Assembly (NCBI RefSeq): GCF_003018255.1 | Contig: NZ_CP027440.1 | Origin: Escherichia coli | GTDB taxonomy: Bacteria > Pseudomonadota > Gammaproteobacteria > Enterobacterales > Enterobacteriaceae | Direction: 5' to 3' (one strand) | Length of the DNA: 64,000 nt | Shown here: piece by piece, positions 1 through 64,000 of the stretch | Layout of the letters: each line of letters starts with the position of its first letter | How positions within the stretch are numbered: position 1 is the first letter of the stretch | The notes under the pieces: model-generated | Databases searched by the model: none | What the model was told of the DNA's origin: nothing | What the model saw: only the letters and a program-made list of their open reading frames with translations | Translations under genes and position numbers: made by a program

Positions 1-512
1 TGTTTAATCTCCTGGCATTCTTCAGGAATACCCCCTTTTATTTCCCTGCCATAAGCGCCTACTTTAAACACCACGCACAGGGCATCACGGGAGAGCGACG
101 GGGTCCACCAGGAGTCCATGTTAAACATGGAGGGGATTCTCATTACCCCCAGCTTTTCACAGAGCCAGACAAGGAAATCAGGACGCTTTCTTAACTCGCG
201 TTCAGCGGCTTCAATCATTGCGGCAATCGCCGGTCCTTCAGGGCATGACTCATCAGGTCTGGCAATAAAGCACGGTCCGTCCCCGATAAAAGCCACATCA
301 TCGCGCTTACGCCAGCCCGCAGGCAGAGCACCAGAAAAATAAAACTCACTGATTACGTCCATGGCAAACGGCTTTAAGCGCAATCCGGCAGCGCCTGTAT
401 TTTTCAGTAATGCCCGAAGAATACTGTTGCGTAGCGGTAAAACAGTCTGTTGATATTTGGTGAAATATTTATTTGTCTGCACACGGTCTAATTTGAAATA
501 AAAATATGCCAT
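1..512 (-). CDS. hypothetical phage early protein, N-terminal ~170 codons only (3' end beyond window)
   Basis: Hand translation: ATG at 512-510 preceded by AAGGAACAGG Shine-Dalgarno; frame stays open to position 1. Not in the ORF track because it has no stop in the window. No family recognised. Confidence 0.45.
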   Translation of the reverse strand, partial: MAYFYFKLDRVQTNKYFTKYQQTVLPLRNSILRALLKNTGAAGLRLKPFAMDVISEFYFSGALPAGWRKRDDVAFIGDGPCFIARPDESCPEGPAIAAMIEAAERELRKRPDFLVWLCEKLGVMRIPSMFNMDSWWTPSLSRDALCVVFKVGAYGREIKGGIPEECQEIK

Positions 513-609
513 ATATCCTGTTCCTTATTTTCAGTTTACAGGCGCAGGCAGTCCCCTGACGCGAGCGCCATACTTAAAACGATGTGATATTTAAAGATTT
601 AATGCGGTG

Positions 610-1140
610 TTATTTATTCAGTCCGGCGTCCTGTTCAAAAGGCTCGACATAAAAACTTTCAGCGCCTTTATTCACCTTAATACCGGCAATGCCTTTCACT
701 GCATCCGGCTCCGCCAGGACCGCTTCCTTGTTCACTTCCTCTTTCGTGCGGATGAATCGCTCAAGCCCCATACGGCGCAGCATTTCAATCACACCTTCCA
801 CATCACGGCTGACGCTGCATGATGGATTTCCCAGCCGCCATGATACTGTTCCGGTGGTCAGATTGGCTGTTTTGGTTTTGCCGCCGTTCGTCAGCTCATC
901 GCGGTTGGTTTTGCACCAGTCCTGAATCCCCTTAAAAAGCACTTTGATTTCTTTTTTAAGGTTTTCAATCTGCGGCGTATAACGGGCGGTGATTTCTGCC
1001 ACTTCATCATTCATCGCCGTTTCCAGCCGCAGCGCCTCTCGCTGAATATCGCCCAGGGTACGGATATCGCGGCTGACTTCTTCGCGGGTCTGCGGTGCAG
1101 CCTCGGCTGCGGCCTTTAATTTTGTAACACGTTTAGCCAT
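610..1140 (-). CDS. gam: Gam-like host-nuclease inhibitor (Mu Gam family)
   Basis: 176 aa ORF; sequence (LETAMNDEVAEIT...NRDELTNGGKTKTANL...FIRTKEEVNKEA) closely parallels Mu Gam as recalled; AAGGA RBS upstream of ATG at 1140. Confidence 0.85.
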   Translation of the reverse strand: MAKRVTKLKAAAEAAPQTREEVSRDIRTLGDIQREALRLETAMNDEVAEITARYTPQIENLKKEIKVLFKGIQDWCKTNRDELTNGGKTKTANLTTGTVSWRLGNPSCSVSRDVEGVIEMLRRMGLERFIRTKEEVNKEAVLAEPDAVKGIAGIKVNKGAESFYVEPFEQDAGLNK

Positions 1141-1151
1141 TTTGTTTTTCC

Positions 1152-1445
1152 TTATTGCAGTGTGCCTGATGCTTTATGCACGCGGTGGCGTTTAATGATG
1201 GCATCCGCCCCAAAAGCCTGTACAGATGCCTGAAATTCCGCTGAGAGAAACTGAATAATTTCAGGACTGTGATACTGGAGAATACTTGCATAAACGTCAC
1301 AGAGTGACGTCGGCCTGTTATTCGTATCACGTTCTGTTTTTACATCCACACCAATCTTTTCATGCACTTCAACACAGTCATTGCCTGCCGGTTTTTCGTC
1401 ATGCGAAACATGCTTAAATTCAAAAATAACGCGTACTTTGCTCAT
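1152..1445 (-). CDS. hypothetical small protein (paralog A of a tandem pair)
   Basis: ORF track 1152..1472; likely start is the internal ATG at 1445 (MSKVRVIFEFKHV...) with AGGGG RBS; shares N-terminal motif and a C-terminal segment with the adjacent ORF. Confidence 0.5.
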   Translation of the reverse strand: MSKVRVIFEFKHVSHDEKPAGNDCVEVHEKIGVDVKTERDTNNRPTSLCDVYASILQYHSPEIIQFLSAEFQASVQAFGADAIIKRHRVHKASGTLQ

Positions 1446-1449
1446 GGAA

Positions 1450-1722
1450 TTACCCCTGCTGATTAAATTCATTACCTTTAATAACCCCGGAACGCATGCT
1501 CATATCTTTCATGAGCGCACTGGCTTTCATTGCCACAAGTTCAGCAAAGTCTCTGCTTTCCGCGAGCATAACCACCCCAAAAATCATGGCGGGTCCATCA
1601 CCTTTCTGCTTTATCCCGGTTGAACGTATGTCCAGACTTACCCCCATGCGCACTGTTCCATCAGCGTTTTTATGGATAACGTGCTCCTTGTATTCGAAAA
1701 TAATGCGTACGACTTTACTCAT
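1450..1722 (-). CDS. hypothetical small protein (paralog B of a tandem pair)
   Basis: 90 aa ORF starting MSKVVRIIFEYKEHV; GAGGA RBS; stop overlaps start of the next gene (4 bp), consistent with translational coupling in the early operon. Confidence 0.5.
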   Translation of the reverse strand: MSKVVRIIFEYKEHVIHKNADGTVRMGVSLDIRSTGIKQKGDGPAMIFGVVMLAESRDFAELVAMKASALMKDMSMRSGVIKGNEFNQQG

Positions 1723-2000
1723 CCTCTGGTCCTCGTTCTGTTTGGATAACTGACCCGGCGTCTGACCTCACGGCAGAACCGAATCATGGCATTAAAGGCT
1801 TCTTCCTCCGTCACCGCTTCCGGTATCCCCGGAACCAGTAACTGCTCCTGTTCATCACGTCCATGACGCGCCATAACCTCAATCACATGCCGTACCGTGG
1901 CAGGCTTTCCGGCAACTATCGGCAATGCACCTTCCGGCAGGACGTAACCAAACTCAATAAGACCACTCGACCACGCCCATGCAATGAGATTTTTTTTCAC
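1719..2000 (-). CDS. hypothetical small early protein (GTG start)
   Basis: 93 aa ORF in the tightly packed minus-strand operon; first codon is GTG; no recognisable family. Confidence 0.4.
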   Translation of the reverse strand: MKKNLIAWAWSSGLIEFGYVLPEGALPIVAGKPATVRHVIEVMARHGRDEQEQLLVPGIPEAVTEEEAFNAMIRFCREVRRRVSYPNRTRTRG

Positions 2001-2001
2001 C

Positions 2002-2256
2002 TCACACCTCCCAGTAAACCGTGCAGCCGCTGATGCGGGTGGCCTTCACACGGCGGCGCAGGCCGTTGGTCTGTATGGTGATTTCAATTTCACCGGTTCC
2101 CTGCACGTTGCCTACCGGCGGCGTGGTTTTCAGTGCAAAACGTTGCGGATAGCGCTTACTGCGTTCCAGTACCGCACCGGCAAGTTCGGTCAGACGGCGC
2201 GCGCTGTTCAGGGAGTCGAATAAATTCATTTTGTTACCGCAGGATTGCATATTCAT
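2002..2256 (-). CDS. hypothetical small early protein
   Basis: ORF track 2002..2268; ATG at 2256 has a GAGGTG RBS so is the preferred start; no recognisable family. Confidence 0.4.
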   Translation of the reverse strand: MNMQSCGNKMNLFDSLNSARRLTELAGAVLERSKRYPQRFALKTTPPVGNVQGTGEIEITIQTNGLRRRVKATRISGCTVYWEV

Positions 2257-2268
2257 ATAACACCTCAT

Positions 2269-2490
2269 TTAGCTGACTTGTTTCGCACCAACAGAACGGC
2301 ATATTCCGCTGTAAACGTCTGTCGCACCTTCGCGATCAAGTCCGGCAGATATCACCATTCGTGTGCGGTCATTAAATTCAAAAAGAAAATCGCCACATTC
2401 TTTATTTTCGGCCAGTGAAATCACCTTCACGTTATCGAAATTAACCAGGTAAAAGCGTCCGTAAATATCAGGAATATTAAATACCGCCAT
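2269..2490 (-). CDS. small early protein in the position of Mu kil (73-75 aa)
   Basis: ORF 2269..2496 immediately after the B homolog with a GTGA/TGA start-stop overlap; ATG at 2490 has an AGGTG RBS. Kil assignment is by position and size only. Confidence 0.4.
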   Translation of the reverse strand: MAVFNIPDIYGRFYLVNFDNVKVISLAENKECGDFLFEFNDRTRMVISAGLDREGATDVYSGICRSVGAKQVS

Positions 2491-2492
2491 AA

Positions 2493-3425
2493 TCACACCT
2501 GTGAGAGTAATTCAGGGTTGGTATAAACCTCTTTAAAGGCCGCATTAATATGTTTTTCTGTCAGCGCCGCGCCTTCACCGCTGGCGGTGAGCCACGCCTG
2601 GTTAAGCGTATGTGTCAGAACGCGTAACGCTCCCGGCTTTTCAGCGATAGCCTGCATGACGGCCAGCTCGGCCTCACCACTGATCCCCCACGCCCTGGCA
2701 ATGGCCAGCACATCCGCCTTTTTGGCCTTGCGAAGTTGTTTTGTACGGGCAAGACGGCTGAACAGGCGCGATAAATCATCAAAGGCGCGGCGTCCACCTT
2801 TAAACAATCCGCGCGGGTTACCAATAAGCACCATCCCGATCCCCGTGGCGTCCTGAATTGCCCGGAGTTGCTCCAGACCGTCAATACCAAGATGATCCGC
2901 CTCATCCACAATCACCAGTCCACGCGTTCCCATCAGGCGACGGCGGATGGCGCGGGATAATGCCCCTTTGTTCGCGCGGGTGTAATCAATCCCCAGCGCA
3001 TCGGCCAGCTCCAGCAGACACTCCGTGACGCTGGAGTGCGCGGGTGACAGGGTGATCATCCAGGTGTTTGGTTGCTCCTGGCAGTAATTACGGGCAGTGG
3101 CCGTTTTACCCACACCCGGTACGCCCACAATAACGTTAATACAGCCCATCAGACGAACCGCCTGAAACAGTGCGCGCAGCTCCTGGACTGTCTGCGTTTC
3201 CACAAACTGCGGCGGTTCCGGCAGTGCGCTTTGTTTATTCCAGTTCTCATACCAGGAACGCAGGGAAGCAGCCACAGCAGCGTTATCGCCTTTATATTTT
3301 CCCTTACGGAAAGCCGATAATGTGCCGTCGGAAATTCCCGCCTCTCTGGCGATGGCATACTGCGTCAGTACGCCGCCATCAATAAGTTCATCAATGGTCT
3401 TGATTACATCGTTAATATCAGTCAT
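2493..3425 (-). CDS. MuB-like transposition ATPase
   Basis: 310 aa; Walker A GVPGVGKT, and extended similarity to Mu B as recalled (PEPPQFVETQTV, LVIVDEADHL, KPGALR). Confidence 0.9.
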   Translation of the reverse strand: MTDINDVIKTIDELIDGGVLTQYAIAREAGISDGTLSAFRKGKYKGDNAAVAASLRSWYENWNKQSALPEPPQFVETQTVQELRALFQAVRLMGCINVIVGVPGVGKTATARNYCQEQPNTWMITLSPAHSSVTECLLELADALGIDYTRANKGALSRAIRRRLMGTRGLVIVDEADHLGIDGLEQLRAIQDATGIGMVLIGNPRGLFKGGRRAFDDLSRLFSRLARTKQLRKAKKADVLAIARAWGISGEAELAVMQAIAEKPGALRVLTHTLNQAWLTASGEGAALTEKHINAAFKEVYTNPELLSQV

Positions 3426-3496
3426 ATTATTAACCTCTCATTTGATACCTTGTTTAATCAAATAACCTGAGTCGCCGCTCGGGTTATTTTTTTATT

Positions 3497-5587
3497 TCAG
3501 GCCAGCGGGTCATTTTCTTTTAATTTCGCTTCCAGCAACTGCAATCCCCGCTGGAAATTACGCTCGTATTCTTCATCAGGTTCATCGTCAGCGACCGGTT
3601 GCTGAACGGTCACCGTATTACCCACAGGGCGGTATATGTTTTCCAGCCAGGGCTCCTGCGGCTTGTGCTCCAGCACGTTGACAACCTCATCCTCGGCATC
3701 ACGGATTTTTTCCTCTGCGCGTTTACGCATGCCTTTAAGGCGTTGCTGCTGTTTGTAGTATTCCGCGCTAACCGGGAAGGCTTCGCGTTTATTACCGTCC
3801 CATACCGCCTCGCAAATCACGCTGCCATCCAGGCGACGTACGGTAATTCGTTCGGCATCATGAATGTCATAGCTGATAAGCACCTTACGACCATGCTCGT
3901 CACGCAGCTCGGGCGCGTAGTAAATATTATTCAGCCAGCGTATTTCACAGCGTCTTACAGGGCGTTCCACCATCGGCCGGAACATATCCCGCAGCTCAAC
4001 ATCGGACAGCCATTCAATTTCCGTGTCCTCTTCCGCCAGGCGTTTTTTTCTGAACTCCGCCGGGCTGTAATGCTTGCCGTTCGGCTTCACCGGTAATTCA
4101 TCGTGCGGCCGGTTGTTGTACCACTCAACACCGTCACGAATGGCATCAATCAGTTCAGACCAGGACGGTAAATCACGCATCGCTGACTGCTGCCGGGCGT
4201 TCAGCCGTTTGCCCTGTTGCAGGGCAGTAAATGCCGAGCGTAAATCGCGGTTGGTTTTGCGTAACGTCTCGCGATCTGCACCTTTCCCGAAATAGGTGCG
4301 GTATTTACGGGCTATGCGCATCGGTAATGTGCGGTTAAGCCGTTCGATAATGCCTCGTCCCTGCGGATTACCGGCAATCCCGGTCGGGTGATTAATCCCC
4401 AGTCGCGGCAGTATCCCCACAACCTCCTTATCCAGGATGTCGGCGGTTTCCCCGGAGCCGTTATCCGAGTAATACAGAAACGGTTTGCCGTGATGGCGAA
4501 TGCCGTGCTGTATGGCACCGGCTACGGCGAAAACATTTTCAGCCAGGTCAAGGCTCCAGCCCACCACAAAGCGCGTGCCACCGTCGATAACAAAGGTCAC
4601 TTCCGGTGCAAATGGCCGACCGTGAACCGGGTGTGCGCATTTCAGCTTCATGCCGTGACCGTCACCAATCCAGACATAATTCACCGGCATTCTGGACCAG
4701 TCGCGGCGCGTGAATCCCTCAAGCTGGCGGTATTCACTGCCGGTCACCCGGCCTTTTTGTTTCACCACTTCCGGCAGTTTCTTCATTGCGCGGCGAATGG
4801 TGTCATAAGACGGCATGATATCGAGCATATAAGGCTCATCAGCGTGCCGGTGCTGCCATTCAGCGACAAAATCCTCGTAAGCCTCGGTCATTGGTCGGCC
4901 GTTTGACTGGCGATACTGCGCCAGAAATTCGGGCAGCCAGTTAATATCTTCAGCTTTTATTTCCTGGCGCTTACCCGGTGCCAGTAAAAGCAGGCGTTCA
5001 GCGGCGTTCTGCGCCTTGTTAAAGGCCGCAATCCAGCGTTTCAGCGTTATTTCACTCAACGCACGGCTGTTTCCCTTTTTGGCGTTCGCCGTCTCAACCA
5101 TTGCCACAATGCGCTCGTCCAGTTGCGAACGTGCCAGGTTGTCAACGATAAACCGGATAGCTTTCGCACAGCTGAAACCGGGTTGTTGCGCGACTTTCAT
5201 CACTTCGCTGACGATCGCAATTCGTGCATCAGCCACCTGGCGCTGGTTTTCAGTCAGGGCATTAAGGCGTTCAACCATCAGTTGTGGTGATCCGCGATAT
5301 GCCTCCACCGCATCAACCACGGCAGGCGAGCGTCTGGCCTTTGTCACCACCGGAGCCGGTGATTCATCAGCTTTTTGCGTCATCAGTTGAAGGGCATAAC
5401 GTTCACGCAATACTTGTTGCGCGCCAGAAGGCAAACAATCGATATTAAATTCGATTGCTTTTGTCCCCTTACGTTTGCGTAACATGGCTGCATTTCCCGC
5501 AGCTGCTTTTGTGAGTCGATGGCGAATGTTATGTTCCATCATTGGTAAATCAGGAAGACCAACACATTCTTTTGCTGTTACCCACAT
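3497..5587 (-). CDS. MuA-like DDE transposase
   Basis: 696 aa; N-terminus MWVTAKECVGLPDLP parallels Mu A MELWVSPKECANLPGLP; candidate catalytic D-D-E residues in WIGDGHG, YYSDNGSGE and GIIERLN; GGGGGA RBS. Confidence 0.9.
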   Translation of the reverse strand: MWVTAKECVGLPDLPMMEHNIRHRLTKAAAGNAAMLRKRKGTKAIEFNIDCLPSGAQQVLRERYALQLMTQKADESPAPVVTKARRSPAVVDAVEAYRGSPQLMVERLNALTENQRQVADARIAIVSEVMKVAQQPGFSCAKAIRFIVDNLARSQLDERIVAMVETANAKKGNSRALSEITLKRWIAAFNKAQNAAERLLLLAPGKRQEIKAEDINWLPEFLAQYRQSNGRPMTEAYEDFVAEWQHRHADEPYMLDIMPSYDTIRRAMKKLPEVVKQKGRVTGSEYRQLEGFTRRDWSRMPVNYVWIGDGHGMKLKCAHPVHGRPFAPEVTFVIDGGTRFVVGWSLDLAENVFAVAGAIQHGIRHHGKPFLYYSDNGSGETADILDKEVVGILPRLGINHPTGIAGNPQGRGIIERLNRTLPMRIARKYRTYFGKGADRETLRKTNRDLRSAFTALQQGKRLNARQQSAMRDLPSWSELIDAIRDGVEWYNNRPHDELPVKPNGKHYSPAEFRKKRLAEEDTEIEWLSDVELRDMFRPMVERPVRRCEIRWLNNIYYAPELRDEHGRKVLISYDIHDAERITVRRLDGSVICEAVWDGNKREAFPVSAEYYKQQQRLKGMRKRAEEKIRDAEDEVVNVLEHKPQEPWLENIYRPVGNTVTVQQPVADDEPDEEYERNFQRGLQLLEAKLKENDPLA

Positions 5588-5597
5588 ACATCCCCCA

Positions 5598-5864
5598 TCA
5601 AGCCACTTCTCTGGCGTCCACCTGGTATCTGCTGGGCCAGATTACAGCAGGTTCAACCCCTATTTTTTCGGCGATGGCGGCTTCGTATTTACGGCACTGG
5701 CGGTAAAACACATTGCGCATTGATCCGCTTTTTAATCCTAACTCCCTTTCCAGTTCAGGGAGGTCTGTGCCTTTGTTTTCAAGGGCTGCATATACCGCTT
5801 TAGCAGACCAGTCACACCCCTCTCGAACAAACAAATTATTCGATGCTTGTCTGGATACCCTCAT
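5598..5864 (-). CDS. Ner-like DNA-binding regulator
   Basis: 88 aa; C-terminal VIWPSRYQ and overall alignment to Mu Ner as recalled; AGAGGA RBS; first gene of the early operon. Confidence 0.8.
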   Translation of the reverse strand: MRVSRQASNNLFVREGCDWSAKAVYAALENKGTDLPELERELGLKSGSMRNVFYRQCRKYEAAIAEKIGVEPAVIWPSRYQVDAREVA

Positions 5865-6020
5865 TGTGTGATCCTCTCATGTTTACCTGAACCGATAATC
5901 AAAACCGGTTATCGATTTAGGTAAATCATAATCGCAAAATAATTCGATATCAACGGTTTTTTGCGAGCATATCGAAATTAAATGCGATGTCGATAATTTC
6001 TTTGTTTTATAGGGGGTTAT
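5865..6020. promoter_or_regulatory. divergent immunity/early control region (operators and promoters between ner and repressor)
   Basis: 156 bp AT-rich intergenic region between divergent genes with at least five copies of a CGATA/TATCG half-site (e.g. CGATAA at 5893 and 5991, TTATCG at 5909) in direct and inverted orientation. Confidence 0.55.
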
Positions 6021-6632
6021 ATGGATAAGGCAGAAAAAACCGTATCCAGTGCGGAACGGTTTATTGATATGGAAGGAATAAACCGATTTTCAGAACGCTT
6101 AGCTATGGCTATGGGAAACATGACAAACGTCGAACTGGCGACCCTTTGTGGACTATCTGAAGCCACAGTAAGAAATTACAGGAAGGGGAAAAACTTCCCT
6201 CCTTTGGATAAACTGGCCTTAATAGCTAAAGCCTGTAATTGTTCACTCGAATGGTTGGCCACAGGCAAGAACGAAGATGAATGCGGAAAAATCGAAAACA
6301 ATTGCGATTCAGGTTCGGGTATTGATCAGGCGCTTAGCTCTCTAAGCCCCCAAGAGAAGCAATTAATCCTTACATTCATCAGGCGAGAAGGTACTAATAA
6401 CCTTGTCAGGCTGGCAGCAATGAATACATCTACAATCAGCCAGGATGCGGTAGAAAGCATCATTGATGCCTTGCCATTACGTCCCGTACTAAAAAATGCA
6501 ATAAAGATAGGAATGGCGGGAAGTGAAGAAACAGACAAAGAGATTTTGCGCGTTATTGAGAAGTACAACTCGAGCAATAACGCCACCCAGGAATCAGGGG
6601 CAGTGACAGTAAAGAAAAATGTTGTTGGTTAA
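6021..6632 (+). CDS. prophage repressor, cI/XRE-type helix-turn-helix
   Basis: 203 aa; N-terminal HTH (ELATLCGLSEATVRNYRKGKNFPPLDKLALIAKACNCSLEWL); transcribed divergently from ner toward the prophage end as in Mu c; AGGGGG RBS. Not similar to Mu c itself. Confidence 0.7.
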   Translation: MDKAEKTVSSAERFIDMEGINRFSERLAMAMGNMTNVELATLCGLSEATVRNYRKGKNFPPLDKLALIAKACNCSLEWLATGKNEDECGKIENNCDSGSGIDQALSSLSPQEKQLILTFIRREGTNNLVRLAAMNTSTISQDAVESIIDALPLRPVLKNAIKIGMAGSEETDKEILRVIEKYNSSNNATQESGAVTVKKNVVG

Positions 6633-6776
6633 GCGCCATCGCTATCATGAGGTGGTGCTGTAAATACATATAGAGATCATATGACTCATCCCAAGATAAT
6701 CACGCTATTGAATAGTAATTCATGATGATTATCATACTGATTATAGTTAGATCGATTATGTGAGCATTTTGGCAGT

Positions 6777-6810
6777 TTGAAGATGTTTTGAAGATGTTTT
6801 GAAGAAGATT
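6777..6810. repeat. tandem direct repeats (TTGAAGATGTT x2 plus a variant) in attL, candidate internal transposase-binding sites
   Basis: Seen directly: TTGAAGATGTT TTGAAGATGTT TTGAAGAAGATT about 100-135 bp from the inferred end, similar spacing to Mu L2/L3. Confidence 0.45.
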
Positions 6811-6890
6811 TTAAGGGTAAATTAGCAGTATCAAATGTGTCGCCGTTTTTTGATCTTTTGACTATTTGTTGAGCAGTCGGTATCAAAAAG

Positions 6891-6912
6891 AGTTTTCCGT
6901 CCGAAGTATACA
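6891..6912. repeat. terminal transposase-binding site and prophage left end
   Basis: Reverse complement TGTATACTTCGGACGGAAAACT resembles the Mu terminal site (TGTAT...ACGAAAA) and ends in the TG/CA dinucleotide. Confidence 0.5.
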
Positions 6913-6981
6913 TCACCTGTTTTATTTCAGCATCTTACAGGTGATTTCACCTCCTTTCACTAAAACCCTTGTCGGTATCAA

Positions 6982-7311
6982 ATGATTCACCTGGTTACAA
7001 ACGATGGATTGATTGATAACCTGCCACAAGGATGTTGCGTGGAAGTAGCCTGTCTGGTTGATGCTAATGGCATTCAGCCGACCAAAGTCGGTACGTTACC
7101 TTCGCATCTGGCCGCCCTGATGCAAACCAACATCAACGTACAGACGCTGCTGACCGAAGCCATTCTTACGGAAAATCGCGACCGTGTTTACCACGCTGCG
7201 ATGATGGACCCGCATACTGCCGCCGTGCTGGGCATTGATGAAATATATGCTCTTGTTGACGACCTGATTGCCGCCCACGGCGACTGGCTGCCAGGCTGGT
7301 TGCACCGTTAA
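6982..7311 (+). pseudogene. melA: melA 3' fragment (alpha-galactosidase, glycoside hydrolase family 4 C-terminus)
   Basis: 109 aa ORF with GH4 C-terminal motifs (NDGLIDNLP...VEVACLVD...MMDPHTAA); in-frame stop 7 codons upstream at 6961, so the 5' part of the gene is absent. Confidence 0.6.
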
Positions 7312-7958
7312 GGGGTAATCGCTTCCGGCGCTCTGGTGATTAAGCCAAAGCGCCGTAGCTGGCGGCAATGAAAGCGAGCGAGGAATATCACCGTCGTTAA
7401 TGCGCCAAGCAGCGCGCAGAACATATCGGATTGCGTGTCCCACTGGTCGCCCTGGGTGCCGAGAAAATCATCCGCTCCCTGACCCATTGCCAGCGCCGCC
7501 CACCACTCGATTAATTCATACATCGCGCTTATCGCCAGCGCCACGCAGCAGACCAGAAACGCCACCATCTTATGTCCGTGAACGTACATCCCGCGCACAA
7601 GGATCTCTCGTGCCACCAGTGCAGGCACCAGCCCCTGGAAAAAATGTCCCAGTTTGTCATACGGATTACGGCTCAACCCCAGCCATTCCTGCACCTCAAA
7701 ACCAACGGGGACTTTCGCGTAGGTGTATTGTCCGCCGACCATCAGGATGATGGCGTGAAAGAAAATGAGCGTATAGAGCAGCGGCGTTAACGGATAACGT
7801 TTAGCGGTGGCAAGCAGTAGCGGCACGACAATAATCACCGGTGTCACTTCCATCAGCCAGGTGAGTTTGTCATTGGCCGAAATGCCGGTATAAATCAGGA
7901 TTAACGTTAGCGCCAGTGCGCCGGTGTTAAGAATTAACGGCTTGAGTGTGCGGGTCAT
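7308..7958 (-). CDS. yjdF: inner membrane protein YjdF
   Basis: 216 aa hydrophobic ORF in the K-12 position next to fumB. Confidence 0.75.
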   Translation of the reverse strand: MTRTLKPLILNTGALALTLILIYTGISANDKLTWLMEVTPVIIVVPLLLATAKRYPLTPLLYTLIFFHAIILMVGGQYTYAKVPVGFEVQEWLGLSRNPYDKLGHFFQGLVPALVAREILVRGMYVHGHKMVAFLVCCVALAISAMYELIEWWAALAMGQGADDFLGTQGDQWDTQSDMFCALLGALTTVIFLARFHCRQLRRFGLITRAPEAITP

Positions 7959-8080
7959 GGTGAGTTCGCAAGTCAGGGAAAATACTGACTATTGACCAGT
8001 AAGCGTGAAATTACAATCGCAAAAGAGGTGGCCCAGGGGGATCACCTGGCAGCATGCTGCCAGGCGCTGGGCCGAAGAGG

Positions 8081-9727
8081 TTACTTAGTGCAGTTCGCGC
8101 ACTGTTTGTTGACGATTTGCTGGAAGAAGTCGTTACCTTTGTCATCGACCAGGATAAACGCCGGGAAATCTTCTACTTCGATTTTCCAGATAGCTTCCAT
8201 ACCCAGCTCCGGATAAGCGACGCATTCCAGATGCTTGATGCTCTGCTGCGCCAGTACCGCCGCCGGACCGCCGATACTACCGAGGTAGAAGCCGCCATGT
8301 TTATGACACGCGTCGGTAACCTGCTGACTGCGGTTACCTTTCGCCAGCATGATCATGCTGCCGCCGTGGGATTGCAGCAGATCCACGTAGGAGTCCATAC
8401 GACCTGCGGTGGTTGGGCCAAGTGAACCTGATGGATAACCGGCAGGGGTTTTCGCCGGACCCGCGTAGTAGATCGGGTGATCTTTGATGTACTGCGGCAG
8501 TTCTTTACCGGCGTCAATCAGCTCTTTCAGCTTGGCGTGTGCAATATCTCGGCCCACGATAATGGTGCCGGTGAGCGACAAACGAGTGGAAACCGGATAT
8601 TGCGAAAGCTGGGCGAGGATCTCTTTCATCGGGCGGTTAAGGTCGACCTTCACCGCTTCGCCTTCACCGGCCTGGCGCAGTTCTTGTGGAATGTACTGGC
8701 CTGGATTGCGTTCCAGCTTTTCGATCCAGATACCTTCGCGGTTGATTTTCGCTTTAATGTTACGGTCAGCGGAGCAGGAGACGCCCATGCCTACCGGGCA
8801 GGATGCACCGTGACGCGGCAGACGGATAACGCGAATATCGTGCGCGAAGTATTTACCACCAAACTGCGCGCCAAGACCGAGTTTCTGGGCCTCTTCCAGC
8901 AGTTCCTGTTCCAGCTGGACATCGCGGAACGCCTGACCATGTTCGTTCCCTTCCGTCGGCAGTTCATCGTAATAGTGGGCGCTTGCTAACTTGACGGTTT
9001 TCAGGTTGGTTTCCGCAGACGTACCGCCAATCACAAACGCGATATGGTACGGCGGGCAAGCTGCCGTACCGAGGGTACGCATTTTCTCGACGAGGAAGTT
9101 TTTCAGTTTGCCGGGCGTCAGCAGGGCTTTGGTTTCCTGGTAGAGATACGTTTTGTTGGCAGAGCCGCCGCCTTTCGCAACGCAAAGGAATTTGTACTCA
9201 TCGCCATCTACCGCGTACAGGTCGATTTGCGCAGGCAGGTTCGTGCCGGTGTTGACCTCTTTATACATGTCCAGCGGCGCGTTCTGTGAATAGCGCAGGT
9301 TATCTTCGATATAGGTGTTATAGACACCTTTCGACAGTGCTTCTTCATCACCGCCACCGGTCCACACGCGCTGGCCTTTTTTACCGACGATGATCGCGGT
9401 GCCGGTATCCTGGCAGGTCGGCAGCACGCCTTTGGCGGCGATTTCGGAGTTTCTTAAGAATTGCAGCGCCACGTACTTGTCGTTTTCGCTGGCTTCTGGA
9501 TCGTGAAGAATAGCCGCAACCTGTTTCTGGTGTGCTGGGCGGAGCATGAAAGAAGCGTCGTGAAAGGCTTGCTGCGCCAGCAGGGTCAGGGCTTCTGGTT
9601 CCACTTTCAGGATGGTTTCGCCGTCGAAGTCGGCAACGCTAACGTAATCGGAAGTGAGTAGATAGTATTCGGTATTGTCTTTCCCCATCGGGAAAGGTGC
9701 CTGGTAGATAAAGGGTTTGTTTGACAT
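8081..9727 (-). CDS. fumB: class I fumarate hydratase (anaerobic)
   Basis: 548 aa; recognised sequence and synteny. Confidence 0.9.
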
Positions 9728-9804
9728 AGCTTCCAGCCTGTAACTCTGTATTTGTTATTCGAAAATGGCGTGCCGCGTAGTCACGGGCGGCACGCAAAGT
9801 GCAT

Positions 9805-11145
9805 TTATAAGAACCCGTACATCGCGGCGAAGATCCAGCCGAAGACGCACGATACGCTCACACCAATCAACCCCGGCAGAATAAAGCTGTGGTTGATGAC
9901 GAAGCGACCGATGTGGGTGGTGCCGGAACGGTCAAACTGAATCGCTGCCAGATCGCTCGGATAAGTCGGCAGGATGTAATAACCGTAGCAAGCCGGTGCT
10001 GAAGCCACGATGTATGCCGGATCAACGCCGATCGCCAGCGCGACCGGAACAATCGCCGCCAGCGCCGCAGCCTGAGAGTTTACAAACTTGGAAACCAGCA
10101 GCAGAACAATGGCATAGGCCCACGGATACTCTTTCACCATTTCGCCCAGTACGCCCTGAATTTCAGACATATGCGCACCGAACATGGTTTCAGCCATCCA
10201 TGCGATACCGTACACCGCCACGATGGCGATCATACCGGAACGGAAGACTTCGTTTTTTGAGATAGACGCGGGATTGGTTTTGGTCAGGATAATAATCAGC
10301 GCCCCGGTCAGCAGCATAAACATCTGAATAACCAGTACCATCGACAGCGGTTTGCCACCGAAGGATGGACGCAGGTCCGAATCAGCACCAAGAAGTGCGA
10401 CTACAGCGATTGCCCCGAGGAAGATCCACATTGCAAGCCAGTTGCTTTTCGGCAGTTTTTTATCGAGCAGCGTCGCGGTATCACCGTAAACATACTCACG
10501 GTTTTCCGGTATGGAGATGAATTTCTGGAACTCTTCGTCTTTATCCAGATCTTTACCGCGGAACCAGCTGAAGATACCGATCGCCAGGATACCGATTAAC
10601 GTCGATGGAATGGTGATTGCCAGCAGGTCGAGGAACTCAAGATGGCGACCATCAAAGGTGACATTACCCAGCATCGCAACCAGAGACACGACTGCAACCG
10701 ACACCGGACTGGCGATAATCCCCATCTGTGCACCGATAGAACTTGCCGCCATCGGGCGTTCCGGACGGATGTTGTTCTTAATGGCGACGTCGTAGATGAT
10801 CGGCAGAATGGTGTAAACCACATGACCCGTACCGCAAAGAATGGTCAGCGTACAGGTCACAAACGGCGCGACAATTGAGACATATTTCGGGTTGCGGCGC
10901 AGCAGCTTCTCGGCAATTTGCAGCATGACATCAAGACCGCCCGAAGCTTGCAAGGTCGCCGATGCTGCCACCACCGCAATGATAACCAGCATGACATCAA
11001 CCGGTGGTTTACCTGGCTGAAGGTGGAAGACGAAGACCAGAATGACCAGACCGATACCGCCTAATAAACCCAGCGCGATACCACCCTTTCTGGCACCATA
11101 AAACAGACATATCAGTATTATGATAAGTTGGATAGTAAATAACAT
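9805..11145 (-). CDS. dcuB: anaerobic C4-dicarboxylate transporter DcuB
   Basis: 446 aa polytopic membrane protein, paralog of the ORF at 27873; synteny with fumB and dcuRS. Confidence 0.9.
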
Positions 11146-11715
11146 GTGTGAACCCTCGCGATAATCCTATTTAAATTTTTGCTGAATAGATCACAGTCAC
11201 GTTCTGTTTTGTATGAACTGTTTTCAGAGCCTGACTAAATATCCGTTTGGTCGTTACCGGCTTGAGCAAATACCTCACAGTGAATATTGGCTGATTAAAG
11301 CAGCGGCAAATTTATGCACTGTGATAAGCGGCTTTTTCAGAGAGAAAAACTCTCTGGCGATGGGTTTATAGTTTGTACTGCGCAGATGTTAATGTTTTGT
11401 TTGCTGTTATCTTATTGATATTTATCGGTCTATTTTTTGTTCTCAGGGCAGATATCATTAGGTTTATAGATTAATCTGATCTACCCATTTGTGGGTAAAA
11501 ATACACATAATACGGGTGACATAATAGTTAATTAACTTTTGTTAGCGTTTTGAAATTAAAAACACCGTTCACCTGAAGAGATATTAATTTTTAGCGATGA
11601 TGGAGGGATAATTATATTTGATCTGGCACAAGTTTTACTGATGAAGGATGTAACTTGTGCCAGGGGTATTTTGCATTACAGTAATAATTATTACTTACAG
11701 ATAACCAGCGATCCG
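11146..11715. promoter_or_regulatory. dcuB upstream regulatory region
   Basis: 570 bp AT-rich non-coding region upstream of dcuB, as in K-12 where it carries the dcuB promoter; individual binding sites not mapped here. Confidence 0.4.
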
Positions 11716-12435
11716 TTATTGGCAATATTGTTTCAGTAGTGAGTAGTGTTCTGCCTGAATACGGTAACGGTAAACCGGACGCCCCGTGACGCCATAATGG
11801 ATACTGGTGAACAAGATGTGGCAGTTGACCAGCCAGATGAGGTATTTACGGCAGGAAACACGCGAAATGTTAACCTCGTTAGCCAGCTCGTCGGTTGAAA
11901 ACTCATAGTCCTGATGCGCGTCAATCCACTGACACAGCGTGCGTAACGTCTGCGGCGTTAAGCCTTTTGGCAAGCGACGAGGATCCTGCTCGTTGGAGCT
12001 GCTGCCGTGGATTAGCTGATCAAGCTCGGCCTGGTCATAATACTGATGTTTTTCCAGCGCCATTTTCTTTTGCCGCCAGCCGGTGAGCGCCTCTTCAAAG
12101 CGGGAAGCCTGGAAGGGTTTGATCAGGTAATCCACGACACCGTAATGCAGCGAATCTTTAATGGTTGCCGCATCGGCTGCGGAGGAGATGACAATCACAT
12201 CACTTTTGCAACGCGCGTTATGCAGGACAGGCAGTAAATCGAGCCCGTTCTCTTTTTGCATATAGATATCGAGCAATATCAGGTCGATAGGCGTATCGCT
12301 ATTGAAGATAATCTCTTTGGCTTTCTCCAGCGTCGAAGCCGTTCCACAGCATTGAAAGCCCGGGATTTGTGCCACGTATCGGCGATTCAGCTCCGCGACC
12401 ATTGCGTCGTCATCGATAATTAATACATTGATCAT
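11716..12435 (-). CDS. dcuR: response regulator DcuR
   Basis: 239 aa; receiver domain (LIIDDD...D) plus HTH; overlaps dcuS stop. Confidence 0.9.
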   Translation of the reverse strand: MINVLIIDDDAMVAELNRRYVAQIPGFQCCGTASTLEKAKEIIFNSDTPIDLILLDIYMQKENGLDLLPVLHNARCKSDVIVISSAADAATIKDSLHYGVVDYLIKPFQASRFEEALTGWRQKKMALEKHQYYDQAELDQLIHGSSSNEQDPRRLPKGLTPQTLRTLCQWIDAHQDYEFSTDELANEVNISRVSCRKYLIWLVNCHILFTSIHYGVTGRPVYRYRIQAEHYSLLKQYCQ

Positions 12436-14063
12436 CTGTTCGACCTCTCCCCGTCCCAGGGTATCTGGACAAAAAATTGTGTGAAAATCCCGGGTTCCGA
12501 TTCCACGGCGATGCTGCCGCCGAGATTTTCTACCTGTTGTTTGACAAGTGCTAAACCGACGCCTCGCTCGCTTCCTTTTGTCGAGACACCTTTGTCAAAA
12601 ATGTGATCGATTTTGTCGGGTGCGATCCCCGGTCCATCATCGTTAACTTCGCAGTGCAGCCAGCCGTGACGGTAGTGCAATGTTACGCTAATTTCGCCAC
12701 CGGGTTCCGGTCCTAATGCCTCCAGCGCGTTTTCTATCAGATTTCCCAACGTGGTAATCAGCGTCGCGACCTGATCCTCACTACCGCTGTCTGGCAGCTG
12801 GCTTTCACTGTTTAAAATCAGCGTATGGCCTAAATCGGTCGCGCGGTTAATCTTGCTGATTAAAAAACCAGCGATAACCGGAGATTTGATCTTACCCAGC
12901 AGAGAGCCAATCTCTTCCTGATAGTTATTGGCTGTTTTGAGAATGTAATCTTCCAACTGCTTATAACTCTTCAGATGCAATAATCCGAGAATCACATGCA
13001 ATTTATTCATAAATTCGTGGGATCGTTCACGAAGTGCGTCAGCATAGTTGACCAGACCGTCGAGTCGCTGCATCAGTTTACGTACTTCAGTTTTGTCCCT
13101 GAAGGTTGAAATGGCACCGATGATAACGCCATTACTGCGCACCGGAACGGTGTTGATCAGTAATAGTCGGTCCTTAATCGTAATCTCTTCGTCGCGGCGT
13201 GGAGTACCGTCGCGTAACACTTCCGAGACATCTACCACCTGTGACCACGAGTGGCTTAGCGTCGACAGTTTCTCATCGTCCTGCGACTTACGGTAATTCA
13301 GCAATTCTTGTGCGGCATCGTTGATCAGCGTGACTTCACCGCGATCGTCCACGGCAACGACGCCTTCTTTGATAGACTGCAACATGGCCTGGCGTTGCTC
13401 AAACAGCGTGGAGATTTCGTAGGGTTCCAGGCCGAAAAGGATTTTTTTCAGTACTTTAACCAGAATGCAGGTGCCGATCAGCCCGACCAGCATGCCAAAT
13501 AATACCGACCAGATGATGCTCCAGCGACTGTCATTGATCTGTTGGGTCACGCGACTTAACTCAAGGCCGATCGCCACCACGCCAATTTGTTTATGATTTT
13601 CATCGTAGATGGGGGTAAATACGCGTAAAGCCTGCGCCAGAAAACCGCGATTGATAGCGACATTTTCTTCGCCATTCAGCGCTTTAAGGATGTCATCACC
13701 TTTAAATGGCTGACCAATACGCTGGGCTTCAGGATGCGAGTAGCGAAGACTTTGCATATCGGTAACGACAATAAACAGCAGATCGTTGCGTTTGCGCACG
13801 GCTTCCGCGATGGCCTGGATTCCACTCTCCTGTGGTTTTTTCTGCAAGCCCTGACGGATTTCCGGCGAGTCGGCGAGGGTACGCGCTACTGCCAGTGCCT
13901 TGTTAGCTAGCCCGTCTCGCGTCATATCACTGATTTGCGAGAAGTAAATCAGATGCACCACCAATAGCACCGAGAACAGTACCGCGCTGACCATTAAGAT
14001 CACTGTGGTACTCAATTTCATCGGACGTTTGCGTAACATGCGGTAGGGCAATGAATGTCTCAT
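12432..14063 (-). CDS. dcuS: sensor histidine kinase DcuS
   Basis: 543 aa; N-terminal membrane helix and C-terminal kinase domain; synteny. Confidence 0.9.
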   Translation of the reverse strand: MRHSLPYRMLRKRPMKLSTTVILMVSAVLFSVLLVVHLIYFSQISDMTRDGLANKALAVARTLADSPEIRQGLQKKPQESGIQAIAEAVRKRNDLLFIVVTDMQSLRYSHPEAQRIGQPFKGDDILKALNGEENVAINRGFLAQALRVFTPIYDENHKQIGVVAIGLELSRVTQQINDSRWSIIWSVLFGMLVGLIGTCILVKVLKKILFGLEPYEISTLFEQRQAMLQSIKEGVVAVDDRGEVTLINDAAQELLNYRKSQDDEKLSTLSHSWSQVVDVSEVLRDGTPRRDEEITIKDRLLLINTVPVRSNGVIIGAISTFRDKTEVRKLMQRLDGLVNYADALRERSHEFMNKLHVILGLLHLKSYKQLEDYILKTANNYQEEIGSLLGKIKSPVIAGFLISKINRATDLGHTLILNSESQLPDSGSEDQVATLITTLGNLIENALEALGPEPGGEISVTLHYRHGWLHCEVNDDGPGIAPDKIDHIFDKGVSTKGSERGVGLALVKQQVENLGGSIAVESEPGIFTQFFVQIPWDGERSNR

Positions 14064-14242
14064 CAGCTTCCTTGTGTGACAAATTTCTTAAGCATTATCT
14101 CTGATGAGGCGGGTAATTCAAAGGGAGTAAGAATGATTGGCATATAGGGGAAGAGACTCTGGCAACGGAAACTGCCAGTGCTGTATGAAGATTCCAGGGC
14201 TATGCTTATAGTGAAAACCATACTGATGAGAGAGGGAAGGTC

Positions 14243-14473
14243 ATGGATCAGGCGCTACTGGACAGGGGTTATCGCTGTTATACCGGCGAAAAGATCGATG
14301 TCTATTTCAACACTGCGATATGTCAGCATTCTGGCAATTGCGTACGTGGCAACGGCAAGTTATTTAATCTCAAACGAAAGCCGTGGATCATGCCGGATGA
14401 AGTCGACGTCGCCACTGTGGTTAAAGTGATTGATACGTGCCCGAGCGGCGCGCTGAAATACCGTCATAAATAA
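14243..14473 (+). CDS. yjdI: small protein YjdI
   Basis: 76 aa cysteine-containing ORF in the K-12 position. Confidence 0.7.
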
Positions 14474-14484
14474 GCGAGGGTAAA

Positions 14485-14757
14485 ATGGAAATACGCGAAG
14501 GCCACAATAAATTTTACATTAATGACGAACAGGGCAAGCAAATCGCTGAAATTGTCTTTGTGCCGACCGGAGAGAATTTAGCGATTATCGAACATACCGA
14601 TGTCGATGAAAGCCTGAAAGGGCAAGGGATTGGTAAACAGCTGGTTGCGAAAGTCGTGGAAAAAATGCGTCGGGAAAAACGAAAAATTATCCCACTATGC
14701 CCATTTGCGAAACACGAATTTGATAAAACGCGGGAGTATGATGATATTCGCAGTTGA
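14485..14757 (+). CDS. yjdJ: GNAT-like small protein YjdJ
   Basis: 90 aa ORF; synteny. Confidence 0.7.
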
Positions 14758-14983
14758 TGGGAGAGTACAGAGTCACGATATTTTTCATGCTCTCCGCGGT
14801 GTGATGCAGGAGAGCATCTGAAGGGTAGGGGGATGCACAAAGAATGGGCAGAGAGCGCGTTTTTTTGTCCCAAGTCATCCCCTTTACTGAGCAAAAAAAA
14901 GAATATCTCCTATATGAGAATCATCAATCGGGGTTAATAAGTTTTGCGTCCCCAGAGCGTTTAATATTGATAGGAGTCATATT

Positions 14984-15280
14984 ATGGAAGGTAAAAACAA
15001 GTTCAATACTTATGTTGTTTCTTTTGATTATCCATCATCTTATTCCTCAGTGTTCTTAAGGTTAAGATCATTGATGTATGATATGAGTTTCTCCTCTATC
15101 GTGGCTGATGAATATGGGATACCACGACAACTGAATGAAAACTCCTTCGCAATAACGACATCGTTAGCCGCAAGTGAAATCGAAGATTTAATCAGGCTTA
15201 AATGCTTAGACTTACCGGATATTGACTTTGACCTCAACATTATGACAGTTGATGACTATTTCCGTCAGTTTTACAAGTAG
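14984..15280 (+). CDS. ghoS: GhoS antitoxin (type V toxin-antitoxin, endoribonuclease)
   Basis: 98 aa ORF immediately upstream of the ghoT-like small ORF; K-12 synteny. Confidence 0.8.
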   Translation: MEGKNKFNTYVVSFDYPSSYSSVFLRLRSLMYDMSFSSIVADEYGIPRQLNENSFAITTSLAASEIEDLIRLKCLDLPDIDFDLNIMTVDDYFRQFYK

Positions 15281-15307
15281 CCAGGAAGGATAAGAAGAAC
15301 ATAAAAA

Positions 15308-15481
15308 ATGGCACTATTCTCTAAAATATTAATTTTTTATGTGATTGGTGTGAACATATCCTTTGTCATTATCTGGTTTATCTCACATGAGAAAACACAT
15401 ATTCGTTTACTTAGTGCATTTCTGGTCGGAATAACCTGGCCAATGAGTCTGCCTGTGGCATTACTTTTTTCTCTCTTTTAG
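15308..15481 (+). CDS. ghoT: GhoT small membrane toxin
   Basis: Hand-translated 57 aa hydrophobic peptide MALFSKILIFYVIGVNISFVIIWFISHEK...; below the ORF-track size cutoff. Confidence 0.75.
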   Translation: MALFSKILIFYVIGVNISFVIIWFISHEKTHIRLLSAFLVGITWPMSLPVALLFSLF

Positions 15482-15599
15482 GAGCTGTAGTTGAGTGGAC
15501 CCGCTGGTTATCTTGAAACGAAGCGTCTCTCCTCAAAACTGGATTTGCGGAATGACGAACGAAGCAGTCGCCTGACTGCTTCGTTCATTAAAGTGAAAT

Positions 15600-17117
15600 T
15601 TATTTCAGTGGGCGCATCGCCGGGAAGAGAATAACGTCGCGAATAGTATGACTGTTTGTAAACAGCATAATCATTCGGTCGATACCAATACCCAGACCAG
15701 CGGTTGGCGGCAGACCATATTCCAGCGCAGTTACGTAATCTTCGTCATAGAACATGGCTTCGTCGTCACCTGCAGCTTTAGCGTTAACCTGTTCCTGGAA
15801 ACGTTCAGCCTGATCTTCTGCGTCGTTTAATTCGCTAAAACCATTACCAATTTCACGACCACCGATGAAGAATTCAAAACGGTCGGTGATTTCCGGGTTA
15901 ACATCATTACGGCGCGCCAGCGGTGACACTTCTGCCGGATATTCCGTGATAAAGGTTGGCTGAATCAGATGTGCTTCTGCCACTTCATCAAAGATCTCCG
16001 TGACAATGCGTCCCAACCCCCAGCTTTTCTCTACCGTAATTCCGATAGATTCAGCTAATGCTTTAGCAGCATCAAAATTATCCAGATCCGCCATATCGGT
16101 TTCTGGACGATATTTTTTGATTGCTTCGCGCATGGTGAGTTTTTCAAACGGTTTGCCGAAATCAAACACATGCTCGCCATAAGTGACTTTAGTGGTACCC
16201 AGTACCTCTTGTGCCAGAGTGCGGAACAGTGATTCCGTCAGTTCAATCAAATCGTGGTAATCCGCATACGCCATGTAGAGTTCCATCATCGTGAACTCAG
16301 GATTATGACGAACAGAAATACCTTCATTACGGAAGTTACGGTTGATTTCGAATACCCGTTCAAAACCACCTACAACCAGACGTTTCAGATATAGCTCCGG
16401 CGCGATACGCAGGTACATATCTAAATCCAGAGCGTTATGATGGGTAATAAACGGGCGAGCAGATGCTCCACCTGGAATTACCTGCATCATCGGGGTTTCT
16501 ACTTCCATAAAGCCGCGAGCGACCATGAACTGACGGATAGCGGCCAGAATTTTTGAACGGACAACAAACGTTTGACGGGATTTATCGTTAGCGATGAGGT
16601 CCAGATAACGTTGACGATAACGGACTTCCTGATCCTGCAGACCATGGAATTTATCTGGTAAAGGACGTAGTGCTTTAGTCAGCAGGCGCAGCTCAGTACA
16701 GTGAATGGAAAGCTCACCCGTTTGCGTCTTAAACAGCGTACCGCGGGCACCGATAATGTCACCCAGATCCCATTTTTTAAACTGATCGTTATAAACACCT
16801 TCTGGCAGGCTATCTCTTGCAACGTACAGTTGAATACGGCCACCGACATCCTGCAACGTTACAAAGGAGGCTTTCCCCATAATACGACGGGTCATCATTC
16901 GGCCAGCAACCGAGACTTCAATGTTTAAGGATTCCAGTTCCTGGTTATCCTTCGCATCAAACTCTTCGTGCAACTGGTCAGAGGTATGGTCGCGGCGAAA
17001 ATCATTGGGAAACGCCACACCTTGCTGACGTAGTGCCGCCAGTTTTTCGCGGCGATTTCTCAGTTCATCGTTAAAATCAATAGCCTCATTGGCTCCCCGT
17101 GTTTCTCGTTCAGACAT
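15600..17117 (-). CDS. lysU: lysyl-tRNA synthetase, inducible
   Basis: ORF 15600..17144; start set at [12 protein letters not shown] matching the class II LysRS N-terminus; lies next to the cad operon as lysU does. Confidence 0.9.
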
Positions 17118-17353
17118 TTTGGTTCCTCTAAATCCAGCTTTCAATTTAGCGTAGATAAAGAGACAGATCGGTACACTGTATTATCTGCCTCGACTATTAA
17201 TAACTCAGTTTATCTTATCGAAACTAACGCTTACCTCAAGTTGATATCACTAATAAATAACCATAAAAATGGTTTAAATGACTTATTAATCTCGATTTGC
17301 TAGTGTGATAAACTGAAAGTTAATTTATTCATAACCAATTGTTTTTACGACAG

Positions 17354-18811
17354 TTAATCGTTGCTCTCCTGTATCATATTCGTCGGCGTGCTAAACAGAA
17401 AACGGGTAGCAAAGGCCAATACCACGATGATCGCGACACAAGCCAACGTCCACTCTCCCATCTGAGAAAAGAATCGCTGGTAAGCGGCAATTGCCATACC
17501 GCTAATTTGCGACTCTGTCGTCTGCTGTGCCACGACGCCTGCCAGCCAGTTGGCGACCGCGCCTGTTGCCAGCATATAAATACCGGTTAATACGCCAGAC
17601 ATTTTCAGACGCGTGATTTGCGCAATCGCCACCGGGTCAATAAAGAGTTCAGCAAAGCCCATTAGCGCCAGCCCGGATATCATCACGCCCATTGACGCTT
17701 GACCGCCAGCCGCTGCATGTCGGGCATCAAATGCCAGCAACATAAAGCCACAAGCCATCAGCAGTAGGCCAAAGGCAAACTTCAGCCAGACGCGCAATGC
17801 TGAATTGCCGCGGCTTTCTGGCGACGCCAGCCAGGCCAGAACAACCCCAGCGAGCATCACCGCAATAGCATTCACCGACTGGAATAGTGCTGTAGGTACT
17901 TCAATATTGAATGCCTGACGATTCACAAAGCGATCGATAAACAAGCTGATGGTACTGCCGCCCTGTTGTGCCAGTACCCAGAACAACGTCCCGACAAACA
18001 TCAACAATACAATTTGCCAAAGAGCACGGCGGTGTTCGGGGAATTTGATCATCATGCGGGCAATGATTTGTGCTGCAATGAGGCAAACGATCGCCAGCAA
18101 ATATCCGGACCAGTCGTTCTCCAGCAGCAGGGTAAAAAATACTGGGGCTAAACAGAGCATCACCACTAACCAGCTCCATACTGGTAAGGCAAATTTGACG
18201 CTAGTGAGCGCTTTTTTATCCATACTACGCGTGGACTGGAAATGACGATGACCACTTAAGAAAATCAACAAACCGATAAACATGCCGCCTCCCGCAAGGG
18301 CAAAGCCAACATGCCATCCATACCACTGAGCAGCCAGGCCGCAGGCGATGGGCGCGGCGATAGAACCGATATTGCCCGCAGCATATAGCAGCGAAAAACC
18401 GCCATCACGTCGATGATCGTTCTCGTCGTAGAGCTCGCCAAGCAAACAGCTGATGTTTGATTTGAATAAACCGTAGCCACAAATAATGATTGCCAGCGCC
18501 AGATACAGGCTAAAGGTTGAATTTGTATCAATGCCCAGCACCACATGGCCAAGGGTCATTAACAGCGCGCCGGCAATCACTGCAGTGCGGTTGCCGAGCA
18601 GGCGGTCGGCAAGCCAGCCGCCGAGAATAGGGGTAACGTAAACCAGAGAAGCATATGCGCTGAACAGGCTGATGGCATGGTTATCATCAAAACCAAGCTG
18701 ATGGGTGAGATAGAGAATGAGTAAGGCACGCATGCCGTAAAAACTGAAGTACTCCCAGATTTGGATCGCCACGATATAGTATATCGCGCGCGGCTGTGAG
18801 GGTGTTTTCAT
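17354..18811 (-). CDS. dtpC: dipeptide/tripeptide permease DtpC
   Basis: 485 aa POT-family transporter; synteny between lysU and cadA. Confidence 0.85.
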
Positions 18812-18869
18812 GTGTTCTCCTTATGAGCAAAAAAGGGAAGTGGCAAGCCACTTCCCTTGTACGAGCTAA

Positions 18870-21017
18870 TTATTTTTTGCTTTCTTCTTTCAATACCTTA
18901 ACGGTATAGCGGCCATCAGCCTGACGGTATGCACCGTGAATATCGGTTTCAAAGCCCGGATAGTGAGCGCCGATTTCACACAGCATCTGCAGGAACTCCA
19001 GAACCGGACGGCTTTCTTCGGTGATCATTTCACCCGGCATTACCAGAGGAACTCCCGGCGGATACGGAAGGATCATATTGGCGTTAATACGACCTACCAT
19101 TTCGTCGAGGTAAACTTCTTCGGTCATACCGTGCAGCTCTTTCTGGAACGCCGCATACGGAGTCATAACCATTGTCGGCAGAACTTCAAATGCGCGATAC
19201 ATCAGATCCGGCAGATTGTGGTGAACAATCAGTTTGTGGATATTCTGAGCCAGTTCCTGAATACGCATATCTTCATAGAATTCAGGATCTTCACGATATA
19301 GAGACGGCAGCATGTTTTTCACACGCAGGTTCAGGTCGAACGCACGTTTGAAGTCAGTCAGAGCACGCAGCAGGCTCAATGCTTTGGTCTTATCAATACC
19401 GATGCTGAACAGGAACAGCAGGTTATACGGGCCGGTTTTCTCAACAACGATGCCATGTTCGTCGAGGTATTTCGCCACGATGCTGGCCGGAATACCAAAG
19501 TCGCTCATGGTGCCGTCTTTTTCCATCCCCGGGGTCAGCAGGGTGACTTTGATCGGGTCAAGATACATGTGCTCATTGTCGATGTTCTTGAAGCCGTGCC
19601 AGGAGCTGTCAGAACGCAGCGGCCAGCATTCAGTGGTATCGATATGATCCGGCTGCCATACATCAAAGAACCAGCCATCAGATTCCGTTCTCAGACGTTT
19701 GATCTCTTTACGGAACTTGATCGCACGTTCAATGGAACCGTTGATCAGACGCTTACCAGCATTACCTTTCATCATCGCCGCAGCGGTTTCAGTGGACGCC
19801 ACGATACCGTAGTGCGGAGAGGTGGTGGTGTGCATCATGTAGGCTTCGTTAAAGGTTTCTTCGTTTACGTCACCTTTAACGTGGATCATGGAAGCCTGAG
19901 AGAACGCCGCCAGCAGTTTGTGAGTGGACTGGGTTTCGTAAATCACTTTCCCTTCTACACGGCCACCGCTCATACCGCATTTACCTTCGTAAATCGGCGA
20001 GAAGTTGGTGTAAGGCACCCACGCGGAGTCAAAGTGGATGGATTTCACATCCAGCGTTTTCTTGATGAAGTCGGTGTTGTACAGCAGACCATCATAGGTA
20101 GAGTTGGTAATTACGGCATGTACCGGCCAGGTTGCGTTTGGTGTTTCTTTAACGCGCTTAGCAATGGTTGCGTGCTGGAATTCACTCTGTGGGATACCAC
20201 CAAGAATACCGTAAGCGTTACGGGTCGGGCGGAAATAGATTGGGGTAACATCGCTCATCATCATTAGGTGGGTTAGCGATTTGTGGCAGTTACGGTCAAT
20301 CAGAATGGTGCTGCCTGCCGGAGCAGAGTACATACCGACAATTTTGTTCGCAGTGGAAGTACCGTTGGTCACCATGTAGCTGCGGTCTGCGTTAAAGACG
20401 CGAGCGATATACTGTTCCGCTTCTTTGTGTGGACCGCTGTGATCCAGCAGAGAACCCAATTCAGATACTGAAATGGAAATATCAGATTTCATGGTGTTCG
20501 GACCAAAGAAATCATAGAACAGGCTACCTACCGGGCTTTTCTGGAATGCAGTACCGCCCATGTGACCAGGAGTACAGAAAGTATATTTACCTTCACGAAC
20601 ATATTTAAACAGTGCTTTGGTCAGCGGAGGCAGAATAGTGTTGATATATTCGTCAGTGGTCTGCTTGATCTTGTTAGCAATATCATCAGCAGCACCCAGC
20701 GCATATTCAAAGAAGCTAATCTGTAAACGCAGATCGTTCAGGCTTACATCGAGTGTGGAATACGTATTAGCGAACGCGTACAACGGCAGGTTCTCGTTCA
20801 TTTTGCTAATTTCTTCGCACAGCTCGAGATTATATTTATCCCAGTCAAAAATAACACCGCACAGACGCGCATTGTTTTCGATCAGTTTTAATAAGTCGTC
20901 ACGGTCATTCGGGTAAACAATCTGGAAGTTCAGACGTTCAAGCGCGCGATGAAGTTCACGGATGGGTTCTTCTTTAAAATAAACACCCATGTGATTCAAT
21001 ATTGCAATAACGTTCAT
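18870..21017 (-). CDS. cadA: inducible lysine decarboxylase
   Basis: ORF 18870..21056; start set at MNVIAILNHMGVYF giving 715 aa; PLP-dependent decarboxylase sequence. Confidence 0.95.
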   Translation of the reverse strand: MNVIAILNHMGVYFKEEPIRELHRALERLNFQIVYPNDRDDLLKLIENNARLCGVIFDWDKYNLELCEEISKMNENLPLYAFANTYSTLDVSLNDLRLQISFFEYALGAADDIANKIKQTTDEYINTILPPLTKALFKYVREGKYTFCTPGHMGGTAFQKSPVGSLFYDFFGPNTMKSDISISVSELGSLLDHSGPHKEAEQYIARVFNADRSYMVTNGTSTANKIVGMYSAPAGSTILIDRNCHKSLTHLMMMSDVTPIYFRPTRNAYGILGGIPQSEFQHATIAKRVKETPNATWPVHAVITNSTYDGLLYNTDFIKKTLDVKSIHFDSAWVPYTNFSPIYEGKCGMSGGRVEGKVIYETQSTHKLLAAFSQASMIHVKGDVNEETFNEAYMMHTTTSPHYGIVASTETAAAMMKGNAGKRLINGSIERAIKFRKEIKRLRTESDGWFFDVWQPDHIDTTECWPLRSDSSWHGFKNIDNEHMYLDPIKVTLLTPGMEKDGTMSDFGIPASIVAKYLDEHGIVVEKTGPYNLLFLFSIGIDKTKALSLLRALTDFKRAFDLNLRVKNMLPSLYREDPEFYEDMRIQELAQNIHKLIVHHNLPDLMYRAFEVLPTMVMTPYAAFQKELHGMTEEVYLDEMVGRINANMILPYPPGVPLVMPGEMITEESRPVLEFLQMLCEIGAHYPGFETDIHGAYRQADGRYTVKVLKEESKK

Positions 21018-21096
21018 AGTCATATCTCCAGGTAAAAAAGGCCCCTCCCAACACATGGGACAAAATGAAAGGAGGAGCCTCGGAAAATACTTTTAA

Positions 21097-22431
21097 TTAA
21101 TGTGCGTTAGATGCTGTGTGGTTATCCATTGAGTGGCTCTGGCGCTCGTGCATTTTGCGAGCGTAGAACATCAGGATAATCAGGCTGACGATGAAGGTAC
21201 CAGCCAGCTCGAAGGAGCTTGCGCCCATCAGAGCGATGAAGCAGAACACGCAACCCAGTACAGAGCAGATCAGGCTGACAAAGTTGCGGATGTTAACGCC
21301 TTCAAAACGAATCAGGTCAACGCAAGAGTAGAAGTACGGCAGCATAGTCAGCAGTACTGCGATACCGGTCAGTTCACCGAACAGGTCAGATGCTTTACCA
21401 CCGGCAGAGTTCATCAGAGTGATGAGGATCATCAGGGCAGTCATTTTCACTGCAGCCAGCAGCAGACCTTTTTTCGGAATACCGTTGCTGTCGACTTCAC
21501 CATAAACTTTCGGGAAGTTACCGTCGTTAGCGGCACGCACACCTGCCTGGCCGACCAGCATCATCCAGGAGCCCAGAGAAGTCAGGCACGCAAAAGCGGT
21601 GAATGCAGAAACCATCGGCGCAGCCCAGTTACCCAGGATAGTAGAAGCACTGATTGCAAACGGAGCACCGGAGCCTGCCATTACAGAAGACGGATACATA
21701 CCGGAAAGAACCTGAGTCGCAGCAATGTAAACAATACCTGCTAAACCAGTCCCCAGCATGGTTGCCAGTGGAACAGTACGTTTCGGGTTTTTAACCATAC
21801 CAGTACTTACAGCTGCGGATTCCACACCCACGAAGGCCCACAGGCAGAGCAGAATACTTTTAATGATTGCATGACCATCAGTAGTACCTGCGGTATTCCA
21901 GTTAGCTGCATAAGTTGCAGCATCAAACCAATGCCAGCCAACAATAGCAGTCATAACCACAGGAATAAGAACCAGTACCAGGCCAATAGTGGTTAAACGG
22001 CTTACCCAGGTACCGCCGAGCATATTTACAAAGGTAAATACCCAGACGATAGCAATACAGGCGATACCCGCCGGAGCAGGATCATTTAATACTGGGAAGA
22101 AGGTGGAAAGATAAGATACAGCGGTAATACCAATTGCCAGGTTACCAATCCAGTTAGCATGGTAATAAAGAACACCTGTCTGAAAACCAAATGCAGGAGA
22201 AATTTCTCCGGCATACGCAATTGGGCCACCTTGTTGCGGGTTTTTTGTTGCCAGTCGGGCATATACATATGCCAGCGACATTGCACCAATAATAGAGATA
22301 ATCCAACCCCAGATAGCAATACCACCGATACTTGCTAGGTTCGCAGGTAATAATGCAATACCGCTCCCCATCATATTACCGGCAACAACACCGGTACAGG
22401 CAAATAGCCCGATCTTCTTGGCAGAACTCAT
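21097..22431 (-). CDS. cadB: lysine/cadaverine antiporter
   Basis: 444 aa APC-family transporter upstream of cadA. Confidence 0.95.
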   Translation of the reverse strand: MSSAKKIGLFACTGVVAGNMMGSGIALLPANLASIGGIAIWGWIISIIGAMSLAYVYARLATKNPQQGGPIAYAGEISPAFGFQTGVLYYHANWIGNLAIGITAVSYLSTFFPVLNDPAPAGIACIAIVWVFTFVNMLGGTWVSRLTTIGLVLVLIPVVMTAIVGWHWFDAATYAANWNTAGTTDGHAIIKSILLCLWAFVGVESAAVSTGMVKNPKRTVPLATMLGTGLAGIVYIAATQVLSGMYPSSVMAGSGAPFAISASTILGNWAAPMVSAFTAFACLTSLGSWMMLVGQAGVRAANDGNFPKVYGEVDSNGIPKKGLLLAAVKMTALMILITLMNSAGGKASDLFGELTGIAVLLTMLPYFYSCVDLIRFEGVNIRNFVSLICSVLGCVFCFIALMGASSFELAGTFIVSLIILMFYARKMHERQSHSMDNHTASNAH

Positions 22432-22796
22432 GCTCTTCTCCTAATTTCATTTTTGAATTTGGAGTCCGGGTCATGATGTATAACTATTTCCTGACCAGAC
22501 CAAACTGGCGCTAAGATTACTCACGAAAAAAGGATTAATCCTAAAGATTAGGTGAAATAACACAAAAGTTTCTGTAAGTGAGAACTTGAGGTTTTTTATT
22601 AACACATCAGGATCGCAAGTTGATATCATGAAAAGATAAACATTCAATGTTTACAATGTGTTATGTGACATTTTCTGGTTAAATTTATGTAATAAAAATT
22701 ATGCGACAAATAAATTGCCGCAACATATTATACCAACAGGAACATACAAAAACTCAACAACAAATATTCCCGAGCATGAATCAACCCGGGAGTTAC
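22432..22796. promoter_or_regulatory. cadBA promoter region (CadC-dependent Pcad)
   Basis: 365 bp AT-rich intergenic region between cadC stop and cadB start; known location of Pcad in K-12. Individual CadC sites not mapped here. Confidence 0.5.
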
Positions 22797-24335
22797 TTAT
22801 TCTGAAGCGAGAAATTTGTCGAGATAAGGTACAACATAAGGAACAGAAGTCTGGAATATACCATTTTCAATCCAGTAAAGGGTGTTTGCCCCTGGGCGTA
22901 AATTAAAGGCGGTGAGATATGCATCAGCTGCTTCCCGGTTCATCCCCTTCATTTCATAAACCTTGCCAAGCAACACATAATTTAGCCAGGACATTTCAAG
23001 ATCAATGCCAGTATTTATCGCCTGATAAGACTCATCTGTTTTACCTTTTACCAGGGCACTGACCGCTTTTATTTGATATATAATGGACAGGTTGTTCAAT
23101 TCCGGCAGTGTAACAATGTTATCTATTTCTGTGTTAAGTGCTGCTAATTGTTTTTCGTCTAAAGGATGTTGAGAATGGCGCACGATATCAACTAATGCTT
23201 TTTCTGCTCTCGCGTAGGTAAATTCTGGGGATGATTGAACAATCTCACCTAATAATTCACTGGCACGATCCAATGATTTATCATCACCATGCAGTAAATA
23301 ATCATGTGCCTGATAAAAATTAGTTAATAACGCACCACGATGCGGCAAAATTTGCTGGAGCATCTCCTGCATTCGTTGTGGCCACGGTTGGTTTAACGCT
23401 TTTGATAAACTCTCCAGTAAATCATTTTGAATCGCCAGCTGATTACCGTTAGTGATGACATAACGTTTATCCAGCATGGTTGAACCATCTGCATTGTCTA
23501 CCAATTTTACCGACATAAAGCATTGTTGAGCACGGTATTGGCGCTGATTAACAAACGCAATAGATAATGTTTTACCGGAACTGCTCGGTTCATCAATGTT
23601 GTAGTTGATTTTGTCATGCACCATAAAGGTGGAGAAGGTGTTAAGTGATGTCGCCACCAAATCACCCACGCCTATCGCGTAAGAGAGCTGATACGGGGAA
23701 CTCCAGCTGTTACAACTTTTATTTACCATATTAATGTCAATATCGCGTGGATTGAGCAAAATACGCGATTTGCTCATCGGAAGACGTGTATCAAGACTTG
23801 AAAACGCTACCAGTGCTACACAGATACCTAACGACAACAGGAAAAAAAACCATACCCAAAAGGTAGTGAATCGTTTGCTTTTAACTGGGGATTGTTCAGG
23901 TGGCGTTGCGGTGTTTTGAATGTTAAGACTGTGGGAGGGAGAATCTGTGGCAGGAACCGCCTCTGGTATAGGGGGAGGCGAAGATAGCATTATTTCCTCT
24001 CCCTCTTCTTCGCTGTACCAGATAACCGGCACCATTAATTTATAGCCGCGCTTTGGTACAGTAGCGATATAGACAGGACTATCTTCATCATTATCTTTTA
24101 ATGACTTACGTAGTTCTGAGATACTCTGCGTCACAACGTGATTGGTGACAATACTTCTCTTCCAGACATTATCGATAAGTTCATCCCTGCTAAGTACTTC
24201 GCCACTGTGTTGAGCAAAGAAAACCAGAAGGTCGATTAATCTCGGCTCAAGGGTAAGTTGACGCCCATTGCGGCTAATTTGGTTTATGGACGGAGTAACA
24301 AGCCATTCGCCAACGCGAACTACAGGTTGTTGCAT
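22797..24335 (-). CDS. cadC: membrane-bound transcriptional activator CadC
   Basis: 512 aa; N-terminal winged-helix (ToxR-like), single membrane helix, periplasmic domain. Confidence 0.9.
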   Translation of the reverse strand: MQQPVVRVGEWLVTPSINQISRNGRQLTLEPRLIDLLVFFAQHSGEVLSRDELIDNVWKRSIVTNHVVTQSISELRKSLKDNDEDSPVYIATVPKRGYKLMVPVIWYSEEEGEEIMLSSPPPIPEAVPATDSPSHSLNIQNTATPPEQSPVKSKRFTTFWVWFFFLLSLGICVALVAFSSLDTRLPMSKSRILLNPRDIDINMVNKSCNSWSSPYQLSYAIGVGDLVATSLNTFSTFMVHDKINYNIDEPSSSGKTLSIAFVNQRQYRAQQCFMSVKLVDNADGSTMLDKRYVITNGNQLAIQNDLLESLSKALNQPWPQRMQEMLQQILPHRGALLTNFYQAHDYLLHGDDKSLDRASELLGEIVQSSPEFTYARAEKALVDIVRHSQHPLDEKQLAALNTEIDNIVTLPELNNLSIIYQIKAVSALVKGKTDESYQAINTGIDLEMSWLNYVLLGKVYEMKGMNREAADAYLTAFNLRPGANTLYWIENGIFQTSVPYVVPYLDKFLASE

Positions 24336-24910
24336 AATAGAAACTCATTCGAAAAGGGAATGGTGCAATGATAATTGGCATAACCTATTTTTACCATCTA
24401 TAGATGGGTTTATTTACATATTATTGGTGAATGCAAGACGTTATTTTTACCAGACATAAACTTCTTGATTACATAGTGTTGAGAAAGGATTTTACTGAGA
24501 ACCAGAAGTAATATTCCTTACCATCAAAATTCATCATCTTTGCCAAAGAAAAATGTTCAGAAAATAATCCATGGAAAATTGTCCGGAGCGCTTACTATTT
24601 TAATGGATTGTTAGTCTTTGCATGAGCAAACGGACTGATACATTTCTCTTTGTTCTCATTCAGAAAATCTCATCAGTTGGCGTTCTGCCCGATGTTGTGC
24701 TTTATGGGTGCGTTACGCTCCTGATGACGTCATTTGACGTTCAACAGCATCACGGGGCCGCACGACATTTCACGTCAGTCAGCGCTATAGCTCAGAAACA
24801 AATTTTCCCGAATTGGAATATGCCCGCAAATTGCTGGGGATGTGGGGAGAATCTGGTTGAGTTCGGTAGAATTGATTTGGCGGCAGGACGCTTAAATCGT
24901 GGCGTCCTGA

Positions 24911-24938
24911 AACGAAAAACGGACCTCCGTGGAGGTCC
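24911..24938 (-). terminator. rho-independent terminator of pheU
   Basis: GGACCTCC GT GGAGGTCC hairpin followed on the minus strand by GTTTTTCGTT just downstream of the tRNA 3' end. Confidence 0.6.
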
Positions 24939-24951
24939 GTTTATATGAATT

Positions 24952-25027
24952 TGGTGCCCGGACTCGGAATCGAACCAAGGACACGGGGATTTTCAATCCC
25001 CTGCTCTACCGACTGAGCTATCCGGGC
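24952..25027 (-). tRNA. pheU: tRNA-Phe (GAA)
   Basis: 76 nt; reverse complement reads GCCCGGATAGCTCAGTCGGTAGAGCAGGGGATTGAAAATCCCC...GGGCACCA with a GAA anticodon. Confidence 0.95.
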
Positions 25028-25133
25028 AACGGGGCGCATTAAACCGTAATCTGCACATCTCGTCAACCTAATTTCAGTAAAAGCGATTCAACTGCTTAAG
25101 ATTGCGGCAAATCGCTTCTTTTCTGTGTTTCTG

Positions 25134-25733
25134 TCAGGTCAAAGCACCACCCTGGCGGCAGCGGGCGAAGCGCAGGATATCTTCCGCCAGCCGATGTGCG
25201 GTGTCGACATCCGCCTGGCTACGATTCACCAGCATTCGGCTTAAACAGCCTTCCAGCACCAGTTCCATCTGCTTTGCTACCATCGCCGGATCGTCAACTT
25301 CCAGTGTGGTTAACAGTTCGTGGGTGAAATCGTAGGCCGCGCTTTTTTGCTGATCGGCCAGTTGATGAATAGGGTGGCCAGGATCGGGATAAAACGTACA
25401 GGCAGCGATAAATAGACAGCCCGGATAGCGGTTGTTTTTAACGCACTCCGATAACGCCTGATAACGTGCCAGCAGCTTTTGTTCGGCGGTTTGCGTTTCG
25501 TCCAGCATCAGCTGACGACGCCAGGCATCTATCTGTTGGCTAAGATAACGCAGCGCATCGTAGAGGATTGCCTCTTTGTCTGGCCAGAAGCGGCGTAGCT
25601 CGTCCAGTGGGTAATCCACACGTTCAGCAACCATCTCAAGCGTGGTGTTGGCAATCCCTTGTAATTCTAATAATTTCAGGGCTTCTCCCAGTACATCTTC
25701 ACGTTGCACGCTATTTTCCTCCGTCTTTCCCAC
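25134..25733 (-). CDS. yjdC: TetR-family transcriptional regulator YjdC
   Basis: 199 aa ORF with N-terminal HTH; synteny next to dsbD. Confidence 0.75.
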
Positions 25734-25745
25734 TGCAAGTGTCGT

Positions 25746-27443
25746 TCACGGTTGGCGATCGCGCAAATGTGCGCTGAAGGTTTCAGCATCCATAAAGCCC
25801 GTGACGCGTGCTTGTGGATGCTCCTGGCCTTGTCCGTCAAAAAAGAGAATTGTCGGTAGGCCAAGGACATTAAGATGCTTTAACAGCGCCACATCTTGTG
25901 CGTCGTTGGCAGTTACGTTAGCCTGAAGTAAGACCGTGTCTGCTAACGCTTTTTGCACCTGCGGGTCGCTGAAGGTGTATTTCTCAAACTCTTTACAGGC
26001 GACGCACCAGTCGGCATAGAGATCTAACATCACTGGTTTGCCTTTGGCTTCAACGAGCGCCTGATTTAACTCATCTACCGTTTTGATTTGTGTAAAGTTG
26101 AGATGCGTCTGAGTTTGCGCGGTATGTGTTGCACCAAATGCCCAATCCTGAAGTGGGCGCACGCTAACCAATGCCGCTGCCAGCAGGATTATTTGCACCA
26201 CGCGCATCCAGCCGCGTTTGGCCTGTAGGCTGGTGATAAAGGCCCAGCCAAAGAATGCGACACCAAGCGCCGACCACAAGCGTAATCCCCATATATCGCC
26301 AATCACTCGCTCCAGCAGGAAGACCGGCAGTGCGAGGATCACAAAACCAAACGCGGTTTTGACTTGTTCCATCCACGGGCCGCTTTTCGGCAGCAGGCGG
26401 TTACCAAAGACGGTTATTAGCATCAGCGGCAGGCCCATGCCCAACGCATAGAGATAAAGCGTGCCGCCCCCCAGCCACATGTTCCCGCTTTGGGCGATAT
26501 ACAACAGAATCGCGCTAAGCGGTGCGGTGGTGCATGGTGAACAGATCAGTCCGGCAATCGCTCCCATAACAAACACACCGCCAGGTGAGCCGCCCTGTTG
26601 GCGATTGCTCATCAGCGTGAGGCGCGTTTGCAGCGAAGAGGGGAGTTGCAGGGTAAACAAACCAAACATTGACATCGCCAGCAAGGTAAAGACGATGGCG
26701 AGGCCAATGAGCACGTATGGGTGCTGTAGCGCCGCCTGGAACTGTAACCCTGCGGCGGCAACTACCAGACCCAGCGCCGTGTAAGTCAGTGCCATCCCCT
26801 GCACATAAATAAAGGTCAGCAACAATGCTCTGGCAGTGGAGAGCCGCTGTTTACCACCCAGCACGATACCAGAAATCAGTGGGTACATTGGCAGCACGCA
26901 TGGCGTAAAGGCGATACCAATACCGATCAACAACGCCCAGAGCGCGGAAAAGGGCAATTGCGCGGTGGGCTGCTCTTGCTGCGGAACAGACACAGGCTGT
27001 GACGCTGCGTTGTTGGCGACCACTTCGCTTAACGGAACGGTTTTGGTTTCTGGCGGATAACAGAAACCGGCATCAGCACAGCCCTGGTAGGTGACAGTTA
27101 ACGTCGCTCCCGCACTCGCCTGGTTGATGGTTACGGGAAGCGTCAGCCGATCGCGGTAAATCTCGCTTTTGCCGTAAAACTCATCTTCATGCCAGACGCC
27201 TTGTGGCAGCTGCACGTTGGCAATTTTCGCGTGTTCCGGCGTAATGCGGATCTGTTTACGGTAGAGGTAATAACCGTCTTTGATCTGCCAGGTCAGATTC
27301 AGGTCATGTTGGTTTTGCTGAAAATCAAAAGCAAAGGCTTGATCCGCGGGGACAAATTGTGAACGTCCCGGCGCGTCGAATAATCCGGCAAAAACGGAAG
27401 TGCTGCAAAGTAGCAGGATCAGCGTAAAGATGCGTTGAGCCAT
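25746..27443 (-). CDS. dsbD: thiol:disulfide interchange protein DsbD
   Basis: ORF 25746..27524; start set at [14 protein letters not shown] (signal peptide) giving 565 aa; C-terminal thioredoxin-like CVAC motif. Confidence 0.9.
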
Positions 27444-27757
27444 GAGAGGTAATCTGTGTCTCCGTGTGTAACAGGTAAAACCAGAAGTTCCGGGGTTTGA
27501 TATGGATGATGAGACTTCAGGCATTCCAGCAGTGCCTGCTGGTGAGATACGGTAGTTTTTAAAATCATCTGCACTTCGTATTCTTGCTCCAGCTTACCTT
27601 CCCAGTAATAGAGAGAAGTAGCGCCGGGGATCAAGGTCGCGCAGGCCGCCAGTTTTTCCGCCAGCACTTTGGCGGCTAAATCCTGGGCTGTCGCTTCATC
27701 CGGTGCGGTACATAGCACCACGACAGACGCGGTATTCGAACTTTTTTCATCAAGCAT
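27419..27757 (-). CDS. cutA: divalent-cation tolerance protein CutA
   Basis: ORF 27419..27763; start at [21 protein letters not shown]; overlaps the dsbD start. Confidence 0.85.
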
Positions 27758-27872
27758 AAACACCTCGCAAGAACAGATGGAACCGCAAGAGAGAGGTCAC
27801 TATACAACGGACGGGGGAAGGATGTTAGTCGGCGGGAAAGAAAGCGGGGCGTGAACGCCCCGCGATTGATCA

Positions 27873-29174
27873 TTACAGCATGAAGCTACCCAGCACGAAG
27901 CCGAAGCAAACGGCCAGGGCAACACCCAGAGTACCCGGGATGAAGAACGGATGGTTGAAGACGAATTTACCGATACGGGTAGTACCCGTGTCATCCATCT
28001 GTACCGCAGCAACCAGCGTCGGGTAGGTCGGCAGAATGAACAGACCAGACACCGCAGCGAAAGAAGCAACAGCGGTCAGCGGAGAAACGTTCAGTGCCAG
28101 AGCCATCGGCATCAGTGCTTTTGCGGTTGCAGCCTGAGAGTACAGCAGAGCAGAAGCAAAGAAGAAGATGACGGCCAGCAGCCACGGATGACCCTGAATC
28201 ACTTCACCAGCGGTATCTTTGATCCAGTCGATGTTGTTGGAAACGAAAGTATCGCCCAGCCACGCAACACCCAGGATACAAATACAGGCGCTCATACCTG
28301 CTTTGAAGGTGCTGGAGTTGAGGATGTTGTCGGTATCGACTTTACAGATAACGGTGGTCAGAGTTGCAACGCTGAGCATGATGATCAGGATTGCGTTGGT
28401 GGTGTTCATCAGCGGTTTTTCAACCAGACCCATGCTTGGGCTGTTGATGATTGCATAGATAACAACGCCAACTACGCCCAGCAGGAACAGCCAGACGGAC
28501 GTTTTTGCACCGGATTTGATTTCAATCTGCTTTTCACCGCGCAGTTCAACCAGGCCTTCTTCCAGACGCTTGCGATAAATCGGATCGTCAGAGAGTTTGG
28601 AGTTGAACAGCATAGTGACCAGGAAGGACATCACCAGAACCGCCAGCAGGGTGGACGGGATGACCACGGAGAGCAGATGGAGGTAGCTGATGCCATGACC
28701 TTCCATTACGGAAGACATGTAAACCACTGCCGCTGAGATTGGCGATGCGGTGATCGCAATCTGCGCGGATACCACTGCAGTAGACAGCGGACGGCAAGGT
28801 TTAACGCCTTGTTCCTTCGCAACTTCAGCGATAACTGGCAGTGTCGCCAGAGAGATGTTGCCAGTACCAGCAAAGATTGTCAGGAAATAGGTCACGATCG
28901 GTGCGAGGATCGTGATGTATTTCGGGTTACGGCGCAGCAGCTTTTCTGTCTGATGAACCAGATAGTCCAGACCGCCAGCAACCTGCATGGCAGAAATAGC
29001 GGCGATAACCGCCATGATAATGGAAATGACATCGAACGGGATGTTACCGGGTTTAACGCCAATAGCGGCAAGAACCAGCACCCCCAATCCGCCTGCAAAA
29101 CCAATACCTATTCCCCCCAATCTGGCGCCCAAGAAGATCGCCAGCAAAACTATGATGAGTTCTACAACTAGCAT
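27873..29174 (-). CDS. dcuA: C4-dicarboxylate transporter DcuA
   Basis: 433 aa membrane protein, paralog of DcuB; immediately downstream of aspA. Confidence 0.9.
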   Translation of the reverse strand: MLVVELIIVLLAIFLGARLGGIGIGFAGGLGVLVLAAIGVKPGNIPFDVISIIMAVIAAISAMQVAGGLDYLVHQTEKLLRRNPKYITILAPIVTYFLTIFAGTGNISLATLPVIAEVAKEQGVKPCRPLSTAVVSAQIAITASPISAAVVYMSSVMEGHGISYLHLLSVVIPSTLLAVLVMSFLVTMLFNSKLSDDPIYRKRLEEGLVELRGEKQIEIKSGAKTSVWLFLLGVVGVVIYAIINSPSMGLVEKPLMNTTNAILIIMLSVATLTTVICKVDTDNILNSSTFKAGMSACICILGVAWLGDTFVSNNIDWIKDTAGEVIQGHPWLLAVIFFFASALLYSQAATAKALMPMALALNVSPLTAVASFAAVSGLFILPTYPTLVAAVQMDDTGTTRIGKFVFNHPFFIPGTLGVALAVCFGFVLGSFML

Positions 29175-29240
29175 ATTAGCCTTCCTTGTTTTTTTAACAA
29201 GTTGATATTAGATTGTTATTTTTAAGTTACTGCTCACAAG

Positions 29241-29277
29241 AAAAAAGGCACGTCATCTGACGTGCCTTTTTTATTTG
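29241..29277 (-). terminator. hairpin terminator between aspA and dcuA
   Basis: GGCACGTCA TCT GACGTGCC stem-loop flanked by A and T runs (AAAAAAGGCACGTCATCTGACGTGCCTTTTTTATTTG). Confidence 0.6.
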
Positions 29278-29292
29278 TACTACCCTGTACGA

Positions 29293-30729
29293 TTACTGTT
29301 CGCTTTCATCAGTATAGCGTTTTGCTTTGTAAGCCGGGTGCATCAGATTCTGTACGGAGAAAATATCGTCAAGTTCCGCTTCAGTCAACAGACCGCGTTC
29401 CAGAACGACTTCACGTACACTCTTACCGGTTTCGGCACAGATTTTACCCACGATGTCACCGTTGTGGTGACCGATGAACGGGTTCAGGTAAGTAACGATA
29501 CCGATAGAGTTGTAAACGTAACCTTCGCACACTTCTTTGTTAGCAGTGATGCCGTTAATGCATTTTTCCAGCAGGTTGTAGCAAGCGTTGGTCAGAATGT
29601 GAACGGATTCGAACATGGCCTGGCCAATGACCGGCTCCATAACGTTCAACTGCAGCTGACCTGCTTCTGCTGCCATGGTAACAGTGGTGTCGTTACCGAT
29701 GACTTTGAAGCATACCTGGTTAACCACTTCCGGAACAACCGGGTTTACTTTAGCTGGCATGATGGAAGAGCCCGCCTGCAGTTCCGGCAGGTTGATCTCG
29801 TTCAGGCCGGCACGTGGGCCTGAAGAGAGCAAGCGCAGGTCGTTACAGATTTTGGACATCTTCACAGCCAGGCGTTTCAGCGCGCCGTGAACCATAACAT
29901 AAGCGCCGCAGTCAGAGGTCGCTTCGATCAGGTCTTCAGCCGGTACGCATGGGAAGCCAGTGACTTCAGCCAGTTTTTTCACTGCCAGCGGAGAGTACTC
30001 TTTCGGCGTGTTCAGACCAGTACCGATTGCTGTTGCGCCAAGGTTAACTTCCAGCAGCAGTTCAGCGGTACGTTGGATGTTTTTCACTTCTTCTTTCAGC
30101 AGGATGCTGAAAGCGCGGAATTCCTGACCGAGGGTCATCGGTACTGCGTCCTGCAGCTGGGTACGACCCATTTTCAGGATGTCCTGGAATTCGACAGCTT
30201 TACGTTCAAAGCCTTCACGCAGTTGGTTAATCGCATCTACCAGCTTAATCAGGGAAGAGTAAACTGCGATACGGAAACCGGTCGGGTAGGCGTCGTTAGT
30301 GGACTGACATTTGTTAACATGGTCGTTCGGGTTCAGGTACTGATATTCACCTTTCTGGTGACCCATCAGTTCCAGACCGATATTGGCCAGCACTTCGTTG
30401 GTGTTCATGTTTACGGAAGTACCTGCGCCGCCCTGGTAGACGTCTACCGGGAACTGATCCATGCATTTTCCGTTGTTCAGGACTTCATCACATGCGGCAA
30501 TGATGGCATTCGCTACACTTTTAGGAATGGTTTGCAGCTCTTTGTTTGCCATAGCTGCGGCTTTTTTAACCATTACCATACCGCGAACAAATTCAGGAAT
30601 ATCACTGATTTTGTTGTTGCTGATATAGAAGTTTTCAATCGCTCTCAGAGTGTGAACACCATAGTAGGCATCAGCTGGAACTTCCCTGGTACCCAACAGA
30701 TCTTCTTCGATACGAATGTTGTTTGACAT
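29293..30729 (-). CDS. aspA: aspartate ammonia-lyase
   Basis: ORF 29293..30774; start set at [18 protein letters not shown] giving 478 aa; fumarase/aspartase family sequence. Confidence 0.95.
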
Positions 30730-31065
30730 GTGAACCTTCTTTTTCAAGCTGCCAATGATTTGCTTTAAACACACAGAATATATGTGGTTTCGAATGTTTT
30801 TCGACCGACGATTATCCCCTGCATCGACCGAATACCCGAGATCATATGCTGCTTGAGGATTTCTACCGTAATCTGGATCACTTTAAGTGTCGGTTTTTAC
30901 CCCTTAATTATTAATTTGTGAAATAGATCACCGCTTTGGGATTACTACCAAAAATAGTTGCGCAAACATCTTGAAATTTTGCTAATGACCACAATATAAG
31001 CTGAACGCGATTCGCAACCCATTCAGGTAGCCGGGTTTAACCGGCTGCTATTACAGGAGAAACCT

Positions 31066-31542
31066 TTGCGCTGGTTACCTTTTATTGCCATTTTCCTTTA
31101 TGTCTATATTGAGATTTCAATCTTTATTCAGGTTGCCCATGTATTGGGGGTATTGCTGACTCTCGTGCTGGTTATATTCACGTCAGTTATCGGTATGTCA
31201 CTGGTACGTAACCAGGGCTTTAAGAATTTCGTGCTGATGCAGCAAAAAATGGCGGCGGGTGAAAACCCAGCGGCGGAGATGATTAAAAGTGTTTCGCTGA
31301 TCATTGCCGGTTTGCTGCTTTTATTACCGGGCTTTTTCACCGACTTCCTCGGTCTTCTGCTTTTGTTGCCGCCGGTGCAAAAGCATCTGACAGTGAAGTT
31401 GATGCCGCATTTGCGCTTTTCTCGCATGCCAGGCGGCGGTTTTAGCGCCGGGACCGGTGGCGGTAATACTTTTGATGGTGAGTACCAGCGAAAGGATGAT
31501 GACCGCGACCGCCTTGATCATAAAGACGATCGCCAGGATTAA
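31066..31542 (+). CDS. fxsA: inner membrane protein FxsA
   Basis: 158 aa; synteny between aspA and yjeH. Confidence 0.85.
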   Translation: MRWLPFIAIFLYVYIEISIFIQVAHVLGVLLTLVLVIFTSVIGMSLVRNQGFKNFVLMQQKMAAGENPAAEMIKSVSLIIAGLLLLLPGFFTDFLGLLLLLPPVQKHLTVKLMPHLRFSRMPGGGFSAGTGGGNTFDGEYQRKDDDRDRLDHKDDRQD

Positions 31543-31557
31543 TGTCGAAACGCCGGA

Positions 31558-32814
31558 TTATGTGGTTATGCCATTTTCCGGCGTTTTTCGTTTTGGCAGA
31601 AACAGCCATAACCCCGCCAGCATGATCAGCGCATAGAGACTTTTCCAGCCGACCATTGTCAGTAACAGAACGCATAACAGCCCGCCAACCACCGCCAGTA
31701 GTCGATAACGTCCTTGCAATAATTTACAGCCTGCCAGCATGCATAACAGATAAATCATAATAAAGATGCCATTGGCATAAATAATAAGAGCGTCCAGATT
31801 GATCTCTAAAGCATGAATCACCAAAGTGCTCACCACGCAGCAGCCGAGCACCGCATTGAGGGCATTATTCGGGATATGGCGAGAAGAGAGGCGTGACAGG
31901 TAGTGGTCAGGATTATGTTGCGCCTGCGACCAGACCAGGCGGGCGAAGCTCTGTATATAAATGTTGAGACTGGCAAAGCAGGCCAGATAGCCAATCACGC
32001 AGGCAATCCATAACGCTCCTACACCGAACAACTGCACTACAATTTTTGGAAGCGATGCTGCCGCCGCCATTTTTTCACCATAGGCGTCGAAGTGTAAGAC
32101 GACTACCGTACATCCCCAGTAGACTAATCCTGCCAGCAGCAGACCAATCATCAAAGCACGAGGAAAATCACGCTCTGGATTTTTAAATTCCGAGGCGAGA
32201 TGGGCAAATGCCTCCAGACCGACAAAACACCAGAACATCACTGATAACGCAGCAAATAACCCGGTAAGTTCGATATTACCAGGTGCCGGGAAGGGGATAT
32301 TCGCAGGTTTGATATCGCCCGCCCACCAGATAGCGACAATCAGCGCGACGATAAGTCCGGCAATAACGGTTTGTAGATTTGCACTGGAACTGGCACCGCG
32401 AGTACCGATATACCACACCAACGCCAGCGTACCGAGTTCTGCCAACAACAGTTGCCAGCTATGCCAGCCAAACATTGCCTGGCCGAACCCGGCGGCAATT
32501 TGTAGTGCGGCAGGCAAACCCACGGGAATGACCGATAAAAACAGCCAGCCGGTGACTCGCTCAAGCCGCGAACCAAACGCCATACCGACGAAGTGCGCGA
32601 CGCCGCCTGCGCTGGGATAGTGGCGACCCAGAATCGCAAACACAATCGCAATCGGGAACACTAAGATAATCAAAACGGGCCACGCCCACAGGCTGTTATT
32701 GCCCGCTACCAGTGCAGCTAACGCAGGAACGGCAAACACGCCAGTGCCTAATAATGACGTCGATAGCAGGCCAATGCCCTGGGCCAGCCCCAGTTCTTGT
32801 TTGAGTCCACTCAT
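31558..32814 (-). CDS. yjeH: amino-acid exporter YjeH
   Basis: ORF 31558..32874; start at MSGLKQELGLAQGIG giving 418 aa; APC-type membrane protein. Confidence 0.85.
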   Translation of the reverse strand: MSGLKQELGLAQGIGLLSTSLLGTGVFAVPALAALVAGNNSLWAWPVLIILVFPIAIVFAILGRHYPSAGGVAHFVGMAFGSRLERVTGWLFLSVIPVGLPAALQIAAGFGQAMFGWHSWQLLLAELGTLALVWYIGTRGASSSANLQTVIAGLIVALIVAIWWAGDIKPANIPFPAPGNIELTGLFAALSVMFWCFVGLEAFAHLASEFKNPERDFPRALMIGLLLAGLVYWGCTVVVLHFDAYGEKMAAAASLPKIVVQLFGVGALWIACVIGYLACFASLNIYIQSFARLVWSQAQHNPDHYLSRLSSRHIPNNALNAVLGCCVVSTLVIHALEINLDALIIYANGIFIMIYLLCMLAGCKLLQGRYRLLAVVGGLLCVLLLTMVGWKSLYALIMLAGLWLFLPKRKTPENGITT

Positions 32815-32976
32815 GGGTTGATGTCCGATTGCGCCCAAATTTTGGGCAACTGCGTAGATTTTCGATGGTAGCACAATCAGATTCGCTTATGACGGCGATG
32901 AAGAAATTGCGATGAAATGTGAGGTGAATCAGGGTTTTCACCCGATTTTGTGCTGATCAGAATTTTTTTTCTTTTT

Positions 32977-33010
32977 CCCCCTTGAAGGGGCGAAGCCTCA
33001 TCCCCATTTC
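32977..33010 (+). promoter_or_regulatory. groE heat-shock (sigma-32) promoter
   Basis: CCCCCTTGAA (-35) and CCCCATTTC (-10) with about 15 bp spacing upstream of groES, matching the sigma-32 consensus. Confidence 0.7.
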
Positions 33011-33038
33011 TCTGGTCACCAGCCGGGAAACCACGTAA

Positions 33039-33383
<345 letters not shown>

Positions 33384-33414
33384 TCCGCGCACGACACTGA
33401 ACATACGAATTTAA

Positions 33415-35073
<1,659 letters not shown>

Positions 35074-35097
35074 TTGCCCTGCACCTCGCAGAAATAA

Positions 35098-35136
35098 ACA
35101 AACCCCCGGGCAGAAATGTCTGGGGGTTTTTCTTTT
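35098..35136 (+). terminator. groE operon rho-independent terminator
   Basis: AAACCCCCGGGCAGAAATGTCTGGGGGTTTTTCTTTT hairpin plus T-run right after the groEL stop. Confidence 0.7.
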
Positions 35137-35210
35137 GGTCATCTTTCTAGTATAAGATTCAGACACGGACGACGCGAGTGGCGTCCAGCTCATTGATTAT
35201 GGGGAATAAC

Positions 35211-35564
35211 ATGCACGTAAAATACTTAGCAGGGATTGTCGGTGCCGCGCTACTGATGGCGGGTTGTAGCTCCAGCAACGAATTGAGTGCTGCCGGTCAG
35301 AGTGTACGCATTGTGGACGAGCAGCCAGGCGCAGAGTGCCAGCTGATTGGTACTGCGACAGGTAAGCAAAGCAACTGGCTTTCCGGGCAACACGGAGAAG
35401 AAGGCGGTTCTATGCGCGGCGCAGCAAACGATCTGCGCAACCAAGCGGCTGCAATGGGCGGTAACGTGATTTATGGCATCAGCAGCCCGTCGCAGGGAAT
35501 GTTGTCCAGTTTTGTCCCGACGGATAGCCAGATTATCGGCCAGGTATATAAGTGCCCGAACTGA
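35211..35564 (+). CDS. yjeI: lipoprotein YjeI
   Basis: ORF 35178..35564; start at MHVKYLAGIVGAALLMAGCSS (lipoprotein signal, lipobox LMAGC). Confidence 0.8.
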   Translation: MHVKYLAGIVGAALLMAGCSSSNELSAAGQSVRIVDEQPGAECQLIGTATGKQSNWLSGQHGEEGGSMRGAANDLRNQAAAMGGNVIYGISSPSQGMLSSFVPTDSQIIGQVYKCPN

Positions 35565-35613
35565 TGTGATCCAGAGGCTGGATACTTCCAGCCTCGTAGT
35601 AAAACAGATGGGA

Positions 35614-36483
35614 TTATTTCGCCTGTGGTGCAGTTTTGCTGGTGGATTGAACACGTAAGTGATGCAGCGCGCGTAAGCATTGATCCTGGGTTAGCGGTTG
35701 GGCGTTATTTGCCGCTACGGTGCGAACATAGACCTGACATGGCACACCCGCGAGTTTTTTCAGTCGGGGGCTGAAATCAAGCATTCGGCGAGTGATCGCC
35801 TCCACTTCTTTACCCGGCGTTGCTTCACGCGTTTTCACCACTGCGCCGCTAAATTGTTCTTTGCCACTTTCATCTTTAAAGCGGTAAAGCACCGCCAGAT
35901 AATGGTTGAACAAGTTATGTTTCCATTCCGGTTGGGAATAGGTGTCATATTCCAGATTGCCATTGTCCTGGCAGTCAACGTCGTATAACGGCAGGAAATC
36001 TAACAGTGAAGTAATACGTAATGCCAGTTCACGCATTTCCGCATTATTAATTGCATGAATGATTGCTCGCGCCAGCATTTCAATCTGTAATTCATTGATG
36101 ACTAACTCACATTTGCTACCGTCATGTAGTGTTAATACGAAGGTAAGATTTTCGCCCTGATTATCGGTAAGTTCCAGCGTGTTAACCCGACGATTAATAT
36201 CGGCATTTTTAAGCTCATCAACCAGAATTTCTGGGATATTTTCTGCCATTTTCTTAATGACTTTATCGCGAGCTTGCTCATACTGAAGGCGTGCAGCAGC
36301 ATCCAGTTTATGCTTTTGATGCAGACGGCTTTCCAGCGCAATCAGCAGGTCGCGCAGTTCCATGACAGACAGAAAGAACAACGATTCTTTATTGCGAGGC
36401 TCTTTAATTTTCAGCGCCAGTGCAATGAAATTATTGCTCTTGCGAATAACACCGGTATTAACACCCTTGATGCTTATGGCCAT
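35614..36483 (-). CDS. yjeJ: uncharacterised protein YjeJ
   Basis: ORF 35614..36513; start at MAISIKGVNTGV; K-12 synteny. Confidence 0.75.
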   Translation of the reverse strand: MAISIKGVNTGVIRKSNNFIALALKIKEPRNKESLFFLSVMELRDLLIALESRLHQKHKLDAAARLQYEQARDKVIKKMAENIPEILVDELKNADINRRVNTLELTDNQGENLTFVLTLHDGSKCELVINELQIEMLARAIIHAINNAEMRELALRITSLLDFLPLYDVDCQDNGNLEYDTYSQPEWKHNLFNHYLAVLYRFKDESGKEQFSGAVVKTREATPGKEVEAITRRMLDFSPRLKKLAGVPCQVYVRTVAANNAQPLTQDQCLRALHHLRVQSTSKTAPQAK

Positions 36484-36717
36484 GTAGGTTCTCCCTAACC
36501 ATTTCTCAATCAAATAATTAATTTTAATTTATAAGCCAGATAAATGGGCTTGGTAGTAATAGTTGTTAAAATAACATAAATAGCCGTGCTCACTCTATAT
36601 AAACAGAAAAGAAAGGTTAATTATTGGTGTTGGTTATATAAAAAGTAATAACAGCAATGTATATGAATAATTAAAGGTTATGCAACGTGCAAAGATTAAA
36701 CTTCCCTGTTTAATCAG

Positions 36718-37746
36718 TTACTGCTGGCGTAGCTGGAGATCCAGCGGCGTTTTGCTGGGTTCGCCGCCAATTTCTCGCGCCAGTTTAGGCACCAGATATC
36801 CCGACACCAGTGTCAGCAACTCACGCATAATCTGCCGTGCTTCGTCATCACTCACCATAAAATGCGCCGCGCCCTGTACTTTATCGAGCACATGCAGGTA
36901 ATACGGCATCACGCCCGCATCGAACAACGCATTACTCAGGTTTGCCAGCGTTTGCGCGTTATCGTTCACACCACGTAACAGAACGCTCTGGTTGAGCAAA
37001 GTAACGCCTACCCGGCGCAACTTAGCCATCGCCTGACGGAATGTTTCATCTACCTCATTGGCATGGTTAATGTGATTCACCAGCAAGATTTGCAGCGTAG
37101 AATGAGAAAAGCGTTCAACCAGCGCATCTGTGATGCGTGCCGGGATCACAATCGGCAGACGGCTGTGAATCCGCAGACGTTTGATATGCGGGATGGCTTC
37201 CAGTTGTGTGAGCAACCAGTCCAGCTCGTGATCTTTCGCCATCAGCGGATCGCCGCCGGAGAAAATCATCTCGTCCAGTTCCGGATGCGCAGCAACATAC
37301 TCAAGTGCAGTCTGCCAGTTACGCTTGTTGCCCTGATTTTCGGCATAGGGGAAGTGGCGACGGAAGCAATAGCGGCAATTTACCGCGCAGCCGCCTTTGA
37401 CCAGCAAAAGCGCCCGGTTGTGGTATTTATGCAACAAACCTGGCACTACGCTGTGCTGTTCTTCCAGCGGGTCGGTGGAGAATCCGGGCGCGACAACAAA
37501 CTCATCTTGCGAGGTAAGTACCTGACGCAAAAGCGGATCGTTCGGATTGCCTTTCTCCATGCGATCGATAAATGAGCGGGGCACACGCAGGGCAAACAGC
37601 TTTTTGGCGCTGCGCCCGGCCAACAGTTTTTCGTCCGCGTCTATATTCAAAAGACGCAGAAGTTCATCAGGATCGGTCACAACATCGGCAAGTTGCGTTA
37701 ACCAATCTTCTCTGGATGGGGTATTTAGGGTTACAATATGCGCCAT
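36718..37746 (-). CDS. epmB: EF-P beta-lysylation protein EpmB (lysine 2,3-aminomutase-like radical SAM)
   Basis: 342 aa; CxxxCxxC radical-SAM motif (CAVNCRYCF); divergent from efp. Confidence 0.9.
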   Translation of the reverse strand: MAHIVTLNTPSREDWLTQLADVVTDPDELLRLLNIDADEKLLAGRSAKKLFALRVPRSFIDRMEKGNPNDPLLRQVLTSQDEFVVAPGFSTDPLEEQHSVVPGLLHKYHNRALLLVKGGCAVNCRYCFRRHFPYAENQGNKRNWQTALEYVAAHPELDEMIFSGGDPLMAKDHELDWLLTQLEAIPHIKRLRIHSRLPIVIPARITDALVERFSHSTLQILLVNHINHANEVDETFRQAMAKLRRVGVTLLNQSVLLRGVNDNAQTLANLSNALFDAGVMPYYLHVLDKVQGAAHFMVSDDEARQIMRELLTLVSGYLVPKLAREIGGEPSKTPLDLQLRQQ

Positions 37747-37787
37747 TTTGTGGCTTAGCTACCAATTAACAAATTTCAGAGGGCCTT

Positions 37788-38354
37788 ATGGCAACGTACT
37801 ATAGCAACGATTTTCGTGCTGGTCTTAAAATCATGTTAGACGGCGAACCTTACGCGGTTGAAGCGAGTGAATTCGTAAAACCGGGTAAAGGCCAGGCATT
37901 TGCTCGCGTTAAACTGCGTCGTCTGCTGACCGGTACTCGCGTAGAAAAAACCTTCAAATCTACTGATTCCGCTGAAGGTGCTGATGTTGTCGATATGAAC
38001 CTGACTTACCTGTACAACGACGGTGAGTTCTGGCACTTCATGAACAACGAAACTTTCGAGCAGCTGTCTGCTGATGCAAAAGCAATTGGCGACAACGCCA
38101 AATGGTTGCTGGATCAGGCAGAGTGTATCGTAACTCTGTGGAATGGTCAGCCGATCTCCGTTACTCCGCCGAACTTCGTTGAGCTGGAAATCGTTGATAC
38201 CGATCCGGGCCTGAAAGGTGATACCGCAGGTACTGGCGGCAAACCAGCTACCCTGTCTACTGGCGCTGTGGTTAAAGTTCCGCTGTTCGTACAGATCGGC
38301 GAAGTCATCAAAGTGGATACCCGCTCTGGTGAATACGTCTCTCGCGTGAAGTAA
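37788..38354 (+). CDS. efp: elongation factor P
   Basis: 188 aa [22 protein letters not shown]... with the modified-lysine loop KPGKGQA. Confidence 0.97.
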
Positions 38355-38405
38355 TGCGGTTGTGGTGCGGCCTGCAGGCTGCACCATCACTTATTCAGGT
38401 CAGAG

Positions 38406-38531
38406 ATGATGAAACGCCTTATCGTTCTTGTTTTGCTTGCCAGTGCGCTGCTCACGGGCTGTAACACCGCTCGCGGTTTTGGTGAAGACATTAAACATCT
38501 CGGCAACTCCATCTCCCGCGCTGCCAGCTAA
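38406..38531 (+). CDS. ecnA: entericidin A lipoprotein (antidote)
   Basis: Hand-translated 41 aa MMKRLIVLVLLASALLTGCNTARGFGEDIKHLGNSISRAAS with lipobox. Confidence 0.8.
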   Translation: MMKRLIVLVLLASALLTGCNTARGFGEDIKHLGNSISRAAS

Positions 38532-38641
38532 TTTTTCTTCTCCTCCGAAAAATCATCAGATTTCCATCATTTTTGGCGATGTTGTCTATTATTAATTTGC
38601 TATAGGCAAACATAAATAACATTACCTAAAAGGAAGACGTT

Positions 38642-38788
38642 ATGGTGAAGAAGACAATTGCAGCGATCTTTTCTGTTCTGGTGCTTTCAACAGTATTAAC
38701 TGCCTGCAACACCACGCGTGGCGTTGGTGAAGACATTTCTGATGGCGGTAACGCGATTTCTGGCGCAGCAACGAAAGCGCAGCAGTAA
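38642..38788 (+). CDS. ecnB: entericidin B lipoprotein (bacteriolytic toxin)
   Basis: Hand-translated 48 aa [48 protein letters not shown]. Confidence 0.8.
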
Positions 38789-38794
38789 GCAATA

Positions 38795-38830
38795 ACGGTA
38801 CGACAGCTGTGTCGTGCCGTTTGTTTTTTT
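38795..38830 (+). terminator. rho-independent terminator after ecnB
   Basis: Imperfect hairpin GGTACGACA GCTG TGTCGTGCC followed by GTTTGTTTTTTTT. Confidence 0.55.
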
Positions 38831-38963
38831 TGCGATAGTCACAAAGGTAATAGTTGAAATTCCCCTGCCACCTGGCAAAATATCCGTTCAACCATCAGCT
38901 TTGCAGGACGACCTGCAAACGCCTCTTTTCACCGGGGACGGCCCCAATTCTCCGGAGCCTGAT

Positions 38964-39281
38964 ATGTCCTGGATTATCTTAGTTATTGCTGGTCTGCTGG
39001 AAGTGGTATGGGCCGTTGGCCTGAAATATACCCACGGCTTTAGTCGTTTGACGCCAAGTGTTATTACTGTGACGGCGATGATTGTCAGTATGGCGCTACT
39101 TGCCTGGGCGATGAAATCGTTACCAGTAGGGACGGCTTATGCCGTGTGGACGGGTATTGGCGCAGTCGGCGCGGCCATCACCGGCATTGTGCTGCTCGGC
39201 GAGTCCGCTAACCCGATGCGCCTGGCGAGTCTGGCGTTAATCGTATTGGGGATTATTGGTCTGAAACTCAGCACTCACTAA
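38964..39281 (+). CDS. gdx: SMR-family guanidinium exporter Gdx (SugE)
   Basis: 105 aa [26 protein letters not shown]... within ORF 38814..39281. Confidence 0.9.
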
Positions 39282-39815
39282 CTAACTACCGGGCTGCTGT
39301 ACCCAAATAAACTTACTGACATCAAACCCTTCCCGGGTCGCGACTGCCAGCATCTCCTGTTTCACTTCGTCAGAAATGGTTGGCGTGCGGGAGAGTATCC
39401 ACAGGTAGTCGCGGTCCGGACCGCAAACCAGCGCATGGCGGTATTCCCGATCGAGTGCAATAACGTTATAACCGCCATAGAAAGGACCAAAGAATGACAC
39501 TTTCAGCGCAGCGCGAGTTGGTGCGCCGGTAAAGTACGCTTTCCCTTCACTCTGCTGCCACATTTCTCTGTCAGGGTTATAGCCTTTATTAATGACATTC
39601 AGGCCGCCGTCATCACGCAGGCTGTATGTTGCGGTGACTTTTTCCAGTCCACGTTCAAAACGGTGATCAAAACGGGCAATCTCATACCAGGTACCGAGAT
39701 AGCGTTTAGCATCGAAATTATTCACTACGGTCACGCCACGGGGCGGCGTAGGAGAACTGCAGGCAACGACCAGAAATGCAGCTGTCGCTGCGGCAACGAG
39801 AGGGAGCAGGCGCAT
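39282..39815 (-). CDS. blc: outer-membrane lipocalin Blc
   Basis: 177 aa with lipoprotein signal (VVACSS); synteny next to ampC. Confidence 0.9.
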   Translation of the reverse strand: MRLLPLVAAATAAFLVVACSSPTPPRGVTVVNNFDAKRYLGTWYEIARFDHRFERGLEKVTATYSLRDDGGLNVINKGYNPDREMWQQSEGKAYFTGAPTRAALKVSFFGPFYGGYNVIALDREYRHALVCGPDRDYLWILSRTPTISDEVKQEMLAVATREGFDVSKFIWVQQPGS

Positions 39816-39903
39816 AAATGTTTCCTTACTGGTTTTTTTCTAAGTGTAGATGACAGCAAGGAAAAGCGGAGAAAAGGTCCAAAAATTCGGACCCGATGAA
39901 ATT

Positions 39904-41459
<1,556 letters not shown>

Positions 41460-41469
41460 CTCAGGCTCC

Positions 41470-42602
<1,133 letters not shown>

Positions 42603-42610
<8 letters not shown>

Positions 42611-44411
42611 TCGCCTTCTCCTTCTTATTGGCTGCTTCCGCCTTATCGGCTGCATCCGCTTCGCCACCGTAAACACGTTTAGCTGGCGGCAGCGTAGTAA
42701 TCTTCACGTCGCTGTACTCCAGGCGAGTTGTGCCATCAGCATCGCGGAAGGCGAGGGTGTGTTTGAGGAAGTTGACGTCGTCACGCTCGGTGCAACCTTC
42801 GTCCAGACGCTGGTGCGCGCCGCGGGACTCTTTACGTGCCATTGCGGAGTGCGCCATACATTCAGCAACGTTCAGACCGTGGCCCAGCTCAATGGTGTAG
42901 AGCAGGTCGGTGTTGAACACGCTGGAAGTGTCGGTGATGCGCACGCGCTTGAAGCGTTCCTGCAGCTCTGCCAGCTTGTCGATGGTTTTCTGCATCAGTT
43001 CCGGCGTACGGTAGATACCGCAGCCTTCTTCCATGGCCATGCCCATTTCGTCGCGGATCTTAGCCCAGTTTTCGCCGCCATCCTGGTTAACCAGATCTTT
43101 CAGGCGCTGTTCAACGCCAGCAACCTGAGCATTGATTGCTGCATCGTTGCCATTACCGGCAGTAGATGCGCGTTCCATAGCTTGCTCACCGGCCAGACGA
43201 CCGAAGACCACCAGTTCCGCCAGCGAGTTGGAGCCCAGACGGTTCGCACCGTGCAGACCAACAGAGGAACATTCACCCACGGCGAACAGACCTTTAATGC
43301 GGGTTTCACAGTTCTGATCGGTTTCGATACCGCCCATGGTGTAGTGTGCGGTCGGACGTACCGGAATCGGTTCTTTAACCGGATCGACGCCAACGTACGC
43401 TTTCGCCAGTTCGCAGATGAACGGCAGACGTTCATGCAGTTTTTTCTCGCCGAGGTGACGCAGGTCGAGATAAACCACATCGCCACGTGGCGTGGAGATG
43501 GTGTTGCCTTTACGCCATTCGTGCCAGAAGGCCTGAGAAACTTTGTCGCGTGGACCCAGTTCCATATATTTGTTTTTCGGCTCGCCCAGCGGAGTTTCCG
43601 GGCCCATGCCGTAATCTTGCAGATAACGGTAGCCATTTTTGTTGACCAGAATACCACCTTCACCGCGGCAGCCTTCTGTCATCAGGATACCGGAACCGGG
43701 CAGACCGGTTGGGTGATACTGAACGAATTCCATGTCACGCAGCGGAACGCCGTGGCTTAGCGCCATACCCATACCGTCACCGGTAACGATGCCGCCGTTG
43801 GTGTTGTAACGATAAACGCGACCCGCACCGCCGGTAGCCATAACGACCGCGTTAGCACGGATCTGCACCAGCGTGCCTTCCATCATGTTCATTGCTACCA
43901 GGCCGCGAACATGACCATCATCAACCAGAATATCCAGCACGAAATGTTCGTCAAAACGCTGGATCTGCGGGAATTGCAGAGAGGTCTGGAACAGCGTGTG
44001 CAGCATATGGAAGCCGGTCTTATCGGCGGCGAACCAGGTGCGCTCGATTTTCATGCCGCCGAAGCGACGTACGTTGACGCTACCATCCGGGCGACGGCTC
44101 CATGGGCACCCCCACAGTTCCAGTTGGGTCATTTCGGTTGGGCAGTGGTGGACGAAATAATCCACGACATCCTGCTCACACAACCAGTCGCCACCCGCTA
44201 CTGTATCGTGAAAGTGATATTCGAAGCTGTCATGATCCTGCGCGACAGCGGCGGAGCCCCCTTCTGCAGCAACGGTATGGCTACGCATCGGGTATACTTT
44301 TGAGATTAGTGCGATTTTTGCATTTGGATTTGCCTGCGCGGCAGCAATTGCAGCACGTAATCCCGCGCCACCGGCGCCTACAATGGCAAGATCGGCTTGA
44401 AAGGTTTGCAC
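42603..44411 (-). CDS. frdA: fumarate reductase flavoprotein subunit
   Basis: 602 aa [24 protein letters not shown]... with FAD-binding fold. Confidence 0.97.
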
Positions 44412-44735
44412 GACATTCCTCCAGATTGTTTTTATCCCACAGCCCCGTACTTCAGGGTAAGTGCCTGAAAGTTACGGTCTGCGAACGCTATTCCACTGCT
44501 CCTTTATAGGTACAACAGTATAGTCTGATGGATAAGTCTGAAATTTGACGAGATCGATTTTTTTAGTGCGCAAGAGGGCTAAATTATCACTGAAGATGAT
44601 TAATTTAATTACTAAACCATCAGATCGTGCTTTTTTTAGTCACTGCCCACCCTTGTTTGATTCCTGCGTAAAATTTGTCTCGCCGTCGCGTTGCGAGTAG
44701 ACTTCGTGCCCTTGTCAAAAACTGGAGATTTAACT

Positions 44736-45713
44736 ATGAGCGAAACGGCATCCTGGCAGCCGAGCGCATCCATTCCTAACTTATTAAAACGCGCGGCGAT
44801 TATGGCGGAGATCCGTCGTTTCTTTGCCGATCGTGGAGTGCTGGAGGTGGAGACGCCTTGTATGAGCCAGGCGACGGTAACCGATATTCATTTGGTCCCG
44901 TTTGAGACACGTTTCGTAGGCCCCGGGCATTCGCAGGGGATGAATCTCTGGTTAATGACCAGCCCGGAATACCATATGAAACGCCTGCTGGTTGCTGGTT
45001 GTGGGCCGGTATTCCAGCTGTGCCGCAGCTTCCGTAATGAAGAGATGGGGCGTTATCACAACCCTGAGTTCACTATGCTTGAGTGGTATCGACCGCACTA
45101 TGATATGTACCGGTTGATGAACGAGGTGGACGATCTCTTGCAACAGGTGCTGGACTGTCCGGCAGCAGAAAGCCTTTCTTATCAACAAGCTTTCTTGCGT
45201 TATCTGGAAATTGACCCACTCTCTGCCGACAAAACGCAACTGCGGGAAGTGGCAGCGAAACTGGATTTGAGCAACGTTGCCGATACTGAAGAAGACCGCG
45301 ACACGCTTCTACAATTGCTGTTTACCTTTGGCGTAGAGCCAAATATTGGCAAAGAAAAACCGACCTTTGTGTACCACTTTCCAGCCAGCCAGGCATCACT
45401 GGCGCAAATCAGTACCGAAGATCATCGGGTCGCTGAACGCTTTGAGGTTTATTATAAAGGTATTGAGCTGGCGAATGGTTTCCATGAATTGACGGATGCC
45501 CGTGAGCAGCAACAACGCTTTGAACAAGATAACCGTAAGCGCGCGGCGCGCGGTTTGCCGCAGCACCCCATTGACCAGAATCTGATTGAAGCCTTGAAAG
45601 TCGGTATGCCTGACTGTTCCGGCGTGGCATTAGGCGTTGATCGTCTGGTGATGTTGGCGCTGGGCGCGGAGACACTGGCTGAAGTCATCGCCTTTAGCGT
45701 TGACCGGGCATAA
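44736..45713 (+). CDS. epmA: EF-P lysine-34 lysyltransferase EpmA (PoxA)
   Basis: ORF 44691..45713; ATG at 44736 ([14 protein letters not shown]) gives 325 aa; class II aaRS-like core. Confidence 0.9.
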
Positions 45714-45931
45714 TTCTGAAAAATTACTGAATTAACCGCGAAGAATGGCGTGATAAGCGCCATTCTGTAGCATATGTTTTCATTTTTCCGCTAAAGGCCA
45801 CAATTTAAGACTGGATATTTGATATCATCCAGGTATCAATTCTGTATTGGTTTTTACGCTGCCCGCTCAATGTTGGGCAGTGCAGTTCAGTGGGCGCGTT
45901 TTATACACGCGCTGAAATGAAGGATGTTTTC

Positions 45932-47434
45932 ATGCCTCACACGATAAAAAAGATGAGTCTGATAGGACTCATATTGATGATCTTTACTTCCGTATTTGGA
46001 TTTGCCAATAGCCCATCGGCTTATTACTTAATGGGTTATAGTGCGATTCCCTTTTATATATTTTCTGCATTGTTATTCTTTATTCCATTCGCCTTAATGA
46101 TGGCTGAAATGGGAGCTGCTTATCGCAAAGAAGAAGGCGGTATCTATTCCTGGATGAATAATAGTGTCGGACCACGTTTTGCCTTCATTGGTACGTTTAT
46201 GTGGTTTTCCTCTTATATCATCTGGATGGTGAGTACCTCCGCGAAAGTTTGGGTACCGTTCTCAACATTCCTCTATGGTAGCGACATGACCCAGCACTGG
46301 CGTATTGCCGGACTGGAGCCTACGCAGGTGGTTGGTCTGCTGGCAGTGGCATGGATGATTCTGGTCACCGTCGTTGCTTCAAAAGGGATTAATAAAATTG
46401 CCCGCATTACTGCGGTGGGCGGTATTGCAGTAATGTGTCTGAATTTAGTATTGCTGTTAGTAAGCATTACTATTTTGTTATTAAATGGTGGGCATTTCGC
46501 GCAGGATATTAATTTCCTTGCATCACCGAACCCAGGTTATCAGTCCGGTCTGGCAATGCTATCGTTTGTGGTATTTGCTATTTTTGCCTATGGTGGAATT
46601 GAAGCGGTTGGTGGTCTGGTCGATAAAACGGAAAATCCAGAAAAGAACTTTGCCAAAGGTATTGTTTTTGCCGCTATTGTTATTTCAATCGGTTATTCGC
46701 TGGCAATATTTTTATGGGGCGTCAGCACAAACTGGCAGCAGGTATTAAGTAATGGTTCCGTTAACCTCGGCAATATTACCTATGTGCTGATGAAGAGCCT
46801 CGGGGTGACGCTGGGTAACGCACTGCATTTGTCACCTGAAGCGTCATTGTCGCTGGGCGTATGGTTTGCGCGTATTACCGGACTTTCGATGTTCCTCGCT
46901 TATACCGGTGCGTTCTTTACGCTTTGCTATTCACCGCTGAAAGCCATCATCCAGGGGACGCCGAAAGCGTTGTGGCCGGAACCGATGACGCGCCTGAATG
47001 CGATGGGGATGCCGTCTATCGCCATGTGGATGCAGTGCGGGTTGGTTACTGTCTTCATCCTGCTGGTTTCGTTTGGTGGCGGTACCGCATCGGCGTTCTT
47101 TAACAAGCTGACGCTGATGGCGAACGTGTCTATGACGCTTCCTTACCTGTTCCTCGCGCTGGCTTTCCCATTCTTTAAAGCACGTCAGGATCTCGACAGA
47201 CCGTTTGTGATTTTCAAAACGCATATGTCGGCAATGATTGCAACAGTGGTTGTCGTACTGGTGGTGACATTTGCGAACGTCTTCACCATCATTCAACCTG
47301 TGGTTGAAGCTGGAGACTGGGACAGCACATTGTGGATGATTGGCGGCCCTGTCTTCTTCTCGCTGTTAGCGATGGCGATTTACCAGAACTATTGCAGTCG
47401 CATGGCGAACAAACCTGAGTTAGCTCTCGACTGA
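45932..47434 (+). CDS. yjeM: APC-family transporter YjeM
   Basis: ORF 45890..47434; start at MPHTIKKMSLIGL gives 500 aa; polytopic membrane protein. Confidence 0.85.
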   Translation: MPHTIKKMSLIGLILMIFTSVFGFANSPSAYYLMGYSAIPFYIFSALLFFIPFALMMAEMGAAYRKEEGGIYSWMNNSVGPRFAFIGTFMWFSSYIIWMVSTSAKVWVPFSTFLYGSDMTQHWRIAGLEPTQVVGLLAVAWMILVTVVASKGINKIARITAVGGIAVMCLNLVLLLVSITILLLNGGHFAQDINFLASPNPGYQSGLAMLSFVVFAIFAYGGIEAVGGLVDKTENPEKNFAKGIVFAAIVISIGYSLAIFLWGVSTNWQQVLSNGSVNLGNITYVLMKSLGVTLGNALHLSPEASLSLGVWFARITGLSMFLAYTGAFFTLCYSPLKAIIQGTPKALWPEPMTRLNAMGMPSIAMWMQCGLVTVFILLVSFGGGTASAFFNKLTLMANVSMTLPYLFLALAFPFFKARQDLDRPFVIFKTHMSAMIATVVVVLVVTFANVFTIIQPVVEAGDWDSTLWMIGGPVFFSLLAMAIYQNYCSRMANKPELALD

Positions 47435-47496
47435 TCATATGAAATCCTGCAACTCATCGTCTCTCCGGCGATGAGTTGTCTGGAAAGGAAGACGTT

Positions 47497-47811
47497 ATGG
47501 ACGACGCTAGTCGGGATCCAGTGATAACCGAAGATGAAATCAGGGAGCTGCAATTTTCTGCCGGGGATGTGGCGGAAATAGAGCAAACGGTCCTCTCTTT
47601 TGTCGATACCCGCCACACCCGCAAAGTAGCGATGGTGGTGGGTAACACTATTAATACCCTCAAAGAGCGCGATGGTCCGCGGTGGGGAAACCTGCCGGAT
47701 ATCTATTGCGCTTATCTTATTAGATGTCTGGTTTTTCGCGGAGAATTAGTGGGATACGGCGATTTGTTTCGTATGCGCTATAGCGAAATTAAGCGACCGA
47801 TTATCTCATGA
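47497..47811 (+). CDS. yjeN: uncharacterised protein YjeN
   Basis: ORF 47476..47811; ATG at 47497 with GGAAAGGA RBS gives 104 aa. Confidence 0.7.
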   Translation: MDDASRDPVITEDEIRELQFSAGDVAEIEQTVLSFVDTRHTRKVAMVVGNTINTLKERDGPRWGNLPDIYCAYLIRCLVFRGELVGYGDLFRMRYSEIKRPIIS

Positions 47812-48122
47812 GTGCGCGCATGTTTATCTTGTGCTGCATCTGGTTTATTGTGGCGTTCCTCTGGATAACCATCACTTCCGCGCTGGACAAAGAGTGGATG
47901 ATTGATGGACGCGGGATTAATAACGTCTGCGATGTGCTGATGTATCTCGAAGATGACGATACCCGTGATGTCGGTGTGATAATGACGTTACCGCTCTTTT
48001 TCCCTTTTCTCTGGTTCGCTTTGTGGCGAAAAAAACGCGGCTGGTTTATGTACGCCACCGCGCTGGCTATTTTCGGCTATTGGCTGTGGCAGTTTTTTCT
48101 GCGCTATCAGTTTTGCTTATAA
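47808..48122 (+). CDS. yjeO: inner membrane protein YjeO
   Basis: 104 aa hydrophobic ORF overlapping the yjeN stop. Confidence 0.7.
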   Translation: MSARMFILCCIWFIVAFLWITITSALDKEWMIDGRGINNVCDVLMYLEDDDTRDVGVIMTLPLFFPFLWFALWRKKRGWFMYATALAIFGYWLWQFFLRYQFCL

Positions 48123-48152
48123 GCCGGATGGGTTCATCCGGCCACAAAGACC

Positions 48153-51100
48153 TTACAAACTTCCCGCCTGACGACCTTTGCCCGCAGAAGTTAATGTTCT
48201 CCCCGTTTGCTTACCATTCAGGCTTTCCAAACGCATCTGGAAGGGCGGGAATGGCATATCAATACCGTGGGCATGGAATCCTGCCAGAATTAGCTGGTGA
48301 ATCTCATGGCGTAGTGGCATACGGTGACCCATCTCAGCGGCGTAAATACGCAGCTCGAAAATTTGAATCCCCTGTTGCAGATCCACCAGGAAGACTTCCG
48401 GTGCTGGGTTATCGATTACCAGCGAGCAGCGACGCGCTGCGGTGAGCAGGATTTCCGTCACTTCTTCACTGTTGGCATCGGCAGGGGCCGGAATCGTCAA
48501 CACCACGCGCGTGACCGAGTCAGAGAGCGACCAGTTGATAAACTGCTCGGTAATAAACGCCTTGTTCGGCACGATAATTTCTTTGCGGTCCCAGTCGCTG
48601 ATGGTGGTGGCGCGGGTGTTAATTTTCGTCACACTACCGGTAAGATCGCGGATCGTTACCGTATCGCCAATGCGAATCGGTTTTTCGAACAGGATAATCA
48701 GGCCAGAGATAAAGTTGGCGAAAATTTCCTGCAAACCAAAACCGAGACCAACACCGAGCGCGGCGACCAGCCACTGCAATTTCGACCACTCAATACCAAT
48801 CATCGAGAAGCCGACCAGCCCGCCAATCAGCATCAGCAGATATTTGGTGATGGTGGTGATGGCGTAGCCCGTACCCGGCGTTAAATCCAGGTGCTGCAGA
48901 ATCGCCAGTTCCAGCAGCGCGGGCAGGTTGCGCACCAGCTGCGTGGTGATGATAAACACCAGAATGGCAATCAGCACCGCACCGAGGGTAATCGGCTCCA
49001 GGCTTTCTACGCCCTGTACCGTGGAAGTGACATCCCACAGCGAAATATTTTCGAGGAAGCCGAAAGCGGAATGGATTTCTGACCACAGCACAATGACCGA
49101 AAGCAGGGCGATCAACATCAAAATTGAGCGCACCAGCCGCAAGGATTGCGCACTGATGGCATCGAGATCGACTTCGCTTTCATCGACTTCAATTGCTCCT
49201 TCCGGGCTACTGTGATGATGCGCTTCCTCTTCGCCACGCGCACGCTGCGCTAACATCTCTGCCCGGCGATGCTTCGCCCGGTCAAACGCCAGCCTGCGGC
49301 GCTGGATCAGCATCCAGCGGCGGATAACGTGATAAACCACCAGTAGCAGGAACCAGATGGCAACCGAGGTTTCAAGCCTCGCTAACAGCGCCTGCGCCGT
49401 TGCCAGATAACCCACCGCCGACGCCAGAATGGCAACCAGCGGTGCGCCAATCATCATGTTCCACAGCATATGGTTGGTAATGTTGTCGCCGCTGCCTTCT
49501 TTGTTGAGATACAGCGGGATCCCGGCCTTTTTCAGACTGAGAGTGACCACCGCCAGCGCACCGCAAATGAGGATAAAGCAAAGCCGTCCCAGCGAACCGG
49601 AGAATTCACGGTCGTCGAGGTTATCGAACATCATCAGCGCCATAATCAGCGGCACAATAAGCCCGATGCTCATCAGGTAGTAGCGCATCCCACGGGAAAC
49701 CCGTTCGCGCGGCCAGCCAAAATGAGCGATAAACAAGCCGTTCGGGCGGGCAAAGGTGGCGCAAATCATCACTACCCACAGCAGCGGCACGGTGGCTGTT
49801 ACGCCATCACCAATCGCGACCGCCAGCGGATAAGGCCACGCCTCGCGCAAGCCGTAACCCAGCGTCATCCACAGCACAGGCAGCGGTGACGCGACGAGAA
49901 TCGACCAGAAAAGAGTGCGTAACGTCAGCCAGAAGTGATCCTGAGTCACTTTGCCGACTTTCGCCGCCGAACGTTCAAGAAAACGGGTGAAATAGCGGCG
50001 CGAGTAAATACTGCAACCGACCAGAATCAACGCGCCAAACAGCGGCAAAATCGTCTCTTTACTGGTCAGCATCATTACACTGGCTTTGCCCAACTGACTG
50101 AAGGTGTCCAGCGAAATGAGACGACGCAGATCCTGGGCGATTTCCAGCGGCCAGGCGATGGTCATCGGGCGCACGTCAGAGGTCCAGAACAGATAGCGGT
50201 GCGTCGCTTCATTCACCTCTTTCAGCGCATCCTCCAGTTGCCCGTTGGAGACTTTCAGCTTGGTCAGTTCCAGTAGTAGCGTGTCTCCACCCTGCAACAA
50301 TGAGTTCAGCAACTCACGCTGAGTGCGTAGCTGTGCTTCCAGAATACGGTTTTGCTCGGCGGTCAGCGGCTGACCGTCGGCCTGATGGATTTGCCGTAGC
50401 AGCGGCTGTTTATTTAGCAGATCCTCATAACGTAACCGTTGCACACGCAACTGCGCCATTTCGGTATCAAGCTGTTGTGGTTTTGGCATTTCCGGTAGCC
50501 GTGCCACCTGCGCCCGCAACGCTTCGCCGAGCAGGTTGGACGAGCCCAGCCATTGCGACTGTTCACGCAGCGTATTCAACGCCTGCCGGACCTGTAACGT
50601 CTGGCTGGCAGCCTGACGCTGTTGCGAGGCAACGAGATCCATCCGCTGCGCCTGTTGATTCAGCGCTGCCGATAGTTCGCGGTTAATTTTGAATTGCGCG
50701 ACGATATCTTTCGGCAAATCGGCACTGTTTTCTGCCAGTAATTCGGTACTTTCCAGCGCCCGCTCCGCCTCAAGCTGACGTTGGCTGTTCAACTGATTAC
50801 GTAAGGCCTGCAAATACGCATCCAGTTGCTGGCTCTCTTTTTCCGCCAGCTCTGAGCGTAAGCGCGCTAATTCCTGACGGTTATTGGCAGACAGCTGCGC
50901 CAGTTCCAGTTCATCGACGAGCGCTTTCAGGCGTGCGGAGTCAGACTGCAACGCGAAATTTTGTGCCTGATTGAGCGGGGAATTGCCGGTAAGCGTCCCC
51001 AGGCGGCGCTCGATTTCATTTAACTGACGGCGGGCATCGGTTTGCTGTTGCGGCAGTTGATTCAGCGAATCGGCAATCTCGCGGGCGCGTTCCTGCTCTT

Positions 51101-51476
51101 GCTGGGCCTGACGGCTTTTATCCAGCAACTGGCTGCTGACCTGGAGAATTTCCTGATTCAGCGCGTCGGTAGACATTCCCGGTGACACGCTGCGCGGTTC
51201 GTCACGCATGTTGTTTAATTGTGCGCGCAGAGTAGCGGAAAGTTTCGGGTAATTATCAATGACTTCTTGATATTGCTTGATGCGCTCAAGGGAACCTTTT
51301 CGTTCCTCAAGCGCATTTAAGGCGGACTGGAGCGCCTCTACGACTTCCGGCTGCGCGGGTTTCGCCGCTTTTGCCTGCTCCAGTTCTTGTGAGATTTGTT
51401 TGCTATCGGGGGCCGTCGCGGCGTACGCCCCCCAACTGAGGCACCAGGCCATCAGAAAAGTGATAATCAGGCGCAC
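48153..51476 (-). CDS. mscM: miniconductance mechanosensitive channel MscM (YjeP)
   Basis: 1107 aa; signal peptide, long periplasmic coiled-coil domain, C-terminal MscS-like channel domain. Confidence 0.9.
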   Translation of the reverse strand: MRLIITFLMAWCLSWGAYAATAPDSKQISQELEQAKAAKPAQPEVVEALQSALNALEERKGSLERIKQYQEVIDNYPKLSATLRAQLNNMRDEPRSVSPGMSTDALNQEILQVSSQLLDKSRQAQQEQERAREIADSLNQLPQQQTDARRQLNEIERRLGTLTGNSPLNQAQNFALQSDSARLKALVDELELAQLSANNRQELARLRSELAEKESQQLDAYLQALRNQLNSQRQLEAERALESTELLAENSADLPKDIVAQFKINRELSAALNQQAQRMDLVASQQRQAASQTLQVRQALNTLREQSQWLGSSNLLGEALRAQVARLPEMPKPQQLDTEMAQLRVQRLRYEDLLNKQPLLRQIHQADGQPLTAEQNRILEAQLRTQRELLNSLLQGGDTLLLELTKLKVSNGQLEDALKEVNEATHRYLFWTSDVRPMTIAWPLEIAQDLRRLISLDTFSQLGKASVMMLTSKETILPLFGALILVGCSIYSRRYFTRFLERSAAKVGKVTQDHFWLTLRTLFWSILVASPLPVLWMTLGYGLREAWPYPLAVAIGDGVTATVPLLWVVMICATFARPNGLFIAHFGWPRERVSRGMRYYLMSIGLIVPLIMALMMFDNLDDREFSGSLGRLCFILICGALAVVTLSLKKAGIPLYLNKEGSGDNITNHMLWNMMIGAPLVAILASAVGYLATAQALLARLETSVAIWFLLLVVYHVIRRWMLIQRRRLAFDRAKHRRAEMLAQRARGEEEAHHHSSPEGAIEVDESEVDLDAISAQSLRLVRSILMLIALLSVIVLWSEIHSAFGFLENISLWDVTSTVQGVESLEPITLGAVLIAILVFIITTQLVRNLPALLELAILQHLDLTPGTGYAITTITKYLLMLIGGLVGFSMIGIEWSKLQWLVAALGVGLGFGLQEIFANFISGLIILFEKPIRIGDTVTIRDLTGSVTKINTRATTISDWDRKEIIVPNKAFITEQFINWSLSDSVTRVVLTIPAPADANSEEVTEILLTAARRCSLVIDNPAPEVFLVDLQQGIQIFELRIYAAEMGHRMPLRHEIHQLILAGFHAHGIDMPFPPFQMRLESLNGKQTGRTLTSAGKGRQAGSL

Positions 51477-51497
51477 GTCAGCGTTTCCTTTGATGGA

Positions 51498-52466
51498 TTA
51501 GACCTGGTCTTTGTTGTCGTCAACCAATGGGTTGGCGTCGTGTTCTGCTTCGATCTCTTCAGCAGGAAGCGGGGCCGGTTCAGCGTCTGGTGTAACAAAG
51601 GTTTCGGTAGATACTGCCAGCGGCTGGCCAATTTTCGTGACAGACAGGCTTTCCAGTTGCTCAACCAGATTCACTTTACCCGGTGCAAACAGGTTGATAA
51701 CGGTGGAACCGAGTTTAAAGCGACCCATTTCCTGGCCTTTCAGCAGTGCCACAGAACCGTCGTTTTCCCCGGCAGGCCAGGTCCAGCGCTTGATGATACC
51801 TTCGCGCGGCGGCGTAATGGTGCCCGCCCAGACCGTCTCAATGCTGCCTACAATCGTCGCCCCGACCAGAATCTGCGCCATTGGGCCAAATTCGGTATCG
51901 AACAGGCAGATCACGCGTTCGTTACGGGCAAACAGATTCGGCACGTTCTGAGCGGTGAGATGGTTAACGGAAAAGAGATCGCCCGGCACGTAGATCATCT
52001 CACGCAGAATACCGTTGCACGGCATGTGTACGCGGTGGTAGTCACGTGGGGAGAGGTAAGTGGTCACAAACGTACCGTTGCGGAACAGGTCCGCCATCAG
52101 ATAGTTGCCAGCCAGCAGGGCTTCGAGGCTGTAGTTGTGGCCTTTGGCTTGCAGGATTTTATCTTCTTCGATTTTACCCAACTGGCTGATAACGCCATCG
52201 GCAGGCATAACCAGTACATTCGGATCGGTATCGATTGGGCGTACTTCGTCACGCAGCGGACGGACAAAGAATTCGTTAAAGGTGCGGTAGCTGGCGGTGT
52301 CCGGCTTTTGCGCCTCTTTCATATCGACCTTGTAGTATTTAACGAACAGATCGATAACCAGTTTTGTCAGCCATCCTGCCCGCTTGCTTGCGCCCCAACC
52401 CGCCAGGCGAGTAAGCCATAGTTTCGGCAGAATGTACTGTAGCGAAAGTTTAAATGAATTTAACAA
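51498..52466 (-). CDS. psd: phosphatidylserine decarboxylase proenzyme
   Basis: 322 aa with the LGST self-cleavage motif (FKLGSTV) near the C-terminus. Confidence 0.95.
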
Positions 52467-52562
52467 GGTAGCCTCCAGGCCATTGTTTTGTCGTTCCTGA
52501 TCCGGCCTACATGCCGGATCCTGAAAAAAAGGGGACGATTCTAACGACGGTTAGCTTAATTG

Positions 52563-53615
52563 TCAGTCATCCGTATCAGAAAAGTTTTTACGCGTTTTTA
52601 CCTGCGCCATGCTTTCCAGAATACGGTGATAGTTTTCGAAACGGGTTTCCGCGATTTTTCCTTCCTCAACCGCTTCCCGGATAGCGCAGCCCGGATCGGT
52701 ATCGTGTTTGCAATCGCGATATTTACACAGACCTAAGTAGTCATGGAATTCGACAAAGCCCTGAGTGATTTGTTCCGGCTCCAGGTGCCAGAGGCCGAAC
52801 TCACGCACTCCTGGGGAGTCAATCACATCACCGCCGTGCGGGAAGTGATACAGCCGAGCGGCGGTCGTGGTGTGCTGACCGAGACCCGAGTTGTCAGAGA
52901 CATCGTTGGTCAGGATCTCTTTTTGCAGACCCAGCAATGCGTTCAGCAGGCTGGATTTGCCAACGCCAGACTGCCCGGCAAAAATGCTGATGCGCCCGGT
53001 CAACGCCTCTTCCAGCGGTTTCAGCCCATCCTGAGTATGACTGGAAACCATCAATACGCGATAACCGATATTGCGGTAGATATCCATCTGCTCGTTGACG
53101 AATGCCATGCCTTCGTCGTCCAGCAGGTCTATCTTGTTGAGCACAATAATCGGCTCAATCTGCAAGGTTTCGCAGGCCACCAGGTAACGGTCGATAATAT
53201 TGAGCGACAGCTCCGGCAAAATGGCGGAGACAATGACAATCTGGTCGATGTTGGCAGCAATAGGTTTCACACCGTCGTAAAAATCCGGGCGCGTCAACAC
53301 TGAGGTGCGCTCATGCACCGCTTCCACGATCCCTTTGACATTTACGCCTTCCGCCGCTGGTTTACCCGGACGCCAGACTACGCGGTCGCCGGTCACCAAC
53401 GAACGGATGGTACGGCGAATATTGCAGCGGTGAACGTCGCCATCGGCGGATTCCACATCAGCGTGCATACCAAAGCGGCTGATGACGATACCTTCATCAG
53501 GCTCGCCAAACAGATTGTCGTCGTAGTCGGGCTTCTCCTTAGACGTTTTAAGACGACGCTGGTGATTGGCGTTCACGCGGCGCTGCTGGCCTTTGGAGAG
53601 TTTATTTTTACTCAA
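52563..53615 (-). CDS. rsgA: ribosome small-subunit biogenesis GTPase RsgA
   Basis: ORF 52563..53648; TTG start at 53615 ((M)[12 protein letters not shown]) gives 350 aa; GTPase motifs and C-terminal zinc cysteines. Confidence 0.9.
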
Positions 53616-53709
53616 TCGTACAGACTCCTGGTCGCCCCTGATGGGCAAAACATCTATGATACACGCAATTGTGGATCAATATAGTCACTGTGAATGGGTG
53701 GAAAATAGC

Positions 53710-54255
53710 ATGAGTGCCAATGAAAACAACCTGATTTGGATCGATCTTGAGATGACCGGTCTGGATCCCGAGCGCGATCGCATTATTGAGATTGCCACGC
53801 TGGTGACCGATGCCAACCTGAATATTCTGGCAGAAGGGCCGACCATTGCAGTACACCAGTCTGATGAACAGCTGGCGCTGATGGATGACTGGAACGTGCG
53901 CACCCATACCGCCAGCGGGCTGGTGGAGCGCGTGAAAGCGAGCACGATGGGCGATCGTGAAGCTGAACTGGCAACGCTCGAATTCTTAAAACAGTGGGTG
54001 CCTGCGGGAAAATCGCCGATTTGCGGTAACAGCATCGGCCAGGATCGTCGCTTCCTGTTTAAATATATGCCGGAGCTGGAAGCCTACTTCCACTACCGTT
54101 ATCTCGATGTCAGCACCCTGAAAGAGCTGGCGCGCCGCTGGAAGCCGGAAATTCTTGATGGTTTTACCAAGCAGGGGACGCATCAGGCGATGGATGATAT
54201 CCGTGAGTCGGTGGCAGAACTGGCTTACTACCGCGAGCATTTTATCAAGCTGTAA
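53710..54255 (+). CDS. orn: oligoribonuclease
   Basis: ORF 53566..54255; start at [23 protein letters not shown] gives 181 aa; DEDDh exonuclease motifs. Confidence 0.93.
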
Positions 54256-54380
54256 AATTTTTCCTGGTCACGTAAGCGCCGGAATCCACTTGCGGCGGCG
54301 TGATTTTGACGCTAAATTGAACGTCTTGCTGATAATTTCAGCACTTGAGATAAAAACTCAAAAAAAATTTTTTAGGGGGG

Positions 54381-54408
54381 TTGCAGAGGGAAAGATTTCT
54401 CGTATAAT
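54381..54408 (+). promoter_or_regulatory. glyVXY tRNA operon promoter
   Basis: TTGCAG (-35), 16 bp spacer, TATAAT (-10), upstream A/T-rich UP-like tract and GC-rich discriminator GCGCCTCCCG typical of stringently controlled stable-RNA promoters. Confidence 0.65.
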
Positions 54409-54465
54409 GCGCCTCCCGTAACGACGCAGAAATGCGAAAATTACGAAAGCAAAATTAAGTAGTAC

Positions 54466-54541
<76 letters not shown>

Positions 54542-54698
54542 AAATTTGAAAAGTGCTGCAAAGCACAGACCACCCAATCGCAGTATTTCGAATTGCGACA
54601 AGGCGGCAACTGAACGAATCCTTGGGAACTTACAAAAGTAAGTGACTAAGGTGAGTGAAGGCAGCCAAGGCAGTAGCGGTTCGAAAGACGAAGATTAA

Positions 54699-54774
<76 letters not shown>

Positions 54775-54809
54775 AAATTTGAAAGTGCTGTAAAGCACAG
54801 ACCACCCAA

Positions 54810-54885
<76 letters not shown>

Positions 54886-54899
54886 AATTCTTCTCTCAA

Positions 54900-55160
54900 T
54901 AAAATATCCACAGCGACGCGATGCGTTATTGCTGGTTTTTGTTGTCTCTGACAAACTCTTGTAAACAGAGTTATCCACAGCCTCAGGCCGTAATCTTAAT
55001 TTCAAAGAAACTTCGCACGGTGAATAGTATTTTTTTAACCTATTGATAGATAAGTTAAAAATTAAGATTTCGTTTTGTCGAGTCGATCACTTGACGATTT
55101 TATTCGTCTTGAATTGCAATGCGTTTTTATTTTTATTCACAAGCTGTGGATGAATCAGGC
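54900..55160. promoter_or_regulatory. datA: DnaA-box cluster, probable datA (DnaA titration) locus
   Basis: Three DnaA-box-like 9-mers: ATATCCACA (54904-54912), perfect TTATCCACA (54971-54979), and TGTGGATGA (55145-55153, reverse complement TCATCCACA). datA maps downstream of glyVXY in K-12 (recalled); extent here is approximate. Confidence 0.5.
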
Positions 55161-56292
55161 GTCACGCGGTAACCCTTTTTCAATCACCCGAACCAGACGC
55201 TGTTTTTTGGGTAATTGCACTTCGACCACGCACGCATTTCGCCTCTCGATTTGCTGCGCAATCGCCCACGCTATGTGCTCATCAAGAAGTGGGTGCTCAC
55301 CTTTACGACTTTCCAGCGCTGTCAAAATCGTTTCATCCCAGGGGGCATTGCCTAATGCTACGGCGATATTACGCAGCCAACGCAGGTGACCTATACGGCG
55401 AATCGCCGAACCTTCCGTGACTTTTAAAAACTTCTCTTCACTCCAGGCGAATAACTCAATGAGTTCCGGTGCGTGTAGCGGCTTACGCGGGCTGAAATCG
55501 TCTTCTGTAGTGAGTTGCGAATAGCGATTCCACGGGCAGATAAGCTGGCAGTCATCGCAACCGTAAATACGGTTTCCCATTAACGGTCGCAACTCTTCCG
55601 GGATCGCCCCTTCCAGTTCGATGGTGAGATAAGAGATACAGCGGCGAGCATCGACGGTATATGGCTCGACGATGGCACCGGTCGGGCAAATCGTCATACA
55701 GGCCACGCATTTACCGCATCCTTCCTCGACTGGTTGATCCACGGGCAGCGGAATATCGACCAGCAATTCGCCTAAAAAGAAGAACGAACCGGCCTCGCGA
55801 TTGAGGATAAGTGAGTGCTTACCTGTCCAGCCAAGACCTGCTTTTTCAGCTAACGGGCGCTCGAGAATAGGCGCAGAATCGACAAACGGTCTAAAATTCA
55901 GCGAAACACAATGTTGCTGAATCATCTCGCCCAGCTTTTTGAGTCGGTTGCGCAGAAGCTTGTGATAGTCACGGCCCAGCGCATAACGGCTAACATAGCC
56001 GAGTTTGGGATTTTTCAGCGTGCTGGCAAATGCGGCGTTAGCAGGAAGGTAATTCATCCGAACGCTGATCACGCGCAGCGTACCGGGCAATAATTCGTGA
56101 GGACGAGCACGCAGCATACCGTGACGCGCCATCCAGTCCATTTCGCCGTGGTATTGTTTGTCCAGCCATGCTTGCAGTTTGGGCTCGGACGCGCTGAGAT
56201 CGGTATCGGTAATACCTACCTGCTGAAAGCCCAGTTCCAGCCCCCACTGTTTAATATTTTGCGCTAATTGATTGAGATCGAGGGGCTCTGAC

Positions 56293-56294
<2 letters not shown>
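55155..56294 (-). CDS. queG: epoxyqueuosine reductase QueG
   Basis: ORF 55155..56402; start at MSEPLDLNQLAQ gives 379 aa; 4Fe-4S ferredoxin-type cysteine motifs (CGKCVACMTICP, CDDCQLICP). Confidence 0.9.
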
Positions 56295-58273
<1,979 letters not shown>

Positions 58274-58291
58274 CCTTTGAAAGGTGGCGGG

Positions 58292-59629
58292 ATGATGTAT
58301 CGCATCAGAAATTGGTTGGTAGCGACGTTGCTGCTGCTGTGCGCGCAGGTGGGTGCCGCGACGCTCTCTGATATTCAGGTTTCTAACGGTAATCAACAGG
58401 CGCGGATAACGTTGAGTTTTATTGGCGATCCTGATTATGCGTTTAGCCATCAAAGCAAACGCACCGTGGCGCTCGATATCAAACAAACGGGCGTGATTCA
58501 GGGACTGCCGTTGTTGTTCAGCGGCAATAATCTGGTGAAGGCGATTCGCTCTGGAACGCCTAAAGATGCACAAACGCTACGGCTGGTGGTCGATCTTACC
58601 GAAAATGGTAAAACCGAAGCGGTGAAGCGGCAGAATGGCAGCAATTACACTGTCGTCTTTACGATTAACGCCGATGTGCCGCCACCGCCTCCTCCGCCGC
58701 CTGTGGTTGCGAAACGCGTTGAAACGCCTGCGGTTGTCGCACCGCGCGTCAGCGAACCGGCGCGCAATCCGTTTAAAACGGAAAGTAACCGCACTACGGG
58801 TGTTATCAGCAGTAATACGGTAACGCGTCCGGCAGCGCGTGCGACGGCTAACACTGGCGATAAAATTATCATCGCTATTGATGCCGGACACGGCGGTCAG
58901 GATCCTGGCGCTATCGGCCCCGGTGGTACGCGGGAGAAAAATGTCACCATCGCCATCGCGCGTAAATTGCGTACTTTGCTCAATGACGATCCGATGTTTA
59001 AAGGCGTTTTAACCCGTGACGGGGATTACTTTATCTCGGTGATGGGGCGCAGCGATGTGGCACGTAAGCAAAACGCCAATTTCCTCGTGTCGATTCACGC
59101 TGATGCCGCACCGAACCGCAGTGCGACTGGCGCTTCCGTATGGGTGCTCTCTAACCGTCGCGCCAACAGCGAAATGGCCAGCTGGCTGGAGCAGCACGAG
59201 AAACAGTCGGAGCTACTGGGCGGAGCGGGCGATGTGCTGGCGAACAGTCAGTCTGACCCCTATTTAAGCCAGGCGGTGCTGGATTTACAGTTCGGTCATT
59301 CCCAGCGGGTAGGGTATGATGTAGCGACCAGTATGATCAGTCAGTTGCAACGCATTGGCGAAATACATAAACGCCGACCAGAACACGCGAGTCTCGGCGT
59401 TCTGCGTTCGCCGGATATTCCGTCAGTACTGGTCGAAACCGGTTTTATCAGTAACAACAGCGAAGAACGTTTGCTGGCGAGCGACGATTACCAACAACAG
59501 CTGGCAGAAGCCATTTACAAAGGCCTGCGCAATTACTTCCTTGCGCATCCGATGCAATCTGCGCCGCAGGGTGCAACGGCACAAACGGCCAGTACGGTGA
59601 CGACGCCAGATCGCACGCTGCCAAACTAA
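58292..59629 (+). CDS. amiB: N-acetylmuramoyl-L-alanine amidase AmiB
   Basis: ORF 58277..59629; start at [19 protein letters not shown] gives 445 aa; Amidase_3 domain; internal run of eight prolines. Confidence 0.93.
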
Positions 59630-59638
59630 GGACGATTG

Positions 59639-61486
59639 ATGCCAATTCAGGTCTTACCGCCACAACTGGCGAACCAGATTGCCGCAGGTGAGGTGGTCGA
59701 GCGACCTGCGTCGGTAGTCAAAGAACTGGTGGAAAACAGCCTCGATGCAGGTGCGACGCGTATCGATATTGATATCGAACGCGGTGGGGCGAAACTTATT
59801 CGCATTCGTGATAACGGCTGCGGTATCAAAAAAGACGAGCTGGCGCTGGCGCTGGCGCGTCATGCCACCAGTAAAATCGCCTCTCTGGACGATCTCGAAG
59901 CCATTATCAGTCTGGGCTTTCGCGGTGAGGCGCTGGCGAGTATCAGTTCGGTTTCCCGCCTGACGCTCACTTCACGCACCGCAGAACAGCAGGAAGCCTG
60001 GCAGGCCTATGCCGAAGGGCGCGATATGGACGTGACGGTAAAACCGGCGGCGCATCCTGTGGGGACTACACTGGAGGTGCTGGATCTGTTCTACAACACC
60101 CCGGCGCGGCGCAAATTCCTGCGCACCGAGAAAACCGAATTTAACCACATTGATGAGATCATCCGCCGCATTGCGCTGGCGCGTTTCGACGTCACGATCA
60201 ACCTGTCGCATAACGGGAAAATGGTCCGCCAGTACCGCGCCGTGCCGGAAGGTGGACAAAAAGAGCGCCGTTTAGGGGCGATTTGCGGCACCGCTTTTCT
60301 CGAACAAGCGCTGGCGATTGAATGGCAACACGGCGATCTCACGCTGCGCGGCTGGGTGGCAGATCCGAATCACACCACGCCCGCACTGGCGGAAATTCAG
60401 TATTGCTACGTGAATGGTCGCATGATGCGCGATCGCCTGATCAATCATGCGATCCGCCAGGCCTGCGAAGACAAACTGGGGGCCGATCAACAACCGGCGT
60501 TTGTGTTGTATCTGGAGATCGACCCGCATCAGGTGGACGTCAACGTACACCCCGCCAAACACGAAGTGCGTTTCCATCAGTCGCGTCTGGTGCATGATTT
60601 TATCTATCAGGGCGTACTGAGCGTGCTACAACAGCAACTGGAAACGCCGCTACCGCTGGACGATGAACCCCAACCTGCACCGCGTGCTATTCCGGAAAAC
60701 CGCGTGGCGGCGGGGCGCAATCATTTTGCTGAACCGGCAGTTCGTGAGCCAGTAGCTCCGCTTTACACTCCTGCGCCCGCCTCAGGCAGTCGTCCGGCTG
60801 CCCCCTGGCCGAATGCGCAGCCAGGTTACCAGAAACAGCAAGGTGAAGTGTATCGCCAGCTTTTGCAAACGCCCGCGCCGATGCAAAAACCAAAAGCGCC
60901 AGAACCGCAGGAACCTGCACTTGCGGCGAACAGTCAGAGTTTTGGTCGGGTACTGACTATCGTCCATTCCGACTGTGCGTTGCTTGAGCTCGACGGCAAC
61001 ATTTCACTTTTAGCCTTGCCAGTGGCAGAACGTTGGCTGCGTCAGGCACAATTGACGCCGGGTGAAGCGCCCGTTTGCGCCCAGCCGCTGCTGATTCCGC
61101 TGCGGCTAAAAGTTTCTGGCGAAGAAAAATCTGCATTAGAAAAAGCGCAGTCTGCCCTGGCGGAATTGGGTATTGATTTCCAGTCCGATGCGCAGCATGT
61201 GACCATCAGGGCCCTGCCTTTACCCTTACGCCAACAAAATTTACAAATCTTGATTCCTGAACTGATAGGCTACCTGGCGAAGCAGTCCGTATTCGAACCT
61301 GGCAATATTGCGCAGTGGATTGCACGAAATCTGATGAGCGAACATGCGCAGTGGTCAATGGCGCAGGCCATAACCCTGCTGGCGGACGTGGAACGGTTAT
61401 GTCCGCAACTTGTGAAAACGCCGCCGGGTGGTCTGTTACAATCTGTTGATTTACATCCGGCGATAAAAGCCCTGAAAGATGAGTGA
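59639..61486 (+). CDS. mutL: DNA mismatch repair protein MutL
   Basis: 615 aa [39 protein letters not shown]... (GHKL ATPase). Confidence 0.97.
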
Positions 61487-62429
61487 TATCAGTAAGGCGA
61501 GCCTGCCTAAGGCGATTTTTTTGATGGGGCCGACGGCCTCCGGTAAAACGGCGTTAGCCATTGAGCTGCGTAAAATTTTACCAGTAGAGTTGATAAGCGT
61601 TGATTCTGCCCTTATTTACAAAGGGATGGATATCGGGACGGCGAAGCCGAACGCTGAAGAGTTACTCGCCGCGCCGCACCGATTGCTGGATATTCGCGAT
61701 CCGTCGCAGGCTTACTCGGCTGCTGATTTTCGCCGCGATGCGCTGGCGGAAATGGCCGATATCACCGCGGCGGGGCGGATCCCACTGTTAGTGGGCGGTA
61801 CGATGTTGTATTTCAAGGCATTGCTGGAAGGGTTGTCGCCGCTACCGTCGGCAGACCCGGAAGTGCGGGCCAGAATTGAGCAACAGGCGGCAGAGCAAGG
61901 TTGGGAGTCATTGCATCGTCAACTTCAGGAGGTAGATCCGGTTGCGGCAGCAAGGATTCATCCAAATGATCCACAAAGGCTTTCCCGGGCACTGGAAGTT
62001 TTTTTCATTTCGGGTAAAACTTTAACGGAACTGACGCAAACGTCAGGAGACGCTCTACCGTATCAGGTGCATCAGTTCGCCATCGCCCCGGCGAGCCGTG
62101 AACTGCTCCATCAACGAATTGAGCAGCGTTTTCATCAGATGTTGGCTTCAGGTTTTGAAGCAGAAGTCCGGGCGCTTTTTGCCCGAGGAGATTTGCATAC
62201 GGATTTGCCTTCCATTCGTTGCGTGGGTTATCGCCAGATGTGGTCTTACCTTGAAGGCGAAATCTCATACGATGAAATGGTTTATCGAGGTGTTTGCGCC
62301 ACGAGACAGTTGGCGAAGCGGCAGATAACCTGGCTGCGTGGTTGGGAAGGGGTTCACTGGCTTGACAGTGAAAAACCAGAACAAGCGCGTGACGAAGTAT
62401 TACAGGTTGTTGGTGCTATCGCAGGCTGA
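61479..62429 (+). CDS. miaA: tRNA dimethylallyltransferase MiaA
   Basis: 316 aa with P-loop GPTASGKT; overlaps the mutL stop. Confidence 0.95.
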
Positions 62430-62502
62430 ATGTGTACAATTGAGACGTATCGTGCGCAATTTTTTCAGAATCGAAAGGTTCAAAGTACAAATAAGCATAT
62501 AA

Positions 62503-62823
<321 letters not shown>

Positions 62824-62899
62824 GGTTTCGGGCTGTTTTTTTTACACGGGGAGCCAGCGATCCTGCGTTCCCCGCTGATCTATTTAGAGGGTTATACGC

Positions 62900-64000
62900 T
62901 TGTTTGACCGTTATGATGCTGGTGAGCAGGCGGTACTGGTACACATCTATTTTACGCAAGACAAAGATATGGAAGACCTCCAGGAGTTTGAATCTCTGGT
63001 CTCTTCCGCCGGTGTCGAAGCATTGCAGGTGATTACCGGTAGCCGTAAAGCGCCGCACCCAAAGTATTTTGTAGGTGAAGGTAAAGCAGTTGAAATTGCG
63101 GAAGCTGTCAAAGCGACGGGTGCTTCGGTCGTTCTTTTTGACCATGCCCTGAGCCCGGCGCAAGAGCGTAACCTGGAGCGTTTGTGCGAGTGTCGTGTTA
63201 TCGACCGCACCGGCCTTATTTTAGATATTTTCGCCCAACGTGCGCGTACCCATGAGGGTAAGTTGCAGGTTGAGCTGGCGCAGCTGCGCCATCTGGCTAC
63301 GCGCCTGGTGCGTGGCTGGACCCACCTTGAAAGACAGAAAGGCGGGATAGGTTTGCGTGGTCCGGGTGAAACCCAGCTCGAAACCGACCGTCGTTTGTTG
63401 CGTAATCGCATCGTGCAGATACAGTCGCGCCTGGAAAGAGTTGAAAAGCAGCGTGAGCAGGGGCGGCAATCGCGTATCAAAGCCGACGTTCCTACTGTTT
63501 CGCTGGTGGGATATACCAACGCCGGTAAATCTACCCTTTTCAATCGCATCACCGAAGCGCGGGTCTACGCGGCAGACCAGTTGTTTGCCACCCTCGACCC
63601 GACGTTGCGGCGTATTGACGTCGCAGATGTCGGTGAAACCGTGTTGGCAGATACCGTAGGGTTTATTCGCCACCTGCCGCACGATCTGGTGGCGGCATTT
63701 AAAGCCACGTTACAAGAGACGCGGCAAGCCACATTGCTGCTGCACGTCATTGATGCGGCGGATGTGCGTGTACAAGAAAACATCGAAGCGGTGAATACGG
63801 TTCTTGAAGAGATCGACGCTCACGAGATCCCAACCCTGCTGGTGATGAACAAGATCGATATGCTGGAAGATTTCGAACCGCGTATTGATCGGGACGAAGA
63901 GAACAAACCGATCCGTGTCTGGCTTTCCGCACAGACCGGAGCGGGGATACCACAGCTTTTTCAGGCTTTGACGGAGCGGCTTTCCGGCGAGGTGGCGCAG
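62900..64000 (+). CDS. hflX: GTPase HflX, 5' portion (continues beyond window end)
   Basis: TTG start at 62900 followed by [17 protein letters not shown]...; G1 motif GYTNAGKST; frame open to window end. Confidence 0.9.

Follow-up and report, generated by a model that had tools for sequence, protein, structure and literature searches.

An Sp18-like Mu-type prophage interrupts melA next to a common melB-less allele in Escherichia coli

The mel region of the 64,000-nucleotide stretch of Escherichia coli DNA analysed here (hereafter the window) is very likely the product of two independent and ordinary events, namely a common allele of the locus that lacks melB and the subsequent entry of an Sp18-like phage into melA. 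The gene order in K-12 is melR-melA-melB-yjdF, as the original prediction stated, and it was also right to observe that neither melB nor the 5′ part of melA is in its expected place: melB, melR and the 5′ part of melA, including the N-terminal NAD-binding/catalytic Glyco_hydro_4 domain, are absent from the entire 64 kb window. The prediction attributed these absences to one insertion accompanied by an adjacent deletion or rearrangement. Our comparisons instead place the phage/host junction to the base, identify the phage, separate the loss of melB from its arrival, and recover an isogenic genome in which the site is empty. The window holds a known phage type at a new but unremarkable site, within an allele that is itself known and common.

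The prophage junction and the melA remnant

The features at the junction are as follows.

1–6999, minus strand: left 7 kb, with the early genes, of a transposable Mu-type prophage (Sp18-like), whose other ~31.8 kb lies beyond window position 1
6998–7003, no strand: phage/host junction, with the terminal …CA of the phage at 6998–6999 and AACG at 7000–7003 as the predicted 4-bp target duplication
6982–7311, plus strand: chimeric 109-aa open reading frame made of six phage-end codons (MIHLVT) and the melA remnant
7000–7311, plus strand: melA 3′ remnant by homology to melA, codons 349–451 and stop, 23% of the gene

Alignments to intact melA and to other copies of the phage set the boundary at 6999|7000, where the phage end reads …GGTTACA. 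From the host side, similarity to the melA of K-12 and of strain E04 runs from window position 7000 onward (AACGATGG…), and the sequence to the left of 7000 is unrelated. From the phage side, copies at other loci match window 1–6999 at 100% and diverge directly past …GGTTACA; in strain War, identity extends through …CACCTGGTTACA and is followed by the sequence of a lambdoid portal gene. The insertion point falls past nucleotide 1044 of 1356, at codon 348 of 451. The prophage does therefore interrupt melA, as had been proposed, with its end not near 6912 but 87 bp further right. Uninterrupted melA alleles read CGT|AACGATGG in nine of nine cases, and because all nine have T where the window has A, the base at 6999 is a phage nucleotide. 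We considered the alternative that this A is a host base produced by a synonymous CGT to CGA change, and rejected it on the same nine alleles, the isogenic one among them.

The melA sequence in the window is a gene remnant and not a complete GH4 gene. Positions 7000–7311 are 98.4% identical to the final 312 nucleotides of K-12 melA, and the 102 residues of the remnant that were compared are identical in five other E. coli MelA proteins. The open reading frame earlier described as the C-terminal ~109 codons of melA is indeed melA-derived, but melA supplies 103 of its codons and the phage the first six. It begins with an ATG at 6982. The in-frame TAA at 6961–6963 is also where the original prediction saw a stop, but the 69 bp of non-coding sequence in which it was placed are left-end phage DNA and do not lie beyond the prophage. 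Against the Pfam model Glyco_hydro_4C the frame matches the last third alone (model positions 134–211 of 211, E = 2.6e-30). Inspection by eye reveals no obvious ribosome-binding site, the public collection records no gene for exactly this 109-aa product, and we presume the frame to be non-functional.

The phage/melA junction appears in none of 5426 complete E. coli genomes, an exact 32-mer across it was not found in viral, genome or metagenome contigs, and the exact predicted fusion product of the 5′ part of the gene, MelA(1–349) plus V, was not found in the public collection with either start codon. Its absence from all other public sequence searched is what an assembly artefact would produce, in which the end of a phage contig was misjoined to melA. 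We regard such an artefact as very improbable, since the break falls exactly at the authentic terminal nucleotide of the phage, whereas a chance misjoin would not be base-exact, and since the flank fits the NNNG target pattern displayed by six of seven intact insertions. Given its absence from the 5426 complete genomes, the melA::Sp18-like junction may serve as a strain marker.

The melB-less allele

On the other side of the melA remnant, two features differ from K-12.

7312–7341, no strand: filler of 20–30 bp in place of ~1.67 kb of K-12, comprising the melA–melB spacer, melB, the downstream spacer and the yjdF stop
7308–7958, minus strand: yjdF, 216-aa allele (209 aa in K-12), which continues across the filler and ends in a stop that overlaps that of melA

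Alignment to the K-12 region, the check that accompanied the original prediction, placed these breakpoints: homology covers 7000–7311, ends at the melA stop (7311), and restarts after a gap at 7332, just inside yjdF, with clean identity from 7342 by eye. The K-12 segment replaced spans positions 5268–6932 of our K-12 locus (L002), or about 4,343,267–4,344,931 of NC_000913.3, and we read its spacer downstream of melB as REP-like. Because the K-12 yjdF stop is lost with this segment, yjdF is seven codons longer in the window. The melA stop (7309–7311) overlaps the stop of the convergent yjdF, as had been noted from the sequence, and does so within TTAA. The two stops occupy opposite strands of this palindrome with no intergenic spacer or terminator, and the C-terminus of YjdF (…TRAPEAITP) is encoded by the filler. 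Beyond yjdF come fumB, dcuB and dcuR, the same as in K-12.

This arrangement is widespread. A 240-bp probe recovered the junction of the melA and yjdF stops in one piece, at 96.7–100% identity, from 1264 of 5426 complete E. coli genomes. The 30-bp filler occurs as one copy per genome in ~1262 E. coli genomes, always at the 3′ end of yjdF, and a second copy of the 30-mer was found in no E. coli genome. LF82, NRG 857C and Nissle 1917, which we take to be B2 strains, are among the carriers. The window has the filler (GGGGTAATCGCTTCCGGCGC…) and the 216-aa YjdF, and at the junction it is identical to strains E04 and LTC101; both strains have an intact 1356-nt melA (451 aa) beside yjdF, without melB and without phage. 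We also observed a melB-less allele with a frameshifted yjdF in LTC101. From the 496 blocks of the public collection in which the exact 216-aa YjdF is indexed, 24 contigs encoding it were read, and all 24 have an intact 451-aa melA alongside, no melB and no phage. A conserved pair of spacers flanking melB is common to all four of the melB-positive genomes inspected.

The draft genome GCA_024116395.1, to which one of these 24 contigs belongs, provides an isogenic comparison. It is 100.000% identical to window 7000–17650 (10,651 bp), and it has an intact melA, no melB and no prophage, which makes it effectively the empty-site parent. The uninterrupted melA-melR-adiA side was read from its contig ABGWPK010000004.1 (positions 292563–313213; L024), which served as the empty-site comparator.

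These genomes weigh on the proposal that the prophage took melB and most of melA with it through an adjacent deletion or rearrangement, leaving a hairpin and TCACC motifs as scars. Adjacent deletions are a known effect of Mu-type phages, and the window contains neither melB nor the 5′ part of melA. First, however, the melB-less junction does not adjoin the phage end but lies 312 bp from it. Second, the same junction recurs, identical in sequence, in the 1264 genomes, and the phage is present there in none of those inspected. Third, the isogenic genome is phage-free and already melB-less with melA intact, so that the parental lineage has no melB between melA and yjdF. Finally, the supposed scars are phage sequence, unchanged at other loci. 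The chance that a single phage-associated deletion accounts for the locus is negligible in our estimate. From the identical junction in 1264 genomes, the phage-free intact melA of the inspected ones, the isogenic genome, and the report of Touchon et al. (2009; PMC2617782), in whose list of functions that group B2 lacks melB is included, it follows that the loss of melB is old, widespread, already published, and unconnected to the prophage. K-12 synteny is the wrong null expectation for a natural isolate, since ~23% of complete E. coli genomes are melB-less at this exact junction, and reading the absence of melB as phage damage is wrong.

The melB-less mel locus of group B2 (PMC2617782) has lost melB and kept melR and melA, as in the allele of the window. 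The published record is of gene absence only, to which the present analysis adds the breakpoints, the filler and the 216-aa yjdF. A comparable case is the ‘70mel’ locus of STEC/EPEC O80:H2, where the entire mel operon (melR, melA and melB) is replaced by a 70-bp fragment and the strains are melibiose non-fermenters (PMC11945584). It is likewise a natural loss of mel genes with a short filler in their place, but a different event, since here melB alone is replaced, and by 20–30 bp. A source for our filler was sought among 100,044 species-representative genomes, where its first 20 nucleotides have three hits (Salmonella diarizonae and two unrelated MAGs). All three were rejected as sources, ~0.5 chance hits being expected for a 20-mer in 298 Gb. 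The S. diarizonae match lies inside a long open reading frame that we read as the malic-enzyme gene maeA.

The prophage, its ends and its target sites

The early genes of the prophage that fall within the window are listed below.

610–1140, minus strand: Gam-like host-nuclease inhibitor (phrog_491, E = 3.5e-70)
2493–3425, minus strand: MuB-like AAA+ DNA transposition protein (phrog_296, E = 7.7e-110)
3497–5587, minus strand: MuA-type transposase, 696-aa open reading frame (phrog_310 transposase, E = 1e-209)
5598–5864, minus strand: Ner-like early repressor (phrog_769, E = 2.5e-28)
6021–6632, plus strand: repressor c-like gene, reading toward the left phage end (phrog_3037, E = 3.3e-59)

Along its full length, window 1–6999 has 100% identity to prophage copies elsewhere in E. 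coli War, O157:H7 and O111:H11, and it aligns with positions 31842–38840 of the 38,840-bp War copy. As a query against complete E. coli genomes, this 7 kb has matches in 247 genomes and near-full coverage in 67, at up to 100% identity and at differing coordinates, and several genomes hold 2–4 copies of an Sp18-like prophage. The genes for a MuA-type DDE transposase and a MuB-type ATPase are adjacent and sit beside a divergent c/ner pair, with small early genes between the MuB-like ATPase and Gam in the visible 7 kb. Identical copies of the transposase are named ‘Mu transposase C-terminal domain-containing protein’ in RefSeq. Complete copies in other genomes measure 38.8–39.0 kb and encode Mor, lysis functions, a Mu-like head, a contractile tail, Com/Mom and an invertible tail-fibre segment. 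In every Sp18-like copy, outside the window, an 80-nt ‘tRNA-OTHER’ annotated by RefSeq lies between the virion-morphogenesis and head-morphogenesis genes (L004, 25379–25458; L009–L013).

The full copies occupy sites that vary by strain, including a portal gene, betT, etk, a position next to gabP, an adhesin gene, the dinI/bssS region and sorM, and so many unrelated sites indicate that the Sp18-like element moves by transposition and not by site-specific integration. This is in keeping with published work, where Sp18 and related phages are described as intact, Mu-like and transposable, with an insertion site particular to each strain (PMC2669165, PMC7430833, PMC10132054). Sp18 of E. coli O157:H7 Sakai shares with our prophage its ends (TGTAACCAGGTGAATCATTTGATACC… on the left and …CGCCGCGCTATA on the right), its gene order and its ~38.8 kb size. 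As here, Sp18-like STEC phages have variable insertion sites, and Sp18 itself sits in a sugar-utilisation (sorbose) gene, sorM (PMC7430833). Two differences from the Sp18 types are the melA site, which is used in none of the 5426 complete genomes, and the host, which is melB-less, unlike the melB-positive O157:H7 strain examined. Sp18-like Mu-type phages also occur within Stx2c- and Stx1a-converting prophages (LC727881.1, LC727895.1), and the War copy likewise interrupts a lambdoid portal gene; prophages, and not only host genes, are disrupted.

Resemblance to Mu is extensive in organisation. Gene c is divergent from ner, followed by A, B and, further on, gam; Mor and Com/Mom are present; the left terminus begins 5′-TG; insertion sites look near-random; and three putative end-binding sites are found at each end with Mu-like spacing (L1–L3/R1–R3). 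At the megablast level, no nucleotide similarity to Mu was found in the phage collection. The end features visible in the window are as follows.

6826–6835: putative transposase-binding core L3
6878–6887: putative transposase-binding core L2
6912–6945, no strand: inverted repeat ATCACCTGT-N16-ACAGGTGAT in the L1–L2 spacer, 55–88 nt from the left terminus of the phage
6973–6982, minus strand: putative transposase-binding core L1 (TTTGATACCG), 18 nt from the left terminus

The TTTGATAC(C/T) cores lie 18, 113 and 165 nt from the left terminus and, in the War copy, 18, 40 and 75 nt from the right terminus, and by analogy with Mu they may bind the transposase. The hairpin that the original prediction placed at 6913–6946 exists, with 9-bp arms at 6912–6920 and 6937–6945 around a 16-nt loop (RNA fold −11.8 kcal/mol, z = −3.1 against shuffles). 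It is unchanged in every phage copy compared. Copies at unrelated loci carry both the hairpin and the TCACC motifs in identical form, so these are phage sequence and not scars of an event at melA. With the same high confidence that we attach to the explanation as a whole, of which this forms part, we assign the hairpin and the TCACC/TTTGATACCG motifs to the attachment region at the left end of the phage. An intrinsic terminator was considered for the hairpin and rejected, as no run of T follows it and a terminator scan gave no call. In the interval from the repressor gene to the left-end repeats, three tandem 11-bp units (TTTGAAGATGT, the third imperfect) occupy window 6776–6808.

The outermost nucleotides of the element are 5′-TGTA… on the left and …CTATA-3′ on the right, that is, TA rather than CA. 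Target sites were checked at window 6996–7003, at both ends of one full copy (L004, 4486–4493 and 43326–43333), and in L005–L013 and L021–L023. Flanking duplications of 4 bp were present in seven of seven intact copies (CTGG, CGTG, TATG, GTTG, GGTG, AAGG and TTTA in window orientation), and all except one of these end in G (six of seven, NNNG). Compared with the empty site in K-12, the betT insertion has exactly 4 bp duplicated. A 5-bp duplication obtained by shifting the element boundaries was rejected, since no alternative boundary holds in all the copies and the duplication read from the betT empty site is exactly 4 bp. The left flank of the window copy, AACG, which is its sole visible flank, fits the 4-bp pattern.

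The Mu target duplication is given as 5 bp (Allet, 1979, as cited in PMC6379469), and the Mu right end is CA-3′. The Sp18-like phages differ in both respects, and it seems likely that their 4-bp duplication and TA-3′ right end reflect a strand-transfer stagger unlike that of the canonical 5-bp Mu transpososome. A literature search for Sp18 target duplications found nothing relevant, and a record may exist elsewhere. The 4-bp duplication is a mildly unexpected by-product of the analysis and tangential to the melA finding.

Two of the nine full copies lack a target duplication and have unrelated flanks. The copy in strain 142 (L009) lies between a fragment of an ISEc8 transposase gene and a ketoacyl-synthase-like pseudogene, and the copy in strain 8479 (L010), on the 167-kb ‘plasmid’ p8479-1, lies between the chromosomal genes ydhX-like and yeaW. 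Such flanks suggest phage-mediated or recombinational rearrangement, or misassembly. They also lend some weight to a more complex history of the window, in which insertion into melA was followed by an inversion, deletion or replicon fusion, whether Mu-mediated or homologous, so that the other phage end now lies at a different locus and the 5′ part of melA and melR are elsewhere or lost. The 2–4 phage copies in several genomes could recombine to this effect. We nevertheless judge a later rearrangement unlikely, because the other seven of the nine copies are simple insertions with 4-bp duplications, the flank at the visible left end of the prophage stays colinear, without a mismatch, with the parental genome over at least 10.6 kb, and the window bears no sign of a second phage copy.

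Proposed history and melibiose phenotype

A simple insertion into a pre-existing melB-less allele remains the reading that we prefer, and its steps can be outlined. In an allele of single origin, shared by a large part of E. coli, ~1.67 kb would long ago have been exchanged for the 20–30 bp filler, leaving melA intact and stop-to-stop with the yjdF that is longer by seven codons. Later, an Sp18-like Mu-type phage would have integrated after melA codon 348 with its left (repressor) end facing what is now the 3′ remnant, presumably by strand transfer catalysed by the MuA-type DDE transposase with assistance from the MuB-like ATPase. The right end of the phage lies outside the window, and melR and the 5′ three-quarters of melA are expected there. 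In a simple insertion the phage right end (…TATAGCGCGGCG in window orientation) would follow melA nucleotides 1–1048, which end …GGCAACGTCCGTAACG, to give …GGCAACGTCCGTAACG|TATAGCGCGGCGATTTTTTTGATACCG… with AACG duplicated. In other words, the unseen right junction would read …CCGTAACG|TATAGCG…, and the 5′ fragment of melA would encode MelA(1–349) plus V.

Because the NAD-binding/catalytic N-terminal 77% of the protein is split from the C-terminal 23%, we predict the loss of alpha-galactosidase, and the strain should be melibiose-negative, which keeps the phenotype of the original prediction a reasonable expectation. LacY is classically known as a melibiose carrier. As melA is intact in all the melB-less genomes inspected and LacY carries melibiose, it is probably the phage insertion, and not the missing melB, that makes the strain melibiose-negative. 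The intact state of melA also suggests that the gene retains a use in melB-less lineages.

Follow-up and report, generated by a model that had tools for sequence, protein, structure and literature searches.

The ghoST and ecnAB small-protein modules in a 64-kb stretch of Escherichia coli DNA and their K-12 counterparts

GhoS and GhoT of Escherichia coli are an experimentally characterised type V toxin-antitoxin pair. To our knowledge, the literature on this pair comes essentially from a single research group. GhoT is a membrane-damaging toxin that yields 'ghost' cells (PMC4344625, PMC4010927, PMC4803016), and the antitoxin GhoS works by cleavage of the ghoT mRNA with no binding to the toxin protein, the mode defined as type V (PMC4010927, PMC4344625). 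The mRNA interferase MqsR is specific for GCU; it breaks down the ghoS portion of the transcript and leaves the ghoT portion, resulting in enrichment of the toxin mRNA under stress, and in agreement with this mode of control the published pattern is three GCU sites in ghoS and zero in ghoT (PMC4344625, PMC4803016). A homologue of GhoT, the orphan toxin OrtT (YdcX) of E. coli, is 63% identical to GhoT; it has no antitoxin of its own, GhoS does not neutralise it, and two GCU sites are present in its mRNA (PMC4344625).

The ecnA and ecnB genes, for entericidins A and B, carry a toxin/antidote label as well. In the study by Bishop et al. (1998), as described in PMC7296081, overproduction of EcnB resulted in bacteriolysis, and this was suppressed by ecnA in cis. 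The ecnB mRNA is repressed by the small RNA MicA, and belongs to an envelope-stress regulon shared with ompA and tsx (PMC3551931). The toxin/antidote label of ecnAB is the standard annotation, based mainly on the single 1998 study; it has been questioned and is not settled.

The DNA analysed here, referred to as the window, is a stretch of 64,000 nucleotides from E. coli contig NZ_CP027440.1. A preliminary description of this DNA had pointed to ghoST and ecnAB as small toxin/antidote pairs in its core region. After comparison with K-12 and with the complete E. coli genomes, the ghoS/ghoT and ecnA/ecnB genes of the window are almost certainly the known chromosomal small-protein modules of E. 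coli at their usual core-genome sites. Both modules are already known; they are ordinary features of the core genome, and nothing about them is new.

Genomic position and spread among E. coli

E. coli K-12 MG1655 (NC_000913.3) was used as the K-12 reference, and collinearity was determined by BLAST of the whole window against K-12 positions 4335000-4410000. From position 7000 to 64000 the window is collinear with K-12 at 97-98.5% identity, indicating that both ghoST and ecnAB are located in core DNA, as the preliminary description had stated. The order of genes is that of K-12 on both sides of each module, dcuS(-)-yjdI-yjdJ-ghoS-ghoT-lysU(-) for ghoST and efp-ecnA-ecnB-gdx-blc(-) for ecnAB. 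All the intergenic spacers are of K-12 length with 0-3 substitutions each, and the 51-nt spacer between efp and ecnA is identical. Across the four genes a total of 13 nucleotide differences from K-12 were detected, 11 being synonymous. The alignment with the K-12 proteins, which had been proposed as a check of the four identities, gave 100% identity for GhoT and EcnB, 97/98 residues for GhoS (N35S as the single change) and 40/41 for EcnA (T14A as the single change). The four open reading frames are on the plus strand at precisely the positions that the preliminary description had given. The coordinates of the modules and of the other listed features are given in Table 1.

Table 1. Coordinates of ghoST, ecnAB and prophage features within the window
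Feature	Position	Strand	Description
Gam-like ORF, Mu-like prophage	610-1140	-	
MuB-like AAA ATPase, Mu-like prophage	2493-3425	-	
Mu-type transposase, Mu-like prophage	3497-5587	-	
ner-like ORF, Mu-like prophage	5598-5864	-	
Repressor-like ORF, Mu-like prophage	6021-6632	+	
ghoS	14984-15280	+	98 aa; type V antitoxin, sequence-specific endoribonuclease (activity by analogy with K-12)
ghoS-ghoT spacer	15281-15307	+	27 nt; purine-rich ribosome-binding region for ghoT; identical to K-12
ghoT	15308-15481	+	57 aa; small membrane-damaging toxin (from the K-12 literature), two hydrophobic segments
Hairpin	15557-15586	no strand	Perfect 13-bp stem, 4-nt loop; between convergent ghoT and lysU
ecnA	38406-38531	+	Entericidin A; small lipoprotein with a precursor of 41 aa and a mature form of 23 aa; antidote by annotation
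ecnA-ecnB spacer	38532-38641	+	110 nt; AGGAAG Shine-Dalgarno sequence; 2 differences from K-12
ecnB	38642-38788	+	Entericidin B; small lipoprotein with a precursor of 48 aa and a mature form of 27 aa; bacteriolytic toxin by annotation
Terminator-like hairpin	38794-38831	+	Directly after ecnB; 12-bp stem with 6 G-C pairs, then TGTTTTTTTT

Both modules are widespread. The 1-kb ghoST stretch was detected in 5355 of the 5426 complete E. coli genomes, with the RefSeq names ghoS/ghoT, and at least 15 complete genomes, of strains from diverse hosts, match it at 100% identity. The ecnAB stretch was detected in 5425 of the 5426 genomes, with the RefSeq names ecnA/ecnB. For the 701-nt ecnAB stretch a perfect match was found in none of these 5426 genomes; the best match differs by two substitutions and one T within a T-run and encodes the same EcnA and EcnB proteins as the window. 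The lack of a perfect match is trivial, a matter of ordinary strain variation. The identity with K-12, the synteny and the RefSeq names given to identical DNA are all in agreement with the preliminary description of these loci as known chromosomal modules.

The only large accessory DNA within the window is one end of a Mu-like prophage, at 1-6999 (junction 6999/7000). The prophage end (...TTACA at position 6999) lies inside melA, and the last 312 nt of melA follow at 7000-7311. At other locations, copies with 99.9-100% identity are present in 34 complete E. coli genomes, O157:H7 and O111 among them. The insertion site in melA was not seen among the eight matches listed, all of which stop at the junction or within a few bases of it on the melA side. 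Next to the melA remnant, melB is absent (7311-7332), and only about 20 nt separate the stop codon of melA from the 3' end of yjdF. The deletion removes K-12 positions 4343267-4344931, and the same junction was detected in 1264 of the 5426 complete E. coli genomes, indicating a common lineage polymorphism.

Smaller differences from K-12 were found elsewhere. Two small breaks of collinearity flank yjeJ (35575-35581 and 36696-36714). K-12 sequence of about 146 nt at one and 141 nt at the other is missing or has been replaced, and the DNA enclosed by the breaks is the most divergent segment of the window (96.9% identity to K-12). The window has three tRNA-Gly(GCC) genes, and the first is separated from the second by 233 nt here versus 112 nt in K-12, with about 118 nt of extra sequence at 54578-54695; this extra sequence may resemble an ERIC/IRU intergenic repeat. 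Genomic islands often integrate at the tRNA-Phe gene pheU. At pheU of the window (24952-25027, minus strand) no island is present, and the region is collinear with K-12.

Anatomy of ghoST

The GhoS protein matched Pfam PF11080 (E=2.4e-40), with 88 of the 94 profile positions covered, and it is identical at 97 of 98 residues to PDB 2LLZ, the solved structure of E. coli K-12 YjdK (now GhoS), from which it differs by N35S alone. GhoT matched Pfam PF10753, Toxin_GhoT_OrtT (E=8.9e-26); the protein is identical to K-12 b4559, and the gene carries one synonymous nucleotide difference. No NCBIfam model matched GhoS or GhoT. With a GRAVY value of 1.50 and hydrophobic stretches around residues 1-27 and 34-57, GhoT is the hydrophobic 57-aa peptide that the preliminary description had recognised beyond ghoS, and the gene starts 27 nt past the ghoS stop codon. 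As that description had also noted, the peptide genes fall under the cut-off applied to the open reading frames, ghoT, ecnA and ecnB all being shorter than 60 codons.

Because MqsR recognises GCU, the distribution of GCT triplets was compared between the two genes. Three are present in ghoS, at 15104, 15196 and 15204, and none in ghoT, an exact match to the published MqsR-GhoST pattern. The absence of GCT from ghoT carries little weight by itself, as the triplet is also missing from about 11% of the versions of ghoT obtained by mononucleotide shuffling. The same property separates the gene from ortT. OrtT shares PF10753 and the length of 57 aa with GhoT, but the peptide encoded here is 100% identical to GhoT, its gene lies 3' of ghoS and it contains no GCU, and on these three grounds OrtT was ruled out as its identity.

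For expression of ghoS, the Shine-Dalgarno sequence AGGAG is located 8 nt upstream of the ATG. Directly upstream of ghoS the consensus scan gave no convincing sigma-70 promoter; the only plus-strand match near ghoS is at 14720-14748, inside the 3' end of yjdJ, with 9/12 matches. The promoter scan is uninformative upstream of both ghoS and ecnB, because these spacers are nearly identical to K-12. Within the ghoS-ghoT spacer neither a promoter-like nor a terminator-like site was detected by consensus scan, and the layout and spacer of the two genes would fit their co-transcription on a single transcript. Beyond ghoT, the hairpin between the convergent genes was detected by RNA folding of 15470-15600 (z=-3.0 versus shuffles). 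Its stem is identical in K-12 and is located 14 nt beyond the lysU stop codon. Since a U-run follows on neither strand, it was not called by the consensus terminator scan; we infer that it is probably a 3'-end or terminator structure shared by ghoT and lysU.

By analogy with K-12, ghoST would operate as an operon of two genes in which the antitoxin gene precedes the toxin gene. GhoS, a stable endoribonuclease, would cleave the ghoT mRNA instead of binding the GhoT protein, and GhoT, when made, would damage the inner membrane and lower ATP. Under stress, the MqsR toxin would cut the transcript at 5'-GCU, so that the ghoS part with its three sites is destroyed, while the GCU-free ghoT part would be spared and GhoT produced. 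The mqsRA genes lie outside the 64-kb window, and in K-12 they are located far from the ghoST locus.

Anatomy of ecnAB

The preliminary description had placed two short lipoprotein genes at 38406-38788 between efp and gdx, and both the positions of the open reading frames and the NCBIfam assignments agree with this. EcnA matched NF007319, 'lipoprotein antitoxin entericidin A', with 112.7 bits (cut-off 86), and EcnB matched NF007487, 'lipoprotein toxin entericidin B', with 121.9 bits (cut-off 94). Both matched Pfam PF08085, Entericidin (26.5 bits for EcnA and 30.2 bits for EcnB; cut-off 23.3), and EcnA also matched the LPAM_1 lipid-attachment motif of Pfam. The two proteins are 52% identical to each other, indicating that ecnA and ecnB are tandem paralogues. 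Upstream of the pair lies efp (37788-38354, 188 aa) and downstream gdx/sugE (38964-39281, 105 aa), the gene for an SMR transporter.

Both precursors start with a basic N-terminus, after which come a hydrophobic segment and then the lipobox; this is LTGC in EcnA (Cys19) and LTAC in EcnB (Cys22). According to the Lol sorting rule, a lipoprotein stays in the inner membrane if position +2 after the lipid-modified cysteine is Asp. In both EcnA and EcnB the residue at +2 is Asn, which predicts their release to the outer membrane. If a helix is assumed, the mature proteins would be short amphipathic peptides: the helical hydrophobic moment is 0.587 for mature EcnA (shuffle mean 0.204) and 0.413 for mature EcnB (shuffle mean 0.154), and for each protein its value was reached by 0 of 2000 shuffles.

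The ecnA-ecnB spacer is expected to hold the promoter of ecnB itself. A simple scan of this spacer gave no sigma-70 consensus promoter, and no significant RNA structure was found within it (z=-0.6). Following ecnB, the hairpin and T-run at 38794-38831 have the appearance of a strong intrinsic terminator. A second 'terminator-like' site called by the consensus scan, at 38900-38919, was rejected because it corresponds to hairpin 1 of the guanidine-II (mini-ykkC) riboswitch upstream of gdx/sugE. This riboswitch, at 38900-38946 on the plus strand, scored 50.4 bits (gathering score 32) and consists of two hairpins with the loops ACGA and ACGG.

In sum, ecnAB is a tandem of paralogous small lipoprotein genes, and in each product a signal peptide and the lipobox cysteine precede a short mature peptide of amphipathic character. 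EcnB is reported to lyse bacteria when overproduced, an effect that EcnA is reported to counteract, and ecnB would be repressed by MicA in this strain too. More generally, the biochemical activities of all four products are those expected from the literature on essentially identical K-12 genes.

Alternative readings and comparison with the K-12 modules

For genes of this size, it must be considered whether the reading frames are genes at all. Within 2.5 kb around ghoST there are 46 open reading frames of at least 20 aa, and the peptides of ghoT, ecnA and ecnB are each below 60 aa. Since short reading frames are common by chance, gene status is based on homology and not on their length. The proposal that the short reading frames are chance ones is ruled out by the family matches (E values of 1e-26 to 1e-40, or scores above the curated cut-offs), by a difference of only 0-1 residue from experimentally studied K-12 genes and by the mostly synonymous pattern of substitutions. 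The Shine-Dalgarno sequence at each gene, the lipoboxes of the ecn genes and the retention of this DNA in nearly all E. coli genomes argue in the same direction, and the chance of such an origin is negligible. Genes below 60 aa that are missed by a cut-off on reading frames can thus be reliably recovered by homology.

Given that the four are genes, the strain alleles GhoS N35S and EcnA T14A could in principle alter the activity, specificity or lipoprotein processing of the modules in this strain. Mutagenesis of GhoS gave the toxin ArT (L25I and M31L) with broader cleavage (PMC4010927), and residue 35 is near M31 in the sequence. The recurrent residues of the mutagenesis screen, however, were D15, M31, E43 and N85, not N35 (PMC4010927), and N35S is present in at least 15 complete genomes of diverse hosts with a ghoST stretch 100% identical to this one, indicating a standing natural allele; on both grounds there is no reason to suspect an altered function of GhoS. 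The ecnA allele is rare: ecnA diverges from K-12 by 4.8%, compared with about 2% in the neighbouring DNA, and among the 5426 complete E. coli genomes the exact allele was detected in only 2, which are from human isolates collected in Japan. Against an effect of this allele, T14A is a conservative Thr to Ala change in the hydrophobic core of the signal peptide, and the LTGC lipobox is intact. Apart from N35S and T14A, the four genes have synonymous differences only. An allele effect is the sole strain-specific possibility within the window; there is no evidence for altered activity, and we consider it very improbable.

The other question concerns not this strain but the entericidin family. The ecnA and ecnB products could be paralogous small lipoproteins under envelope-stress control, located in the outer membrane, at the cell surface or in vesicles, and not a toxin and its antidote, the lysis after overproduction being an artefact or side effect. 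The Keio collection includes a viable ecnA knockout, which would not be expected if EcnA were a true antidote; the EcnB homologue of Agrobacterium is a surface-exposed, vesicle-associated lipoprotein that caused no lysis or pore formation, and EcnB homologues occur in vesicles of several species (PMC7296081). The membership of ecnB in the MicA envelope-stress regulon (PMC3551931), the Asn at +2 predicting an outer-membrane location for both proteins, and the 52% paralogy of EcnA and EcnB, unlike typical toxin-antitoxin pairs, point the same way. Against it stand the EcnB bacteriolysis and its suppression by ecnA in the 1998 study, as far as this is described in PMC7296081, and the secreted EcnB homologue of Enterobacter C6-6, cited in the same paper as bacteriolytic toward Flavobacterium; the toxin and antitoxin names are also kept by NCBIfam and EcoGene-style annotation. 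We regard such a purely envelope-related role as possible but rather unlikely. The answer applies to the whole family, and the sequence of the window adds nothing to it.

The term 'toxin/antidote pairs' used in the preliminary description is accordingly better supported for GhoS/GhoT than for ecnAB, where the experimental basis of the label is thin and has been questioned (PMC7296081). The identification of both loci as the known E. coli modules does not depend on this label. All features of membership that can be read from sequence were found in ghoST and likewise in ecnAB: the identities of the genes, their anatomy, the GCU asymmetry, the lipoboxes and the amphipathicity were observed in this DNA, and no evidence contrary to the identity assigned to any of the four was detected. 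None of the four proteins matched a PADLOC defence model. In a search for novel systems in the window, the ghoST and ecnAB loci can be set aside as explained.

In comparison with K-12 ghoST (GhoS/GhoT, formerly YjdK/YjdO; b4128/b4559), the locus described here has the same genes in the same order, the same 27-nt spacer, the same flanks and the same distribution of GCU, and differs by one conservative change in GhoS (N35S) and 5 synonymous changes across both genes. In comparison with K-12 ecnAB (b4410/b4411), the pair is located at the same position between efp and gdx/sugE with spacers of equal length (51, 110 and 175 nt), it shares with K-12 both lipoboxes and the terminator that follows ecnB, and EcnB is 100% identical to b4411, while ecnA differs by T14A in the signal peptide and 5 synonymous changes.

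Follow-up and report, generated by a model that had tools for sequence, protein, structure and literature searches.

What is the cluster of DnaA boxes between glyY and queG in this Escherichia coli chromosome, and how much of its layout is kept beyond the species? A sequence-only reading of the window (the 64,000-nt stretch of DNA that we analysed, to which all coordinates refer unless MG1655 is named) had noted that datA maps to this intergenic region in K-12. datA, the DnaA-inactivating locus, is a site at which DnaA and the DNA-bending protein IHF assemble and by which DnaA is turned off following every replication round. It belongs to the small set of non-coding elements of the E. coli chromosome that govern when replication initiates; it escapes gene-centred annotation, and a reader with only the sequence at hand is able to recover such elements. 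We are close to certain that positions 54900–55160 are datA, carried by a non-K-12 strain in what is essentially the K-12 form, and we found no sequence feature that contradicts this identification. For E. coli the result is textbook-level knowledge without novelty, and the sequence-only reading had indeed expected a known, K-12-like element here.

Layout of the locus and its K-12 counterpart

Four DnaA boxes with at most one mismatch to TTATCCACA lie within 54904–55153, in the glyY–queG intergenic region. The cluster reported by the sequence-only reading therefore stands, with a count (three consensus or near-consensus boxes) that was slightly low; its single perfect box is TTATCCACA at 54971–54979 (+), which is box 2, a high-affinity and essential site. 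The published primers subDnaAbox2_L/R (PMC10950094) replace exactly TTATCCACA after GACAAACTCTTGTAAACAGAG, at the place that corresponds to box 2 of the window. Box 3, likewise described as high-affinity and essential, is probably the 9-mer TTATTCACA at 55133–55141 (+), which has at most one mismatch, fits TTATNCACA and is assigned by its position and orientation. In reviews, boxes 2 and 3 are high-affinity sites of the same orientation on either side of the IHF-binding site (IBS), and box 4 is a stimulatory, non-essential box within the minimal region (PMC5742627, PMC10380432). From its position, the inverted 9-mer TCATCCACA at 55145–55153 (−), 3 bp after box 3, is the probable box 4. At the upstream end, ATATCCACA at 54904–54912 (+; one mismatch) lies in the 5′ arm of a hairpin, at the published overlap of terminator and box 1, and we therefore take it to be box 1; published K-12 work found this box dispensable in vitro for DDAH, the reaction at datA by which ATP bound to DnaA is hydrolysed.

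Box 7 is the least obvious of the sites. The probable 9-mer is TTGTAAACA at 54959–54967 (+), 3 bp upstream of box 2 and with two misfits to TTWTNCACA, a placement that draws on the reviews, on orientation, on spacing arithmetic and on conservation. Box 7 is known as a low-affinity site that adjoins box 2 and whose mutation abolishes DDAH (PMC5835720), and a putative yjeV promoter partly overlaps it (PMC10950094). With this placement, boxes 7, 2 and 3 share one orientation, and the first base of box 7 and the last base of box 3 delimit 183 bp, the length given for minimal datA (PMC5742627, PMC10380432). A position between the IBS and box 3 was considered and rejected: that interval holds no plus-strand site with three or fewer mismatches, and the literature puts box 7 beside box 2. 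Immediately before box 3 lies a T-rich tract, TTTTTATTT at 55124–55132 (+), which is strongly conserved across genera and for which we found no published assignment. Farther out, TTATCCTCA at 55802–55810 (−), inside queG, is a candidate for box 5 of the original 1-kb fragment.

The sequence-only reading had suggested a look for an IHF site between the boxes, and one is present between boxes 2 and 3, at 55036–55048 (TAACCTATTGATA on the plus strand, TATCAATAGGTTA on the minus strand); 56 bp separate it from box 2 and 84 bp from box 3. It is one of six matches to WATCARNNNNTTR in the 64-kb window and the sole match within 2 kb, and it is the single IBS between these boxes that fits TAAnnnnTTGATW. 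The IBS published for MG1655, TATCAATAGGTTA (PMC4585315, Supplementary Figure S11), is the reverse complement of the window sequence, and the primer ChdatAsubIBS (PMC10950094) alters TTGATA inside TAACCTATTGATA. Between the IHF site and box 3, at 55075–55107 (+), there is also a terminator-like hairpin with a T-run (TTGTCGAGTCGATCACTTGACGA TTTTATTCGT), which contains the only GATC of the locus (55085).

Alignment with MG1655 settles the correspondence. Window 54800–55200 and MG1655 4392573–4392973 are identical at 399 of 401 positions (99.5%) and align free of gaps, so that MG1655 coordinates are window coordinates plus 4,337,773. Both substitutions lie in spacers (54989, C for T; 55070, T for C), and boxes 1, 7, 2, 3 and 4 and the IBS are identical in the two sequences; because there are no indels, all published spacings are preserved. 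In MG1655, boxes 1–4 span about 4392677–4392926 (94.7 min), with box 7 at 4392732–4392740, box 2 at 4392744–4392752, the IBS at 4392809–4392821, box 3 at 4392906–4392914 and box 4 at 4392918–4392926. The gene order orn–glyV–glyX–glyY–(yjeV)–queG–nnr is common to the window and K-12. Published work locates datA downstream of glyV-X-Y and before queG (PMC10950094), and in the window the tRNA-Gly genes reach to 54885 and queG has its stop at 55155. The mutagenesis primers for box 2 and for the IHF site from the same study match window 54971–54979 and 55036–55048. The K-12 position named by the sequence-only reading is thus borne out by the alignment, the gene order, the literature and the primers, and the reference has datA in the glyY–queG region rather than elsewhere.

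The K-12 locus resembles that of the window in sequence, boxes, IBS, neighbours and terminator overlap, and differs from it in the two spacer bases and in a glyV–glyX spacer that is free of a 120-bp palindromic insert. oriC lies outside the window; datA is expected about 0.47 Mb from it, close enough to be duplicated early, and its position is reported to be conserved across 59 genomes (PMC4585315). The sequence-only reading was also correct, for RefSeq, that gene-centred annotation misses the element: neither MG1655 nor the other records examined carry a datA feature, and in these records the features annotated under the datA match are queG and a hypothetical protein (yjeV) only.

Within E. 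coli the locus is almost universal. A 275-bp core (54886–55160) is present as a single copy in 5,425 of 5,426 complete genomes, one genome giving no datA match, and identity falls below 95% in just three. An alignment of the most divergent of the sampled E. coli copies also took in E. albertii and an incomplete copy from E. whittamii, which stops soon after the IBS. Every aligned Escherichia copy has boxes 1, 7 and 2 and the consensus positions of the IBS intact; of boxes 3 and 4, all covered copies are intact except those of E. coli P276M, and the substitutions in the aligned copies fall in spacers. The boxes are therefore conserved among E. coli genomes, the point on which the sequence-only reading had said that its identification could fail, and a published comparison of 59 genomes agrees on the conservation of the boxes and the IBS (PMC4585315). 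In P276M (NZ_CP044293.1, L123:2720-2770), about 40 bp around box 3 are replaced, so that box 3 reads TTATTTTGG and box 4 is weakened to TCATCCAAA; this strain should lack DDAH if the variant is not an assembly error.

Comparison across Enterobacterales

To look beyond Escherichia, we scanned one genome per species for TTATCCACA, a gap of 44–68 bp, TAANNNNTTGAT, a gap of 72–96 bp and TTATNCACA, a pattern for which the estimated chance expectation is well under one match; the scan returned at least 120 loci. The box 2–IHF–box 3 module occurs together with an opposite-strand queG homologue in at least 73 species representatives from at least 21 genera, and these queG-linked loci cover at least five families (Enterobacteriaceae, Erwiniaceae, Yersiniaceae, Hafniaceae and Morganellaceae). 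Among the matches listed, 71 of the 73 queG-linked loci have a queG homologue that begins 17–53 bp beyond box 3, and the two spacings are held to 55–58 and 83–87 bp (counting the IBS as 12 nt), though each could have varied over 25 bp in the scan. Upstream of box 2, a stretch of 12 bp, TtnTaaACA followed by GAg, is nearly as invariant as box 2 itself in the matches listed (at least 21 genera). This footprint retains positions 1, 4 and 7–9 of a DnaA box, and box 7 was not required by the search; the conserved TtnTaaACA+GAg therefore provides independent support for the placement of box 7. The order of the core in the matches listed is box 7, 3 bp, box 2, about 56 bp, the IBS, about 84 bp, the T-tract and box 3.

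The remaining parts follow family lines. A box 1-like site with at most one mismatch lies within 130 bp upstream of box 2 in 20 of 22 Enterobacteriaceae, 10 of 11 Erwiniaceae and 27 of 28 Morganellaceae among the matches listed, and in none of the nine Yersiniaceae and one of the two Hafniaceae. In the matches listed, their offset from box 2 is −65 to −68 bp, or −59 bp for the one site in Hafniaceae. The offset of about −67 bp is kept in three families, among them the Morganellaceae, in which the matches listed have no tRNA terminator nearby. Box 4, counted with up to two mismatches, is present among the matches listed in 22/22 Enterobacteriaceae and 11/11 Erwiniaceae (all with at most one mismatch), in 2/9 Yersiniaceae and in neither Morganellaceae (0/28) nor Hafniaceae (0/2), which leaves Enterobacteriaceae and Erwiniaceae as the two families that conserve it.

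Linkage to the tRNA genes varies as well. In the matches listed, a tRNA-Gly(GCC) gene lies within 400 bp upstream in all 18 Enterobacteriaceae, 6 of 8 Erwiniaceae, all 8 Yersiniaceae and both Hafniaceae, and in none of 26 Morganellaceae. Morganella and Providencia have tRNA genes about 470 bp upstream of the module; in Photorhabdus and Xenorhabdus these genes are 1.2–2.5 kb or more away, with genes inserted between, or were not found in the locus. The insertions between the tRNA-Gly array and datA include a small antitoxin-like ORF in Photorhabdus (L033, L100, L112) and a 480-aa ORF in Xenorhabdus (L017), and they put distance between datA and the tRNA promoter by which it is timed in E. coli. 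In Tatumella (L016:10852-11026, L061), the module lies directly upstream of nnr, and we found no queG homologue in the locus. The ancestral order appears to have been orn, tRNA-Gly array, datA, queG, and the module appears to be retained when either neighbour is displaced.

Forty-seven of the listed matches are without queG. Five of these are datA loci of Enterobacterales (L008, L016, L029, L061 and L071), with a truncated flank or without queG, and the other 42 come from outside the order.

The published datA comparisons that we found in the literature searched are within E. coli only. We tentatively propose, as a possibility short of an even chance, that datA combines a fixed core at the 3′ end of queG in at least five families with accessory parts that are lineage-specific, and that the comparison adds detail that is unpublished. 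The points that may be new are the fixed core, the family-specific boxes 1 and 4, the T-tract and the loosened tRNA linkage in Morganellaceae. If this comparative reading is true, Morganellaceae would need another source of read-through or another timing mechanism, and the variation among families in box 1, box 4 and the tRNA-Gly link offers natural test cases for the read-through model of datA timing.

ATP hydrolysis, titration and read-through transcription

In the mechanism published for K-12, ATP-DnaA binds the co-oriented boxes 7, 2 and 3 head-to-tail, and IHF, at its single site between boxes 2 and 3, bends the DNA sharply. The bend joins the complexes on box 2 and box 3 into one head-to-tail DnaA oligomer, in which arginine-finger contacts lead to hydrolysis of the ATP that DnaA carries. 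In the published work, box 4 and negative supercoiling stimulate DDAH, dissociation of ADP-DnaA allows datA to turn over, and direct binding of DnaA (titration) has the smaller effect. DDAH depends on the arginine finger R285, R281, L290 and sensor-2 R334 (PMC5742627, PMC10380432). Because no functional base of the window differs from K-12, we infer the same mechanism for its datA; binding of ATP-DnaA and IHF, IHF-dependent hydrolysis and over-initiation on deletion are expectations carried over from the near-identical K-12 sequence. The contribution of DDAH in vivo is modest. Cells survive the deletion of datA, and their ATP-DnaA rises by just a few percent (PMC5835720); a strain that has none of the extrinsic DnaA regulators is reported to grow almost normally (PMC11331064).

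The sequence-only reading had called datA a DnaA-titration locus. Titration is real, but the main accepted activity is IHF-dependent hydrolysis of DnaA-bound ATP, with titration secondary (PMC5835720). The original model went further and treated datA as a passive DnaA sink that does not catalyse hydrolysis. It accounts for the discovery of datA as an exceptionally strong DnaA-binding fragment, and it can call on the finding that point mutants of box 2 or the IBS merely reduce titration by datA plasmids, titration being accepted in part (PMC5835720). However, the point mutations in the IBS, box 2 and box 7 that abolish DDAH phenocopy deletion of datA (PMC5835720), and a sink needs neither IHF, nor strict spacing, nor co-orientation of boxes 7, 2 and 3. 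The near-invariant spacing across five families also speaks against a sink and, judged from sequence comparison, points to a defined three-dimensional complex. As a sole mechanism, the sink has been largely refuted by reconstitution of DDAH in vitro (PMC5835720 and reviews), and we consider it very improbable.

Transcription enters through the upstream operon. glyV (54466–54541), glyX (54699–54774) and glyY (54810–54885), all on the plus strand and identified by ARAGORN, Rfam and the K-12 annotation, are three identical tRNA-Gly(GCC) genes. These three tRNAs were the only hits of the Rfam search; a YrlA candidate over glyX–glyY (40 bits against a gathering score of 69) was rejected as a tRNA-like artefact. 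The array varies in copy number, and many E. coli genomes (for example, ST131 strains) have two genes rather than three. The glyV–glyX spacer is 157 bp long in the window versus 36 bp in K-12, and the extra 120 bp (54579–54698) form an imperfect palindrome with a DNA fold z of −3.0; 1,608 of 5,426 E. coli genomes have it at the same place. The palindrome contains a near match to the ERIC2 primer sequence and is presumably a repeat of the ERIC/IRU type. It falls within the transcription unit that is proposed to control datA by read-through.

The probable glyV-X-Y promoter is at 54381–54408 (+), with a −35 of TTGCAG, a 16-bp spacer and a −10 of TATAAT. An A/T tract stands before it and a GC-rich discriminator after it; these exact coordinates are our reading of the bases, and a consensus promoter scan made no call, at this promoter or elsewhere. 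Read-through transcripts that cross datA originate at PglyV-X-Y (PMC10950094). After glyY, an imperfect hairpin with a T-run at 54936–54940 marks the terminator or attenuator of the operon (54897–54944, +). The terminator scan missed it, and RNA folding shows the hairpin (−14.3 kcal/mol, z −2.06). In published work, box 1 and the −35 of the putative yjeV promoter both share bases with the terminator (PMC10950094). On the far side of the IHF site, yjeV (55119–55172, +), a 17-codon ORF annotated in K-12 and identical in sequence here, has an overlap with boxes 3 and 4 as well as with the end of queG, and is probably incidental to datA. queG (epoxyqueuosine reductase; 55155–56294, −, from the K-12 alignment) abuts datA with its 3′ end.

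According to the published timing model, glyV-X-Y transcription before initiation would pass the leaky terminator, cross the IHF site and keep IHF off; after initiation, IHF would bind, block read-through and switch DDAH on, and box 1, the terminator and box 2 would together reduce basal read-through. In the published experiments, three things limit read-through transcription: IHF, DnaA bound to box 2, and the leaky terminator together with box 1 (PMC10950094). The boxes could then be chiefly transcriptional, acting as a DnaA roadblock or attenuator for tRNA-Gly read-through or in the regulation of yjeV or queG, with replication secondary. Such a role would fit the overlap of box 1 with the glyV-X-Y terminator, the increase in read-through when box 2 is mutated or the terminator and box 1 are deleted (PMC10950094), and a tRNA-Gly operon directly upstream in four of five families (among the matches listed). 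Yet the published model has transcription regulating datA and not the reverse, deletion of the terminator barely shifts the timing of initiation, and box 2 and IBS mutants lose DDAH (PMC10950094). The limited role of the queG promoter in that study points against queG regulation. Comparison leads to the same answer: among the matches listed, Morganellaceae keep the module intact beside queG with tRNA genes from 0.47 to at least 2.5 kb away or absent from the locus, and Tatumella keeps it without queG. A module that is kept without an adjacent tRNA operon or without queG is not tied to the expression of either neighbour, and a chiefly transcriptional role is less probable still than a sink, to the point of being hard to entertain.

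Other DnaA-box loci and chance clusters

The least probable reading of all, to which we give practically no weight, is that the boxes are a chance cluster in AT-rich intergenic DNA or a DnaA site of another kind, such as an origin or a DARS-type element, as the deep conservation and the evidence for datA identity refute both. The intergenic region is AT-rich (35% G+C versus 50% for the window), which alone is insufficient to explain the cluster. The window also has an excess of one-mismatch DnaA-box words, 34 against a mean of 13.25 in dinucleotide-preserving shuffles (2.6-fold; no shuffle reached 34). Nevertheless, the locus is the densest cluster of the 64-kb window, with four boxes in 260 bp, a density reached by none of 300 first-order Markov simulations (three boxes were reached in 1.3%), and random placement of the 34 hits of the window gives a P of about 0.01 for a cluster of four.

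A similar architecture is found in the DnaA-oligomerisation region of oriC (R1–IBS–R5M and the boxes after it), in which co-oriented boxes also flank one IHF site, and IHF-bent DNA carries head-to-tail ATP-DnaA oligomers that need the arginine finger (PMC5742627, PMC10380432). datA differs in the longer gap between the boxes around the IBS, in that HU cannot replace IHF (PMC5742627, PMC10380432), and in outcome, which is ATP hydrolysis at datA and unwinding at oriC. We found no match to the oriC 13-mer GATCTNTTNTTTT with up to two mismatches in 54886–55160, and the lone GATC contrasts with the GATC cluster of oriC. Together, these two results exclude an origin-like element here.

DARS1 and DARS2 are, like datA, non-coding clusters of DnaA boxes outside oriC that alter the nucleotide state of DnaA, and DARS2 shares with datA the use of timed IHF binding but needs Fis as well. 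DARS cores have oppositely oriented boxes I–III, of which boxes I and II form the essential unit; they work on ADP-DnaA and free its ADP, a reaction opposite to that of datA. The inverted pair of boxes 3 and 4 is superficially like a DARS core; however, this pair is dispensable and three families lack it (among the matches listed), whereas the essential boxes of the locus share one orientation on either side of an IHF site, an architecture that is that of datA and not of DARS. The clusters of Bacillus subtilis and Streptomyces coelicolor resemble datA as chromosomal DnaA boxes that repress untimely initiation. Unlike for datA, neither a use of IHF nor catalysis of ATP hydrolysis is known for them, and they are without sequence or synteny relationship to it.

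Synteny led us to reject the 42 listed matches from outside Enterobacterales as datA homologues; they are other DnaA-box clusters. The Bacilli matches to the box–IHF–box pattern are the rnpA–dnaA origin region (among the matches listed). In Sutterella, Parasutterella and a Burkholderiaceae MAG, the box–IHF consensus–box pattern has a fixed 59/87-bp spacing and three perfect DnaA boxes. These betaproteobacterial loci (L007, L011, L024, L026, L040, L066, L068, L074 and L079) could be an origin or a datA-like element; at L068, the pattern lies in the hemE–priA intergenic region. Several other clades among the matches listed also show fixed spacings of their own.

Elsewhere in the window, three near-consensus DnaA boxes lie on the minus strand within 224 bp (5988–6211), probably by chance. 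We dropped this cluster as it sits in rare accessory DNA: the surrounding segment (5700–6500) includes two helix-turn-helix genes and occurs in only 35 of 5,426 E. coli genomes, so that collinearity with K-12 does not extend to the start of the window.
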